A DNA stretch of 62,008 nucleotides, counting the filler. It is 7 parts of 7 records of this genome, joined end to end, with 100 filler letters (N's around TTAATTAATTAA, not from the genome) between each part and the next. Parts side by side here need not be neighbours in the genome. Positions count along the whole stretch, not along the records: positions 1 to 19,143 come from SRR31156797_18474; 6 more parts are not named here. One strand, 5' to 3'. Shown in pieces: positions 1 through 62,008 of the stretch. Under the pieces are notes generated by a model. It saw nothing but the letters and a program-made list of their open reading frames with translations, had not been told where the DNA came from and ran no database searches. The stretch's first letter is position 1. Each line of letters starts with the position of its first letter. The position numbers and the translations under genes were made by a program.

Positions 1-99
1 ATCTTTTTCATGATGCCGAATGGAGAAGTTTCATCGTATGATTTTATTATTGGTAATTTCTTCTTCTCCTTAAGGAGAAAGGAACACCATTTAAGAAAT

Positions 100-145
100 G
101 CCCTGTAGGGGCAGAATATTTATAGCCCAAGGCAACGCCCTGGGT
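100..145. repeat. REP-like composite palindromic element
   Basis: GCCCTGTAGGGGC hairpin followed by TAGCCCAAGGCAACGCCCTGGGT hairpin; GC-rich patch in an AT-rich intergenic region; resembles RAYT-associated REPs of Bacteroidota. Confidence 0.6.
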
Positions 146-712
146 TTTGAGGTAAATGAGAATCCGTTGCAAGCCTTGTCTTAATTTGAAATGCTGTGCT
201 TGTTTGCGACGGAAGAGGTCTTGTTTTGGTTTTGTTCTTAAACCAGATTGTCTCCTCCTTCTCCTTTGGTGTGAAAGAGGGAAATAAGAAAGAAAGAGAG
301 GCAGCTTGTCCTTCCAATGTCCTATGTAGTTGGTTCGAACTATGATGTTAATTCGGAAATGACTGTTGGTGGATAGGAAATGTATTGTGGAAATGTGATA
401 TGGTGTTCTTAGTCGTTATCGATAAGTGATGAAGCGAATGTAATTAGTGCTTGGCTTCGAGAAAAGAATGGGTAAGCAGATGAAATGCCATTAGAAATTA
501 AGGAATTGTATGTAAGATTTTTTAGAACTTATCACTATCTTAGTGATAGAGTATCAGATGAATAAGAAAAGGTAATTCCCATTTTATTTATGGCATAGAC
601 TGAAGAAGAAAGAGTGTCTGAGAGAAAAAAAAGGATAGAGTAGAGAGTAAAAACCTTGTAGACAATTGGTGAATGGATACCAGCTTGAAATGGATAAGGC
701 TATATTGAAAAA

Positions 713-922
713 GAGCAGGTACATGAGAAAAACGCGGAGGTAAACCCTTAGGGTGCGAAGGTAGTTGAATGTGTTGCGAAAGGTTGGCTTTTATAAGAAC
801 GTGCCGATGTTTGTGAAGCGAAATCCTTTGTTTGTTGAGCGAAAGCTGATGATTTGCTTGCGCAGGTTGAGTGTTGAAGAGAAAGGGTGGACGATTTGTA
901 TGCATAAGTATGTGTACCAAAA
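713..922 (+). repeat. Degenerate 21-bp tandem repeat, about 10 units
   Basis: GCGGA/GCGAA/GCGCA recurs at 734, 755, 776, 818, 839 and 860, all multiples of 21 apart. Confidence 0.7.
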
Positions 923-974
923 GATGAGGTAATACATCAAATCAAAATAAATCCAGTTATTCAAATAACACACA

Positions 975-1922
975 ATGGACAAAGCCCAAAAACGAATCTT
1001 CGATCAAGCTCGTCGCTTGGTAAGGTTTGGATCAGAAAACCCAAGCTTACAAAGCGATACTTTCTATCAGAAAGTGAATCAGAAACTAATTCAAATTGTC
1101 TCTCATCTCGACGAGCTTTATAAAAATCAGAACCTTATCACGACTAGAAAAAGTACTAGCAAAAAGCAAAGCCGACAAGAGCTGGAATCGGTTTGTTTAC
1201 AAGTAGCCAATTTGTTAAAAGGCTATGGAAACTTCTACGAATTTACTCCTTTTACTTCCTTAAAAGGATTTGGTAAGAATCAGCTTTACAAATACTCAGG
1301 AATAAATTTACTAATAAATTCAGAAAAACTAAAGGGAATTCTCGATCAATATCCTGTTGAGAGTAAGGAAGCTAAGGTTGATTGTGTATTGAAACAAGAC
1401 TTGATTGGCTGCATTGACAGCTTTGAAGAGTTGTTGGATATGCCTAAGAGAACCAATCAAAATTGTAAGAATACCAGTAAACAGATTCGGGATGGTTTAA
1501 AGCAATATCAGAATTTACTGAACGATGTTATCCTTCCCTATGTAAGGGGCAAGTACGAGAAGGATAATAATGATTTGATTGAAAGTTTCGAAAGAGTTTT
1601 GAAATCTGATAAAATAGCCAGAAGAAAGATCAGTTTGGCAGGAACGATTACCGATTTGGATGGCAAACCGATTCATAGACCAAGAGTAGCGGTTGACAAG
1701 AAAAAACCGATGATAAAACGTGGAAAAAAGGGCAATTATTTTATTAAGAACCTCACCGGTGGCATTCATACTCTTCAATTTAGCTGTCATGAGTACGAAA
1801 CTGTTGAAAAGAAAGTGCTCATAACGAAATCGTCTGTCTACAGGTTGGATGTGGTGATGAAACGAAACAGTGAACCGTTATCAGTGAGCAATGATCAACT
1901 AGCAGTAAACTGTAAAGAATGA
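975..1922 (+). CDS. Hypothetical protein: helical N-terminus plus C-terminal carboxypeptidase-regulatory-like (Ig-like) domain
   Basis: 315-aa ORF; C-terminal pattern LAGTITDLDGKPI...GNYFIKNLTGGIHTLQFSCHEYETVEK. Confidence 0.7.
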   Translation: MDKAQKRIFDQARRLVRFGSENPSLQSDTFYQKVNQKLIQIVSHLDELYKNQNLITTRKSTSKKQSRQELESVCLQVANLLKGYGNFYEFTPFTSLKGFGKNQLYKYSGINLLINSEKLKGILDQYPVESKEAKVDCVLKQDLIGCIDSFEELLDMPKRTNQNCKNTSKQIRDGLKQYQNLLNDVILPYVRGKYEKDNNDLIESFERVLKSDKIARRKISLAGTITDLDGKPIHRPRVAVDKKKPMIKRGKKGNYFIKNLTGGIHTLQFSCHEYETVEKKVLITKSSVYRLDVVMKRNSEPLSVSNDQLAVNCKE

Positions 1923-2054
1923 GCAGAGTCATTTATGTATTCTCAAAATGCGGTAATTGAAGAGTATTGGAATTGGCAACGAGCAAACTCAGCTCATTTT
2001 TTTATGCATGTATTTATAATGTGTATAAACATAAAAAACCAACATTGTTGAATG

Positions 2055-2070
2055 TATTTTTGTAGATTTG
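2055..2070 (+). promoter_or_regulatory. Bacteroidota sigma -7 box(es) upstream of the cassette array (Pc-like)
   Basis: TATTTTTG (2055-2062) and TAGATTTG (2063-2070) both match TAnnTTTG. Confidence 0.45.
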
Positions 2071-2105
2071 GAATTGTGCACTTTTAATCACGATATATTA
2101 AAAAT

Positions 2106-2146
2106 AAATGCACTTGTTGTGCATTTGCTAGCAAGTTACCATACAT
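2106..2146 (+). mobile_element. Putative attI-like primary recombination site
   Basis: AAATGCAC-TTGTT-GTGCATTT inverted repeat, TTGCTAGCAA palindrome, then core GTTACCATACAT at 2135. Confidence 0.45.
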
Positions 2147-2154
2147 TAAAAAAA

Positions 2155-3015
2155 ATGAAGAAGAAATTATACTTTGATAACACTGTGAATATTGAAACAA
2201 TTGAGATTTCTATTTTAATTGCAAACGGAAAAATTCGAGAATATCATGGTTTGAATTTCACAAATTATTTTGTTGCGTCAATGATTCCAAATCCTAACAT
2301 TAAGAAAGGAGATTTTGATTATAAAACAATTGAGATGCAAGAGGATTTTAGACTATCAAAAGTGGATAAATATGATAGAAAGAAAAAAGGAATAAAAGCT
2401 AATTACAAAATTGACTGTTATGAATTATTCCAGTTGACTTTAAAAGATGTATATCTGAATCTAAGTTTTATTGAAAAATTTCGCATTGATTATGCCAAGA
2501 ATCAGACGATCTTCCATGAAATGAAATTCAAGCAAAAACTTGTGTACTTTTTGTTGTTCAGTATCCCAGCTCTGCTCATCGGATATTTTTTAAACAAATC
2601 AGGAAAACAGATGAGCAATAATCAGAAAGCAATTCAAACTACTGATACAATTTATACGAAACCCATAGAGTTACCAGCTGAAGTAATTAAAACTTCCTCC
2701 GTTATCTTCTTTATTCCTAATTCGGTAGAATTTGATTCTATCGCAAAATCGGATAACTCTGAAGGAATTTATGAGGTTTCGAGTGACTTTGGATATTATG
2801 CAAATAAAATTGTTGAATTATATAAAGATTCCACATTAAACGTTAGTATAAGTAACAAGAGACTGTTTAAGGCAAACAATGTGCTTATTAGCAAGAATGA
2901 ACAAGATAGTCCTTATGGTATCATATTAGTTAAGTACAATGAATTCAAAATTGAAACTGGGGTGTATACTGATATAGGTATACAACAAATGATAAAGGAA
3001 TATTTTAAGGAATAA
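2155..3015 (+). CDS. Hypothetical single-TM protein (cassette 1 cargo)
   Basis: ATG at 2155 after a poly-A tract, 20 nt after the GTT core; central TM LVYFLLFSIPALLIGYFL; very AT-rich. Confidence 0.75.
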   Translation: MKKKLYFDNTVNIETIEISILIANGKIREYHGLNFTNYFVASMIPNPNIKKGDFDYKTIEMQEDFRLSKVDKYDRKKKGIKANYKIDCYELFQLTLKDVYLNLSFIEKFRIDYAKNQTIFHEMKFKQKLVYFLLFSIPALLIGYFLNKSGKQMSNNQKAIQTTDTIYTKPIELPAEVIKTSSVIFFIPNSVEFDSIAKSDNSEGIYEVSSDFGYYANKIVELYKDSTLNVSISNKRLFKANNVLISKNEQDSPYGIILVKYNEFKIETGVYTDIGIQQMIKEYFKE

Positions 3016-3023
3016 TAGAGAAA

Positions 3024-3164
3024 ACGTGTGGTAACAAAAGTTAAAATTATTGGGCATTGACGCTCAACTAGATAAAGTAACAAAAATAATAAACGCTGGG
3101 CGGTTTTGATAAGGCGGCGGTTGTAAATCGTCCACGAAATTTTAGCAAGACCGTTGTGTGGCAT
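3024..3164. mobile_element. attC-like recombination site
   Basis: ...TGGTAAC-aaaa-GTTAAAATT...AATTTTAGC-aagacc-GTTGTGTGG: R''-spacer-L''...L'-spacer-R' layout forming an imperfect long hairpin. Confidence 0.7.
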
Positions 3165-3375
3165 ACGAAGAACTTATGCAGATACATTGTAGTAACTTGA
3201 ATAAATGCATAAAAAACATTTGATATCCCGAAAGGTTATTTAAACAAGAGAACAATGACACTTGTTCAACAAAAGATTTAGAATACAACGATAAAATAAT
3301 GAATGCTATTGAATTCAAAGAATCTTTATTCAATAGTATAAGCAACAGTATAATATTGAAATAAAGAAGAAGACT

Positions 3376-3666
3376 ATGTTTATTATATCACTGACATACA
3401 AAGACAAACTTGAAAAAATTGACAGAGAATTAGAAAATCATGTTCAATTTTTAAAAAATCAATATGCATTAGGAAATTTTATAGCATCGGGCAGAAAAAT
3501 CCCAAGAACAGGAGGAATAATATTGTCTCAAATGAAAGACAGAAACGAACTTGAAAACATCGTTCATAATGATCCTTTTTATAAGAATGATTTGGCTGAT
3601 TATGATATAACTGAATTTATTCCATCTATGACAAGTGATGAATTAAAGTGTCTAATAGAGAAATAA
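3376..3666 (+). CDS. YciI family protein (cassette 2 cargo)
   Basis: 96 aa; H-x-x-FL...F-I-A-SG-RK-x-P-R-T-GG...DPF motifs. Confidence 0.85.
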   Translation: MFIISLTYKDKLEKIDRELENHVQFLKNQYALGNFIASGRKIPRTGGIILSQMKDRNELENIVHNDPFYKNDLADYDITEFIPSMTSDELKCLIEK

Positions 3667-3670
3667 CAAA

Positions 3671-3691
3671 GTACGACCACACAACAAAAGT
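3671..3691. mobile_element. Truncated terminal attC-like half-site (R'' only)
   Basis: CCACACAAC (3677-3685) is the exact reverse complement of GTTGTGTGG (3153-3161); followed by AAAAGT as in the first site. Confidence 0.6.
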
Positions 3692-3732
3692 AACCCTTGC
3701 ATATCCTCATAAAATTACATGAATACATTATA

Positions 3733-3773
3733 AAAGCCTTAAAAGTTTGCCATTGACAAACTTTTAAGACTTT
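3733..3773. terminator. Hairpin between convergent genes
   Basis: AAAGCCTTAAAAGTTTG-loop-CAAACTTTTAAGACTTT. Confidence 0.55.
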
Positions 3774-3834
3774 GTTATAACTATTTCATCCCCTTGATTT
3801 TAATATCATAGATTTAGGGGGGTCTATCCGTTTC

Positions 3835-5724
3835 TTAATAATTAAATCCAATTAAATTGTGATACATTAACCAGGGAATAAAAACCAGAACTGCAAGAGC
3901 AATAATCGATTGATATACCAAATCGAAAGTTCTCAGCTCTTTAAATCGAATAGCCTTTGTCAATAAATAGATGGTAACAAGCTCCAATGGAATAATTAAA
4001 AAAGGTAAGACTAATGCTATTTTAAAGAGCAAAGGGATATCATAGAAGAATTGCATAGGGTCTGTAGTAAATAAAGCGTAAGCAAGTACGACAACAAATA
4101 CAACAATTAAAGCAGCCAGTGAGAAATTGATTTTTTTAAGTAAGTGCCTCTCTCGATTACTAACAAATAGTTTACCTAAGCCACTTGTAATGATATAAAT
4201 CAATAGAATGAGGAAAATACTACCAATCCATATTCTTTGAAATTTAAGGGGTTCGTACCATTTTAACTTCTCATAAGCATGAGCATCGGTAAAGAAATAA
4301 GATATATCGCCTTTTTTGTTCTTGCCAAATGCCAAGTGTCTGTCCCATTTACCACGGAATGTTAAATCAGATATAGGAACAAGTTTATCTTGCCATTCCA
4401 CTATTTCAAGCGTACTATCTTTTGATACCACATGAATTTCAGGAACCATTCCAAATAAAATACTTATTTTATCCAATGTTGTGTGAGCATACCGTACATA
4501 CCTATATGCACCGCTAAACAATTCTAATGGTTCATCAACACGCCCTGCCTTGCTTGAACTGGTCGGCCTTGTTTTTTGTATCATGCAATCGGGCATTAAT
4601 CGTGCAAATAAATCATACGTTAACTGGTTCATAAACATTCGGCTTTTCTGCTGCTTTGTATTCGATGAATTAACACAAATAAACACACCTACATTTCTTT
4701 CAAGTATCAATGTTAATTGACTTCTAAAACCTTGAATACCTCCAGTATGCCATACCGTTCTCTCTCCGTACCATTGTGATTCCGTAAAGCCTAATAGCCA
4801 ACCATAATTAGCTTTTTCGTACTGCTTAAATCCAGTATTATGCATTTTAGAAACTGTGGAGGAATCTAAAAATTGAGTTTCATTAAAAAAACCACTATTC
4901 AGCCACATAGCTATATAGTGCCCCATGTCAGCAGCTGTAGAACGAAATGAGCCCGCAGGATAGAAGTGATGATAAGCAGTCTTGTATGGAATCAGTTGCT
5001 CGCCCTTTTGAAAGTAACTGGTCGCATAGTTTTCTTCGAGTTCTACTTGTCTTCTAAATCCACTATGATTCATTTCCAGAGGATTCAAAACATTTTCTTT
5101 TACATACTGATGAAAAGGCATGCCTGATACTTCTTCAACAATAAGCCCCAGTAATGCATAGCCATTGTTTGAGTAGGCTATAGCCTTGCCAGAGGGGCGT
5201 ATCTGTGGCGACATACGGGTTTCTATATATTGAGCTAGGGGTATTACCTTATCCTCAGAATGAACAATTGTAGCTATGTTATTATCATCAAAACCAGCGG
5301 TATGGGTTAAAAGATGTCTTACCGTAATAGAATCATTGAATGGATAACTTAATTGAATGGATGTAAGGTAACTATTAACATCCCTGTCCAATTCTAATTT
5401 TCCATCTTCGTATAGTTTCATAACAGCAGTACCTACAAAGGTTTTAGAAATAGAGCCTACTCCAAATATGGACGTGTGAGCATCTACCGCTTTTTTCGAT
5501 TCAATATCAGTTACACCATAGCCATTAAGGTGAAGAATTGAGTCGCCCTGCATGACTACGATAGTAGCCCCCGCAATATTAAGGGATTTCATATTTTCTG
5601 TAAATGTAGAATCGATCCAGGCATTTAAATCAGATGTTTGCACATCTGTATTTTGAGAATATATTTTATTCCCGAATGAAAATAAAGAACATAAAATTAA
5701 AAATGTAATGAGTAAGTGTTTCAT
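3835..5724 (-). CDS. Serine hydrolase (beta-lactamase/AmpC-like) with C-terminal TM helices
   Basis: Signal peptide; SISK (SxxK), LLTHTAG, YSN and HTG motifs; four hydrophobic C-terminal helices. Confidence 0.9.
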   Translation of the reverse strand: MKHLLITFLILCSLFSFGNKIYSQNTDVQTSDLNAWIDSTFTENMKSLNIAGATIVVMQGDSILHLNGYGVTDIESKKAVDAHTSIFGVGSISKTFVGTAVMKLYEDGKLELDRDVNSYLTSIQLSYPFNDSITVRHLLTHTAGFDDNNIATIVHSEDKVIPLAQYIETRMSPQIRPSGKAIAYSNNGYALLGLIVEEVSGMPFHQYVKENVLNPLEMNHSGFRRQVELEENYATSYFQKGEQLIPYKTAYHHFYPAGSFRSTAADMGHYIAMWLNSGFFNETQFLDSSTVSKMHNTGFKQYEKANYGWLLGFTESQWYGERTVWHTGGIQGFRSQLTLILERNVGVFICVNSSNTKQQKSRMFMNQLTYDLFARLMPDCMIQKTRPTSSSKAGRVDEPLELFSGAYRYVRYAHTTLDKISILFGMVPEIHVVSKDSTLEIVEWQDKLVPISDLTFRGKWDRHLAFGKNKKGDISYFFTDAHAYEKLKWYEPLKFQRIWIGSIFLILLIYIITSGLGKLFVSNRERHLLKKINFSLAALIVVFVVVLAYALFTTDPMQFFYDIPLLFKIALVLPFLIIPLELVTIYLLTKAIRFKELRTFDLVYQSIIALAVLVFIPWLMYHNLIGFNY

Positions 5725-5854
5725 AATTTTTGATTTGAATATTAAAGTTTAGGGTGTAAGATGCCTATCGGTTGGAAAACCGAGAACACATACTGATGTA
5801 TTGAAATTAGATTTGAGCGATTGAGCTAGGTCGGATCAAGGCTAGCTAACAGGT

Positions 5855-6262
5855 TTAAGTGGATTCCTGAGGGTGCAGTTTTTTTTCAATCAGCGTTTTA
5901 GCAACAAACCACAGCAGAAGTGATAAAAGATAAATAAGGCTTCCATAAATGGTCACAATTACAGTAACTTCTAGTCCTCCAAATATTAATGAGGGCGCAT
6001 AATCAATTGATTTTACCATTCCTTCTTCTAATATCATAAAAAAGCTAGAAAACCCAAACATTTGACCCAATATTCCGGTAACCAAGGCAAATAAACCTAT
6101 TGATTTTCCATATCCAAGCTTTCTTAAGAAAACGGCATTGTCTGTATGTTTGGAAGTGTAAACCACAATAAAATGATAAACCATCCAGGCAATAGTCATA
6201 ATTAACAAAATAGTAAGAACCCACATAAAAAAAGATCCTCCCCTAATAAATAGTTCTTTCAT
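5855..6262 (-). CDS. Small MotA/TolQ/ExbB-like three-TM membrane protein
   Basis: GG-x-FM-x-x-LT N-terminus; GLFALVTGILGQ and GGL...TIYG helices. Confidence 0.7.
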   Translation of the reverse strand: MKELFIRGGSFFMWVLTILLIMTIAWMVYHFIVVYTSKHTDNAVFLRKLGYGKSIGLFALVTGILGQMFGFSSFFMILEEGMVKSIDYAPSLIFGGLEVTVIVTIYGSLIYLLSLLLWFVAKTLIEKKLHPQEST

Positions 6263-6413
6263 AAATAATTAAATTTGCGATTAACACTTCTGCCAAATTA
6301 TGTGAGATAAGGAAATTCATCAAGGTCGAATCCGTACCTTAAGCGGTTGTTTATCGACTCTAAATGGTCATAACGATAGTTTTGCCGAAATTAGCCCGAA
6401 ATAATTAAATAAA

Positions 6414-7181
6414 ATGCGTAAAAAACTAAAAAATCTTCATTTACATATTGCCTATTGGATTTTTGCCTTGCTCGTATTAATCCGAACCTTTGGATTTTCG
6501 TGGGACAGCAAAATGAATGCTTTTTATTTCATAAGCATGCTTTTTCCAATTGTTATTGGAACCTCCTATTTTTTCAACTATGTGCTTGTACCAAAGTATT
6601 ACTTTACAAAGAGGTATGCGAGGTTTGCATTTTATACCTTCTGCACAGCTATAATTTCGGTATACCTCGAATTATTAGTTTTGGTTTTTTCTTTTGTCTA
6701 CCTGGTCGATCTGAACTATCAAAGTTTGGGTCCTGATGCTCGACCTATGCTTTTAGCAGTTGTATTGTATTTGTTGGTATTTGTTGGAGCGTTTCTATTG
6801 ATGATAAATCAAATCAATGAAAACCAACAGGTCATTCAACAACTTTTAGATGATAAAAAGAAAATGAAAAAGTCCTTTCTCGAAATCATGTCTAATCGAA
6901 AAATGATCAAAATACCTTATGACGATATTGTTTACATAGAAAGTTTATCTGATTATATCAGGGTAAATACCATCGACAAAGAAATTACAAGCAAAGAGAA
7001 AATAGGTCGACTATCAGAAAGATTACCCGATAATTTTTTAAGAATTCACCGTTCCTTTATAGTTAATACTGATAGAATTAAAGAGCGTTCATTAGATAAG
7101 GTTCTGGTTGATGATATCATGCTAAATATTGGCAGAAGCTATAGAAAAGCAGTTAAAGAATTGTTGAATAGTAATGTCTAA
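6414..7181 (+). CDS. Membrane-anchored LytTR family regulator (no receiver domain)
   Basis: Four N-terminal TM helices; LytTR domain IVYIESLSDY...FLRIHRSFIVN...IGRSYR. Confidence 0.9.
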   Translation: MRKKLKNLHLHIAYWIFALLVLIRTFGFSWDSKMNAFYFISMLFPIVIGTSYFFNYVLVPKYYFTKRYARFAFYTFCTAIISVYLELLVLVFSFVYLVDLNYQSLGPDARPMLLAVVLYLLVFVGAFLLMINQINENQQVIQQLLDDKKKMKKSFLEIMSNRKMIKIPYDDIVYIESLSDYIRVNTIDKEITSKEKIGRLSERLPDNFLRIHRSFIVNTDRIKERSLDKVLVDDIMLNIGRSYRKAVKELLNSNV

Positions 7182-7314
7182 TTAATGTAGCAAGTCAATC
7201 AAATCACCTCAACTTCTACTAGGGATTAAGAATAGATTCTAAAAATAAAATTCATTTTCGTATAGGGTATTCTTAAATTGAGACATCATATACATACACA
7301 CTAAACTAAAACCG

Positions 7315-8100
7315 ATGAATAAGTTCCCCATTTTACTGCTTTTACTAGCAGCATCTTTACTGTCATGTCAGCCAAAGCAGAAAGAGACAAGTATTGCAAG
7401 TGCTCAACTAGAGCAGAAAGCCGAATATCCTAAGTTGGTAGAGTTTCCATCTGTTGATTCTATAATGATTACTGGAAATTTGTATCAAATAGATGATACA
7501 TCGCCATTCATATTGCTTTGTCACCAGGCACGCTTCAATAAGTTTGAATATGCTGGAACTGCTGAACGTTTGAATAAAATGGGATTCAATTGTTTGGCTA
7601 TTGATCAGCGATCGGGAGGACCCATTGGAGATACACAAAATGAGACTTACTTGAGAGCTTTAAAGGTGGGGAAAGGTGTTGATTATGTAGATGCAGAGGT
7701 TGATATAGTTGCTGCACTCAATTACATCAAAAAGAATTATTCCGATAAAGTTATTCTTTGGGGATCGTCTTATTCATCGACTTTGGCATTGTATTTAGCC
7801 GTTGAGAAGGAAGAAGTAGCTGCAGTGCTATCGTTTAGCCCGGGTAACTATTTAGCGGATAAAAAGGGCTCATTAATAGAAAAATTGGAAGGATTCGAGA
7901 AGCCAATGTTCCTGACCTCTTCCAAGTCGGAAGCAAAGTATGTTGAGGCGCTATTGGAAAAGCACGAATTAATGGATAAGCAAGTTCAATTCATTCCTGA
8001 AGGTCCAGGGCATCATGGGTCAAGAGCGCTCTGGAAAAACCAGCAGGGAGGAGAAGAGTATTGGGCAGCCATTACGGATTTTTTAAATCGCATAAAATAG
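7315..8100 (+). CDS. Alpha/beta hydrolase lipoprotein
   Basis: Lipobox LLSC; nucleophile elbow WGSSYS; C-terminal HHG. Confidence 0.75.
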   Translation: MNKFPILLLLLAASLLSCQPKQKETSIASAQLEQKAEYPKLVEFPSVDSIMITGNLYQIDDTSPFILLCHQARFNKFEYAGTAERLNKMGFNCLAIDQRSGGPIGDTQNETYLRALKVGKGVDYVDAEVDIVAALNYIKKNYSDKVILWGSSYSSTLALYLAVEKEEVAAVLSFSPGNYLADKKGSLIEKLEGFEKPMFLTSSKSEAKYVEALLEKHELMDKQVQFIPEGPGHHGSRALWKNQQGGEEYWAAITDFLNRIK

Positions 8101-8139
8101 TAGTTAGGATTAGTTTATATAAATACACAGACTTGATTT

Positions 8140-8169
8140 GGGAATGGCATTTTGCTGTTCCCTTTTTTT
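8140..8169 (+). terminator. Rho-independent terminator
   Basis: GGGAATGGCA-TTT-TGCTGTTCCC followed by a T-tract. Confidence 0.65.
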
Positions 8170-8233
8170 ATTCTCTCATCTTGAGTGGGAATTGAGATGA
8201 GGTATTGTTAAAACAAACTATCTTAGCATACAA

Positions 8234-9025
8234 ATGCTAGCCATTCGAACATATCAACCAAAGCAATATTCCGATTTGATAGAACGGATTTGGATATTGG
8301 AGACAGGTGATGAACCAAGTGATGTGATTGTACCACCAAGTCAGTACATGCAGCTAATTATACCATTGGAAGGATCCAATTACATTCGAAATGGTAAAAC
8401 TGTAAACAAGATGATTGTTGAGGGTATCAGTTTGCAAACCAATTGTGTTCACTATCCTGTAGGGACTAAGTTAATTGGGATTCGATTTTATCCGTATGGA
8501 ATGTTTCCTTTTTTGAGATACGAAGGAAAAGATTTACTGAATGAAATGATTGAGGTATCACTTCCTGGTAATTTTAGCTTTAGTAAGGGTAAAGATGAGG
8601 CATTACTGAATGAAGCCAACCTGCTACTTGAAGAACTGTACGATGAGGCTGCACATCAAAAAATCAAAGCTTTAAAAGAGTATTATCAAACAGCCCGATG
8701 GAGCGATGATTCTCTTTCGATAGAAGAATATTGCAAGCTGAATGGAACTAATTATACGACGCTTAACCGAAAGTTTACGCAGATAACAGGGCTTAGTACC
8801 AAAAAGTTTGAACGATTGGTAAAATTCAGAAAATCACTTTGTAAATTGATCGATAGCGAGGATCAACTGACCAGCATAGGTGTAGATTCCGGTTATTTCG
8901 ATCAGGCGCACTTCATTCGTGAATTCAAATTGTTCCTCAATTGCACTCCATCTACCTATCAATCGCTCATTCAATCTGCCGATGAGGATACCAAAATCAT
9001 TAATTACAATTTCAGATTGTTCTAG
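8234..9025 (+). CDS. AraC family transcriptional regulator
   Basis: C-terminal GYFDQAHFIREFK HTH motif; GIRFYPYG N-domain. Confidence 0.9.
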   Translation: MLAIRTYQPKQYSDLIERIWILETGDEPSDVIVPPSQYMQLIIPLEGSNYIRNGKTVNKMIVEGISLQTNCVHYPVGTKLIGIRFYPYGMFPFLRYEGKDLLNEMIEVSLPGNFSFSKGKDEALLNEANLLLEELYDEAAHQKIKALKEYYQTARWSDDSLSIEEYCKLNGTNYTTLNRKFTQITGLSTKKFERLVKFRKSLCKLIDSEDQLTSIGVDSGYFDQAHFIREFKLFLNCTPSTYQSLIQSADEDTKIINYNFRLF

Positions 9026-9097
9026 CTGCTTAAAATATACAATTCTCCCAACTTGATCTGCTATAGCTTTGTCTTTCGAAATCAAAAATCAATAGAC

Positions 9098-9487
9098 ATG
9101 AGAATAGAACATTTGGCAATCTGGACCAGAGATTTGGAAGCAATGAAAGACTTTTATACAAAGTATTTTAACATGCAGGCCAGCGATAAATATCACAATC
9201 CTAAAAAAGGATTTACTTCCTATTTTCTCAGCTTCGAAGAATCTTCGAGCAGGTTGGAAATAATGCATAGCATAAATGTAAGTTATGCGATGTGTGGACG
9301 ATCGAGCGCACTGGGATTGGCTCATTTTGCCATATCGGTTGGCGGTAAGCAAAAGGTAGATGAACTCACCGAACGGCTTCGCAATGATTCATATGAAATA
9401 GCAGGTGAACCTAGAACCACTGGCGACGGATATTACGAAAGTGTTGTGTTGGATTGTGAGGGAAATTGTGTGGAGATAACTGAATAA
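9098..9487 (+). CDS. VOC/glyoxalase family protein
   Basis: MRIEHLAIW...GLAHFAISVG...PRTTGDGYYES; ATG at 9098 preferred. Confidence 0.9.
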   Translation: MRIEHLAIWTRDLEAMKDFYTKYFNMQASDKYHNPKKGFTSYFLSFEESSSRLEIMHSINVSYAMCGRSSALGLAHFAISVGGKQKVDELTERLRNDSYEIAGEPRTTGDGYYESVVLDCEGNCVEITE

Positions 9488-9492
9488 TTGCG

Positions 9493-10155
9493 ATGAAAAT
9501 AAAGAATATAGTATTCGACTTTGGTGGAGTATTGATTGATTGGAATCCACGTTATCTGTACCGAAAGGTATTTGATGATGAAGATAAATTGGAGCATTTT
9601 TTAAGTGTGGTTTGTCATTCGGAATGGAATCAGCAATTGGATGCAGGTATCTCTTTTGATGAGGCAATTGTGGAACGAATAAAAAGTTTTCCACAATACG
9701 AAAAGGAGATTAGAAAATACCAAAGCAATTGGATAGAGATGATTGGAGGTGAGATTAAGGAAAATACCTGTTTACTTGATGCCCTGAGTCAAAAATATCA
9801 ATTGTATGGTCTTACCAATTGGTCAGCCGAAACCTTTCCTTTGGTTTACGATCAATTCGGTTTTTTCACAAAACTAAAAGGAATACTAGTCTCGGGAGAG
9901 GAAGAATTAGTGAAACCTGATGTAAGAATATTCGATTTACTTCTGGAGAGATACAAGCTAAAAGCAGAAGAAACACTTTTCATAGATGATAATAAGGGGA
10001 ATATTGATACTGCTAAAAGCTTGGGTTTTCAAACGATCCATTTAGAAAAAGAGGTGAATTTATCTTCAGAATTAAAGAAAATAGGAGTTTTATCTTCAGA
10101 ACCAAGGTTAAGATCTATCTCTGTCCATCGATATAGTGTAAGTATCATATCTTAA
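9493..10155 (+). CDS. HAD superfamily phosphatase
   Basis: VFDFGGVL, LTN, KP and FIDD motifs. Confidence 0.9.
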   Translation: MKIKNIVFDFGGVLIDWNPRYLYRKVFDDEDKLEHFLSVVCHSEWNQQLDAGISFDEAIVERIKSFPQYEKEIRKYQSNWIEMIGGEIKENTCLLDALSQKYQLYGLTNWSAETFPLVYDQFGFFTKLKGILVSGEEELVKPDVRIFDLLLERYKLKAEETLFIDDNKGNIDTAKSLGFQTIHLEKEVNLSSELKKIGVLSSEPRLRSISVHRYSVSIIS

Positions 10156-10337
10156 TATTGTTGTACTCGCTTTTTTAAAGAAAACAGATAGTTTTTTAGA
10201 ATCCTCAAATGGTATTTTTAAATTAAATTCAAATAATTAATTAAACCATTTTAATCTAGTAGAGTCGAATTGATATTAACAGAATAATGGTGAATGCTAC
10301 TAGTAAGTATATTTTATTCATATCAATTTAATAAACA

Positions 10338-10679
10338 ATGAAAAAATTAAAATTTGTAGTTCTGGCTCTTATGATTTTTGGCTCAATTAATCTGACAATG
10401 GCACAGCGCCGTGATCCTAAGGCAATGATTGAAAAGGAAACCAACTGGATGATTGAGAATTTGGATTTAAGTGATTCTCAGGTAAAAGAGGTGAAAGAGG
10501 TGAATGGTGATTTTACAAAGGAGATCCAAGAAATGCTTCAAGGTGGACGTCCTGATCGTACTAAGATGAAAGAAATGCAAACGGATAAGATGAAGCAAAT
10601 GGAAGAGATTCTTAGTGAGGAGCAGTTCAAAGAATATGCGGAGTATAAAGAAAAAATGGAATCGAAGAGAAGAAGATAA
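10338..10679 (+). CDS. Secreted helical protein (Spy/DUF4890-like)
   Basis: Signal peptide; LDLSDSQ and ILSEEQF (LTxxQ-like) motifs. Confidence 0.65.
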   Translation: MKKLKFVVLALMIFGSINLTMAQRRDPKAMIEKETNWMIENLDLSDSQVKEVKEVNGDFTKEIQEMLQGGRPDRTKMKEMQTDKMKQMEEILSEEQFKEYAEYKEKMESKRRR

Positions 10680-10736
10680 AATAAATGTGAATATGTAGTT
10701 TCAAATAGCATACTACTTATTTGTAATCGGTGGGAT

Positions 10737-10765
10737 AAGGTGTCGGCTTTTCGGCACCTTTTTTT
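10737..10765 (+). terminator. Rho-independent terminator
   Basis: AAGGTGTCGG-loop-TCGGCACCTT followed by a T-tract. Confidence 0.75.
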
Positions 10766-10884
10766 ATTTGCTATTAATCATTGTTAATTATAATGAAATG
10801 CACTCTGTAGTTTTGTTTTGGAAAAAATCTCAGCTAAATTGCTGATCACAATTGAACCATAACAACAGCAGATAGAAATATTTC

Positions 10885-12468
10885 ATGCGGAAAAAGAACA
10901 AAATAGAGCACTTTAAGGCATCATTTGGGAAGGTAAAAGATGAAGAGTACAATTTCGAGCTAATCGAAAAATATTTCAGGGATAAGGATAATTCTGGTTC
11001 TTTTCAGGAGCTATCGGATAAAACTTGTTCTGATCTTGATTTTGAAGAGCTGTTTATGTTTCTGGATAGGACCACCTCTAAAATCGGGCAGCAGTGTTTC
11101 TACAACAAATTACGTGTTTTGCCGAATAATTCTGATGGTATCGATCGTAAAGAAAAGATCATACAAGCACTGTCTGAGGATTCGGAATTAAGGATTCGTA
11201 CACAATTACAGCTCGATAAGCTATGCAAGAACGATGTGTATTACGTTTCAACTTTATTTCAGGAAGAGTACGCCAAGCCTCCCAAATGGTTTTTTGTTAT
11301 TCGCTTGCTTTCATTCACCAGCCTATTGTCCTTACTTTTATTTCCCTTTAATCCACAACTATTTTTTGTATTTTTTACGGTATTTATAGCCAATCTTATC
11401 ATCCATTATTGGAACAAGAGAAACCTATACAAGTATTTGGGTTCCATACCACAACTATTGCGCTTACATAAGGTAGCCGTTAATATTAATAAGGAAAAAC
11501 TATTTACTGATATTGATCCAAAATTGGATGATTCCATTCGAATTTTGAATCAGGTTCGGAACAGAATGTCATTTTTTAGGTTGGAAGCTCATCTGCAAAG
11601 CGAAATGGAAGCGGTATTTTGGTTTTTAATGGAGTTATTCAAAATTACTTTTATTCTGGAGCCATTGCTATTGTTTGGTATTTTGGACCGTTTAGATCGC
11701 AAGAGAATAGAGATTGAGAAGGTGTTCTCATATGTTGGTGAGGTAGATATCTTGCTTTCTATTGCGTCACTGCGAAAAGGATTAGATACTTACTGTCTGC
11801 CCAAAATAAGCGAATCGAATTTTTCTGCAACAGGGGTATGTCATCCTTTAATCTACAATTGTGTTCCCAATAGCATACAGCTTTCCGATAAATCGATATT
11901 GCTTACTGGTTCCAATATGTCAGGAAAAACCTCTTTCATACGAGCCATTGGCATTAATGCCTTATGCGGATTAACTATTAATACCTGTTTTGCCGAACAA
12001 ATGACCCTTCCGAGAGTTAGGATATTCTCAGCAATACGCATTAGTGACGATTTGTTGAATGATAAAAGCTATTATTTCGAGGAAGTGCTCACCATTAAAG
12101 ACATGATTGACAATAGTGCGAATGGCCAGCCAAATCTGTTTCTATTGGATGAAATTTTTAAGGGAACCAATACGATTGAGAGAATTTCGGCAGGAAAGGC
12201 TGTTCTTTCATCATTAGCAAATAGAAACAATATTGTGTTTGTATCAACTCACGATATTGAATTGACAGACTTATTACAACAAGAGTATGAATTGTTTCAT
12301 TTTAGTGAATTGGTAAACGAGAACAATGTTGATTTTGATTACAAACTTAAGGAAGGAAAGCTACTCAATCGAAATGCCATACGGATTCTTCAAATTAACA
12401 ATTATCCCGATGATTTAATTGATGAGGCAATTGCTCTATCAAAAACTCTTGATAATAAATCATCCTAA
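10885..12468 (+). CDS. MutS domain-V (ATPase-only) membrane protein
   Basis: TGSNMSGKT Walker A, LLDEIFKGTN, STHD; TM segments; no mismatch-binding domain. Confidence 0.9.
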   Translation: MRKKNKIEHFKASFGKVKDEEYNFELIEKYFRDKDNSGSFQELSDKTCSDLDFEELFMFLDRTTSKIGQQCFYNKLRVLPNNSDGIDRKEKIIQALSEDSELRIRTQLQLDKLCKNDVYYVSTLFQEEYAKPPKWFFVIRLLSFTSLLSLLLFPFNPQLFFVFFTVFIANLIIHYWNKRNLYKYLGSIPQLLRLHKVAVNINKEKLFTDIDPKLDDSIRILNQVRNRMSFFRLEAHLQSEMEAVFWFLMELFKITFILEPLLLFGILDRLDRKRIEIEKVFSYVGEVDILLSIASLRKGLDTYCLPKISESNFSATGVCHPLIYNCVPNSIQLSDKSILLTGSNMSGKTSFIRAIGINALCGLTINTCFAEQMTLPRVRIFSAIRISDDLLNDKSYYFEEVLTIKDMIDNSANGQPNLFLLDEIFKGTNTIERISAGKAVLSSLANRNNIVFVSTHDIELTDLLQQEYELFHFSELVNENNVDFDYKLKEGKLLNRNAIRILQINNYPDDLIDEAIALSKTLDNKSS

Positions 12469-12537
12469 AATCTGCAGCTAAAAAATCTTTTCCAACTCAA
12501 TTACAAGTTGTAACTTATGCTTATAAGCTTAGCTAGC

Positions 12538-13035
12538 ATGAGATACCTACTGTTTACATTTCTATTACTGATTTCCTTTTCATGTACAAAGTCTGTAGAT
12601 GAGAATCGCGTAATTGACACGCAAAAATTTTCTCAATTGATTACGGAAAAAGATAAAACATTAGTGTATGTATGGACCACATGGTGCAGTGGTTGCCGTA
12701 AAAGTTTATCGGAAACACTACCCAAGCTCATGAATGACATTAGCTCTGAAGAGTATCAGTTGATATTGATAGCAGCCAGTAAAAACAGGGTAGAGGTAGA
12801 TTCTTTGGTAGGAGCAAGTGGTTTAAGCAACAGTTCCTGGTTCCTCGATTTTTTAGGACCAGACAAAGGCAGTTTCCAATCCATTGGCATTCGACAATTT
12901 TTATCGGCTAACTTTAAAGGAGAAAAAATCTATACAGGTGGTATTCCTGTATTTTTTCTGGTCGATCGTAATAAAAAGGTATTGGAAAAGAAATTGCCGC
13001 ATTCTTATGATGAATTAATGCAGCTTTTGAAATAA
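12538..13035 (+). CDS. Thioredoxin-like (TlpA) lipoprotein
   Basis: Lipobox FSC; WCSGC motif; GIP cis-Pro loop. Confidence 0.75.
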   Translation: MRYLLFTFLLLISFSCTKSVDENRVIDTQKFSQLITEKDKTLVYVWTTWCSGCRKSLSETLPKLMNDISSEEYQLILIAASKNRVEVDSLVGASGLSNSSWFLDFLGPDKGSFQSIGIRQFLSANFKGEKIYTGGIPVFFLVDRNKKVLEKKLPHSYDELMQLLK

Positions 13036-13191
13036 AAGTTCCAAACCTCAAACCCTTGGCATTAGGTTTGAATAATAGATCATGGAAAATTAAACGATTG
13101 ACTTTTCGATTGTTAGATGTTCATAAAACAAAAAGACCCATCAGTTAACTGACAGGTCTAATTTCAAATATCATTAAATCGCTTTCGCGTC

Positions 13192-14466
13192 TTATTCTTC
13201 GTACATAAATTTATCCGTGAAAGCAGGTTTTAAATCATCTAACCAAAGTGCTTTCGGATCGTATTTGGCAAAGAATGGTTGTCCTACCCAGTCGTTGTTT
13301 CGTCCCTGAATAAAGTTTAGAACAAATACTTTTTCGCCATTAATTTCGGTGATACCAGCAACTTGTACTTTACCAGGATTAGCTGACATACTAGGTCCAC
13401 GAACGGTACGGCAAACACCACTTACCTGAGAATAGGCTTTTCGGAAGATGTTCCAGGCCTCTTCTAAAGTAATCGCAAAATATTCCTGAGCACCCGTTTC
13501 GCGAGCAATAAACATGTAGTAAGGAATCATTCCCATATCTACTTGTTTTCTCCACATGCGAGCCCACATATCCGCATCATCGTTCAAATGCTTCATTAAT
13601 GGCGACTGAGTTCTGATAACAGCACCCGTTGCACGAATGTTTTTAACAGCTTGGGCTACAGCTTCAGTACTCATTTCGTTAATGTGGTTGAAATGTGCCA
13701 TAATAGACAAATTCAATCCGTTGTCAGCAATCTTTTGGAATACATCCAATAATTGTTGAGCATCATCATCCGATGTGTAACGGTATGGCCAGTATCCTAA
13801 TGTTTTGGTACCAATACGAATGGTTTTCAAGTTTGGAATATCAGCAGCAAGAATTGCATCGATATAGTTTTCAAACATTTTCGATTTCATTACCATTGGA
13901 TCTCCACCCGTAAACAGTAAATCTGTAATTTGTGGATTTTCTCTTAAGTAAGCAATCACCAAATCAACTTGTTTCATGGCAAACTTCAATTCATCGATTC
14001 CTGTAAATTGAGGCCAACGGAAACAAAAAGTACAATAAGCATGACAAGTTTGTCCCTGAGTTGGGAAAAATAGCATGGTTTCATTGTATTTGTGCTGAAT
14101 ACCAACCAATTTCTCACCGTTTAATTCAGGAACATTATGAACCTGTCCGGCAGGATTTGGATTTAAATCCATCCTGATTTGATTGGCTGCTTTGGTAATT
14201 TCCGGGCGAGATGCACCACTCTTGATTAATACAGCCATGCGATCGTAATGCTTGGCTGATAACATATCTTTTTGAGGAAATGTTAGGATGAAAATTGGAT
14301 CATTTTCAAAATTATCCCAATCAATTAACTCATCAACTACATAGTTATTTGCTTTAAATGGAAGAACCTCTCCAACTACCTCGATGTCAAAAATCTGCTC
14401 TTCACTCAATCTACTGATCTGAGGGATTTTCTTAAAGGTCTTCAATGTGTAAGCTCTATACTTCAT
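13192..14466 (-). CDS. KamA family radical SAM aminomutase
   Basis: CHAYCTFC (CxxxCxxC), TGGDP, PYYMF, NPGK. Confidence 0.9.
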   Translation of the reverse strand: MKYRAYTLKTFKKIPQISRLSEEQIFDIEVVGEVLPFKANNYVVDELIDWDNFENDPIFILTFPQKDMLSAKHYDRMAVLIKSGASRPEITKAANQIRMDLNPNPAGQVHNVPELNGEKLVGIQHKYNETMLFFPTQGQTCHAYCTFCFRWPQFTGIDELKFAMKQVDLVIAYLRENPQITDLLFTGGDPMVMKSKMFENYIDAILAADIPNLKTIRIGTKTLGYWPYRYTSDDDAQQLLDVFQKIADNGLNLSIMAHFNHINEMSTEAVAQAVKNIRATGAVIRTQSPLMKHLNDDADMWARMWRKQVDMGMIPYYMFIARETGAQEYFAITLEEAWNIFRKAYSQVSGVCRTVRGPSMSANPGKVQVAGITEINGEKVFVLNFIQGRNNDWVGQPFFAKYDPKALWLDDLKPAFTDKFMYEE

Positions 14467-14723
14467 AGGCTAATATCCGGTTTTGATGTTTTAACATACA
14501 ATCGAGTTGTGAAAACGATTGCTTTAGTTGTAATTCGTTTATTCAAAATCAAGCTATTAGGATATGGTAGCAACGAAATTGGTGAAAACTCGTGCGAGTC
14601 ATAGGCTACATTTAGGATTCCTTATTTAAATTTAAGGAAAAAATGGGATATTTTCCATATAAACTGTTCATAGTCAGCTGTAAAAGGAAGGCTATTATCC
14701 CAGTGTATCAAATAGCTGTGGCA

Positions 14724-14731
14724 CAAAAGTA
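14724..14731 (-). promoter_or_regulatory. Bacteroidota -7 promoter box for the kamA-like gene
   Basis: TACTTTTG on the minus strand; a divergent TACTTTTG at 14843-14850 serves the U32 gene. Confidence 0.5.
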
Positions 14732-14950
14732 TATTTTTTAAATCTCTTAAACAAGAGGGGAATGCCTATATAAAATGTGCAGTGCTAAGGATTTAACTTT
14801 TCAGACCTTCTTATTTGTTTTGCAGGAATGACTCATAAAGATTACTTTTGCTGAGGATCAGACAGAAGATGCACGGCTTGTAAAATCCTTATTTAACAGG
14901 TATTTCGTGTATTCTAAATAAAATTTTTTTAGCATTTCGATATTTATTTA

Positions 14951-16207
14951 ATGAAAAGAAGTGAGATAGAGTTAATGGCACCAGTAGGTTCATATGAATC
15001 ATTAATGGCTGCCGTTCAAGGAGGAGCCAATTCGATATATTTTGGAATTGAGCAATTGAACATGCGTTCCAGATCGGCGAACAATTTTACCTTTGAAGAT
15101 CTACGCAAGATTGCCTCAATTTGTAAAGAGAATAACATGAAATCTTACCTGACTGTTAACACGGTTTTGTTCGATCATGATATTAAATTAATGTATAAGA
15201 TTGTTGATGCAGCAAAGGAGAGTGGTGTTACTGCCATTATTGCTTCCGATGTTTCGGCAATCATGTATGCACGATCGATCGATGTTGAAGTTCACATCTC
15301 TACACAATGCAATATCACCAATATTGAAGCAGTTAAGTTTTATTCACAGTTTGCCGATGTTGTTGTGCTTGCAAGGGAATTGAATCTAAATCAGGTAAAA
15401 GGAATTTACGATCAGATTTTAGAGCAGGATATTCGCGGACCAAAGGGTGAATTGGTTCAAATTGAGATGTTTGCACACGGTGCGCTTTGCATGGCGGTTT
15501 CAGGAAAATGCTATTTGAGTTTGCATGAGAAAAATGCTTCGGCAAATCGTGGTGCTTGCATGCAAACCTGTCGTAAGGCGTATACAGTTACCGAAAAGGA
15601 ATCAGGAAACGAGTTGGAGATCGACAATGAATTTATCATGTCGCCTCAGGATTTGTGTACCATTGGCTTTTTAAACAAGTTAATTGATGCAGGGGTTCGT
15701 GTTCTTAAATTTGAAGGTAGAGCTCGCTCTCCAGAATATGTAAAAACAGTTGTTTCTTCGTATAGTGATGCTGTTGATGCTTATTTGGATGGAACTTACG
15801 ATGAGGAGAAGATAGATATCTGGATGGAAAAGCTTTCAACGGTTTTTAACCGTGGTTTCTGGAATGGATACTATTTGGGACAAAAACTAGGAGAGTGGAG
15901 TTCGAAATATGGAAATCGGGCAACCAAGCGTAAAATGTTGATTGGTAAAGGCACTAACTATTTTACTAAGATTAAAGTGGCTGAATTTCAATTGGAATCT
16001 AACGAATTAAAGGTTGGTGATGAGATTTTAATCACTGGACCAACAACAGGAGTTGTAGAAACTACCATTAAAGAGATTCGTGTAGATTTAAAACCAGTTG
16101 AAAAAGCCGTCAAAGGGGATAGTTTCTCCATTGCTTTGGATACAATGATTCGCCGATCGGATAAACTTTACAAAGTGGTTGAAGTGACCAATGATCTAAT
16201 TCAATAA
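14951..16207 (+). CDS. Peptidase U32 family protein (TrhP-like RNA hydroxylation)
   Basis: ELMAPVG, HISTQ, HGALCMAVSGKC, NRGACMQTCR, KFEGR. Confidence 0.9.
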   Translation: MKRSEIELMAPVGSYESLMAAVQGGANSIYFGIEQLNMRSRSANNFTFEDLRKIASICKENNMKSYLTVNTVLFDHDIKLMYKIVDAAKESGVTAIIASDVSAIMYARSIDVEVHISTQCNITNIEAVKFYSQFADVVVLARELNLNQVKGIYDQILEQDIRGPKGELVQIEMFAHGALCMAVSGKCYLSLHEKNASANRGACMQTCRKAYTVTEKESGNELEIDNEFIMSPQDLCTIGFLNKLIDAGVRVLKFEGRARSPEYVKTVVSSYSDAVDAYLDGTYDEEKIDIWMEKLSTVFNRGFWNGYYLGQKLGEWSSKYGNRATKRKMLIGKGTNYFTKIKVAEFQLESNELKVGDEILITGPTTGVVETTIKEIRVDLKPVEKAVKGDSFSIALDTMIRRSDKLYKVVEVTNDLIQ

Positions 16208-16232
16208 ACGTATAAAACAGATTCATAATAAT

Positions 16233-16259
16233 GTACAGACGCACGGCAGTGCGTCTCTA
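16233..16259. repeat. REP-like palindrome
   Basis: GTAC-AGACGCAC-GGCA-GTGCGTCT-CTA, intergenic. Confidence 0.7.
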
Positions 16260-16270
16260 AGAGAAAAAAT

Positions 16271-16774
16271 ATGAAAAAATTACTCTTTACACTTGTTGCG
16301 TTAATCGCAGTATCAACTTTGTTTGCTAACGACTACAAAGGTTCTTTGTTGAAAAATGGAGACAATGTTCCTCAATTTAAAGTTACAACTCTTGATGGGA
16401 AAGAGATAGCAATTGCTGATTTAAAGGGCAAAGTTGTTCTGATTAACTTTTTTGCAACCTGGTGCGGACCTTGTATGAAAGAATTGCCAGAAGTTGAGTC
16501 TCAGTTATGGCCTAAATTCAAGAATGAAAATTTTGTGATGGTTTCCATTGGTCGTGAGCACACAAAAGAGCAGTTGTTGAAATGGAACAAGAAGAAAGGT
16601 TTTACTTTCCCAATAGCACCAGATCCTAAACGTGAGGTCTATTCAAAATTTGCGAGTCAATACATTCCTCGTAACTTTATCGTTGATAAGAGTGGAAAAA
16701 TTGTTTGGCAAGGTGTGGGATTCGATCAAAAAGAGTTAGATCACATGATCAAAACCATTCAGGAAAACTTGTAA
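16271..16774 (+). CDS. TlpA disulfide reductase family protein
   Basis: Signal peptide; NFFATWCGPC; IPRNF. Confidence 0.9.
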   Translation: MKKLLFTLVALIAVSTLFANDYKGSLLKNGDNVPQFKVTTLDGKEIAIADLKGKVVLINFFATWCGPCMKELPEVESQLWPKFKNENFVMVSIGREHTKEQLLKWNKKKGFTFPIAPDPKREVYSKFASQYIPRNFIVDKSGKIVWQGVGFDQKELDHMIKTIQENL

Positions 16775-16786
16775 CAGACGAACAGA

Positions 16787-17581
16787 ATGCAGGGAAATAT
16801 TAGAAAAATGTATACCCATTTAGGGGAGAATGTTGACTATAAATTGCCTATTGGTGATGAATTGGTGGACATGAACTCGTTGATTGGAAAAGAAATAAGT
16901 TTTAAATATTTGGGACAGATAAATTGTATTCATTGTGGAAAGAAAACCAAAACTTCTTTCTCGCAAGGATATTGTTACTCTTGTTTCACTACGCTTCCAC
17001 AAACCGATCCAAGCATTGTTCGTCCGGAATTGGATTTGTCCTATTTAGGAATATCCCGGGATATGGAGTGGGCTAAGGAGAACTCTTTGAAGCCTCACTA
17101 TGTATATTTGGCTTATTCAGGTAATTTAAAAGTGGGAGTGACCAGGGAGTCTCAGGTTCCCACTCGTTGGATGGATCAGGGAGCTACCAGAGCCATAAAA
17201 TTGGCAAAAACACCAAACAGACACATTGCAGGTGTTATTGAGGTGGCTTTAAAGAAGCATTTTTCTGATAAAACCAACTGGAGAGAGATGCTGAAGCAAG
17301 AAAATCATACAGATATTGATTTATTGGCTGAGAAGAAAAAGGCAGAAGATCTTTTGCATCCTGAGTTGAAGCAGTATCTCAGTAATGAGGATGAAGTTTA
17401 CAAGATTGCATTCCCAGTTACCGAAACTTTGGATAAGATCAAAAGCTTTGGTTTTGAGAAAGTCAGTGAGTATACGGGAGTTTTAAAAGGAATTAAGGGG
17501 CAATACCTCATTTTTGAAGGCGGACAAGTTATAAATATTCGAAAACATAGCGGATATTTAATCGAATTGAAAGCAGAATAG
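16787..17581 (+). CDS. DUF2797 family protein
   Basis: CIHCGKKTKTSFSQGYC; VYLA...KVGVTR...TRWMDQGA; GIKGQYL. Confidence 0.85.
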   Translation: MQGNIRKMYTHLGENVDYKLPIGDELVDMNSLIGKEISFKYLGQINCIHCGKKTKTSFSQGYCYSCFTTLPQTDPSIVRPELDLSYLGISRDMEWAKENSLKPHYVYLAYSGNLKVGVTRESQVPTRWMDQGATRAIKLAKTPNRHIAGVIEVALKKHFSDKTNWREMLKQENHTDIDLLAEKKKAEDLLHPELKQYLSNEDEVYKIAFPVTETLDKIKSFGFEKVSEYTGVLKGIKGQYLIFEGGQVINIRKHSGYLIELKAE

Positions 17582-17693
17582 GTAAAAAAGAGTAAAATTG
17601 TAGGCAAAAAGACCAAGTTTCTTAATATATTTGCCTTATATCTTTTATACTTAAATAAAAACAAAACACTAATCGCTAAATTCATATCTGAAA

Positions 17694-18710
17694 ATGGAAA
17701 ACATAGACTGGAAAGAATTTGGTTTTGGATACACTAAAACCGATTACAATGTTCGTTGTCACTATCGTGATGGAAAATGGGGAGAATTAGAAGTTTCTTC
17801 TTCTGATCAGGTTAATGTGCACATTGCAGCTACCGGATTACATTACGGACAGCAGGCATTCGAAGGTTTAAAAGCATTTAAAGGTCCTGATGGAAAAGTA
17901 AGAGTATTCCGCATTGATGAGAATGGAAAACGTCTTCAGAATTCATCTAATGGTATTATGATGGCAGAAATGCCTCTTGAATTGTTCGAAGAAGCTGTAA
18001 CCAAGGCAATCAAACTAAACGAAAGATGGGTTCCTCCTTACGAGTCGGGTGCTTCTCTTTATATTCGTCCAGTTCTTTTTGGTAATGGTGCTCAAGTTGG
18101 TGTCAACCCAGCGCCGGAATATACATTTGCTGTATTCGTAATGCCGGTAGGACCTTATTTCAAAGAAGGTTTCAAACCAACTGACTACGTAATTTATCGT
18201 GAGTACGATCGTGCTGCTCCACAGGGAACAGGTACTATCAAAGTTGGTGGTAACTATGCTTCATCTTTAAGAGGAGGAACACGTGCACACGATGAGGGAT
18301 TTTCTGCAGTACTATTTTTAGACGCTAAGGAAAAGAAATATATCGACGAGTGTGGACCTGCTAACTTCTTCGGAATTAAGGATAACTCGTATGTAACTCC
18401 AAAATCAAACTCAATTTTACCTTCTATAACAAACAAAAGTTTGTGTCAGATCGCTGAAGATATGGGTATGACTGTAGAGCGTAGACCAATTACTGTTGAA
18501 GAATTGGCTGACTTTACTGAAGCTGGTGCTTGTGGTACTGCTGCTGTAATTTCTCCAATTCGTAAGATTGTTGACGCAGATAATAAAATTGATTATTTCT
18601 ACGGTGATGAGGCTGGTAAGACTAGTTTCAAATTGTATGAAACACTTCGTGGCATTCAGTACGGAACTATTGAAGACAAGCACAATTGGAACACAATTAT
18701 CGAGTTTTAA
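17694..18710 (+). CDS. ilvE: Branched-chain amino acid aminotransferase
   Basis: HYGQQAFEGLKA, LYIRP, KVGGNY, ILPSIT, GTAAVISP. Confidence 0.95.
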   Translation: MENIDWKEFGFGYTKTDYNVRCHYRDGKWGELEVSSSDQVNVHIAATGLHYGQQAFEGLKAFKGPDGKVRVFRIDENGKRLQNSSNGIMMAEMPLELFEEAVTKAIKLNERWVPPYESGASLYIRPVLFGNGAQVGVNPAPEYTFAVFVMPVGPYFKEGFKPTDYVIYREYDRAAPQGTGTIKVGGNYASSLRGGTRAHDEGFSAVLFLDAKEKKYIDECGPANFFGIKDNSYVTPKSNSILPSITNKSLCQIAEDMGMTVERRPITVEELADFTEAGACGTAAVISPIRKIVDADNKIDYFYGDEAGKTSFKLYETLRGIQYGTIEDKHNWNTIIEF

Positions 18711-18740
18711 TCGATAATTATTATTCCTTTGATAAAATAG

Positions 18741-18776
18741 AAAAAGAGCATCGGGGATTTCCTGATGCTCTTTTTT
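18741..18776 (+). terminator. Rho-independent terminator
   Basis: AAAAAGAGCATCGGG-loop-CCTGATGCTCTTTTTT. Confidence 0.85.
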
Positions 18777-19143
18777 ATTTTTTTAGGCGCAGATTGTTAA
18801 GAATCTTATGATTTTCACTGATTCTTAGATGATATCTGCTAAATTAAGATGTGCTTTTGGGATATTGGAAGATAAAGCTGATTATTTGTAGAAAACCTTT
18901 AGAAAGACGGGGAAGTTGAGAACTTTGTTCGAAAATCACCTCGCCACACTTAAAGTTTTCAAGTATAATTAGTTTTAGATTACGCGTCCTAGATTTTTTG
19001 CTCACTTTTTCATCAATGGAAAAAGTGTGAGCCTCTGCGGCTTGAGCAGATTAAGGATATCTTAGTTCGCTTGAAGCAGACCTTTTATTTGATCATCAAA
19101 AGCAGAAAGAGCAGCTTTTGATCCTTCGCCCATGGCAATTACA

Positions 19144-19243
19144 NNNNNNNNNNNNNNNNNNNNNNNNNNNNNNNNNNNNNNNNNNNNTTAATTAATTAAN
19201 NNNNNNNNNNNNNNNNNNNNNNNNNNNNNNNNNNNNNNNNNNN
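19144..19243. other. Artificial contig linker
   Basis: N44-TTAATTAATTAA-N44 (stops in all six frames); identical linkers at 30988-31087, 36534-36633, 41838-41937, 47707-47806 and 54915-55014. Confidence 0.98.
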
Positions 19244-19273
19244 GTGGAAGTTCGAGTCTTCTCTTCGGCACCA
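19244..19273 (+). tRNA. 3' fragment of a tRNA (probably tRNA-Leu)
   Basis: T-arm GGAAG-TTCGAGT-CTTCT plus acceptor CTTCGGC-A-CCA; the anticodon lies outside the contig. Confidence 0.8.
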
Positions 19274-19286
19274 CTCGTAAATGACG

Positions 19287-19315
19287 AAAGCCGCAACGAA
19301 AGTTGCGGCTTTTTT
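19287..19315 (+). terminator. Terminator after the tRNA
   Basis: AAAGCCGCAAC-GAAA-GTTGCGGCTTTTTT. Confidence 0.85.
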
Positions 19316-19641
19316 CGTTTATACTCCTTTCTTCTTTGCTCCATTACGAAAATCACCATTTTTCTCTGTTTTTTGCTCAAATAGCACTTTTCATAGCAAC
19401 AACCTCGCCCCACCAATGCACTTTACAAATTTTACAGCAAAAAACATGTTGTATTTTTTATTTTTTTATCATCATCCAAATCTAACTACACCACAAACGA
19501 GCGCAACTTTAAAAACAGTAAAAACAACATAACAAAATACATCAGCAACACTATATTAAGCCAATTTGACATATACTTTCCTTATGTTACCCTTTTGCCT
19601 TCTTTGTAAATTCAAACAAGGCCTACGGGCATCGTTATTAA

Positions 19642-20838
19642 ATGAAAAAATTAGTTGTCGAGAACGTCACAAAAATCTTCGGAGCAAATCCGCAAAAGGG
19701 TTTAAAGTTAGTCCGCGAAGGGCTGGATAAGGAAACAATTTTCAATCAGACAGGACTCAGTGTGGGGGTCAATCAGGCCTCCTTCTCCGCCAATGAAGGA
19801 GAACTGCTTGTCATCATGGGCCTTTCCGGCAGCGGCAAGTCTACCCTTGTACGCTGCATCAACCGCCTTATCGAACCCACAGACGGTAAAATTCTTGTGG
19901 ACGGCGTGGATGTAACCACGTTGGACGCGCCGAAAATGAGGGAATTAAGCCAGAAAAAATTGGGCATGGTTTTCCAGAACTTTGCCCTCCTGCCCCACAA
20001 GACCATCTATGAGAACGTGGAATTCGGTCTGGACCTTATGGGCAAACCAGCTGCTGAAAAACGGAAAATTTCTGAAAAAATGCTGGCTCAAGTCGGACTT
20101 GAAGGCTGGGGAAACAGCTACCCTTCACAGCTATCCGGCGGCATGCAGCAGCGTGTGGGACTGGCAAGAGCCCTTGCTCTTGACCCTGACATCCTGCTCA
20201 TGGACGAAGCTTTCTCCGCCCTTGACCCACTCATACGCCGCGATATGCAGGATGAACTTATCAAGCTGCAAAAACGCATGCACAAAACAATCATCTTCAT
20301 CAGCCACGACCTCGACGAAGCCTTGAAACTGGGTGACCGCATCGTACTCATGAAGGACGGCGTGATCGTTCAGACAGGCACCCCCGAAGAAATCCTCACC
20401 GAACCAGCCAACGACTATGTCAGACGTTTTGTAGAAGACGTGGACGCCACCAAGGTGCTCACAGCTGAAAATGTCATGAAAAAAGCAGAAGCTGTAGTCT
20501 ATGTAGCCGCAGATGGGCCGCGCGCCGCCCTGCGCAAAATGCGCAAAAACAATATTTCATCCATTTTTGCTCTCGACTCAAACGACCGCGTCCTCGGCAT
20601 TGTCCATGCTGCTGACGCGGCAAAAGCTGTTGAGACCGGAGCCAAGAAGCTTGAAGACATAATTAAACCTGCCCGTAGCGTCTCTGCCGAGACTCCTGCG
20701 CTGGAACTATATCCCATGAGGTCCGAATCCGGGTGGCCCCTTGCCGTAGTAGACGATAACGAAGAGTTTATCGGCGTTGTGGTCAGCGGCAACCTGATTG
20801 CTGCAGTAGCAGAATATGGACCGGACCCGTCAATTTAA
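19642..20838 (+). CDS. proV: Glycine betaine/proline ABC transporter ATPase with CBS domains
   Basis: [35 protein letters not shown]. Confidence 0.93.
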
Positions 20839-20859
20839 TATTTTTGGAGGAATTTTGTT

Positions 20860-21870
20860 ATGAATAAAGTTAAATCCCATACAATGCTTTGGATTGCAGG
20901 TTTTGTTTTTGCCGCAATTATCAGCATTATGCCTGTTAATTCTGCACATGCAGCTGACCAGCCGGTCATTTTCGCCGACCTCAACTGGGACAGCATCCAG
21001 ATCCACAACCGTATTGCCGGATTCATCATTGAACACGGTTACGGCACAGAAGTAGAATACACTCCCGCCGGAACCGCCATTGCCTATGAAGCAATTATGC
21101 GCGGCGACATGGACGTAGACATGGAATCCTGGACCTCAAACTCGCAGCACCTCTACGATAAAGGGATCAAAGCCGGAACCCTCTTCGACCTCGGCGCTAA
21201 CTTTAAGGATGCCCGTGAGGGGTTGATGGTTCCCACCTACATGATCAAGGGTGATCCCAAACGCGGCATCAAACCCATGACACCGGAGCTCAAAACCGTT
21301 GCCGACCTCGCTAAGTACCCCGAGTATTTCAAAGATCCCGAAGATCCTTCCATGGGTCTCATTTACTCCGGCGTAACCGGGTGGACCGCAACCCAGAAGA
21401 CCGAACAGAAACTTACCAACTACGGTCTGGATGATAAATTTAACTTTCTCGCTCCCGGCTCAGATGCAGCGCTGGCCGGTTCCATGGTTTCCGCATACAA
21501 ACGCGGCAAAGGCTGGGTCGGTTACTACTGGGGACCCACCTGGGTAATGGGCATGATCGACATGACTTTCCTTGAGGAAGCACCTTATGATGCAAAAGTA
21601 TGGAACGATACCAGACTCTGCGCATACCCCAATTCCGATGTTAACATTCTCGTCGGCAAATCCCTGATGGATAGAGCCCCCGAAATCATCGATATGTTCA
21701 AGAAATACGAGACCACCATGGCCATGACTAACGAGTGTCTTGCCTACATGAAAAATGAAAAGGCAAGCCTTGAAGAGGTTGCCGAGTGGTTCCTCAAGAA
21801 CAATCAAAATATCTGGACAAAATGGGTCCCCGCAGACAAAGCAGCCAAAATCAAGGCCGCATTGAATTAA
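20860..21870 (+). CDS. proX: Glycine betaine ABC transporter substrate-binding protein
   Basis: Signal peptide; DLNWDS, YYWGPTW; operon context. Confidence 0.88.
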   Translation: MNKVKSHTMLWIAGFVFAAIISIMPVNSAHAADQPVIFADLNWDSIQIHNRIAGFIIEHGYGTEVEYTPAGTAIAYEAIMRGDMDVDMESWTSNSQHLYDKGIKAGTLFDLGANFKDAREGLMVPTYMIKGDPKRGIKPMTPELKTVADLAKYPEYFKDPEDPSMGLIYSGVTGWTATQKTEQKLTNYGLDDKFNFLAPGSDAALAGSMVSAYKRGKGWVGYYWGPTWVMGMIDMTFLEEAPYDAKVWNDTRLCAYPNSDVNILVGKSLMDRAPEIIDMFKKYETTMAMTNECLAYMKNEKASLEEVAEWFLKNNQNIWTKWVPADKAAKIKAALN

Positions 21871-21892
21871 AACATAACAATTGGATTTTATA

Positions 21893-22750
21893 ATGTATAA
21901 GTTTCCAAAGGCTCTGGAAATACCACTGGCTGACTGGGTAAACACAGGCATGACATGGGTCATGGATAACTGGGGAGCATTTTTTGATGCACTAGGCCAT
22001 GTTCTCTTGCAAATGCTTATTGCTTTACAGCAATTCTTCCTCATGATCCCTTGGTTTGTAATCATAATCGGTGTCGGCGTTGCCGGATGGTGGCTGCTCG
22101 GCAGCTGGAAACGAGGACTGGGCATGTCGGCCATGCTCTTTGTCATCGGCTGCTTCGGATACTGGAAGCTGACCATGATGACTCTGGCGCTGGTCACCGG
22201 TGCGGTAGCCATATCACTTGCAGTAGGGATTCCCGTAGGAATCTGGATGGCAAGAAGTGACCGCGCAGAGACCATCATCAAACCGATCCTCGATGCCATG
22301 CAGACCATGCCGAGCTTTGTCTACCTTATCCCGGTAATGATGCTCTTCGGCCTTGGAAAGGTTCCCGCGCTTTTCGCGACCATTATCTACTCCATGCCGC
22401 CTATCATCCGTCTGACAAATGTGGGTATCCGCGAAGTTCCTAAAGACGTCATTGAAGCGGCCCGAGCCTTTGGTGCCACCCCCATGCAGACATTGTTCAA
22501 GGTACAGCTGCCTCTGGCAAGGCCAACCATTGTTGTCGGTATCAATCAGACAACTATGATGGCTCTGGCAATGGTTGTTGTGGCCTCCATGATCGGAGCG
22601 AAAGGACTGGGTATGGAAGTGCTGGTTGCCATTAACCGCATTGATATCGGCATGGGCTTTGAAGCTGGTCTATCCATCGTGTTTCTGGCGATCATCATTG
22701 ACCGCCTGACCCACGCTATGGCAGTACGCAATACCCACGACGCTAAATAA
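21893..22750 (+). CDS. proW: Glycine betaine ABC transporter permease
   Basis: DAMQTMPSFVYLIP, EAARAFG, GINQTTMMAL. Confidence 0.92.
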   Translation: MYKFPKALEIPLADWVNTGMTWVMDNWGAFFDALGHVLLQMLIALQQFFLMIPWFVIIIGVGVAGWWLLGSWKRGLGMSAMLFVIGCFGYWKLTMMTLALVTGAVAISLAVGIPVGIWMARSDRAETIIKPILDAMQTMPSFVYLIPVMMLFGLGKVPALFATIIYSMPPIIRLTNVGIREVPKDVIEAARAFGATPMQTLFKVQLPLARPTIVVGINQTTMMALAMVVVASMIGAKGLGMEVLVAINRIDIGMGFEAGLSIVFLAIIIDRLTHAMAVRNTHDAK

Positions 22751-22766
22751 TTCCAGTAAAGTTCAC

Positions 22767-22808
22767 AAAAAAAAGGCCGCAACATCTTCAGATGTTGCGG
22801 CCTTTTTT
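22767..22808. terminator. Bidirectional terminator
   Basis: A-tract-GGCCGCAACATC-TTCA-GATGTTGCGGCC-T-tract. Confidence 0.9.
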
Positions 22809-22901
22809 AATGCTTCTAGATTCCATTTCCTTTTCTAATGGAAAAATTCCATCGATCTAGTATACTGCAGGCCTAACCTAAATGAACATGGAGAACTCAA
22901 A

Positions 22902-23564
22902 ATGAAAAAGTCCTATTCCCGTATGATAGTTGTTTCCCTGTTGACCGTAGCATGCATGCTTTTTCAGACCTCGGCAGTATTGGCATTCAGTCTGAACGAC
23001 CTCTCCTCATCTGCTGAAACAGCTAAGAGTGCGGCAGAAGGTGCAAGCCTGCTCGACCGGGCCCAAAACGTCTATACTGGATTTTACGATTCCACGGAAA
23101 ATCTAGTTGATGCCCAGACCACTACCATGAGCCTGCTCAATCCTGACGAAGGAGCTGCCCTGACTTCAAAACTCGGTGATATTGATTCCGGCTCAACTTT
23201 TACCAGACTTGCCAAGCTGGTAGGATTTTCCGAGAGCATGGATGCCGGGACAACAGACTCCTCCCTGACCTCAAAACTGACCAAAATAATCACTACCCCC
23301 GGCAGCTTTGAAAAAGCTAAAAAAGTATACGATCATGCATCCACCGCTTACACTTCCGGAAACAATTCCGTAAGCGAAGCCAAAACCCTATACACAGAAA
23401 TCAAGGCCTTCATTGCCTCACCTTCAGCCAAGGGAATCAGCGAGACTCTGCTTTCCGGGTTGGGTGAATATTCCGATAAGATTCTCCCCTTCATCATTGA
23501 GCACGGTCCGGCGCGGGTAAAGACTGCCGCCCATATTGCCGATGCATTCAAGGGATTTTTGTAG
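22902..23564 (+). CDS. Hypothetical secreted protein
   Basis: GGAG RBS; signal peptide ending VLA; 220 aa. Confidence 0.75.
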   Translation: MKKSYSRMIVVSLLTVACMLFQTSAVLAFSLNDLSSSAETAKSAAEGASLLDRAQNVYTGFYDSTENLVDAQTTTMSLLNPDEGAALTSKLGDIDSGSTFTRLAKLVGFSESMDAGTTDSSLTSKLTKIITTPGSFEKAKKVYDHASTAYTSGNNSVSEAKTLYTEIKAFIASPSAKGISETLLSGLGEYSDKILPFIIEHGPARVKTAAHIADAFKGFL

Positions 23565-23660
23565 AGTAGAAAGGGCCTAAGGCCCTTTGGAATCCCTATT
23601 AGTAAAAAGCCCTGTCTGCCAAATTGGTAGTCAGGGATTTTTACGGAGTACGGGATAAGG

Positions 23661-24542
23661 CTAATTAAAATATCCGTCACTCTTCAAATCAGTAATCAAT
23701 CTCTCGCACATGGCTGCGCGGTTCAGGCTATAGATATGCACTCCGGGCGCGCCTTTATCGAGCAGGTCCGCAATCTGGTTGCGGGCAAAGTCAAAACCGA
23801 ACTCCATAACCGCTTCATCGCCACCCTTTTCAAAAGCCTTTTCCACCCCGCAATAAAGATCACCGGGAATTGCTGCCCCACACAGGGACATGATCCGGCG
23901 CAATGAACTTAATGACTGGATAGGCAGGACACCGGGGATTACCGGGGCAGTACTGCCCAGCTCGGCCAGCCTGTCCACGTAATCGAAGTAAAGTCTGTTA
24001 TCGAAGAAAAGCTGGGTCATGGTAAAATCCGCGCCCTTAGATAGCTTGGAGCTATGGATTTCAATATCAGTGGCAATAGACGGAGACTCGGGATGTCCAC
24101 CGGGATATCCAGCCACAGCTATTCCTACTTTGGAAAACTTATCATCAACATATTCCACAAGGTCAGAAGCGTGGAAAAAACGACTTTGCCCATCTCCATT
24201 AGCGTCTTTAACCCCGTCTCCCCCTAAAGCAAGAATATCTGAAACCCCGGCCTCACCAAGTCTGGATACGAACTCGTTGATGGACTGCTCGCTGGCACCA
24301 ACACAGGTGAGATGAGCTATGATATCAATGCCCACATCCTTTTTCAGCAGGGAGCAGATCTCAAGGGAATTGTCATGACTGGTTCCGCCTGCTCCATAAG
24401 TAACTGAGGCGAAGAGAGGCTTAAGGGCGGCCAGTCTTGCTGCCCTTTCCATAAATATGGGCCATGTGGATTTATCCTTGGGCGGAAAAAATTCAAAAGA
24501 AAAGAACTGTCCTGCCTCATTGATATTCTGTGCCACCTGCAT
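23661..24542 (-). CDS. metF: 5,10-methylenetetrahydrofolate reductase
   Basis: FSFEFFPPK, SVTYGAGG, AHLTC, TQLFFD; start MQVAQ has a GGAG RBS. Confidence 0.93.
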   Translation of the reverse strand: MQVAQNINEAGQFFSFEFFPPKDKSTWPIFMERAARLAALKPLFASVTYGAGGTSHDNSLEICSLLKKDVGIDIIAHLTCVGASEQSINEFVSRLGEAGVSDILALGGDGVKDANGDGQSRFFHASDLVEYVDDKFSKVGIAVAGYPGGHPESPSIATDIEIHSSKLSKGADFTMTQLFFDNRLYFDYVDRLAELGSTAPVIPGVLPIQSLSSLRRIMSLCGAAIPGDLYCGVEKAFEKGGDEAVMEFGFDFARNQIADLLDKGAPGVHIYSLNRAAMCERLITDLKSDGYFN

Positions 24543-24612
24543 TTTAATTCTCCATTTTTGTCTGCTTGATTCCCGGACCGCAGGCACGGTCCGGGGAATT
24601 TATACATTTTTT

Positions 24613-26889
24613 TTATTGAATTTTACGACGAACTTTCTGCGCCGCCTGAACCATATTTTTAAGGGCTGGGGCAACCTCATCCCATTTGCGGGTTTTGAGT
24701 CCGCAATCGGGGTTCACCCAGAGCCGTTCTGCGGGAATAACTTCCAGAGCTTTTTCCAGCAGCAGAGCCATATCGTCAGCAGCCGGGATAGCCGGACTAT
24801 GGATGTCATACACACCGGGACCGACTTCATTGGGATAGCTGAACTGTCTGAAACTGCCCAAAAGCTCCATGCGGCTGCGGCTGGCCTCAATGCTGATCAC
24901 GTCGGCATCAAGAGCGGCAATGGAATCCATGATCTCATCGAATTCGCAGTAGCACATGTGAGTATGAATCTGGGTGGAATCTTCCACACAGGAAGCGGAA
25001 AGGCGAAAGCACTCCTCTGCCCATTTCAAATATTCCGGCTGCTCTGTCTTGCGTAGGGGCAGTCCTTCACGCAAGGCTGGTTCGTCAATCTGAATAACTT
25101 TGACTCCGCTCTTCTCAAGATCGGCAACTTCGTCACGTACTGCCAGCGCGATCTGACGGCAGGTTTCACTACGCGGCTGATCGTCACGAACAAAACTCCA
25201 GCAAAGAATAGTTACCGGCCCGGTGAGCATACCCTTAACCTCGCGTTCGGAAAGGGAACGGGCATAATTGATCCACTCTACGGTGATGGGAGCGGGACGG
25301 GAAACATCCCCGAAAATCACCGGAGGCTTTACACAGCGTGAACCGTAACTCTGCACCCAACCGTTGGACGTAAAGCTGTAACCGTCAAAGTTTTCTCCGA
25401 AATATTCAACCATATCATTGCGTTCCGGCTCGCCATGAACCAGCACATCAAGACCGATCTCCTCCTGACGGCGGATGCAATCCTCGATGTATCCACGCAT
25501 GAAACTTTCATAATCAGCGCGCTCAATCCGTCCATTCTTGAAACCGCTTCTGGTGGAACGCACCTCCGGTATCTGGGGAAAGGAACCAATGGTGGTGGTT
25601 GGCAAAAGAGGAAAGCCAAGCCCACGCTGGATTTCAGCACGTTTTTCATAGACAGAGTTTCGATGGTAATCCTTAGGCGTAAGTGCAGCTAACCGTTTGG
25701 CAACCTGCGGATTATTCACCCTTGGGCTGTTTTTACGACTCTCAAGGATTCGACGATTCTCAACGAGAACTGCTTCTACTTCTTTACCTGTCACAGCATC
25801 GGCGATGGTCCTGATTTCAACGCATTTCTGACGCGCAAAAGCCATCCATGATTTAATCTCAGCATCCAGTTTGGTTTCCAGATCAAGATCAAAAGGCACA
25901 TGCAGGAGTGAACAGGAAGGAGCCACCAGCACCCGATCATTGCCGAGAATAACATGTGCGGATTTAACCGCACTCACAGCCCGGTCAAGATCGCCCCGCC
26001 AAATATTTCTGCCGTCAACCACACCGAGAGATAGACTCAAATTATCCGAAAGATTAGCCAACAGAGGGTCAAGGTCCTGCGCCCCCCGCACAAGATCCAC
26101 GTGCAATCCGTCAACAGGCAGGCTGGCGGCGGTTTCAAGATTATCCCCAAGACCGCCGAAATATGAAGCAACCATGATTTTACTGTCAGCAGCAGCTTCC
26201 TTGAAAGTGCGATAAACAGGGCTGAACAGTTTACGTACGGACTCTTCAAGATCGAGAGCCAGTACAGGTTCATCAAACTGAATCCATTCGCACTTAGCAG
26301 AAAGTTTTTCAACAAGCTCCGCATAAACGGGTAACAGTTTTTCCAGCAGGTCCAGACGGTCAAATTCCTGTTCCGCACATTTACCCAGCAGCAGAAAAGT
26401 CAATGGTCCGGGCAGCACTGCCTTGACTCTATGTCCAAGCTGAGCCGCTTCATCCACCTGCTCGAGGATACTGTCATCAGCAAGGCAAAAGTCCTGATCT
26501 TTGCTGAATTCAGGAACTATATAGTGGTAGTTGGTATCGAACCATTTAGTCATTTCCATGGCTGTCACGCCATTTTCTCCGGCTTCGCCACGAGCCATCC
26601 TGAAATAATCATCAAGTGAGGCTTTACCGCCTTCCACTTTATATCTTGCGGGGATAACTCCGAATCTTACCGCATTGTCGAGCATATGGTCGTAGTAGGA
26701 AAAATCACCTACCGGAAGCAGATCAACCCCGGCCAGCTTCTGGTCTTCCCAGTGCAGCGCGCGGAGTTTCTTGGCGGTCAAGACAAGATCATCCGCCCCG
26801 GCTTCACCTTTCCAGCAAGATTCAAGTTTGCGTTTCAGTTCGCGATTACTACCCATTCTGGGATAGCCTAAAGTGTGCGTCAGCATCAT
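24613..26889 (-). CDS. metE: Cobalamin-independent methionine synthase
   Basis: EMTKWFDTNYHY, HGEPERNDMV, HTHMCY, NPDCGLKTR. Confidence 0.97.
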   Translation of the reverse strand: MMLTHTLGYPRMGSNRELKRKLESCWKGEAGADDLVLTAKKLRALHWEDQKLAGVDLLPVGDFSYYDHMLDNAVRFGVIPARYKVEGGKASLDDYFRMARGEAGENGVTAMEMTKWFDTNYHYIVPEFSKDQDFCLADDSILEQVDEAAQLGHRVKAVLPGPLTFLLLGKCAEQEFDRLDLLEKLLPVYAELVEKLSAKCEWIQFDEPVLALDLEESVRKLFSPVYRTFKEAAADSKIMVASYFGGLGDNLETAASLPVDGLHVDLVRGAQDLDPLLANLSDNLSLSLGVVDGRNIWRGDLDRAVSAVKSAHVILGNDRVLVAPSCSLLHVPFDLDLETKLDAEIKSWMAFARQKCVEIRTIADAVTGKEVEAVLVENRRILESRKNSPRVNNPQVAKRLAALTPKDYHRNSVYEKRAEIQRGLGFPLLPTTTIGSFPQIPEVRSTRSGFKNGRIERADYESFMRGYIEDCIRRQEEIGLDVLVHGEPERNDMVEYFGENFDGYSFTSNGWVQSYGSRCVKPPVIFGDVSRPAPITVEWINYARSLSEREVKGMLTGPVTILCWSFVRDDQPRSETCRQIALAVRDEVADLEKSGVKVIQIDEPALREGLPLRKTEQPEYLKWAEECFRLSASCVEDSTQIHTHMCYCEFDEIMDSIAALDADVISIEASRSRMELLGSFRQFSYPNEVGPGVYDIHSPAIPAADDMALLLEKALEVIPAERLWVNPDCGLKTRKWDEVAPALKNMVQAAQKVRRKIQ

Positions 26890-26976
26890 AAGTCTCCATG
26901 TTCAAAGTGTCCGCCTGCTGGCGGCGGGACTATCATCCCTGTTTCACAGACCTGTTCGCGAGGCCTGGCACTCACT

Positions 26977-27130
26977 CCCGCAGGACGTCTTCTGGCTTCC
27001 GGATCTGTTTGACGCACAGCACCGCTCCTTCCCGTTTTTCCAACAGTGGGCCGATACTATTCCTTCATAATTTACCCGGTTACAGCAGCGCGCCTGCTAC
27101 GGATTTTCACCGTCTTCCGTTTCCTGCGGG
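26977..27130 (-). ncRNA. Cobalamin (B12) riboswitch upstream of metE
   Basis: Minus strand: P1 CCCGCAGG/CCTGCGGG, CGGTGAAAATCCG T-loop, GCTGTAA, CCACTG...GGGAAG, B12-box AAGCCAGAAGAC. Confidence 0.85.
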
Positions 27131-27238
27131 CGCATACAAATCCAACTTCAATATATATAAATATTGTTATATAGTGATAAAGAAATGACATTCTTCACCC
27201 CCAAAGTCAAGCGCGACGAAAATTTTGCTGAGACAAAC

Positions 27239-27269
27239 AAAAAGGCCCCCGGATCAAATCCGGGGGCCT
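27239..27269 (-). terminator. Rho-independent terminator
   Basis: AGGCCCCCGGAT-loop-ATCCGGGGGCCT with a T-tract on the minus strand. Confidence 0.8.
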
Positions 27270-27297
27270 CAAATAAAAACTTTATTATTACGCTAAA

Positions 27298-27873
27298 CTA
27301 ATCACAATCCCTAACACTGAATTTTTCACGAAAATTTCCACTGGTAGCGGGAAACTTTGACAATGCGCCCTTGACCAGACAGCGACCGACAATGTCCAAC
27401 CCCTCACGGTCCTGACTTGTGGCCATGCCACGCCAGAGGTAGGTTTTCATACCTTCATTTTCAGGGGTCATCATGTAGATACGCACAGTGTTGTCCACTC
27501 GGGGGGCATCAGCTGTCTTAACTACTCCGATCTCAGTATTAGTCTTGCTAATATAGTCGTACTCGTAAGCTTCCCGTTTGTAAGTTACTCCCCTTTCCAT
27601 GAAAGCCTTGGAACCGAAATTAACTACAACCATAAAATCCGGTGAATTGGGATCGTAGCTGAAACCTTTTGCTTCGAGTTCCAGTTTGGCTGTGTTGAGC
27701 AGGATAGCTTCAAGATCTTTCTTAGATTCGCTCTTCTGCTTAAAAGAGAAAGTTTTCAATCCGTTAAAATCAGCACCCGGGACAGGTTTATTCTCAACAT
27801 CCATATTCACGTATACGCACCCGGAAAGCATCATCCCGATTAGCGCAAAAACAACGAGTAACTTCCTCACCAC
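27298..27873 (-). CDS. DUF4136-like lipoprotein
   Basis: Lipobox LSGC; ADFNGLKTFSF; ELEAKGF...PDF; LWRG. Confidence 0.7.
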   Translation of the reverse strand: MVRKLLVVFALIGMMLSGCVYVNMDVENKPVPGADFNGLKTFSFKQKSESKKDLEAILLNTAKLELEAKGFSYDPNSPDFMVVVNFGSKAFMERGVTYKREAYEYDYISKTNTEIGVVKTADAPRVDNTVRIYMMTPENEGMKTYLWRGMATSQDREGLDIVGRCLVKGALSKFPATSGNFREKFSVRDCD

Positions 27874-28029
27874 ATTCTCCTGACTTTATTAGTTACGGCC
27901 TTCCCCTTAAATTCAGACCGCATTAAATACAATATTACACATTCCTATAACATAACCATTTAACTTTTTTAACGCCTTTAGCCAAGAGTTAAAACAGATT
28001 CAATGGGAAAAGTCTTCTGCATGTTAACA

Positions 28030-29319
28030 TCAATCATAAAAGCAGACCCGATTGCGCCCGGAACTTTTCGCATCATACAAAGCCATATCTGCCATACGCA
28101 GTAACCGTTCAGGGTCCAGCCTGCGTGAGCTCATCGTCGCGACCCCGAAGCTTGCAGTACATTGGATTGCTCCATCTAAAGCAGAAATTTCACTGCCTGC
28201 AAATTTCACGCGCAAACGCTCAGCCACAGAGATACCGCCCGCAAGGTCTGTCCCGGGCAAAAATATTGCGAATTCCTCTCCGCCCATTCTGGCAAAGACA
28301 TCCTCTCCCCTGATCACGGACCGACAAATATCAGCAAAAGATCTCAAGACCTCATCTCCGACTTCATGTCCATGGGAATCGTTAATATTCTTGAAATTAT
28401 CAAGATCAACCATCAACATTGCAGGCCCAACAGGACTCCGCTTCTCGCTACTCATAAACAGCTCAACCTGCCGGAAAAATTCCCTGCGGTTGAAAGCACC
28501 GGTAAGGCTGTCTGTTGTTGCCAACAGGACCAAGCGGTCTTCTTCAGTCTTGCGCAAAGAGATATCATCCACTACCCAAAGTACACCGCGATTCAAATCA
28601 GCAGGCACATTAACATCCACAGCCTGCCCGGAAAGGGAACACCAAAGCGGCTTACCGTCACTGCGCCGCAATTGGTATTCAATGTTTACCTGAGCCTTAT
28701 TCACGAGGGTGTAGTAATACTGCTCACCAAATTCATGGAATTTTTCTTCGGAGAGATGCAGGTCGAGCATACTCAAACCGACCATATCAGCAGGCGACTC
28801 ATACCCCAGAATATCAGCAAGAGCCTGATTAGCCCTCTTCAGAATTCTTCCACCCTGCAGGAACATCATTCCGACCCGGCTGTTCTCAAAAATAATTTTG
28901 AGTTCATTCAGGGTTTCACGGAGCTCCATTTCGGTTGCTTTCAAATAAGAAATATCGCGCATAGCTGAAATACGGTATATCCTGTCACGGAGCTCTACGG
29001 TCCGCCCACGAATTTCAGCAGGAAAGACAGAACCATCTTTACGTCTGCCCATGACAAAGTAAGGCTGGTTATATCGGATAGAAATTTTATCTTTCACAAG
29101 ATCACGATAATCCTCGGCAATAAATTCCAATCCGTGCATACCGAGAACTTCCCCATGCGAATACCCCAAAACTTTTAGAACTTCCTTATTGACTGCCACG
29201 CAACGCATATCTTCACCAAACACGCCAATGGACTCGGAAGAAGAGTCCGCAATAAGAGTCTGCAATTCAAGTTGTTCTTTTAATTCAAATATATACTTTT
29301 GAAGTTTATCAGCCCCCAT
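28030..29319 (-). CDS. PAS-PAS-GGDEF diguanylate cyclase
   Basis: Two PAS/PAC domains; DSLTGAFNRR, RGED I-site, GGEEF. Confidence 0.92.
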   Translation of the reverse strand: MGADKLQKYIFELKEQLELQTLIADSSSESIGVFGEDMRCVAVNKEVLKVLGYSHGEVLGMHGLEFIAEDYRDLVKDKISIRYNQPYFVMGRRKDGSVFPAEIRGRTVELRDRIYRISAMRDISYLKATEMELRETLNELKIIFENSRVGMMFLQGGRILKRANQALADILGYESPADMVGLSMLDLHLSEEKFHEFGEQYYYTLVNKAQVNIEYQLRRSDGKPLWCSLSGQAVDVNVPADLNRGVLWVVDDISLRKTEEDRLVLLATTDSLTGAFNRREFFRQVELFMSSEKRSPVGPAMLMVDLDNFKNINDSHGHEVGDEVLRSFADICRSVIRGEDVFARMGGEEFAIFLPGTDLAGGISVAERLRVKFAGSEISALDGAIQCTASFGVATMSSRRLDPERLLRMADMALYDAKSSGRNRVCFYD

Positions 29320-29539
29320 AAATCTCCCCGCATTTATAAATCCACTTACTTCAATAATACCTTATGAAACGACTACAACTCTCGTCAACATAGTATAAAA
29401 CTGGCACACGGACTTGTCCTACAACCATCTAAACACAACAAAGACAGAGCAACGGAATACATTTCGACTTGGCCATACAGAAAAAATAATTCACATGCAG
29501 TTATTAAAGCTTTAGTGTTCGCCCGCTGGGGAGGTAAAT

Positions 29540-29887
29540 ATGAATACATTATCAGATAGACGAAAGCACGCAAGGATTGAGCTGAATTCCATCAATAGTT
29601 TCTTCAGACAGTGTGATGTAGCCGCAACTTCCGGCGGAGATCTGGATATAACTATCTTGAATATCTCCACAAAGGGGATGAAATTCAAAGTTAATTCGGT
29701 CAATGATTCCGAAAGAATTAAACTGGATGATGAACTCTTTATTCGCGGCTGCATTTTTAATGATAGAATCGGATTTCTCAGCAGTCAGAAGGCTGTCGCA
29801 GTATGGCAGGAAGACAGTCTCTTCGGTGTTAAATTTACCCCATCCCTTGAACTTGACGAACTATCCCTAATCGACATGCTCAAATAA
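29540..29887 (+). CDS. PilZ domain protein
   Basis: RRKHAR (RxxxR) and NISTKG (D/NxSxxG); GVKF. Confidence 0.85.
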   Translation: MNTLSDRRKHARIELNSINSFFRQCDVAATSGGDLDITILNISTKGMKFKVNSVNDSERIKLDDELFIRGCIFNDRIGFLSSQKAVAVWQEDSLFGVKFTPSLELDELSLIDMLK

Positions 29888-29948
29888 ACCGCCTATTGCT
29901 AATTAGCACCCTCTTTCAAAGAACAGGATAAATTGCTACCTTCAGCTT

Positions 29949-30944
29949 GTGAGCAAGCAAGAACCCAAAATTATCGCATGGATCGGCAATACCTTCTTTC
30001 GCACCGGAATGGATGAACTGGGCTACAAAACAGTTCATATTCCCATCCGGGGGCAGCAGGTATTTACTTGGCAGGACATCCTCAAAAAAACGGGCACAGA
30101 ACCGTTTGCAGTGGTCTATGCTGACCGCTCCATCGCCCCTCCGCTGGCCGGAGTGGAAAATTATCCCTGTCTGACAATTTTTCACTGCATCGATACCCAC
30201 ATCCATAGCTGGTACCCCCTTTACGCTCAAGGATTCGATATCTGTCTGGTCAGTCTGAAGGATCACCTGGATCGTTTCAGCCCCCGGTTGCAGGACTCCC
30301 GTCTGCTCTGGTTTCCGCCCATTGTTATGGACGCCGACCAGCCAGTTGAGATGGAAAAAGAATGGGATCTGCTATTCGTAGGCAAGGTCGATCCAGTACT
30401 GACCCCGGAACGCATGGAATTTCTGGACAAAGTTGATAAACTTGTAACAGGACTGCACGTAACCCAAGGAGCCTACCGCAATCTTTTTCCAAAGGCCCGG
30501 GTAGTCCTCAACATCGCCGAACGCGGCGACCTGAACTTTCGTGTATTCGAAGCACTGGCCTGCGGCTCCTGCCTGCTGACCCCGAAAATTGATAACGGAC
30601 TATTTGATCTTTTTGAAGACGGCGTACATTTGCTGACTTACGAGCCGAACAATGCTGAAGATTTAATGAAAAAGCTGAATACCTTGTTAGAGGACAAGGA
30701 TTTGCGAGAACGCATAGCAAGACAAGGCAATGAATTGATCGAGACCACACACCGTATCATCCACCGCGCCCAAACCCTGCACAAGGTAATAACTGAGATG
30801 AATGTTGAAGCGGCAATTAAAAACCGCATCGCCGCCGCACCACAGCTGCGGCGCAATTTCCTGAAATCGCTCTACCTGCACTGGGCAGAGGAAGTGGGCA
30901 TCCCTGAATTTCAAAAGATTTATTTGGAAGCTGCGCGAGGGTAA
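29949..30944 (+). CDS. Glycosyltransferase (CgeB/GT1_2-like)
   Basis: LLFVG...R; LNFRVFEALACGSCLLT; HL-x-x-Y. Confidence 0.8.
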   Translation: MSKQEPKIIAWIGNTFFRTGMDELGYKTVHIPIRGQQVFTWQDILKKTGTEPFAVVYADRSIAPPLAGVENYPCLTIFHCIDTHIHSWYPLYAQGFDICLVSLKDHLDRFSPRLQDSRLLWFPPIVMDADQPVEMEKEWDLLFVGKVDPVLTPERMEFLDKVDKLVTGLHVTQGAYRNLFPKARVVLNIAERGDLNFRVFEALACGSCLLTPKIDNGLFDLFEDGVHLLTYEPNNAEDLMKKLNTLLEDKDLRERIARQGNELIETTHRIIHRAQTLHKVITEMNVEAAIKNRIAAAPQLRRNFLKSLYLHWAEEVGIPEFQKIYLEAARG

Positions 30945-31087
30945 GTTTTTTTGCCTCCGGGGTGGGGGGGGGGGGGGGGGGGGGGGGNNNNNNNNNNNNN
31001 NNNNNNNNNNNNNNNNNNNNNNNNNNNNNNNTTAATTAATTAANNNNNNNNNNNNNNNNNNNNNNNNNNNNNNNNNNNNNNNNNNNN

Positions 31088-32234
31088 CCTGGAACGAGAG
31101 CTTGTATACCAGTTTCTCAAATTGTAGTACAGTACCTATTATGAGCACATCGGTCTTCTCTGTTTCGTGGGACACTGCATTGCGCTCAAGGGCTGCATCT
31201 CCGCCCCTTGCCAGTATCTCCTGCTTGATTATCAGTGCCTCGGTGGTGGTGATATTGTTCACACGTACCACTTTGCTCACGGTCTTGTTCTTCATGACCT
31301 TTGCACCGGTGGCTGTGACACCCATGCTTTTCATCAGGTACTCTGCATCATCAGGGTGAACTATGTCCGTGACAGTGACCTCAAAGTCACCATCCTTCAC
31401 AAATGGCTGTCTCTTCCTCATGGCAGCTGCAACCTCAACGACATCCTTTGTCTCAGGGATATCATGCGTCCTTATGATATGTGCGCCCTTGTGCACCACG
31501 ATGGCAGTTGCAGCAAGGCTACCATAGAGCCTTTCGTCTGCTGGCTTGTGCAGCACCGCATCGATACATGACTTTCTTGACACCGCAGCAAGTATTGGTT
31601 TTTCGAATACCTTCAGGCTCTCAAACTGGTCCACCGTCTCAAAATCAAAGATCGGATCCTTTTCAGGTATCCATTTTCCTATAGCAGGGTCAAGAATGAG
31701 TTTATCAGTATCTATCCCTTTAGCATCAGCTTTGCTGATGATATCTGCAAGTGACTGCATGATAGCGTCCATGCCGATTGGGTCACCAGGAACTTCCTCC
31801 GATGCCATAATAACGGCAGGGCAGTCGTAGTCTGCGACTATATCCATCATCTCAGGGTTGGTTGTGAAACCTGAGACATCGTTGATGATATCCGCACCAT
31901 GTTTCAGGGATTCTTTTGCAACGCTGGCATAGACGGTATCCACAGAAATAAGTGCATCCACATTGTCCTTCAGGATTTCCAGTGCAGGGATCATGCGGCT
32001 TAATTCCTCTTCTTCACCAATGACCGGATTTGCAAGAGGCCATGTGGATCGCGCTCCAATGTCAAGTATGGTGGCACCATCATCAATCATCTTTTGCGCT
32101 ACATCAAGAAGGGAATCGTTACTAACAACCGAACCCTTGTAAAAGGATTCCTTGCTCAGGTTGATGACACCCATGAGTCTTACGGGGTGTTCATCACCAA
32201 TCTTCAAACCGCATATATCAACATCAACAACCAT
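31088..32234 (-). CDS. folP: Dihydropteroate synthase with C-terminal extension (3' truncated)
   Basis: MGVINLSKESF, DIGARST, ISVDT, INDVSG, SRKS, IRTHD; extra IIKQEILARGGDAA domain. Confidence 0.9.
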
Positions 32235-32332
32235 TGTTCAACCAGGTGGTATTAATTCAGGGGTAGGTCGTCCGAATGAACTGGATAGTTCGGACAAAAT
32301 AGTATTCAATTTATAAAATATAAATGTGCTTA

Positions 32333-33202
32333 TCAGCTGTTCTTAGCTGATATAAGCACGTGTTCCATGAGTATGGCAATGGTCATAGGACCAACGCCTC
32401 CGGGAACCGGGGTTATGAGTGAAGCCTTCTTCACGACATTATCAAAATCAACATCACCGTATACCTTTCCTTCCTCTTCGGTGATACCCACATCAAAGAT
32501 GACGGCACCTTCCTTTACCATATCTACTTTGATGAGGTGCTTAACGCCAGTACCAACAACAAGGATGTCAGCATCAAGTGTGAACTTCTTCAGGTCATCG
32601 GTGAATACGTGACATACGGAAACTGTAGCATTTCTGTTTATGAGCATTGCAGCCATAGGTTTGCCCACAACGTTGCTATGTCCTACAATAACTGCGTGCT
32701 TTCCCTGAATACCCACCTCGTACTCTTCAAGTGCCCTGATAACACCTTTCGGGGTACATGGCACAAGACCTTCCTCACCGATCAGGAGCTTACCCATGTT
32801 GCAAGGATGGAAACCATCGGCATCCTTTTCAGGATCGATGGCAAGCATTGCGGTCTTGTCATCAAGGTGTCCTGGAAGAGGTAACTGCAGGAGGATGCCA
32901 TGTATGTCCTCCCTGGCATTCAATTCCCGGATGCGGTGCATGAGCTCTTCCTGTGTGGTAGTCTCAGGCATGTTGTGGTCCTCTGCATGTATGCCGACCC
33001 TCTCGCATGCCTTGTGCTTGAGGCGTACATACATTTTGGATGCAGGGTCCTCGCCGACAAGTATGGTTGCAAGTCCGGGTATGATTCCCTTCTTTGTCTT
33101 TAACTCGTCAACTTCCTGCTTAACCTGCTCTTCCACTTTCTTTGACAGGCTTCTACCATCTATCTTCCTGGAATCGTAGTTCTCTTCTGCCATTGCAAAC
33201 AC
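32333..33202 (-). CDS. folD: Methylene-THF dehydrogenase/cyclohydrolase
   Basis: [31 protein letters not shown]. Confidence 0.95.
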
Positions 33203-33239
33203 CTGTGTATCTTCCTTTACAGGATCAACTTCAAATTAA

Positions 33240-34484
33240 TTACTTGTACACCGGAAATCCGCTACAAAGCTGCTCAACATCGGAGTTGATACCGTGAAGG
33301 ACCGTATCATTGTCGAGATTGTCTATGACCTCTGCAATGAAACCAGCGACTTCTTTCATCTGTTCTTTCTTCATTCCCCTTGTTGCTACGGCAGGAGTAC
33401 CGATCCTTATTCCACTTGTAATGAACGGGCTTCTTGTCTCGAACGGGATGGTATTCTTGTTAAGGACGATTCCTGCTTTGCTCATTCCTGCTTCAGCTTC
33501 CTTTCCGGTCATGTCGAACTTGTTGAGGTTGATAAGCATTACATGGTTGTCAGTACCGCCGGATACGATGTCGAATTCCCTATCCTGAAGTTCCTTTGCA
33601 AGGACATCTGCGTTCTTTACGGTCTGGAACTGGTCTGCCTTGAAAGGCTCTCCCAGTGCTTCCTTGAATGCAACGGCCTTTGCAGCTATCACATGCATGA
33701 GAGGTCCACCCTGAAGTCCAGGGAAAACAGACTTGTTAAGGTCTTTTGCGTATTCTTCCCTGCACATTGACATTCCACCCCTTGGGCCTCTGAGGGTCTT
33801 GTGGGTGGTGGTCGTGACAAAATCAGCGTAAGGTACAGGGCTTGGGTGAGCGCCGGCAGCTACAAGACCTGCAATGTGTGCAATATCTGCAAGCAGGTAT
33901 GCTCCGACCTCATCAGCTATGTCCCTGAATGCCTTGAAATCCAGTGTTCTGGAGTATGCAGAGGCACCGCAGACAATCATCTGTGGCTTGTTCTCCTTTG
34001 CCATGGTCATGAGTGCATCATAATCAAGGGCTTCTGTCTCTTTGTCAACACCGTATGGTATTATATTATAGAGCTGTCCTGCGAAGTTCACAGGGCTTCC
34101 GTGTGAAAGGTGTCCGCCGTGGGTGAGGTCCATTGACATTATTGTGTCCCCTGGCTTGAGGACTGAGAAATAACATGCCATATTGGCACCGGAACCAGAA
34201 TGTGGCTGGACGTTCACATGTTCTGCACCGAAGATATCTTTTGCTCTTTCTATGGCAAGATCCTCTGCGATATCAACGAATTCGCAACCGCCATAATAGC
34301 GTTTTCCTGAGTATCCTTCAGCATATTTGTTTGTCATTACAGAGCCCTGTGCTTCCATAACGGCACGGCTTGTGTAGTTCTCTGATGCTATCAGGTTCAA
34401 TTTGTAATCCTGACGGTTCGCTTCAAGCCTCAAGGCTTCTGCAATATCCGGGTCAATTTCTGAGACGTAAGACATAGTTACCAA
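33240..34484 (-). CDS. glyA: Serine hydroxymethyltransferase (bacterial type)
   Basis: [33 protein letters not shown]. Confidence 0.97.
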
Positions 34485-34550
34485 CTGTTAGATTCAATAT
34501 TTTATGAGATCCCTGACGTGCAGGGTATTATAAGGTTTATATAAGCTAAT

Positions 34551-35159
34551 TTACGTGTGTACTACTATCCGACCTTCCACTTTAAGTTTACCCTCTACGA
34601 AAAGCCTGACAGCTTCAGGGTATGCCTTGTGCTCCTGTTCCAGTATACGTGCTGCAAGGTCATCGGCTGTATCTCCCCCAAGGACAGGTACGGATTTCTG
34701 GATGATTATGGGTCCTGTATCCATTCCCTCATCAACGAAGTGAACGGTGCACCCGCTTACCTTCACACCATAGTCAAAAGCCTGCTGCTGGGCATGAAGT
34801 CCCTTAAAAGCAGGGAGCAGTGCAGGGTGGATATTTATTATCCTGTTACGGTATGCTGAGATCAGGTCCTTTCCTACCAGGCGCATGTAGCCTGCAAGGA
34901 GTATGAGGTCAGCATCGTTGTCTTTCAGGACTTCAAGTATCTCTTTTTCAAATTCCTGCTTGTCGGAGTAGTCAGAAGGATCAATAAAAACATCGGTTAT
35001 TCCATGATTTCGGGCACGTTCAAGAGCATATGCATTCTCTACGTCGCTGATAACCACGGCCACCTTTGCATTTTTAATGTAGCCGTTCTCAATATTATCA
35101 ATGATGGACTGGAGATTTGATCCTCTTCCTGAAACAAGTACCGCGATGTTAGTAGCCAT
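34551..35159 (-). CDS. purN: Phosphoribosylglycinamide formyltransferase
   Basis: SGRGSNLQ, INIHPALLP, GCTVHFVDEGMDTGPII. Confidence 0.95.
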   Translation of the reverse strand: MATNIAVLVSGRGSNLQSIIDNIENGYIKNAKVAVVISDVENAYALERARNHGITDVFIDPSDYSDKQEFEKEILEVLKDNDADLILLAGYMRLVGKDLISAYRNRIINIHPALLPAFKGLHAQQQAFDYGVKVSGCTVHFVDEGMDTGPIIIQKSVPVLGGDTADDLAARILEQEHKAYPEAVRLFVEGKLKVEGRIVVHT

Positions 35160-35271
35160 TGTAAGTTCTAAAAGGGATTTCTGTATATTAGGGTTTTGGA
35201 TTTACCAATAACTGCAATAAAATAATAATGAATGATAAAGAGTAACAAAGGACTTTTTGAAATTGGCAATT

Positions 35272-36246
35272 TCAGATATTGATATTATGTTTCTTTGTCC
35301 TTTCATCGATAAGTTCGGCCAGTTCCTCTGTGCCGGATAATTTGTCAAGTTCTGTTTTTTCGATAAGAACCGTATTTTCAACGGTTTCTGACTTTATCTG
35401 TCCGTTGATAATAAAAACAGATTTCGTTCTTGTAACACATGATATGCTGCTCATAAGATCTGCGCGCTTAATCATTGCGCTGCTGTAGGTGCTGACTCCG
35501 GTGAGTAACGTATCGGATGTATCTTTTGAAATTGCTTTGAAGGGTGCCTGACTCGTGGACATTACCTGATATCCAAGTGAATGAAGCATACCAAGGATAC
35601 CATCATCAGGTTTTGGTTCTGGTGCTTTTTCCTGAGGCATTTCCAAATTGACACTGACCCTCTTTTCAAAACAATTAAGTATGTCTATGGATTTTGCCAA
35701 GGCAACATCCAGGAGTTCCTCAAGATGGAGTACTATGTCAATGGATGCGTCCATGCCTCCTTCTTCATACTTACTGATGGTTCTTCTGGATACTCCAAGT
35801 TCTGTTGCAAGTGCTCCCAGTGACATGGAAGTTCTCTGACGTGCTTCTCTGAGTACGTCTCCGTCAATTGAAACATAAAGGCCGCCAGGAGCAGCTGAAA
35901 CCAGTGGCGGTATGTCTTCCACAAAGTAATCATAAAGGGTTTGTACATTGACTGCCGGTATGTCGTAACGCATGTATACAACGCTGTCCTCAAGCATCTG
36001 GTCTCGGGTTTTTGCACCTATAAGTATTGCAGTTCCACCAAGATACAGTGCAAGACTTTTCATTTCTCTTGCAGTTTCTTCGTTAAGGCCATCTATATTA
36101 AAAAGGACTTTACAAAAAAGAAGTGTTTTGCCGCTTCTTGCTGCCAGATCAAAGCTTCTTGGCCGAATATTGCATCTCTTAGATACAATGAAGCCTGCTT
36201 GCTGCAATACATCAATGATTTGATGTATGAGGATCTCTTTTGTCAT
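35272..36246 (-). CDS. Archaeal conserved HTH transcriptional regulator (nuclease-like plus XRE HTH)
   Basis: RPRSFDLAAR...KVLFNID; AAPGGLYV; SLGALATELGVSRRTISKYE; archaeal-type family. Confidence 0.85.
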   Translation of the reverse strand: MTKEILIHQIIDVLQQAGFIVSKRCNIRPRSFDLAARSGKTLLFCKVLFNIDGLNEETAREMKSLALYLGGTAILIGAKTRDQMLEDSVVYMRYDIPAVNVQTLYDYFVEDIPPLVSAAPGGLYVSIDGDVLREARQRTSMSLGALATELGVSRRTISKYEEGGMDASIDIVLHLEELLDVALAKSIDILNCFEKRVSVNLEMPQEKAPEPKPDDGILGMLHSLGYQVMSTSQAPFKAISKDTSDTLLTGVSTYSSAMIKRADLMSSISCVTRTKSVFIINGQIKSETVENTVLIEKTELDKLSGTEELAELIDERTKKHNINI

Positions 36247-36633
36247 GAGTAAATAGGCATTGTTTGCACATCTATATAAAGTATCTGCATGTTTCCTTGC
36301 AATCTCCTCAATTAATTTCTTGGAAACCCCTACTTTTCAAAAAGCTAAGTAGCATATATTTAGGAAATTATTTATTTAATGCATCAAATTCTATGTGTAT
36401 ATACAAATTGCCGTTTTTTCAATGATTAATTGGGCTGTTTGTTAGTATCATGGGTAGGAAGGTTTAAGGATGGGCATATGCAACAAGAATATATTAGGAA
36501 GTACTCAGCGCTAGCTTTATGCAGCAAGCTGAANNNNNNNNNNNNNNNNNNNNNNNNNNNNNNNNNNNNNNNNNNNNTTAATTAATTAANNNNNNNNNNN
36601 NNNNNNNNNNNNNNNNNNNNNNNNNNNNNNNNN

Positions 36634-37586
36634 TCCTGAATGACCCGCAGGAGCCTGACCTGGGCGCTAAGGGGCATCTCTCCGATTTCATCAAGGAATA
36701 TGGTGCCCCCTTCCGCCCGCTCGAATCGTCCCCTCTTGGCCGAGAGGGCCCCGGTGAAGGCTCCTTTCTCGTGACCGAACAGTTCGCTGTCGATCAGCGT
36801 TTCGGGAATGGCGCCGCAGTTGACGGCGATAAAAGGACCGCTTCTGCGGCGGCTTTCAGCATGAATGGCTCCGGCGGCCACGTCTTTCCCGACCCCCGTT
36901 TCACCGGTCAACAGGACCGGGCTGTCTCCGGAGGAGACCTTCCTGATCCGCTCCATAACCGAGCGGAGGCCGAAATCGGCTCCCACGATGCGGTCTCCCG
37001 ACCGGCGTATGAGCTCCCGATTGAGGAAGCGCTTATCATCTGCCAGCCGCTCACGAAGGGACTTGAGTTCTTCCTGCTCCAGGTAGTTTGACAGGGCGAT
37101 GGAAAAGGGCCGGAAGAGTCCGGCCAGCCTGTTCTTATGTATCTCATCGTACAGGCCCTCTTCCCCGGCTGTGAGGATGAGACTGCCCAGACGCCCCTTC
37201 TCCGCTCTGAGTATAAGATTCAGTATCGATCGGTCGGGTATCTGATGGAATGCCAGCATATCCCTGGCTACCGGGTTTCTGTCGGGGTCGGATATATGAA
37301 CGGAACCGTCCCGGAACGAAGTGAGATTCTCATTCACCAGCGTCCTTGTCTCTTCGGGCAGAGGAGTCAGGGATTCGGAGGGGTATGCTTTGTCCCGATC
37401 GGCCACGGCGATCGTCCGCATAGCCCCGAGACCTGCCTCGTAGATCTGAAGGAAGGCGTGATCCACCGGAAAGGCCCTGCGAAGAGTACGGACCGTACGC
37501 TGCAGTGCGTTTCCAATGTCCAGTCCGCAAAAGAGTTCCAGGGTCACGGAGCGGAAGAACTCATCATCTGAAAGGATATCTGTCAT
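36634..37586 (-). CDS. Sigma54-dependent activator (GAF plus AAA+), 3' truncated
   Basis: [27 protein letters not shown]; start codon uncertain (37586-37640). Confidence 0.9.
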
Positions 37587-37622
37587 CTCCCTTTCATTAT
37601 GGTTCGGATTCACACTCCTTTC

Positions 37623-37673
37623 AATTGTCATATATGACAATTACGAAAGGGAGACAGTTGTCATATATAACAA
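37623..37673. promoter_or_regulatory. Tandem upstream activator sites (UAS)
   Basis: Perfect 20-bp palindrome AATTGTCATATATGACAATT and near-copy TTGTCATATATAACAA 33 bp away. Confidence 0.75.
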
Positions 37674-37747
37674 TAGCTTCTCTGTACGATAGAAGCGATT
37701 TAAAAAAAATGAATCTATTTCATTTACAGATAAGAATTTAATTAAAT

Positions 37748-37763
37748 TGGCACAGCTATTGCA
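37748..37763 (+). promoter_or_regulatory. Sigma54 -24/-12 promoter
   Basis: TGGCAC-AGCTA-TTGCA, exact consensus spacing. Confidence 0.9.
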
Positions 37764-37796
37764 GATAGGATGATAAGTTAATAGAGGAGAAGTTAT

Positions 37797-38693
37797 ATGG
37801 CTAAAACAATTTCGGCTTTGACCATACTGGGCAGCCCCCATGACAAACGATCCAACACGAGGGGATTGGTCGAGGATTTTATCTCAGATCTGCGGGAGCG
37901 GGACGTGCTTATTGAAAACCGCATCATTTCACTGGGCTCCATCAGCATCAGTCCCTGCAAAGGCTGCTGGAACTGTACGAGGGAAAAACCATGCCCTGTG
38001 GGTGACGATGACCTGGAGATGGTCAAGGAGGCGATGCTTGACTGTGATATGCTTATCCTTGCCAGCCCGGTCTACACCAATCAGGTCTCGGCGCAGATGA
38101 AGATGTTTTTCGACAGGCTGTTCACCTGGGTCCATGTGTTCCCCCTCCTGGGAAAGTTTGGTATGACCGCCGTAACGACCTCCAACGACGGATGGAAGGA
38201 AACCGGTGATTATCTGGAAAAGATAATGGCGACTCTGGGGATATCGTCCTTCGGGACAATCGCCGGCCGGGGTGCCTTTGCACCGGGATTCTTCCCCCGG
38301 AGAGACAGCGAGAGGAGAAAAAACAGCAACATGGCCGATAAGGCGGCGGCCCTGCTCAAAAGCGGGAAGCTGCCCCCCCCGACACCTTGGAACAAGAGGA
38401 TGTATGCCGTCATGAAGAAGAAGCTTGTGGGAATCAACCTGGTCCGTCATATGAGCGGCAGTCGGTCCTCCGGGAGCCCGGCCCCTTCAGGAATCCTGCT
38501 GGGATTGATGAGAAAGGGGATGAAGAAAAAGGGGATAGAACAGAAGGACGTGGACAAATTGTCCGGGTTTATGAACTTTGAATACAGCTGGTGGATTGAC
38601 CGTTCCTGGTATGGAACCAGATCCTTTTCCCAATTGGCGGGGACGTCCGTTCCGGAAAGCTTCGATCTCAAAAGGAGACTGCTCAATCGATGA
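37797..38693 (+). CDS. Iron-sulfur flavoprotein/flavodoxin family protein
   Basis: GSP...SNT FMN loop; CKGCWNC-x5-C; ASPVY...MKMFFDR. Confidence 0.85.
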   Translation: MAKTISALTILGSPHDKRSNTRGLVEDFISDLRERDVLIENRIISLGSISISPCKGCWNCTREKPCPVGDDDLEMVKEAMLDCDMLILASPVYTNQVSAQMKMFFDRLFTWVHVFPLLGKFGMTAVTTSNDGWKETGDYLEKIMATLGISSFGTIAGRGAFAPGFFPRRDSERRKNSNMADKAAALLKSGKLPPPTPWNKRMYAVMKKKLVGINLVRHMSGSRSSGSPAPSGILLGLMRKGMKKKGIEQKDVDKLSGFMNFEYSWWIDRSWYGTRSFSQLAGTSVPESFDLKRRLLNR

Positions 38694-38980
38694 ACGGCAA
38701 GGGAGAGCGGCTTATGGTCATCCGGGCGAGATTTTCCCTCGAGACCAGTGAGTCCCGCATAGATGAAATCGTCACGGCCTTCCGGATCCGTGCCGATGGG
38801 ATGAGACGCATAGAAATCTATCGTCGGATCCCGTTGCCCAGGGACATGCAGTGGCTGATTTTTTCAGCTGAAGAGTCCGAAGCCGAGGAGGATGATCCTT
38901 TCTGTGAGAGATTGATCGCCGCTTTGAGGGAACACGCTTCGGTGGACAGTACGGTCTGGCAGACCGTAGAGCAGAACTAA
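38690..38980 (+). CDS. Hypothetical protein
   Basis: 96 aa; ATGA overlap with the upstream gene. Confidence 0.6.
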   Translation: MNGKGERLMVIRARFSLETSESRIDEIVTAFRIRADGMRRIEIYRRIPLPRDMQWLIFSAEESEAEEDDPFCERLIAALREHASVDSTVWQTVEQN

Positions 38981-38991
38981 GGGGATGATAT

Positions 38992-39984
38992 ATGAACTTT
39001 CGTATTCTCGATTTTGACCACAGGAGAATAGGCGAAGCCGCCCGGCTGCTAAGGGATTCCCAAAACAGGCATATGGCCGCCCACGGAGCAGATCTGCTTG
39101 TTGACGAAAGGTTCTGTGATGAGCGGATCAGGGCCGTCCTGTCGGAAGAGGTCGTTTCTTCGCTTATGGTATTTGATAGGAACAGGGTCGTGGGATACAT
39201 GATCGCCACGGTAGAAGACGATCCGATCTGGGGGAAGAAGGGATGGGTCAAGCTGAGCGGATGGGCCATCGCCCCCTCCTACGAAGGCTGCCTACCCTAC
39301 CTGTATCAGAGGATAGCGGACAAATGGCTGCCCCTTGAAATCCTTACCCACTATGTCATGGTCTACCACTCGGATTCGGCCTCGGTTGACTCCCTGGGCA
39401 ACCTGAGTTTTGCCAGGGAGCAGAGCCATGCCCTACTCCCGTTGGAGGACTATGCCCCGGGGGAACTCCCCTCAACGGAAGGGGACGTGGAACTGAGGCC
39501 GGCTGATGAGAACGACAGAGAACAGGTGAAAAGCTTCTCCCGCACTGTAGCCGAGCATCAGATTCAATCGCCCTGTTTCGCCTCTGCGCCCCAATCGTAC
39601 CTGGAGGCGCTGGATAAGGGCTTTACCGGGCTTCCGGACGATGAGGACGCCCGTGTCTTTCTCGCATTGTACCGGGAAAGGGCCCGGGGGATTGAACTGT
39701 ATTATGAAACGGAAGAAGATCTTCGTCATCCGTAGGGAGCCTATGAGCTTGCCGTAGGCGCGGTCGAAGAGGAACATAGGGGCAAGGGTGTCGCCAGAGC
39801 CCTCACGGCCTATGCCCTGGGAGCGCTGAAATCTGAAGGCGTTAAATACATCGTAACGGACTGGCGCTGCGCCAATCTGGAGTCACGGCGATTCTGGTCT
39901 CAAACCGGTTTTGAAGCGACGGCTCACAGATTTATCCGGCGCTTGGATCCGATGATCCTGAAAGGACGATCAGGGGCCTCTTGA
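38992..39984 (+). CDS. Tandem GNAT acetyltransferase with in-frame TAG at 39733-39735 (recoded or pseudogene)
   Basis: Frame stays open 82 codons past the TAG and encodes VEEEHRGKGVARAL (motif A) and DWRCANLESRRFW..GF; TGA at 39982-39984. Confidence 0.8.
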
Positions 39985-40000
39985 AACAGCTTCCCTGTAA

Positions 40001-40183
40001 AGCGACAGCTCCGTGTGTAACTCCTGCAGGCTTTGTACGAAGAGATGCCCCATGGGTCTTGAAGTTCATACGCTTGTGTCCAGAGGCTCCATCGAGCACA
40101 GGAACTGCATTCTCTGCGGGAACTGTGCAGATATCTGTTCCCGGGGAGTCATCCGATTCGCCTGGATATCCCCCTCTCTCTAA
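40001..40183 (+). CDS. 2x[4Fe-4S] dicluster domain: small ORF or gene remnant, missing from the ORF track
   Basis: CNSCRLCTKRCPMGL...CILCGNCADICSRG; possible GTG start at 40013. Confidence 0.75.
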   Translation, partial: SDSSVCNSCRLCTKRCPMGLEVHTLVSRGSIEHRNCILCGNCADICSRGVIRFAWISPSL

Positions 40184-41580
40184 ACCTTCCTGGGCCTGGC
40201 TGCATCAGCGGCCTTGCCGGTCGGGACGGTCATGCCCTTTAACATATGCTTGAGAAAGGCATCTCTGGCGAATCCGAGCTTGAGGAACCCTCCCAGAAGA
40301 GATAATCCCAATATTTTCAGGGGATTCCTGTTGGGGAAATCGAAATAACCCCGTTTTCTGTAAGCCTTGAAGTCAGCGGGAAAGGGTATTCTCAGGTGCC
40401 CGTATATATCGTCCCTGAAGATCTTCATCCCCCCTACCCCCAGAAAAGTGCGGGGTCTCATGTAACCCCGCATGGACAGCTGGATGAGCTTTGTGGCCAG
40501 GCTGTCCATACAGGCAGTCAGCTGATCCCGGGGATACTCGTCCGAAATAAAATCCACAAGGTTCGCTTCCTGCAGTTCATACCAGCCTTCGTAGACCATC
40601 TGGAAGTCCTGAAGCCGGCCAAGCGGGCCGGAGACCAGGAACGCCACCTGTTTTCCCCTTAGAACCGGCGTATGGGTATTGAAGAAGCAGCGATCGAAGA
40701 AACGGCGCCACAGAGCGGACAGCTGACGGGATTGGATCCTCCCCCCGATGAGAATGATATCCGCCCCCAGTACTTCCTTTTTGAAGAAAGCTGTAAAACC
40801 GTCTGTTCCTTCATAGCTGCATTCATAGCTCTGTCCGCAGCGCATGCAGCCCAGGCAACCGCCCTTCATATCCGCATCACGGAGATTGACGGTCTTCACG
40901 TTTCCCGTCCACTTGGCTGCGAAATAAGCGGTCATGGCCCTTAGATTGGCATCAAGAGGGTTCAGACTGTCCTCGTCCGTCAGGATGAGGACCCTTTTGT
41001 TCCCTGTTGAAACCTGCTGTTCCGGCGATGCCAGCTTCAGCGGTTCAGGCTCATACCGGAGGGGAGCATAGCGTTTGGGACTGAACCTTTTCGCTGATAT
41101 GGCCTCAAAGAAATCCTCGGCGAACAAGTCGAGACGCTCCTGCTCGGATGCCTTCGTCAGATCCTGCATGTTGGCGGAATAGAAGCCGTTATAGCTCATA
41201 CCCATATCTTCGCAAACAGAGCGGATATAGTTATGGGCGGTGATATCGAAGTAGTTGATGGATGTGGAGAGGGAGACGGTTTGCTTGCCGGCGAAGGCAT
41301 ACAGGCTATCCCTCTCATGAATGAGTTCTATAAACCTCTTGTACTGGGAACAAACCAGCAGGACATAGAGGGGAAAGGCCCAGACCACGCCGTCTGCGGA
41401 CCGTATCTCCTCCACGATGTCCCGGTACTTTGCCTCATTCTTCTCCAGGGCTTTGATTCGCTGTGCGACATTGTGAATGATGAGTTCATGCCCGGGGAAA
41501 CGGTTCCGCATATACCTTACGTACTGCATGGTAACGCTCAGGTCCCCTTTGGGGCTTCCGTTCAATACGATAATTTTCAT
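40180..41580 (-). CDS. Tandem flavodoxin-like NAD(P)H-dependent oxidoreductase with Fe-S motif
   Basis: LNGSPKG...; FPLY; CLGCMRCGQSYEC; GAGG RBS before the ATG at 41580. Confidence 0.85.
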   Translation of the reverse strand: MKIIVLNGSPKGDLSVTMQYVRYMRNRFPGHELIIHNVAQRIKALEKNEAKYRDIVEEIRSADGVVWAFPLYVLLVCSQYKRFIELIHERDSLYAFAGKQTVSLSTSINYFDITAHNYIRSVCEDMGMSYNGFYSANMQDLTKASEQERLDLFAEDFFEAISAKRFSPKRYAPLRYEPEPLKLASPEQQVSTGNKRVLILTDEDSLNPLDANLRAMTAYFAAKWTGNVKTVNLRDADMKGGCLGCMRCGQSYECSYEGTDGFTAFFKKEVLGADIILIGGRIQSRQLSALWRRFFDRCFFNTHTPVLRGKQVAFLVSGPLGRLQDFQMVYEGWYELQEANLVDFISDEYPRDQLTACMDSLATKLIQLSMRGYMRPRTFLGVGGMKIFRDDIYGHLRIPFPADFKAYRKRGYFDFPNRNPLKILGLSLLGGFLKLGFARDAFLKHMLKGMTVPTGKAADAARPRKV

Positions 41581-41591
41581 AAGCACCTCTT

Positions 41592-41617
41592 GTACACTGT
41601 TAACTTAACAATGTTAG
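41592..41617. promoter_or_regulatory. Putative TetR operator pair
   Basis: GTACACTGTTA and palindromic TAACAATGTTA just upstream of the oxidoreductase. Confidence 0.5.
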
Positions 41618-41641
41618 ATAAATAATAAAAAAAGGGATGCC

Positions 41642-41836
41642 TCATTCATCACAGCCCTTTTTATCTCCCCCGGTATAGAACTGAAGAAACATCTCCTTCA
41701 GTTGCTCCGCATCCAGTCCTTCCGCCGACTGGAGCAAACCGGACAGCATAAGCGAGCAGAATCCGTGGAGCATGGTCCAGCCTATCATGGCCGCATTGTC
41801 GGGCCTTCCCGTAAACTCCCCGCGCTCCGCTTTGAT
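41642..41836 (-). CDS. TetR family regulator, C-terminal WHG domain (5' truncated)
   Basis: Manual translation: ...AAMIGWTMLHGFCSLMLSGLL...DE*; not in the ORF track. Confidence 0.7.
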   Translation of the reverse strand: MKAERGEFTGRPDNAAMIGWTMLHGFCSLMLSGLLQSAEGLDAEQLKEMFLQFYTGGDKKGCDE

Positions 41837-41937
41837 CNNNNNNNNNNNNNNNNNNNNNNNNNNNNNNNNNNNNNNNNNNNNTTAATTAATTAANNNNNNN
41901 NNNNNNNNNNNNNNNNNNNNNNNNNNNNNNNNNNNNN

Positions 41938-42384
41938 AAACCAAGGAATAGCAACTAATTTTCCGTCCACAGTATTATTTTCAATCATAGGAGCGAAATG
42001 CTCTTTTGCAACTTCCTGAGCACCGTATTCGTTTAAGTCTAACAGATGATCAGCCATATCGCCCGGCCATACTACATCAATTTGAAATAGATCAATTGTT
42101 GAACTTTTAGCTTCAAGGAATTGAAGATATAGAGCTAATCTGGCAGATGCAGAATCAGGAACATCTCTAACGACAACTGTTACGTTAGGATTTTCAGCCA
42201 TATATTTTTCAGCTGCTTTTTTAGTAAGTTCTAATTCAACACCAACAGCACCACTTGCAAAACTAATAACAGTTTTCTCATTTTTAGTTTCCTTCTTCTT
42301 TTTCTTCATAAAATCAAAAATACCACCGAATGCAACAGAAGATAACATTAAACCTAACAATAGAAATAATAACAATTTTTTCAT
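41938..42384 (-). CDS. Sugar ABC transporter substrate-binding protein (trehalose/maltose-like), 3' truncated
   Basis: Signal peptide; GAVG-x-E; IDVVWPG; DGKLVAIPWF. Confidence 0.85.
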
Positions 42385-42475
42385 TTAATTCCCTCCGAAT
42401 ATTTTATGATGATATAAATCTAAGCAACTTGAACTATACAACTATCCCCCTTTCGATTTTTATTCTAAATTTATG

Positions 42476-43348
42476 CTAACCTTTAACTGCTCCTGCAGTT
42501 AGTCCGGCTACGATCCTTTTTTGGAAATAAAAAACTAAAATAACAATAGGTATAGTGACTACTACAGCTCCTGCCATAATTTCACCAAAAGGCTCCTGTC
42601 TGGAAACGGCACCGGTAAACATAGCTATTGCAACCGGAATAGTTCTTGCAGTTGGCTCAATAGTAGTAAATGTCAGTGCAAAAAGATATTCGTTCCATGC
42701 TGCAATAAAGGCAAGAAGTCCTGTTGTAATAAGAGCTGGCAGTGTTAGGGGTAATAAAATATGATAAAAACTCTGAAACGGAGTTGCTCCGTCAACTTGC
42801 GCTGACTGCATCAATTCAACCGGCAGTTCCTTGAAAAAAGAGGTTAAAACCCAGGTTGTAAATGGCAGTGTAAATAACATATATGACAGAATCATACTTG
42901 GAATAGCGCTAAGTCCTAATAATTTAATAATTGCATATAATCCTGTTAAAACAGTTACCTGTGGAAACATTGTCATAGTTAATATTATATATAGTGATAT
43001 TTTTTTACCTTTAAATCTTAGTTTTCCCAATGCGAATGCTGCGAAAGAACCTATCATTAAAGATAAAAGTGTAGTAGATAAAGCAACAATTGTACTATTA
43101 ATAAAACCTCTGAGAAATGGTCCGTTACTAAAAACTGACATATAGTTTTTTAATGAAAAAGATATTTTCATTGTGACAGGATCTCTCGGAATAAAAGTTG
43201 CCGGTAACATCTGAAGTTGAGCTTCTGTTTTGAATGATGAATTAACAGCCCAATAAAACGGAAAAAGCATGTAAATAAAAATAATTATAATTAAAGACCA
43301 TAGAAGAACTCTTCCAATGATTTTATTAGTTTTTTTCTTAGTCAGCAT
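42476..43348 (-). CDS. Carbohydrate ABC permease (MalG-like)
   Basis: FPFYW, SAQVDGA EAA-like loop, AWNEYLFA, GLTAGAVKG. Confidence 0.92.
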   Translation of the reverse strand: MLTKKKTNKIIGRVLLWSLIIIIFIYMLFPFYWAVNSSFKTEAQLQMLPATFIPRDPVTMKISFSLKNYMSVFSNGPFLRGFINSTIVALSTTLLSLMIGSFAAFALGKLRFKGKKISLYIILTMTMFPQVTVLTGLYAIIKLLGLSAIPSMILSYMLFTLPFTTWVLTSFFKELPVELMQSAQVDGATPFQSFYHILLPLTLPALITTGLLAFIAAWNEYLFALTFTTIEPTARTIPVAIAMFTGAVSRQEPFGEIMAGAVVVTIPIVILVFYFQKRIVAGLTAGAVKG

Positions 43349-44360
43349 CTGTATCCACTCCTAAAAATTTCATATAACCTAATGCAAATGCAAAAATAAT
43401 AACAAAAATGATCATTCCGATACTTGATGCCATCCCCATGTTTCTGTAGTTGATTAACTGGGCATAATTATAACTTGCCATTGAGTATTTTCTGGTAGAA
43501 AGCATAACCTGAAACAGATCAAATACTCTTAGTGCATCAAGTGTTCTAAAAATAAGTGCTACTGCTAATGAAGGTTTTAACAGAGGCAGAGTAATCTGGA
43601 AAAACTGTCTGATTTTTCCTGCTCCATCAACTTCCGCAGCTTCATATAGAGTTTTAGGTATAACCTGTAACCCTGCCAGCAAAAGTAAAGCCATAAAAGG
43701 AGTAGTCTTCCATACATCTACAGCAATTATAGATGGTAGTTGCCATGCTTCACTGGTTAAAAATGAAACCTGACCGTCACTGAAACCTAATCTTGCAAAT
43801 AATGAATTAAACATACCTATTCGATTTGGCTGTAACATCCAGTCCCACATTCTCGCGCTGACTACAGTGATTACCGCCCATGGAACCAGCATTGTAGCCC
43901 TCATAACTCCTTTTCCTCTAAAATTACTATTTACAACTAATGCAACTATCAATCCAAGAACCGTTTCCAGTAAAACGGAAAAGAAAGCAAATAAAATCGT
44001 ATTGCTAACAGATCTGATAAAATCAGGGTCACTTGCCCCGACTACATAATGTTTGTTAAGTATCTTAAATTTACTTAACTCTTTAAATCTAAAAGGTTTT
44101 TTCGGTAAAACGTCTAGTGAGTTTTCAATTTCAGGATTAAATGTTCTTACTTTTATACTGAGTAATCTACTGTAATTGCTTAAACCTACAAATTTGGTTT
44201 TTCTTGTAACGGCAAAACCTTTATTTGTAAAACTCGTAACGAAAACCTGTGTTAAGGGGTAAGCTGCTATAATTAATAGAACTAAAAATGTTGGAAACAA
44301 TAATTTGTAAGCAAGTCTTTGTTCTCTGGCTAATAAACTGAGTTTCTTCTTTTTTTTCAT
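43338..44360 (-). CDS. Carbohydrate ABC permease (MalF-like)
   Basis: DVWKTTPF, YEAAEVDGA, FRTLDALRVFD; GGAGG RBS before the ATG at 44360. Confidence 0.92.
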   Translation of the reverse strand: MKKKKKLSLLAREQRLAYKLLFPTFLVLLIIAAYPLTQVFVTSFTNKGFAVTRKTKFVGLSNYSRLLSIKVRTFNPEIENSLDVLPKKPFRFKELSKFKILNKHYVVGASDPDFIRSVSNTILFAFFSVLLETVLGLIVALVVNSNFRGKGVMRATMLVPWAVITVVSARMWDWMLQPNRIGMFNSLFARLGFSDGQVSFLTSEAWQLPSIIAVDVWKTTPFMALLLLAGLQVIPKTLYEAAEVDGAGKIRQFFQITLPLLKPSLAVALIFRTLDALRVFDLFQVMLSTRKYSMASYNYAQLINYRNMGMASSIGMIIFVIIFAFALGYMKFLGVDTDAD

Positions 44361-44452
44361 CTGAAATTTCCTCCTTGTTAAAAAATTTTGACAATTATTT
44401 TGATGGAATATAATCATAATTTTTTTAAAAAAGAGCATGTGTTGAGTATCTA

Positions 44453-44671
44453 AAATTTGTAATTACATATTTACAACTTTAGGATATATCATTTTACGAA
44501 AATTTGCAACTAAAATTTTCGTAAATTATTTTCGTTATTTCTATAATAGTGAGTTTTTATTGGATTTAAAGGAGTTTTTGTCTGTGAAGAATATTTTAAA
44601 ATAATTGTTGCAAATAAATCAAAAATAGGTTAATATTACTTATGAGCATGTGAAGATGTAATTACAAATTT
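44453..44671. promoter_or_regulatory. Divergent sigma70 promoters, each followed by the same 16-bp site
   Basis: Plus TTGCAA-17-TAATAT (44608-44636); minus TTGCAA-17-TATCCT; ATGTAATTACAAATTT at 44656-44671 and its reverse complement at 44453-44468. Confidence 0.7.
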
Positions 44672-44690
44672 CTGAAAAATAGAAAGGAGT

Positions 44691-46220
44691 TTGATAGTGA
44701 GTAAAAAATATATACTGGCCCATGATTTAGGAACAAGTGGAAATAAAGCTACTTTATATGATTTTGATGGAAATCTTAAAGCAAGTACGAAAGCTGATTA
44801 TTCTACTTATTATCCTCAAGCTGCATGGGTAGAGCAAGATCCTGATGAGTGGTGGCATGCAATAAACAGTTCAACGAAGCAACTTATTAGTGACTCGGGA
44901 ATTAATAGTAAAGAGATAGCGTGTATTACCTTTAGTGCGCAAATGATGGGATGCCTTCCGGTAGATATAGACGGAAACCCACTGAGAAAATCAATAATTT
45001 GGGCGGATATGAGAGCTGTTGAACAAGAAAAGCAGATGATAGACAAATTAGGAATGGAAAAATCATATAAGATCACCGGACATAGATTGAGTTGTTCTTA
45101 TACTGCTGCCAAACTACTTTGGATAAAAGAGAATGAAGCTGAAATTTATGCTAAAACTCATAAAATATTACAAGCAAAAGATTATATTATACATAAATTA
45201 ACAGGAAAATTTGTTACTGACTATAGTGATGCATCGGGAACTAATCTATTTGATATAAAACATAAAAAATGGTCTGAAGAGATTTTAGAGGGATTAGATA
45301 TAAATATAAGCATTCTTCCTGAACTTCATGCATCAACAGATGTAATAGGAGGCGTACTGCCTAGTATAGCAGAGGAAGCTGGTTTATCTCCTGAAACACC
45401 TGTTGTAATAGGTGGAGGAGATGGAAGTTGTGCAGCAGTTGGAGCCGGAGTTATAGCACAAGGTGATGCTTATAATGTTCTTGGTTCATCTTCGTGGATA
45501 GCAACAGCGTCAATGGAACCGGTTTTTGATGATGAAATGAGAACATTTAACTGGGTTCATCTTGATGAGAATCTTTATTCACCTTGCGGAACTATGCAGG
45601 CGGCTGGTTATTCATATAAATGGCTCAAAGAAAACCTGTGTAAATATGAAGAAGTAGAAGCAAAAACAGAAGAAAAAAGTGTATATGAAGTAATAAATAA
45701 TAAAATAAAAGACTCAATTCCCGGAGCAAACGGACTTATATTTTTACCTTATTTGTTAGGTGAAAGAAGTCCAAGATGGAATTCAGACGCAAAAGCTGCT
45801 TTTATAGGCTTAACAATTAATCATGAAGCAAAAGACCTGTATAGATCCGTACTTGAAGGAGTAGCATATAATCTAAAAGTTATATTAGATATATTTGATA
45901 ACAAAGAGAGTGTCTCAGAGATAACAATGATTGGCGGAGGTGCTCAAACTGAAGTTTGGTTGCAAATATTAGCAGATATATTCGGAAAAGAGTTAGTAAT
46001 TCCAAAATATTTGGAGGAAGCAACATCAATGGGAGCTGCAATATGCGGCGGTGTCGGTATAGGAGTATTCGATGATTTTAGTGTGATCAAAAAATTCAAT
46101 ACAGAAGTTAAACGAATTATTCCTAATAAAGAGACAGAAAAAGTTTATCAAAATTTATACTCAGTGTTTAATAAATCATATGAAGCGCTGATACCAATTT
46201 ATAAATTATTAAATAAATAA
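44691..46220 (+). CDS. xylB: FGGY carbohydrate kinase (xylulokinase-like)
   Basis: HDLGTSG, EQDP, SDASGT, GGGDG, PYLLGERSP; substrate not established. Confidence 0.8.
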   Translation: MIVSKKYILAHDLGTSGNKATLYDFDGNLKASTKADYSTYYPQAAWVEQDPDEWWHAINSSTKQLISDSGINSKEIACITFSAQMMGCLPVDIDGNPLRKSIIWADMRAVEQEKQMIDKLGMEKSYKITGHRLSCSYTAAKLLWIKENEAEIYAKTHKILQAKDYIIHKLTGKFVTDYSDASGTNLFDIKHKKWSEEILEGLDINISILPELHASTDVIGGVLPSIAEEAGLSPETPVVIGGGDGSCAAVGAGVIAQGDAYNVLGSSSWIATASMEPVFDDEMRTFNWVHLDENLYSPCGTMQAAGYSYKWLKENLCKYEEVEAKTEEKSVYEVINNKIKDSIPGANGLIFLPYLLGERSPRWNSDAKAAFIGLTINHEAKDLYRSVLEGVAYNLKVILDIFDNKESVSEITMIGGGAQTEVWLQILADIFGKELVIPKYLEEATSMGAAICGGVGIGVFDDFSVIKKFNTEVKRIIPNKETEKVYQNLYSVFNKSYEALIPIYKLLNK

Positions 46221-46242
46221 AAACCAGAAGGAGGATATAAAT

Positions 46243-47226
46243 TTGAAGTACAAAGTTTTTAATAAAATGCCTGATTTAAGAATATCAGTTGTAGGTTTAG
46301 GGTGTTGGTCATTTGGGGGAACATGGAACGGAACAGAGGATCAAAAATCAATTGAAACTATTAGAACAGCACTTGATAATGGAGTTAACTTCTTAGATAC
46401 TGCACCGGTTTACGGACTTGGTCATTCAGAGAAAATAGTAGGAGAAGCAATAAAAGGTTATGATAGAGATAAATTAGTTATCGCAAGTAAGTGTGGTCTT
46501 GTATGGGATGAAAACAACAACGTAACTAATAATCTGACAAAAGAGAGTATTTTTCAGGAAATAGAGCAATCTTTAGAAAGACTAGGAATTGATTATATCG
46601 ATCTATATCAAATTCACTGGCCTGATAACGGGACAGCATTAGCTGAGACTATGGAAGCTCTAAATGAGTTAAAGAAATTAGGTAAAATCAAATATATCGG
46701 TGTTTCGAATTTCTCACTTGATAGAACGAAAGAAGCTATGAAATATTCTGAACTTGCAACTCATCAGGGATTATACAACATGCTTGAACAGAACCCAAGC
46801 CATTATCACGGGATTGAATTAGAATATAAAGCAAAAGATGAGATTTTACCGTTTTGTTGTCAGAATGGCATGGCATACTTACCATACAGTCCATTAATGC
46901 AAGGTCTGTTAACAGGTAGCTTTAAATTAGAAAATAACTTCGATGAAAATGATGATAGATTTAATAACTCAAAATTAAAAGGTGAAGAGTTAAGAAAAAA
47001 TCTTGAAATCGTTGATAAATTAACAGAGGTTGCGAAAAAAATTAATAAACCTTTACCTCAATTAGCGATTAACTGGCTTATTGACCAGGGAGTAGTTGGA
47101 CCGGTTATATGTGGTGCGCAAACACCGGAGCAAATGTTACAAAATATTCAAAGTGCAGATTGGAGCATAAACTCTGATATTAGAGATGAAATCGATGCTA
47201 TTTTAAAGAATCCTAATGTTGAATAA
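46243..47226 (+). CDS. Aldo/keto reductase
   Basis: DTAPVYG, SK, DLYQIHWPD, IGVSNF, YSPL. Confidence 0.92.
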   Translation: MKYKVFNKMPDLRISVVGLGCWSFGGTWNGTEDQKSIETIRTALDNGVNFLDTAPVYGLGHSEKIVGEAIKGYDRDKLVIASKCGLVWDENNNVTNNLTKESIFQEIEQSLERLGIDYIDLYQIHWPDNGTALAETMEALNELKKLGKIKYIGVSNFSLDRTKEAMKYSELATHQGLYNMLEQNPSHYHGIELEYKAKDEILPFCCQNGMAYLPYSPLMQGLLTGSFKLENNFDENDDRFNNSKLKGEELRKNLEIVDKLTEVAKKINKPLPQLAINWLIDQGVVGPVICGAQTPEQMLQNIQSADWSINSDIRDEIDAILKNPNVE

Positions 47227-47268
47227 TTTTAAATTAAAAAAAATATAGAAATAATTTAGGAGTTTAGA

Positions 47269-47676
47269 ATGAATATAAAAAATAATATTACAGGTTTACA
47301 GCATATAGGCTTACCTACATCTCAAATAGAAAAATCAATTGAATTTTACAAAAGTTTAGGTTTTGAAGAAGTACATATGAAATCACTTCCTACAGAATCA
47401 GGAGAAGTGCTAATAAGCTTTTTAGGATTAAAAAACTTAGTAATAGAACTATATGAGATAGATGAAAACTCAGCAGAGAAATTAAATCATGGTTATATTG
47501 ATCATATAGCATTAAACGTTGATAATGTAAAAGAGGTATTTGATACTTTGAAAAAGGAAAATTATGAGTTTTATGACAATGAGATTCAATATTTGCCTTT
47601 ATTTGAAAATGGAGTTAATTACTTCTGTATATTAGGTCCAATGGGAGAAAAAATAGAGTTTAATCAAAAGTTATAG
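47269..47676 (+). CDS. VOC family protein
   Basis: QHIG...ELYE...DHIAL...GPMGEKIEF. Confidence 0.88.
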   Translation: MNIKNNITGLQHIGLPTSQIEKSIEFYKSLGFEEVHMKSLPTESGEVLISFLGLKNLVIELYEIDENSAEKLNHGYIDHIALNVDNVKEVFDTLKKENYEFYDNEIQYLPLFENGVNYFCILGPMGEKIEFNQKL

Positions 47677-47808
47677 AAATTTTAATTAGTTTCTTATACA
47701 GCCACGNNNNNNNNNNNNNNNNNNNNNNNNNNNNNNNNNNNNNNNNNNNNTTAATTAATTAANNNNNNNNNNNNNNNNNNNNNNNNNNNNNNNNNNNNNN
47801 NNNNNNAT

Positions 47809-47934
47809 AACACAATCCTTCGGCAATTGACTGCAACTTTCCCGAGACATGATTTTGAGTACTTGGCTAAGATTCATCATAAGAGGCAGAAATTTCGCTC
47901 ATACAATCGCTGGAGTCGGTTTCTATATGAATAG
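47809..47934 (+). pseudogene. IS4-family transposase N-terminal (DUF4372-like) remnant
   Basis: Manual translation NTILRQLTATFPRHDFEYLAKIHHKRQKFRSYNRWSRF, then a premature TAG. Confidence 0.7.
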
Positions 47935-47958
47935 AAATAGTGGTAAAATTAACTTTTG

Positions 47959-49569
47959 TTAACCTGATAAGGTAAAGCCTAAATCATCTAGTGATTGTAT
48001 TACTCTTTCAGAACAGGACTCTGGTTTAATATAAAATTCAATAAGCCTACGTCCATTAACTAAAAATTCAGGTTGCATTTTTAGCAGTTTTAAGAAATAT
48101 TTCTTCCCCTCTTGGTGCTTTCCTAAAAGGCTGAGAGTGCTGGCAGAGACCAGGTAATACCAAAACAATGAAGATCTGATAATAGCTGTTGATTGGGTAT
48201 ATGCTTGTTTATAGTCTTTCTGGCGTATTGAGTTAAGCCACAGTGCATAATGAACGACAGGTGAATAGTTTGGATTTATACGTATAGCTTTTTGAATAAG
48301 TTCACTACCTTTTTCCCATTCACCGGCAACGGTAGTAAGATACCCTAACAGATCTAAATATATTATTGAATTGGGGTATGTATTGATTACTCGATCTAAG
48401 TAATGAACGGCAGACTCAACTTCACCCGCAATAAATAAATTATATCCCATGGACATTAGAGCTCTCTGGTTGTTGGGGTCGATGCGAATACCTTTTTCTA
48501 TAAATGCCCTCGCTAAATCTAAACATTGTTCAAACCCGGGAATACCAAAAGAGTGGAACTCAGTATAAAGCCTGCCAAGGAAACACCATGGAAGGCTTAT
48601 ATTCGGTTGGGTTTCTGTTATGTAGGTAAGCGTTTCCAACGCTTTTTTCCCATTCTCAGGAGTAGAGTTTTGAGACTGGATATAATACCTAAGGATTGCC
48701 TCGTGGGGAGTATGGTCTTCTACTTTTTCTTTTTCTAGATTTCGAATAAGATGTTTTGTAATTTCGCCACATTCCCCGGCAATAATTGCAGCGATTTGTC
48801 CTGCTATTTCTTTTTGTGTAACAACTTTTTTTGCTGATTTTAAGGGGCTATGAATTGTCTGGCTAAATACCCGGCCATCTTTACACATAGCTTTGAGGGT
48901 TATTGAAATACTAATATTTTCAAGGTCAGTATTAATTTTTCCAACAAGAAGAAAGGTGCCATGTGAACATTCTATTTCTTTCGATTCCGGCTCAATCAGA
49001 TACGCATCAATTTCCTTTGATAAACTTATTTCTGCGAGAAGTTCATTACGAATTGCATTGCCAATAACAGTTACACGCTTTTCTTCAGTAAGATTTTCAA
49101 ATGGCAGTATAAATAATTGTGGCCAATTAATTTTGGTACCTATCTCATTGTCGTTGTATAATGTAGGTAATGGCTTTGATGATATTTGATTTACTATAAA
49201 AGAGGGAACGTAAGCACCTTTAGGGATTTCAATTATGATTTCATCAAGGGTACCAGCAACAAGATAGTATCGCTCCAGCGCTCCCCGTATTTTTCTTGCA
49301 TGCATGCTGACAATAGGGTCGATTGCAGGATCAAAATCAAGGTCTCTACCCAAAACCTTTGTGGCTATTATATATCCTCGTATATCTTCTGCTCTACCCT
49401 CAAGCGTTTCAGCAACTACAAACGACAGCATCTTAGCCTGTAGATCAGATACGTGAAATTCTTCACTGGTAATAATTTTCTGAAGTTGATTCTTTATACG
49501 TGATGGAGTGAGATCGTTATTATTAGTCATACGATTTACAGATGATATTGAAGAAAAAGTTTTTAACAT
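47959..49569 (-). CDS. Putative regulator: N-terminal wHTH-like, TolB-like and TPR domains
   Basis: QLQKII.S.EF...IATKVLGR..DFDP...IEIPKGAYVP; ILPFENL; C-terminal TPRs. Confidence 0.8.
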   Translation of the reverse strand: MLKTFSSISSVNRMTNNNDLTPSRIKNQLQKIITSEEFHVSDLQAKMLSFVVAETLEGRAEDIRGYIIATKVLGRDLDFDPAIDPIVSMHARKIRGALERYYLVAGTLDEIIIEIPKGAYVPSFIVNQISSKPLPTLYNDNEIGTKINWPQLFILPFENLTEEKRVTVIGNAIRNELLAEISLSKEIDAYLIEPESKEIECSHGTFLLVGKINTDLENISISITLKAMCKDGRVFSQTIHSPLKSAKKVVTQKEIAGQIAAIIAGECGEITKHLIRNLEKEKVEDHTPHEAILRYYIQSQNSTPENGKKALETLTYITETQPNISLPWCFLGRLYTEFHSFGIPGFEQCLDLARAFIEKGIRIDPNNQRALMSMGYNLFIAGEVESAVHYLDRVINTYPNSIIYLDLLGYLTTVAGEWEKGSELIQKAIRINPNYSPVVHYALWLNSIRQKDYKQAYTQSTAIIRSSLFWYYLVSASTLSLLGKHQEGKKYFLKLLKMQPEFLVNGRRLIEFYIKPESCSERVIQSLDDLGFTLSG

Positions 49570-49878
49570 CTCCTAACAAGTCACCGACTATGAACTCTTT
49601 AACCCACACATATTATTATCTAAAACCAACCTAAATTAGGTAATAATAGGTTTCCTTATCGCTAACTAACATTTATGATTTGTTTGTTCAATTATTTTTA
49701 ATTTCATATAATGAAATAACACGTGGACATGATTGTCCACTACTTTGCCTTATTGTAAGATCAAAACAACTTAGAATTTCAAATTTCGCTTTGATAGTAA
49801 CAAGTCTGTAATGTTGCAAAGCAGCAGCATTAAACTTATCTTCGCATAACAGCGAGGGGAATATTAAAGGAGAAAAAA

Positions 49879-50472
49879 ATGAAAACAGCAATTCTGGATC
49901 CATGTTTTAGAAATTGTATAAAAAAAGTTGTTCTAATCAACGCATTGGCCGCCATTGCTCTTATCACCCCCGCTTTAGCTGGTAACACCACTGACCAAGT
50001 AATCAACGAAACAGAAGTATTGGCTGCCCAAAAGGGTTGGTGCCAGGCACTGGTCGACATTAGTACCATCAACACCAAGAGCGGACAAGCAGCCGCTAAA
50101 GCGATGGCGGAAAAAGTAATTGATTCTGCTTATGGTTATCAAATGGGTCCTGTTCTATTCAAGCCTACACTCACCGTTAATCCACAGACTTTTCGTACAA
50201 CGCGTGACGGTGCGCTTTCCTATTTTGTCGGTGGTGATGCTACTTACCCTAACGACAGTGGCTTTGCGCTGAAAGATTGGGTGAAATGCGAGATTGATAA
50301 CGCGGCCGTTTTCATAGCAGGAGATAGTGCCAGCACAATGGGCAAGGTTCACTTCACTGATAAAAACGGTGACATTACTACAGTGGATAAGACGTGGGGC
50401 TATGTAAAAGATGAAGCTGGGCAATTACGTATTGTTGTGCACCACTCATCATTGGAGTATGCAGGTAAGTAA
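49879..50472 (+). CDS. COG4337-type (iota-class) carbonic anhydrase candidate, secreted
   Basis: Signal peptide; VLFKPT, FR.T..GALSYFVGG, D.GFAL..W, LRIVVHHSS. Confidence 0.75.
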   Translation: MKTAILDPCFRNCIKKVVLINALAAIALITPALAGNTTDQVINETEVLAAQKGWCQALVDISTINTKSGQAAAKAMAEKVIDSAYGYQMGPVLFKPTLTVNPQTFRTTRDGALSYFVGGDATYPNDSGFALKDWVKCEIDNAAVFIAGDSASTMGKVHFTDKNGDITTVDKTWGYVKDEAGQLRIVVHHSSLEYAGK

Positions 50473-50495
50473 GAAACTTATTTTTGTGGTTTTCA

Positions 50496-50533
50496 TTTTG
50501 GTCATGGTTTCGTAAATGAAACCATGACCAAAA
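50496..50533. terminator. Strong hairpin/terminator
   Basis: TTTTGGTCATGGTTTC-GTAAAT-GAAACCATGACCAAAA. Confidence 0.8.
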
Positions 50534-50692
50534 TATCAAAAGATAAGCAAGGAAAGGGTAACGTGTTATTACTGTTATTCCTTCCTAGATGCTTAATGGT
50601 TTGTTCCTGTCCTTGTTAGGCGGCTCACATGATGTACTTCTCTGCCTTTTCCAGAAAGCCCCCACTAAAAGCATATGATGACGAGGTGAAAT

Positions 50693-52084
50693 ATGGTTGG
50701 TAGGTTAAGTTTTGCGCTGACAGTAGTTCTTACTTATTGCATCGTTGTTACTCAAACAGCAGTTGCGCAAAAGATAAAGTTAACCGATGAGCAGGTTGAG
50801 AATATTGTCCGCAGAACCTATCAGTATGTGGCCATGTATAACGTGAACAATAAATTTGCCATCACCCAAGGGGGCTGGAATACCATTCTAGCTGATACGG
50901 CCTTAAAAGATCACACCATGCGTGATATTGCCCGGCCAAATAATGATACGCTCTATATCGGTGCCATGCTTGATTTACGTGCAGAGCCGATGATTCTCGA
51001 TATTCCTGCCTTTGATTCCGATTATGTTTCACTCATGGTTACCGCCTATGATCATTATGTCAACGTGCCCATGTCTGTGACAACGGACCATTTTGATAAA
51101 CAAGAAAAAATTTTATTGTACAGTAGCCATACCAAAAATTATAACGGTGAACCTATAGAAGGCATTGATCACATCTTTAAAACAAGTGGTGACTTTGTCT
51201 CTGCCGTTTTTCGGGTTATGCCCCACGCTGCTGAAAAAGAACGTTCCCAAAAAATTATAGCGCAGATGAAAGGAGTTAAATTACTTAGTTTATCTGCACT
51301 TCTAGACAAAGAAGCAGCAAAGCCAATACAAGAGCCAAACTTTCCAGATGTCGGTGAAACCGATGTAGATATCTATACAAATAATTTCATTGAAGTGATG
51401 CAGTTTGTTGTCAACCATACTGCCTTTGATGGGAAAAATGAAATGGACAGTAAGTTACTGGAAGCACTCAAGCCGCTAGGGGTTGTTCCCGGCCAAACCT
51501 TTGATCCTGCTACAGCAGTCCAAATTAATACCGAACAGTTCGGGCGTGTTGTCAACGATATGCGTGAAAGATTTTTTGCTAAGGCCATGGATCCCGCTAC
51601 CATGGAACGATCAGGTCTTAATCTTTTTCAGATAAAGGGGCAGATTTCTTTAGATGATATGATACTCCAATCCGTTATAGGTCCAATCGGCCTGCCTGCG
51701 CAAGAAGCGCTCTACCCAGCTCTATCAACAAAGAGTGGCAAATCGATGAATGCCCTACATGATTATGTGGTTCACATGTCCGCTGATGAACTGCCTCCTG
51801 CCATATCATTCTGGTCCATGACACTCTATGACTCGGCCAATGGTTTTTTTATCCCCAATGATTACATGAAGTATTCTGTTGGCAAAAATGGTGGTATGAA
51901 ACTGGACGAACAGGGCGGTATTTCTGTCTATGTTGCTGCAGAGCAACCCGATGGTGTTCCTGTTGAAAATTGGCTGCCGATTAATCGTAAAGATGAAAAA
52001 CTCGATATAATCCTTCGTATTTATGTACCTGATCTGAAAAAATTCAGGACATGGTCAGCTCCCATTGCAGATTTAATCAAATAG
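50693..52084 (+). CDS. DUF1254/DUF1214 domain protein
   Basis: Signal peptide; RPNNDTLY...LDL..EP; FWSMTLYD; NWLP; LRIYVP. Confidence 0.88.
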   Translation: MVGRLSFALTVVLTYCIVVTQTAVAQKIKLTDEQVENIVRRTYQYVAMYNVNNKFAITQGGWNTILADTALKDHTMRDIARPNNDTLYIGAMLDLRAEPMILDIPAFDSDYVSLMVTAYDHYVNVPMSVTTDHFDKQEKILLYSSHTKNYNGEPIEGIDHIFKTSGDFVSAVFRVMPHAAEKERSQKIIAQMKGVKLLSLSALLDKEAAKPIQEPNFPDVGETDVDIYTNNFIEVMQFVVNHTAFDGKNEMDSKLLEALKPLGVVPGQTFDPATAVQINTEQFGRVVNDMRERFFAKAMDPATMERSGLNLFQIKGQISLDDMILQSVIGPIGLPAQEALYPALSTKSGKSMNALHDYVVHMSADELPPAISFWSMTLYDSANGFFIPNDYMKYSVGKNGGMKLDEQGGISVYVAAEQPDGVPVENWLPINRKDEKLDIILRIYVPDLKKFRTWSAPIADLIK

Positions 52085-52117
52085 ATGGAGCCTATAAATG
52101 GAAATGGTGAGATTATT

Positions 52118-52939
52118 ATGGGAAATCGCCTTATTATAGCATATTGCATAATCCTTTTTGGGATGTGTTGCTCCGGACTATGTCTTGGAAAAGAATATGA
52201 GGGCGATGCTGATCTTGCCCATGACCTAACCAATCCGCTTGCTGATTTGGTCACAGTTCCAATTCAGATAAATTATGATGAAAATATTGGTGTGGAAGAT
52301 GAAGGAACTCGGATAACAACTACCCTCCAGCCGGTCGTCCCTTTTGATATTAGCACAGACTGGTTGCTGATTACGCGAACCATTTTACCTATTATTTCTC
52401 AGAAAGACATTTTTTCCGGGTATGGCTCCAAGTTTGGCTTAAGTGACTTAAATACAACACTATTTCTGTCACCTGTAGATTCCGATGGTAAAGGCTTTAT
52501 GTGGGGGGCAGGCCCCATCTTCATCTTTCCTACGGCTACAGATGAATCGCTTGGCAACGAAAAATGGTCTGCCGGTCCTTCAGCGCTCTTCATTGATATG
52601 GAGGAGCAATTCACTCTTGGATTTTTGATGAATCATGTCTGGTCTTATGCGGGTGCAGATGACCGAGATGATGTCAATAACAGCTTCATGCAACCCTTTA
52701 TTGCTTATGTAACTGAGAACGCCTGGACTATTTCCCTCCAATCAGAGACATCTTATAACTGGGAGGCAGAGCAATGGACGATTCCGGTTAACGTGGCACT
52801 TGCAAAATTGGTTTGGCTTGGAAAGTTGCCTGTTAACCTACAGGCAGGAGTGGGATATTGGGTGGACTCACCTGATTCAGGGGCAGAAGGTTGGCGTTTT
52901 CGCCTTCAGGCAAACTTTGTTCTTCCCAGGTTTTTTTGA
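52118..52939 (+). CDS. Outer-membrane beta-barrel channel (MetA-pathway-like)
   Basis: NPLADL...QPVVPF...WGAGP...PTATD..LG..KW.AGP; C-terminal aromatic residues. Confidence 0.75.
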   Translation: MGNRLIIAYCIILFGMCCSGLCLGKEYEGDADLAHDLTNPLADLVTVPIQINYDENIGVEDEGTRITTTLQPVVPFDISTDWLLITRTILPIISQKDIFSGYGSKFGLSDLNTTLFLSPVDSDGKGFMWGAGPIFIFPTATDESLGNEKWSAGPSALFIDMEEQFTLGFLMNHVWSYAGADDRDDVNNSFMQPFIAYVTENAWTISLQSETSYNWEAEQWTIPVNVALAKLVWLGKLPVNLQAGVGYWVDSPDSGAEGWRFRLQANFVLPRFF

Positions 52940-53000
52940 TATATTCATTACATGTCGGAGATGCGAAAGCATGGTACCATGCAATACTTTTAAGCAAACC

Positions 53001-53774
53001 ATGATAAAAAAAATGGCTTGCTACAGTTTTACAATCCTGCTGTTTAGTCTGTTACTTCAAACAGGTTCTTTTGCAGCAGATAACGGCGACACAAACGGCT
53101 GGCAATTCCAATTGTCACCCTATATCTGGCTTCCCGGACAGAGTGGCAGCATGACCCTGGCTGGACAGCCGGTCGATTTTGATGTTGATTTCGCGGATGA
53201 TATATTCGGAAATATCAATTTCGCTTCTTATGTAATTGGAGAAGCCCGAAAGGAACGCTGGGGGGTCATTGTTGATATTGCCTATTCTGATATCGAGGAT
53301 GATGAAGCCATTTCTCCGGGAATTGTATTTCAGTCAATCAACTCCAAAACAGCAACCTGGATGCTTTCTGCTGCTGCATCCTTCCGTGCAGTGGATTGTG
53401 AAAATAGCTTTGTTGATATCTATGCAGGGGTTCGTTACTGGTCAATTGATTCTACTTTAACCTTGCGGGCTGCTACCATCGGCAATCGAGATATTAACGA
53501 TTCTGATAACTGGTTTGACCCCGTTGTCGGGATCAGAGGATTTCATGCTTTTGGTCAGTCCAAAATTTTTCTTAGTGGCAAGCTGACTCTTGGAGGGTTT
53601 GGTGCAGGCTCCGATTTTATGTGGGATCTAATCGCTGCGCTTGGCTATCAATGGACTCCTGCAATTTCAACGTTAATTGGCTACCGCTATTTTGACGTTG
53701 ATTATGACGGAGACGATTTTGTCTATGATATAGAACAAGGTGGTCCTATGATTGGTTTTACCTGGAGATTTTAG
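53001..53774 (+). CDS. Outer-membrane beta-barrel protein
   Basis: Signal peptide; WQFQLSPYIW, WFDPVVG, GYR...GP..GFTWRF. Confidence 0.8.
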   Translation: MIKKMACYSFTILLFSLLLQTGSFAADNGDTNGWQFQLSPYIWLPGQSGSMTLAGQPVDFDVDFADDIFGNINFASYVIGEARKERWGVIVDIAYSDIEDDEAISPGIVFQSINSKTATWMLSAAASFRAVDCENSFVDIYAGVRYWSIDSTLTLRAATIGNRDINDSDNWFDPVVGIRGFHAFGQSKIFLSGKLTLGGFGAGSDFMWDLIAALGYQWTPAISTLIGYRYFDVDYDGDDFVYDIEQGGPMIGFTWRF

Positions 53775-53910
53775 ACGAGCAAAATTTGACATCATAAACG
53801 ATAAAATAAAGGAAGAGAACTTATCATGTGATAGACTCTTCTTTTTTTATTGTTCAAAATCAATTTTGAAAACACATACAAAAAACATCGAACGAAATAA
53901 AGAAATTACA

Positions 53911-54039
53911 TTGCGTAAAAACCTCAATGTTGATGCCTGATTTCACACCATGAAAGACGGTTTTGCAAATATTCAAGATGATAGAACTGGAAATGTTGAA
54001 CATTGCTTAGCCGATACCCTCATGTCCATTTATGGTATG
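53911..54039 (+). pseudogene. Transposase N-terminal remnant with internal stop
   Basis: LRKNLNVDA*FHTMKDGFANIQDDRTGNVEHCLADTLMSIYGM resembles RKHLSADAL...F..I.D.R...SL.D.LMS..AM transposase N-termini (recalled similarity). Confidence 0.6.
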
Positions 54040-54160
54040 AGAAGTGGTCCCACAGGAAGTGACAACAATAATAGTAGTTACCCTGTCCTCATATATATGG
54101 ATTTACCGTTACTATCAAATTTTGTCCATATCGTGTGAACCTGCCACTTACACCTGTAAG

Positions 54161-54880
54161 CTATTCCACTTCCTCACACTCCAACTTTTTGGAAATGGAA
54201 AAATAAAAAATACTCCCTTTTTTAGGCGCTGGTTGTACCCAGACACTCCCCCGGTGTTGTTCCGATATTTCCTTGACAATCGCCAAGCCCAGACCTGATC
54301 CTTCGATATCCTCCCTTTCATCTTTGCGTTGAAACAAGTCAAAAATCTTCTTGCTGTCTTCACTCCCTATACCTATGCCATCATCTCTAACAGAGATAAT
54401 GTGGTGGGATGAAGATTGCTCAAATCCGATGGCAATTTGACTCAAATCATCTCCGCCGTATTTCAAGGCATTATCCACAAGGTTCCTTAGAACTCTCAAA
54501 AGTGCAAGTCGATCGGCTTTGATCTCAGGCAATACATTTTCTGGAACAATCCATTTAATGAAGCGGATACTGAATCGTGTAGAGAACTCATCTTTGATTA
54601 TTTGCAGGACACGCTCCAAATTGACCCTCTGCACAAGAAGAGCTACTTCTTTGGTAGATATATATAGATTGATTGTTTCAACCAATGCAACAATCTGTTC
54701 AGAAGATTTCAGAATCTGTTCAATATAGATTTTTGCCTTCTCACCCAGAGATTCGTTGTGCTGCTTATGAAGAAGTTTTGTCAGTCCGTGTACACTTATG
54801 GCAGGGCTTTTAAGATCATGGGACACCGAATATGCAAAGAGTTTAATTTTTTCAGAACTTTTTTCCAGAGTATCTTCCAT
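54161..54880 (-). CDS. Sensor histidine kinase core (HisKA plus HATPase), sensor part missing
   Basis: SVSHDLKSP, NLVDNALKY, DDGIG, GSGLGL; in-frame TAA two codons upstream. Confidence 0.85.
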   Translation of the reverse strand: MEDTLEKSSEKIKLFAYSVSHDLKSPAISVHGLTKLLHKQHNESLGEKAKIYIEQILKSSEQIVALVETINLYISTKEVALLVQRVNLERVLQIIKDEFSTRFSIRFIKWIVPENVLPEIKADRLALLRVLRNLVDNALKYGGDDLSQIAIGFEQSSSHHIISVRDDGIGIGSEDSKKIFDLFQRKDEREDIEGSGLGLAIVKEISEQHRGSVWVQPAPKKGSIFYFSISKKLECEEVE

Positions 54881-54884
54881 CTGT

Positions 54885-54914
54885 TAGAGACGGTCCCAGC
54901 ATTTAGGACCACTA
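54885..54914. mobile_element. Possible IS terminal inverted repeat at the contig end
   Basis: TAGAGACGGTCCCAGCATTTAGGACCAC resembles IS3-family ends; abuts the truncated kinase. Confidence 0.4.
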
Positions 54915-55150
54915 NNNNNNNNNNNNNNNNNNNNNNNNNNNNNNNNNNNNNNNNNNNNTTAATTAATTAANNNNNNNNNNNNNNNNNNNNNNNNNNNNNN
55001 NNNNNNNNNNNNNNGATAAAGAAAGCTTCATTTTTGAGGCATTCACAGCATTGACAATCAGGAGTTTACTCTTGTAAATGACTGATTAAAATGCAAGAAT
55101 AACGAAGAAAATGGAGTTTTCTTGCAGAAACTAATTAGTAATTTTTTCTG

Positions 55151-55822
55151 ATGAAACACATAGTAAGAGCAGCATTTGTAGCAGCGGGTCTTGGTATCTT
55201 AATCAACTTCGCTTACAATTTTCATAATCCATTGGCATTTTACGATAACAGTGCCCGCACTGTATATTTTATCGGATTTATATTAATGGTTTTTGCCGCC
55301 TTGAGCATGAAAAATGTTTTGTCATATAAAACCATTTCAAAAATTGAATATGCTCCCAAAAATGATGAACTAAAAACATCCGGTTTAACCATATCAATCA
55401 TTCTATTATTCTTTATTGCGCCAATGTTTGATCAACCGGATCGTTTTGCCATTTGTGAATGCAATTGGATTCGTTGGATTGGCTGCCTGTTCCTCATCGA
55501 TGCAATCACATTTTTCACGTGGAGTTCATGGGTTTTCGGAAAAGCTTTTTACCGTAATGATGATAAGCCATCTGAACTTAAATTAATATCACATGGCCCT
55601 TATGCAGTTATTCGTCATCCTCGGTTTTTAGGGTTAATTTCATGGTCATTTGCCACCGCGTTGGCATTTAATAATATTGCAGCACTTCTTTTGGCTGTAA
55701 TTATCACATATATAGTAGGCATGAAGGCTCAAGACGAAGAAGTTTTCATGGAACTTGAGTTTGGTGATCAATGGTTAGCATACAAAAAGCAAACGTATCG
55801 TTTTATTCCGTTTATATATTAG
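55151..55822 (+). CDS. Isoprenylcysteine carboxyl methyltransferase family protein
   Basis: Multi-TM; GPYAVIRHP, EE..M...FG..W..Y...RFIP. Confidence 0.85.
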   Translation: MKHIVRAAFVAAGLGILINFAYNFHNPLAFYDNSARTVYFIGFILMVFAALSMKNVLSYKTISKIEYAPKNDELKTSGLTISIILLFFIAPMFDQPDRFAICECNWIRWIGCLFLIDAITFFTWSSWVFGKAFYRNDDKPSELKLISHGPYAVIRHPRFLGLISWSFATALAFNNIAALLLAVIITYIVGMKAQDEEVFMELEFGDQWLAYKKQTYRFIPFIY

Positions 55823-55847
55823 TTTTTAATTTGTTACATTTGTAATT

Positions 55848-56183
55848 ATGAGAATAAAAGAAGATATAAATATAAATCTGAATGCCTTTCTTAAAATCTG
55901 TAAAAGTCACAATGTTAAATATTTGTATGCTTTTGGCTCAGCAATCAATGAAAAGTTTAACAGTAAAAAAAGTGATATTGACTTAGTTGTAGAATTAGAC
56001 ATTTCAGACCCTCTTGAACATGGTGAGAACCTTATTAATCTATGGGATGACCTGGAGATTTTTTTTAATCGAAAAGTTGACTTATTAACAGAAGAGTCTA
56101 TTCACAATCCTATTCTCAAAAAAAGTATCGATAACTCAAAAATTTTAATTTATGACGGAACGGGGAAGGAAATACTTATCTGA
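55848..56183 (+). CDS. MNT nucleotidyltransferase antitoxin (MntA-like)
   Basis: FGS...SDIDL; RKVDL. Confidence 0.88.
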   Translation: MRIKEDININLNAFLKICKSHNVKYLYAFGSAINEKFNSKKSDIDLVVELDISDPLEHGENLINLWDDLEIFFNRKVDLLTEESIHNPILKKSIDNSKILIYDGTGKEILI

Positions 56184-56484
56184 TATTTTAAGAGCAATTG
56201 AATTAGTCGAATCATTTATACAAGATATTGAAACATTTGATCAATATCAAAAAGATCTCAAAACCCAAAGTGCTATTGAAAGACAACTAGGAATAATTGG
56301 GGAGCCCGTTAATAAATTTAAACAGGAATGTCCAAATGAAATATTACTACATACTGTTAAAATAGTAGGCTTTAGAAATAGAATTATTCATGCATACGAC
56401 AGTATTGATAATTCAATAGTTTGGGTTATCGTTAAGAAGTACTTAAACCCCTTAAAAGAAGAGGTTAACAATAAAATTAATTAA
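56152..56484 (+). CDS. HEPN RNase toxin (HepT/DUF86)
   Basis: AIERQLGIIGE; RNRIIHAY (RX4HXY); overlaps the MNT gene. Confidence 0.88.
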   Translation: MTERGRKYLSDILRAIELVESFIQDIETFDQYQKDLKTQSAIERQLGIIGEPVNKFKQECPNEILLHTVKIVGFRNRIIHAYDSIDNSIVWVIVKKYLNPLKEEVNNKIN

Positions 56485-56526
56485 CTACCAACATCTTCTT
56501 TATTTAACTATTAATTTGTTAAACCA

Positions 56527-57480
56527 ATGAATACAACAATGCCTTATGTTATAGAGGATTTACAAAATGCTTATAGTCGCGTCCAACCCCATATTCACAA
56601 AACCCCTGTTTTATCATCGAAACTAATCAATGAAATTGCAGGATGTGAGTTATATTTCAAATGTGAAAATTTCCAAAAAGCTGGATCTTTTAAAATCAGG
56701 GGTGCTACCAATGCCATTTTACAATTAAAGAAAGAAGAACAACAAAAAGGTGTTGTCACCCACTCATCCGGAAATTTTGCTCAAGCTTTGGCATTAGCAG
56801 CGCGAAACCTAAACATCCTAGCCTACATTGTGATGCCCGAAAATGCTCCTAAAGTAAAAGTGGATGCAGTGCGAGAGTATGGAGCAGAAATCAGATTTTG
56901 CATAAACAAACAGGAAGAACGTGAAAGAACCATGCGTGAATGGCAATCCGAAACAGGAGCTTCTTTTTTACACCCCTACGACAACCGAAATGTAATTTTG
57001 GGCCAATCAACCTGTGGATATGAACTGACACAAGAAATTAAAAGTCTTGATTCAATTATTTCACCTGTAGGTGGTGGCGGATTAATCTCAGGTGTAGCTT
57101 TAGCGGCACATTTTTTCTCACCTAGCACAAAAGTTTTTGCCGCTGAACCCACAGGAGCAGATGATGCACAGCGTAGTTTTAGAGATGGAAAAATTTATCC
57201 ATCTGTCAACCCCAACACCATTGCAGATGGTCTTTTAACGTCACTTGGTGAACATACTTTCCCGGTAATACAGTCGCTTGTTAAAGATATTCTCACCGTT
57301 ACAGATGAAGAAATAATTGCTGCAATGAAATTAGTTTGGACGAGGATGAAAATTATTATTGAGCCGTCATCAGCTACAACTTTAGCTGTAGTTATGAAAA
57401 ATAAAACGATATTTGCTAATCAAAAGATAGCCCTAATTATTAGTGGCGGAAATGTTGATTTAAATAAATTACCTTTCTAA
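56527..57480 (+). CDS. PLP-dependent serine/threonine dehydratase or serine racemase
   Basis: KCENFQKAGSFKIRGA, HSSGN, PVGGGGL, SGGN. Confidence 0.9.
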   Translation: MNTTMPYVIEDLQNAYSRVQPHIHKTPVLSSKLINEIAGCELYFKCENFQKAGSFKIRGATNAILQLKKEEQQKGVVTHSSGNFAQALALAARNLNILAYIVMPENAPKVKVDAVREYGAEIRFCINKQEERERTMREWQSETGASFLHPYDNRNVILGQSTCGYELTQEIKSLDSIISPVGGGGLISGVALAAHFFSPSTKVFAAEPTGADDAQRSFRDGKIYPSVNPNTIADGLLTSLGEHTFPVIQSLVKDILTVTDEEIIAAMKLVWTRMKIIIEPSSATTLAVVMKNKTIFANQKIALIISGGNVDLNKLPF

Positions 57481-57489
57481 AATAAGGAT

Positions 57490-58311
57490 ATGGAAAACAT
57501 TGAATTACAAAATATCATACTTGCTTTTGGGTTGACCCTTTTTGCAGGACTATCAACTGGAATTGGGAGTGCGCTGGCCTTTTTTGCCAAGCAAACCAAC
57601 ACAAAACTCTTGGCGGTTTCTCTGGGTTTTTCAGCCGGTGTTATGATTTATGTATCATTGGTTGAAATTTTCCAAAAAGCTAAAACAGACCTTAGCTCAG
57701 TGTTCGGCGAGGTAACCGGCACATGGTATACAGTAGCAGCATTTTTTGGTGGTATTTTATTTATCGCGCTCATCGACAAATTAATTCCAAGCTACGAAAA
57801 CCCACATGAGGTCAGAAACATTGAAGATATCGATGAAAAAAAGAGAAATGGCAAATTGATGCGTATGGGCATTTTTTCAGCTGTTGCAATTGCTATTCAC
57901 AACTTTCCTGAAGGAATGGCCACGTTTATGGCAGGATTAGCTGATCCTTATATTGCATTACCTATTGCAATTGCAATTGCCATTCACAATATACCTGAAG
58001 GGATTGCGGTGAGTGTTCCTATTTATTATGCAACAGGTAATCGTAAAAAAGCTTTTATGTTATCTTTTCTCAGCGGATTGGCAGAACCTGTAGGTGCATT
58101 AATTGGATTCCTTGTTATTTATTTCTTTTTTGATTCATTCAGTCCGGCAATTTCAGGAGTAATGTTTGGGGCAGTCGCGGGAATTATGGTGTTTATTTCC
58201 CTCGATGAGCTGTTACCCACAGCTGAAGAACACGGTGAGCACCATTTGTCGATATATGGACTAGTTGCCGGAATGGCCGTAATGGCGTTAAGTTTATTAC
58301 TATTCTTATAA
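57490..58311 (+). CDS. zupT: ZIP family zinc transporter
   Basis: HNFPEG and HNIPEG motifs; SGLAEP. Confidence 0.92.
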
Positions 58312-58323
58312 AACCTACATATC

Positions 58324-59268
58324 ATGAAAGTCCATCTTATTGAGCCGCTCAATGTGGAGCAAAAATATATCGACGAATTTGTTCTTGAATTGGAAAAATT
58401 AGGATTTGAATTCCGACAATGGAAGGACCGCAAAGAAGACACAGCAAGTCTGATTGAACGCTGCAAGGATGCGGATGTGGTGATTGTTTCCAACATCCCA
58501 TTCACTAAAGAAGTTATTGATGCTTGCCCCAATCTTAAAATGCTTTCAGTAGCATTCACGGGTGTTGATCATATAGATATGAAAACCTGCCGTGAAAGAA
58601 GTATAGTAGTTTCTAATGCTGCAGGATATTCCACCCGGTCTGTTGCTGAACTTACCATTGGATTAATGATAGGCCTTTTACGTAAAATTCCACATAATGA
58701 GCACAAATTAAGAAACTTACATGGTCGCGACGGATTCACGGGAGCCGAACTTCATGGCAAAACTATTGGTATTATTGGAGCAGGAGCTATTGGACGTGCA
58801 GTCGGAAAAATGTGCCAAATAGCCTTTGATTGTAATGTGCTTTATTATAGTCGTACTAAAAAGCAAGTTGAAGAAGGTCAGTTTGTATCAAAAAAAGAAT
58901 TACTGGAACAGTCAGATATTGTTAGTTTACATGTCCCGCTCAATTCAGAAAGCAAAGGTCTAATTGGCGAAGAAGAACTGGCGTTAATGAAATCCACCGC
59001 TTTTCTGATTAATACAGCAAGAGGTCCGGTTGTAAATACCCATGCTTTAGTTCAGGCTCTAAGAAAAGACTCCATAGCCGGAGCAGCAATTGATATGTAT
59101 GAAATGGAACCACCACTTCCTAAAGATCATGAAATTCTCAGTGCTCCAAATACTATATTAATGCCTCATATAGCTTATGCTACACGTGAAGCATTTATTT
59201 TACGCGCAAAAATTGTATTTGAAAATATATTGAAATGGCATGCGGGTGAACCGCAGAATGTGCAATAA
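58324..59268 (+). CDS. D-isomer-specific 2-hydroxyacid dehydrogenase
   Basis: GAGAIG, SLHVPL, INTARG, E.EP, PHIA. Confidence 0.92.
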   Translation: MKVHLIEPLNVEQKYIDEFVLELEKLGFEFRQWKDRKEDTASLIERCKDADVVIVSNIPFTKEVIDACPNLKMLSVAFTGVDHIDMKTCRERSIVVSNAAGYSTRSVAELTIGLMIGLLRKIPHNEHKLRNLHGRDGFTGAELHGKTIGIIGAGAIGRAVGKMCQIAFDCNVLYYSRTKKQVEEGQFVSKKELLEQSDIVSLHVPLNSESKGLIGEEELALMKSTAFLINTARGPVVNTHALVQALRKDSIAGAAIDMYEMEPPLPKDHEILSAPNTILMPHIAYATREAFILRAKIVFENILKWHAGEPQNVQ

Positions 59269-59274
59269 TTTATA

Positions 59275-59343
59275 TTTTACGCTACGAGCGCAACGAATAA
59301 CGCAGCGCTCGCTGCGATTCTCGCTGCGTACGCTGCGTGAAAC
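59275..59343. repeat. GC-rich nested palindromic (REP/BIME-like) element between convergent genes
   Basis: Repeated CGCTGCG/CGCAGCG units closed by TTTACGC...GCGTGAAA. Confidence 0.6.
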
Positions 59344-59345
59344 TT

Positions 59346-60686
59346 TTATTTAAATTCTTCAATAATACCTTTAATCTGCTTAACCTTTTCATCTAGCAAA
59401 GCTTTATTAGTAGCTTCAACAAGTAGGCGTAGATATGGCTCTGTATTTGATGGTCTAATATTAAACCACCAATCCGGATATTCTACACGGTATCCATCAA
59501 AATCATAAAAAGCATCCGGTTTTTGTTGCTCATAGAAAAAGTCTTTTACCTTTTCCATTGCTTCTAACTTTTGCTCAATTTTAAAATTGATTTCTCCGGA
59601 ATTCTCAAACTGACGAATATTATCAATTATTTGTGAAAATGTAAACCCTTCAGCTTTTTTATTTTTCAAAATGCGCATTACAAGGATAGAGGCCAATATA
59701 CCACTATCTGAATAAAAGAAATCACGGAAATAATAATGTCCGGCTAACTCTCCGCCAAACACACCATCTATCTCTCTTAATTTCAATGCTGCATATGCAC
59801 GTCCCACACGCCACATATGCATCTCACCGCCCATATCTTCAATATAGTTTTTTACCGCTTGCGATGTTCGAATATCCTGTAAAACCCGTCCTTTTTGCCC
59901 TTTTTCCTCAATAAAATAATGTCCAAGCAAAGCAATAATCAAATCGGGCGAAATAAATTGCCCTTTCTCATCCACAAACATCACACGATCACCATCACCA
60001 TCATAAATAATTCCAGCATCAGCATTTTTAGCCAACACTGTTTTCTTTAAATCTTCTACATTATCCTCAATCAGTGGATTTGGTTCATGATTTGGAAAAG
60101 TTCCATCAACTTCCTCATAGATATATTCAGGTTTATCTCCAAAAATTGTGCGGGCAAATAAACCTGCAACGCCATTTGAACAGTCAATGGCCATATTTAA
60201 GCCATCATAATCAATTGTGTAGCTCTTCAAAAAATCGATATAGGTCGTCTTAACATCAATATCTTCAACCTTTCCTTTTGATCCAGTCACAACAGGCTCT
60301 TGTTTTATCATTTGCTCCAACTCTGCCAGTCCTGAATCATAACCAACAGGTAATGCTTCTGAACGAGATATTTTCATTCCATTATAATGCGCCGGATTAT
60401 GCGAAGCAGTAATCATAACCGAAGCGTCAAATTTAAAATGAGCTGTTCCAAAATAAATTAATGGTGTTGTACAAATACCCGCGCTGTGAACATCTGCACC
60501 ACTATCAGTAATTCCTTTTACCAAATATTCATATATTTCAGGAGATGAAGTACGTGCATCTCTCCCAACCAAAACTTTTTTTGTATTCAATAATTGAGGT
60601 AAATAAAATCCAATTCGATAAGCATCATCTTTATTGAAATCTTTGTTATAAACACCTCTAATATCATACGCTTTAAATGCTCCCAT
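59346..60686 (-). CDS. Phosphomannomutase/phosphoglucomutase
   Basis: FKAYDIRG, TASHNP, DGDGDR, GELAGH, RPSNTEP. Confidence 0.95.
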   Translation of the reverse strand: MGAFKAYDIRGVYNKDFNKDDAYRIGFYLPQLLNTKKVLVGRDARTSSPEIYEYLVKGITDSGADVHSAGICTTPLIYFGTAHFKFDASVMITASHNPAHYNGMKISRSEALPVGYDSGLAELEQMIKQEPVVTGSKGKVEDIDVKTTYIDFLKSYTIDYDGLNMAIDCSNGVAGLFARTIFGDKPEYIYEEVDGTFPNHEPNPLIEDNVEDLKKTVLAKNADAGIIYDGDGDRVMFVDEKGQFISPDLIIALLGHYFIEEKGQKGRVLQDIRTSQAVKNYIEDMGGEMHMWRVGRAYAALKLREIDGVFGGELAGHYYFRDFFYSDSGILASILVMRILKNKKAEGFTFSQIIDNIRQFENSGEINFKIEQKLEAMEKVKDFFYEQQKPDAFYDFDGYRVEYPDWWFNIRPSNTEPYLRLLVEATNKALLDEKVKQIKGIIEEFK

Positions 60687-60850
60687 ATCAATAATTTTTA
60701 GTGGATGACAAAAATAGTAAAATCATTCAAATAAACATGTTAGCATAATTTAATATAAAATTCTAAGTTTTTTCCAGTTACTTTGCCAGTATTGTTTTAA
60801 TTTGAAGAAAAAAATCTTAGATTTGTTTTTTAAAGCTGAATTATTGCAAA

Positions 60851-61645
60851 ATGTACAGAAAGTTTATTGGTTTTTTCTTGATTTCAATGCTTCTGTCTTC
60901 TCTGATTTACGCCGGATCTTTAAAGCTTGAAGGTGTTTATCAAGGGAAGAATTTGTATGTAATGAATCCATTTGCATCCGGTGGAGTTGGTTTTTGCGTT
61001 ACAAAAGTGACGGTGAATGACCAAATCACAACTGATGAAATTGGTAGCAGCGCATTTGAAATAGATCTTTCTATATTCGAGTTCCAACCAGGCGACAAAA
61101 TTGTTGTTGTCATTGAACATCGCGATAATTGCACACCCAAAATTCTCAATCCGGAAGTGCTTAAAGCAAAAAGTACTTTTAAGATTAAGACCATGAAAGT
61201 GAATGCAAAAACCAATGAACTGGAATGGGTTACAACCAATGAAGCGGGATCACTTACTTATTATGTTGAGCAATTCCGTTGGAATAAGTGGATAAGGCTT
61301 GGTACCATAGAAGGAAAAGGAAAGCCAGGTGAAAATAAATATAGCTATAAAATATTAATACATTCAGGTCTAAATAAATATCGTGTTCGCCAACGCGATT
61401 TTACAGGTAAAGACAATTTATCGAGACCTACGCCATATCGCTCGCAGAAACCTCAAGTGACTTTTGAGCCCAAAAAACCTGATGATAAAATCACATTTTC
61501 TGCTGAAACATTATTTGAGATTTACGATATGTATGGCATACTAAAAAGAAATGGTTTTGGAAAGGTTGCCGATATCAAAGATCTTCCCAAAGGAGATTAC
61601 TTCCTCAACTACGATGCTCAAACAGAGATTATAAAGATTAAATAG
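60851..61645 (+). CDS. Hypothetical secreted protein (Ig/FN3-like repeats)
   Basis: Signal peptide; 264-aa beta-rich ORF. Confidence 0.75.
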   Translation: MYRKFIGFFLISMLLSSLIYAGSLKLEGVYQGKNLYVMNPFASGGVGFCVTKVTVNDQITTDEIGSSAFEIDLSIFEFQPGDKIVVVIEHRDNCTPKILNPEVLKAKSTFKIKTMKVNAKTNELEWVTTNEAGSLTYYVEQFRWNKWIRLGTIEGKGKPGENKYSYKILIHSGLNKYRVRQRDFTGKDNLSRPTPYRSQKPQVTFEPKKPDDKITFSAETLFEIYDMYGILKRNGFGKVADIKDLPKGDYFLNYDAQTEIIKIK

Positions 61646-62008
61646 ATATTTGATATTGGATCTTAGATTTCTGATTTTGGATAAACTTTATAACTAGATT
61701 TCCCCATTCATCTTAGTAAGCTTTTAGGATCACTTGATATTTCCGGTAAATTTTTAATATTTGGCATATATCTTTGCAACACTATTTTGGAAAATTTAAT
61801 ATCTATTGTATAAATAGAACCCTCTCTAATCCCAAATGGAAAATTTTGGCAACTGCGGTAATCATCTGGACGGCCTAGTATTTTAAGCGGGCACCTTCTA
61901 CTTGAAGATATCGGCCACAGGCAAATTAAAAACTGTTTAAGATGATGTCGCAAAAACTGTGATTAGAAAGATTAACTCAACTAGCATCATCGAGTTTTTT
62001 TAATTTAG

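Follow-up and report, generated by a model that had tools for sequence, protein, structure and literature searches.

A small array of two gene cassettes, with no integrase beside it, very probably occupies positions 2068-3775 of the 62,008-nt stretch of DNA analysed here (the window), in a marine Bacteroidota chromosome, and belongs to an integron-like system of Marinifilaceae and other Bacteroidia. The cassette footprint is statistically unambiguous. On balance, we also favor the view that Bacteroidia run a parallel class of integron. This class would combine hairpin cassettes and a docking site with an Xer/IntI-like enzyme, which either never had the characteristic IntI insertion or has lost it, and which would use instead an N-terminal domain that recognises DNA structure. 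Integron finders would miss both the enzyme and the sites.

A Two-Cassette Array

The first-pass annotation of this DNA had described an integron-cassette footprint at 2135..3691, left by mobile cassettes of a Bacteroidota integron-like system. The description is supported by a swap of cassettes in a close relative, by a repeat family of sites, and by the rule that the two ends of a cassette match each other (the own-end rule). Of the proposed extent, the two cassettes stand but the limits do not: the head is an attI-like site that begins at ~2068 and the end lies near 3775 (Table 1). The statement that no integrase is nearby is true of the window, whose 62 kb hold no trace of a tyrosine recombinase.

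Table 1. Features of the cassette array (positions in the window)
Feature	Position	Strand	Basis or remark
attI-like docking site (S0 family)	2068..2137	+	Homology to recombinase-adjacent sites and array heads
R' core, cassette 1, GTTACCATACAT	2135..2146	+	Complementary to 3024-3035 but for a T.G wobble and an unpaired A at position 11
Cassette 1, ~1018 nt, own attC-like site at 3' end	2136..3153	+	Missing from the orthologous L001 locus
Cassette 1 ORF, 286 aa from ATG	2155..3015	+	ORF call and domain search
R'' inverse core, cassette 1, ACGTGTGGTAAC	3024..3035	+	10/12 reverse-complement to 2135-2146
Type A attC-like site, ~122 nt from AAC to GTT	3033..3154	+	nhmmer E 5e-35 against the family profile
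R' core, cassette 2, GTTGTGTGGCAT	3153..3164	+	9/9 complementary to 3677-3685
Cassette 2	3154..~3775	+	Distal crossover approximate; best guess G/TT at 3775/3776
Cassette 2 ORF, 96 aa, YCII-related domain	3376..3666	+	Pfam PF03795, E 1.3e-13
R'' inverse core, cassette 2, …CCACACAAC	3674..3685	+	Complementary to the start of cassette 2
S2 repeat-family member, distal array end; terminator-like hairpin at 3733-3773	3686..3775	+	

The four cores sit where they had been placed: GTTACCATACAT at 2135-2146, ACGTGTGGTAAC at 3024-3035, GTTGTGTGG at 3153-3161 and CCACACAAC at 3677-3685. The reverse-complement matches between ends were reproduced, at 10/12 for the first pair and 9/9 for the second, as was the finding that the junction's own cores, at 3024-3035 and 3153-3164, agree with each other at AAC and GTT only. 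One mismatch in cassette 1 is an A at stem position 11 that is unpaired family-wide (59/61 distinct cassettes) and the other is a T.G wobble; both are thus accounted for. The core pair of cassette 2 also delimits other, unrelated cassettes in relatives.

Core matches alone are unremarkable. The first 6 kb of the window hold 112 inverted pairs of at least 11 nt, and the cassette end pairs are not among the 25 longest. They become significant by position, since each core abuts a conserved repeat and only one comparison is therefore made per cassette. Cassette 1 has a lower G+C content (26-32%) than its flanks (35-40%), and its ORF gave only a sub-threshold match to DUF3081 in the domain search, hence no family. 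An Rfam scan of positions 1-10,000 returned nothing relevant; Rfam is without an attC family.

Cassette Exchange in a Close Relative

In an uncultured Marinifilum sp. (locus L001), sequences corresponding to window positions 1-2119 and 3687-5848 align at 93-95%, and the stretch from 2120 to 3686 is replaced by 2816 nt carrying other genes. The common sequence extends to ...CAAG/TTA (the slash marks the crossover point), and the exchange is exactly at the docking-site G/TT. Fixed synteny of the genes, which the first-pass annotation had named as evidence against cassettes, is thus not what this locus shows: the flanks are the same and the cassettes differ. The first cassette of L001 starts with GTTATGGC and ends with GCCATAAC, and the inverse core of its last cassette is degenerate. 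The flanking genes are 94-97% identical to those of the window, the S2 element 73%. As cassette content differs between genomes only ~5% apart, cassette turnover is recent. An intact recombinase is present elsewhere in the genome of this 95%-identical relative.

Another locus, with a beta-lactamase-like gene (L002, 77% identical), was set aside: it has no array, and only ~490 nt are available beyond the gene. No identical cassettes were common to different genomes in the set examined. One array has three copies of an 852-nt cassette, 99.8-100% identical and one of them in first position. A contig from an oyster metagenome joins position 3156 to 3682; there are 20 letters on one side, the intervening letters are unknown, and we have given it no weight.

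The Site Families

The junction element (3033-3154) is a member of a repeat family that 25/97 genomes of the same bacterial family carry. It occurs at 19 places (E<=1e-5) in the genome of the Marinifilum relative with L001, four of them in tandem, 560-820 nt apart, so the motif has the further genomic copies, in arrays, that its reading as a cassette site led one to expect. In one genome, single copies of the element are scattered over the chromosome. Site lengths in the family include ~60, ~120, and 180-200 nt. Fifteen aligned copies of the type A site have a mean identity of 82%. In their alignment, 85% of the cells of the proposed R and L stems are paired, vs. 32-54% with the partner slid out of place. 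Covariation is nearly absent from the same alignment (one pair changed on both sides, and shuffles did equally well), and RNAalifold recovered the long-range stem on neither strand.

Twelve of the 13 copies of S2 lie directly after a variable ...AAC core (the core of the L001 copy is degenerate). The S2 hairpin at 3733-3773 is more stable than its shuffles (z -3.8 and -4.6) and resembles a terminator. The reading of S2 as a clean attC is not supported in another genome (G001:C9), where a copy is inside a conserved ~340-nt spacer and the own-end rule is not seen. With one type A site and one S2 element (a candidate site), and no integrase nearby in the 62-kb window, the array has the make-up of a CALIN, defined by at least two sites and no nearby integrase.

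Complementarity of Cassette Ends

The first-pass annotation had asked whether cassette-specific end complementarity exceeds that of controls, and the excess is large. Among 30 consecutive site pairs, the cassette's own ends are perfectly complementary at all six variable positions in 17. The corresponding figure is 7/870 for ends that do not belong to the same cassette and 1/45 for the two cores of one junction, and none of 100,000 shuffles reached 17. The inverse cores, …AAC and GTT…, are thus complementary within the cassette, with the crossover at G/TT, as in integrons. The flanks of a single element are not related to each other, as the 1/45 for same-junction cores indicates; a REP- or MITE-like repeat would have a target duplication or its own inverted ends there. 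The 13 unmatched pairs are mostly more than 1 kb apart; they are attributed to undetected site types or to insertion sequences lying between, which was demonstrated for some of them only. Applied to 369,262 nt, a strict pair rule found 83 pairs on the array strand and 10 on the opposite one. A relaxed finder, free of the AACAA and G+C conditions, was dropped because its 510 pairs in all were swamped by false ones.

Folding of the Sites

The attC site of integrons is an imperfect hairpin of R and L stems with an unpaired central spacer, and such hairpins were found here, although the window's own site is weak. In array form, the window junction (3020-3168) is no more stably folded than its shuffles (z +0.67 and +0.95). 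When it is joined to the start of its own cassette, the expected hairpin forms on the top strand only (-13.3 kcal/mol, vs. -8.6 for the bottom strand). Across the family, the rejoined form was more stable than the array form in 48/48 sites. The bottom-strand means were -25.5 kcal/mol rejoined vs. -19.9 in array form, with z -5.25 against mononucleotide shuffles. In integrons, extrahelical bases decide which strand, the bottom one, is used; here the energies favour neither strand, the bottom being the more stable in 26/48 sites. The short sites form textbook R/L hairpins with bulges, and the unpaired A of the R stem is kept at position 11.

The Docking Site

The S0 site of the window contains GTGCAC-type palindromes, including a hairpin at 2106-2126, and terminates in ...CAAG/TT, with the crossover at 2135/2136. 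It is 83-88% identical to the sequence directly 3' of the recombinase stop codon in two genomes (G001:C6 and G004) and is also homologous to three further array heads. In the window, as in the five other copies that could be checked, S0 is followed by a cassette whose end carries the matching inverse core. S0 thus corresponds to an attI that lies beside the integrase gene and receives cassettes: first cassettes start at its G/TT. The docking site is on the 3' side of the recombinase gene, not on the 5' side as in integrons. The window copy is without the first arm found in other copies.

The Array-Linked Recombinase

In 13-14 of 17 loci of relatives, a tyrosine recombinase gene stands immediately upstream of an array and points the same way. 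The 29 profile hits, from nine of the recombinase loci, are all downstream of the gene and on the same strand. In five further loci, cassettes were recognised solely through the inverted-repeat rule, in one of them from just one pair, and at three of the 17 no cassettes were found by either the profile or the rule. The recombinase is present in 21/25 site-positive vs. 18/72 site-negative genomes, counts that ignore kinship. In a sample of 301 genomes of the order, 117 have homologues of the enzyme. In one genome, an array of eight cassettes stands behind the recombinase.

The enzyme has a XerA/IntI-like core and an extra N-terminal domain of ~70 aa. Its match to the IntI structure 2a3v is split: residues 99-266 correspond to IntI 13-180 and residues 288-363 to IntI 244-319, and 21 residues take the place of IntI residues 181-243. 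The IntI-specific additional domain near patch III is thus missing. The score against the integron-integrase model TIGR02249 is 202 bits (cut-off 265). No canonical IntI (TIGR02249 over cut-off) was found in a first genome or in five more (0/1 and 0/5); of these six, at least three have a main contig on the megabase scale. In 6/6 genomes, the best TIGR02249 match is the array-adjacent gene, with profile positions ~180-238 unmatched. The best NCBIfam model is NF040815 (220.2 bits, cut-off 220), and the nearest solved structure by sequence is the XerA-like 4a8e (134 bits, one contiguous match). Separate XerC/D-like genes of ~300 aa are found elsewhere in the genomes.

The N-terminal domain may share its fold with structure-specific DNA-binding domains of the HARP / UvsW-N / XPB-DRD class. 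It was modelled with a pLDDT of 88.8. Foldseek found nothing for it at E<=0.001; the best hit was XPB at E 0.11, and the HARP domain of SMARCAL1 ranked 37. VIA-align matched it to the N-domain of T4 UvsW (Z 7.3, rmsd 1.8, 58 aligned) and to that of XPB (Z 6.1 and 5.4), all values in the middling range of that tool.

Proposed Mechanism

Each cassette would carry an ORF, poor in promoters, with a recombination site behind it. Once the cassette is excised as a circle, the outer cores of that site, R'' (...AAC) and R' (GTT...), would pair with each other. Since insertion at G/TT splits the site, each core in an array should find its match at the opposite end of the cassette to which it belongs. 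The attI-like head site (2068-2137) would receive new cassettes. The most likely enzyme is a tyrosine recombinase that acts in trans from a gene elsewhere in the genome, and the window's own genome would still encode it. The array-linked recombinase would catalyse the exchange, the substrate would presumably be one or other strand of the site, folded as a single strand, and the array may be expressed from its head. As the array-linked enzyme is without the hallmark of integron integrases, a parallel and overlooked gene-capture system is suggested.

Alternative Explanations

The array could have been built by the proposed system and yet be immobile here, either because the recombinase is absent or because the sites have decayed. 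Such a fossil would fit the lack of a recombinase in the window, the missing first arm of its attI-like site, the weak folding of the junction, and the degenerate inverse core in the last cassette of L001. Against it stand the perfect (9/9) cores of cassette 2, the recent turnover between such close genomes, and the intact recombinase elsewhere in the 95%-identical relative, and we regard immobility as unlikely, if still worth considering. Another candidate is an ordinary integron remnant (CALIN), with a canonical IntI elsewhere or recently lost and the Xer-like gene a mere bystander. The cassette logic is indeed that of integrons, and integrase-less clusters are common in published surveys (PMC4889954). 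We hold this account to be highly unlikely, given that TIGR02249 exceeds its cut-off in 0/6 genomes, where the best match is the array-adjacent gene without the insertion, and that the Xer-like gene is co-oriented and directly upstream of arrays in most of the loci.

The elements might instead be REP- or MITE-like intergenic repeats, or terminators, with end matches arising by chance or as a by-product and genes not moving as cassettes. That the elements are dispersed as well as arrayed (single copies over the chromosome in one genome), that S2 has a terminator-like hairpin, and that short inverted repeats abound in this AT-rich DNA would all be natural then. The account is extremely improbable when the flanks of single elements match so much more rarely (1/45) than the ends of gene units (17/30), the pairs are biased 83 to 10 toward one strand, whole units are swapped between relatives at G/TT, and one unit is triplicated within an array. 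The Xer-like architecture of the associated enzyme also brings to mind the pdif modules found on Acinetobacter plasmids. Each such module is flanked by dif-like sites, and in a system of this type XerC/XerD, which resolve chromosome dimers, would act on those sites in double-stranded form. We give it hardly any credence: the genomes have their separate XerC/D-like genes, the cores are cassette-specific, their pairing being conserved rather than their sequence, and the sites are imperfect hairpins of 60-200 nt, not 28-bp dif-like sequences.

Detection and Significance

A single enzyme family, recognised by its additional domain, underlies integron biology, and this insertion is held essential for attC recombination. 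If the parallel-class reading that we prefer is true, the insertion is no requirement of the mechanism, and a phylum called almost integron-free holds a large hidden pool of mobile cassettes. Surveys that rest on the IntI definition record almost no integrons in Bacteroidota (PMC9024848; 10.1101/2024.07.02.601686). Table S1 of IntegronFinder 2.0 lists 0 complete integrons, 0 CALIN and 0 In0 for Labilibaculum antarcticum (5,718,991 bases), and the same for two Draconibacterium genomes. The eight-cassette array behind the recombinase is in a genome as large as that listed for L. antarcticum, which lends indirect support to the first-pass view that standard attC models may miss such sites. A search on integrons, attC and tyrosine recombinases in Bacteroidota, with subscription journals outside its coverage, found no published description of the system. 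Should the enzyme be active, it would be a second, independent solution to single-strand hairpin recombination that can be compared with IntI, and would open a large unexplored pool of cassettes in marine and sediment Bacteroidia. Integron detection tools would then have to be extended by another integrase profile, the second, and by new site models.

Comparison with Known Systems

The array resembles sedentary chromosomal integrons and CALINs (e.g., the Vibrio cholerae superintegron) in having co-oriented small ORFs between imperfect-hairpin sites. As in integrons, the crossover is at G/TT and R' and R'' are complementary within a cassette and not with those of the neighbour; there is one docking site beside the recombinase gene; cassettes are duplicated within arrays; integrase-less satellite arrays exist; insertion sequences home to the sites; and within a lineage these are homogeneous, like the Vibrio repeats. 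The R stem differs in having 9 bp, the conserved unpaired A and at least three more pairs, compared with 7 bp in integrons, and the cores here read GTTRNNNNN.

Other differences concern the enzyme, which, unlike IntI, has no additional domain and has an extra N-terminal one. Its gene points toward the cassettes, with the docking site after the stop codon, unlike the arrangement in integrons. This orientation is shared with the co-oriented integrons of Treponema denticola, in which the integrase gene is transcribed in the direction of the cassettes. Such "inverted" integrons are known from T. denticola and some other phyla, and their IntI keeps the additional domain, which the enzyme here is without. 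Xer enzymes act at a single dif site, where they resolve chromosome dimers; the gene described here differs from XerA and XerC/XerD in heading cassette arrays, in its added N-terminal domain, and in coexisting with ordinary Xer-like genes. A further parallel is in Cury et al. (2016; PMC4889954), who report 21 tyrosine recombinases near attC sites without intI_Cterm, scattered over the tree, each beside fewer than three sites, and not regarded as IntI. They share with the present enzyme the position of a tyrosine recombinase without the IntI insertion next to attC-type sites. Unlike those cases, the recombinases described here form one coherent family, found in many genomes at the head of arrays that reach at least 15 cassettes.

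Cassettes at the Locus and their Exchange

Two co-oriented units had been read in the first-pass annotation as integron-like cassettes, each with complementary cores at its own ends, and the four cores are all present in the sequence where it placed them (see table). Judged by themselves, such matches are common. The window's first 6 kb contain 112 inverted pairs 11 nt or longer, the core pairs of both units lie outside the 25 longest, and folding of the junction (3020-3168) is not superior to that of shuffled sequences on either strand (z +0.67 and +0.95). On the window alone a chance origin of the matches was favored; the comparison with a relative's contig and the family tests overturned it.

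That contig, L001 (genome G001; titled uncultured Marinifilum sp.), was reached through the beta-lactamase-like gene adjoining the region. It aligns with window 1-2119 at 95.2% and window 3687-5848 at 93.5% identity, and has no counterpart of 2120-3686. In its place are 2816 nt with other genes, encoding a thioredoxin-like protein (~490 aa), a tiny membrane ORF and a 313-aa protein. Cassette change at G/TT between close relatives, which the annotation had proposed to look for, is what the pair presents: the same flanks, other cassettes, and common sequence that extends to ...CAAG/TTA. The first L001 cassette starts with GTTATGGC and ends with GCCATAAC, and the site after it has motifs common to window 3033-3058. 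Since identity is 94-97% in flanking genes and drops to 73% in the S2 element (a second repeat family) and 48% beyond it, the variable block spans ~2138-3800. That cassette content differs between genomes ~5% apart is a sign of movement. Another is the lower G+C of cassette DNA relative to the flanks.

Coordinates of the features discussed
Feature	Record	Position	Strand	Remarks
Unit 1, start core	window	2135-2146		GTTACCATACAT
Unit 1, end core	window	3024-3035		ACGTGTGGTAAC; reverse-complement match to start 10/12
Unit 2, start core	window	3153		GTTGTGTGG
Unit 2, end core	window	3677-3685		CCACACAAC; reverse-complement match to start 9/9
Homologous part of attI-like site	window	2073-2137
attC-like junction element	window	3033-3154
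S2 element	window	3686-3775
Beta-lactamase-like gene	window	3835-5724	minus
ORF-free stretch	window	1-975
Nucleotidyltransferase and HepT-like genes	window	55848-56484		adjoining
Triplicated cassette	L137 (G050)	5722-6573; 7712-8565; 13915-14766		852 nt
Insertion sequence copies	L138	7282-8829; 9943-11490	minus
ORFs with conserved spacer	L077 (G001 contig 9)	28000-38000
Coding remnant	L071 (G001 contig 22)	~5560-5800
Long short-site array	L153 (G021)	3647-15636

For consecutive same-strand sites, the six variable bases after GTT were compared with the six before the next site's AAC. The match is perfect in 17 of 30 pairs, including all but two of those spaced 900 nt or less, as against 7 of 870 non-own combinations and 1 of 45 comparisons between the paired cores of a single junction; no shuffle out of 100,000 attained 17. 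Over 369,262 nt, a strict pair rule gave 83 pairs on the array strand and 10 on its complement. Sites rejoined with their own cassette start folded more stably than the array form in 48 of 48 cases. In 61 distinct cassettes the R stem extends beyond 9 bp, with an unpaired A at stem position 11 in 59 of them and positions 12-14 mostly paired. One of the two core mismatches of unit 1 is thus explained by the A that is unpaired family-wide; the other is a T.G wobble. In L137 one cassette occurs three times (identity 99.8-100%), once in first position, with other cassettes between the copies, a further sign of movement. The reading as integron-like cassettes is thus borne out by the L001 exchange, the own-end test and the repeat family described next.

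The Junction as a Repeat Family

The junction element occurs in G001 at 19 places (E ≤ 1e-5), four of them in tandem and many where a very small contig ends. Of 97 genomes from the same family of bacteria, 25 contain it. Fifteen copies were aligned (mean identity 82%). The architecture we propose runs from the inverse core R'' (...AAC) through four A residues, a 9-bp L stem, an internal loop and a 5-bp G+C stem to a variable middle, and then through the return strands and six unpaired bases to the GTT of the core R'. It pairs 85% of cells, vs. 32-54% with the partner slid; this alignment shows no covariation, its copies being too similar. Searching with a profile gave 67 sites at 40 loci, which fall into two length classes (~120 and ~180 nt). 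In other site types the L stem persists with a changed sequence, and some relatives have short sites (~40 nt between cores) that fold as textbook hairpins with bulges. Long arrays of at least 15 cassettes with such short sites, compact bulged hairpins and a crossover at A/TT in place of G/TT are seen in L153 and L154 (G012), immediately downstream of recombinase homologues (45-49% identity).

Array Head and Distal End

The attI-like site that heads the array is homologous to what comes right after the stop codon of a tyrosine recombinase gene (G001 contig 6; G004) and to three array heads without such a gene. Here and in five other copies, the G/TT of the site is where the first cassette starts, and that cassette's far end carries the matching inverse core; the window's copy is without the first palindrome arm seen in the others. 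Beyond the inverse core of cassette 2 lies an S2 member with a terminator-like hairpin. S2 follows a variable ...AAC core in 12 of 13 copies seen, the L001 core being degenerate, and the own-end rule was not seen at one G001 locus (L077, below) where S2 sits within a longer conserved spacer. We place the array end at G/TT (3775/3776), the least secure of the boundaries.

In L077, ORFs are separated by a conserved spacer of ~340 nt that begins with an S2 element and ends with a leader, likewise conserved, ahead of each start codon; variable ...AAC cores stand before the spacer, and matching GTT cores were not found there. In L071 an S2 element is separated from the attI-like head that follows by a short coding remnant, which may resemble an IS200/RAYT-type transposase.

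The Recombinase

As the annotation had stated in noting no integrase nearby, the window contains no tyrosine recombinase. The best match to the integron-integrase model in G001 is the 368-aa gene that opens contig 6; an attI-like site and two cassettes come after it in the same orientation. This gene scores 202 bits with TIGR02249 (cut-off 265) and 220.2 with NF040815 (cut-off 220). Its match to the Vibrio cholerae IntI structure (2a3v) is split, IntI residues 181-243 corresponding to 21 residues, and that to the XerA-like structure 4a8e is contiguous. Homologues are found in 39 of the 97 family genomes (E ≤ 1e-40) and, at order level, in 117 of the 301 genomes sampled (E ≤ 1e-60), including Marinifilum, Labilibaculum, Draconibacterium and others, and are named tyrosine-type recombinase or site-specific tyrosine recombinase/integron integrase in the sources.

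Among 17 recombinase loci with longer flanks, nine have profile sites, all 29 matches being co-oriented with the gene and downstream of it. In five more, only the inverted-repeat rule reveals cassettes (a single pair in one case), and three are without cassettes, two of these being short contig ends. Canonical IntI was not found in any of six genomes searched.

The enzyme has an N-terminal extension of ~95 residues, of which the first ~70 are conserved and confidently predicted to form a small alpha/beta domain (pLDDT 88.8). Structurally, the model comes closest to two N-terminal DNA-binding domains, that of T4 UvsW (Z 7.3) and that of archaeal XPB (Z 6.1, 5.4); Foldseek gave no match at E ≤ 0.001. 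The modeled likeness to these DNA-binding domains may serve as a lead only.

Relation to Integrons

The finding is real: the array works like an integron, yet is outside the integron family as currently defined. The array logic is the likeness; the array-adjacent enzyme of relatives fails the defining feature of integron integrases. Cury et al. (2016; PMC4889954) describe 21 tyrosine recombinases lacking intI_Cterm close to attC sites, which were dispersed over the tree, had fewer than three sites beside them and were not taken to be IntI. In the IntegronFinder 2.0 paper (PMC9024848), the complete integron within Bacteroidetes is in Salinibacter only, and Table S1 enters 0/0/0 (complete, CALIN, In0) for Labilibaculum antarcticum (5,718,991 bases) and for two genomes of Draconibacterium. 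A 2024 preprint (10.1101/2024.07.02.601686) counts Bacteroidota among clades earlier found without integrons; a 2021 review lists them among phyla with integrons, without detail. Smyshlyaev et al. (2021) report that the insertion is incompletely conserved in their integron-like subgroup. The literature searched yielded no description of the system.

Insertion Sequence and Other Observations

The L138 array has eight cassettes with perfect cores behind a recombinase, and is interrupted by two copies of an insertion sequence. This element, whose 515-aa transposase carries DUF772 and DDE_Tnp_1_6, occupies the exact crossover point of attC-like sites: one of its ends abuts the final bases of the site, and the next cassette's GTT core follows the other. 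Its copies terminate many contigs of the G001 draft assembly, among them L013 (start), L017, L032-L034, L071 and L078.

The ORF-free stretch at the window's start has G-over-C skew, lies upstream of a 315-aa CarboxypepD_reg-like gene and is 96% identical to L001. Its sole Rfam match is sub-threshold (Acido-Lenti-1, 99-144). Its initial ~109 bases are multi-copy in the run that is the probable source, and it is near here that both assemblies break. Finally, the adjoining nucleotidyltransferase (Polbeta/NTP_transf_2) and HepT-like RNase genes look like a toxin-antitoxin module.
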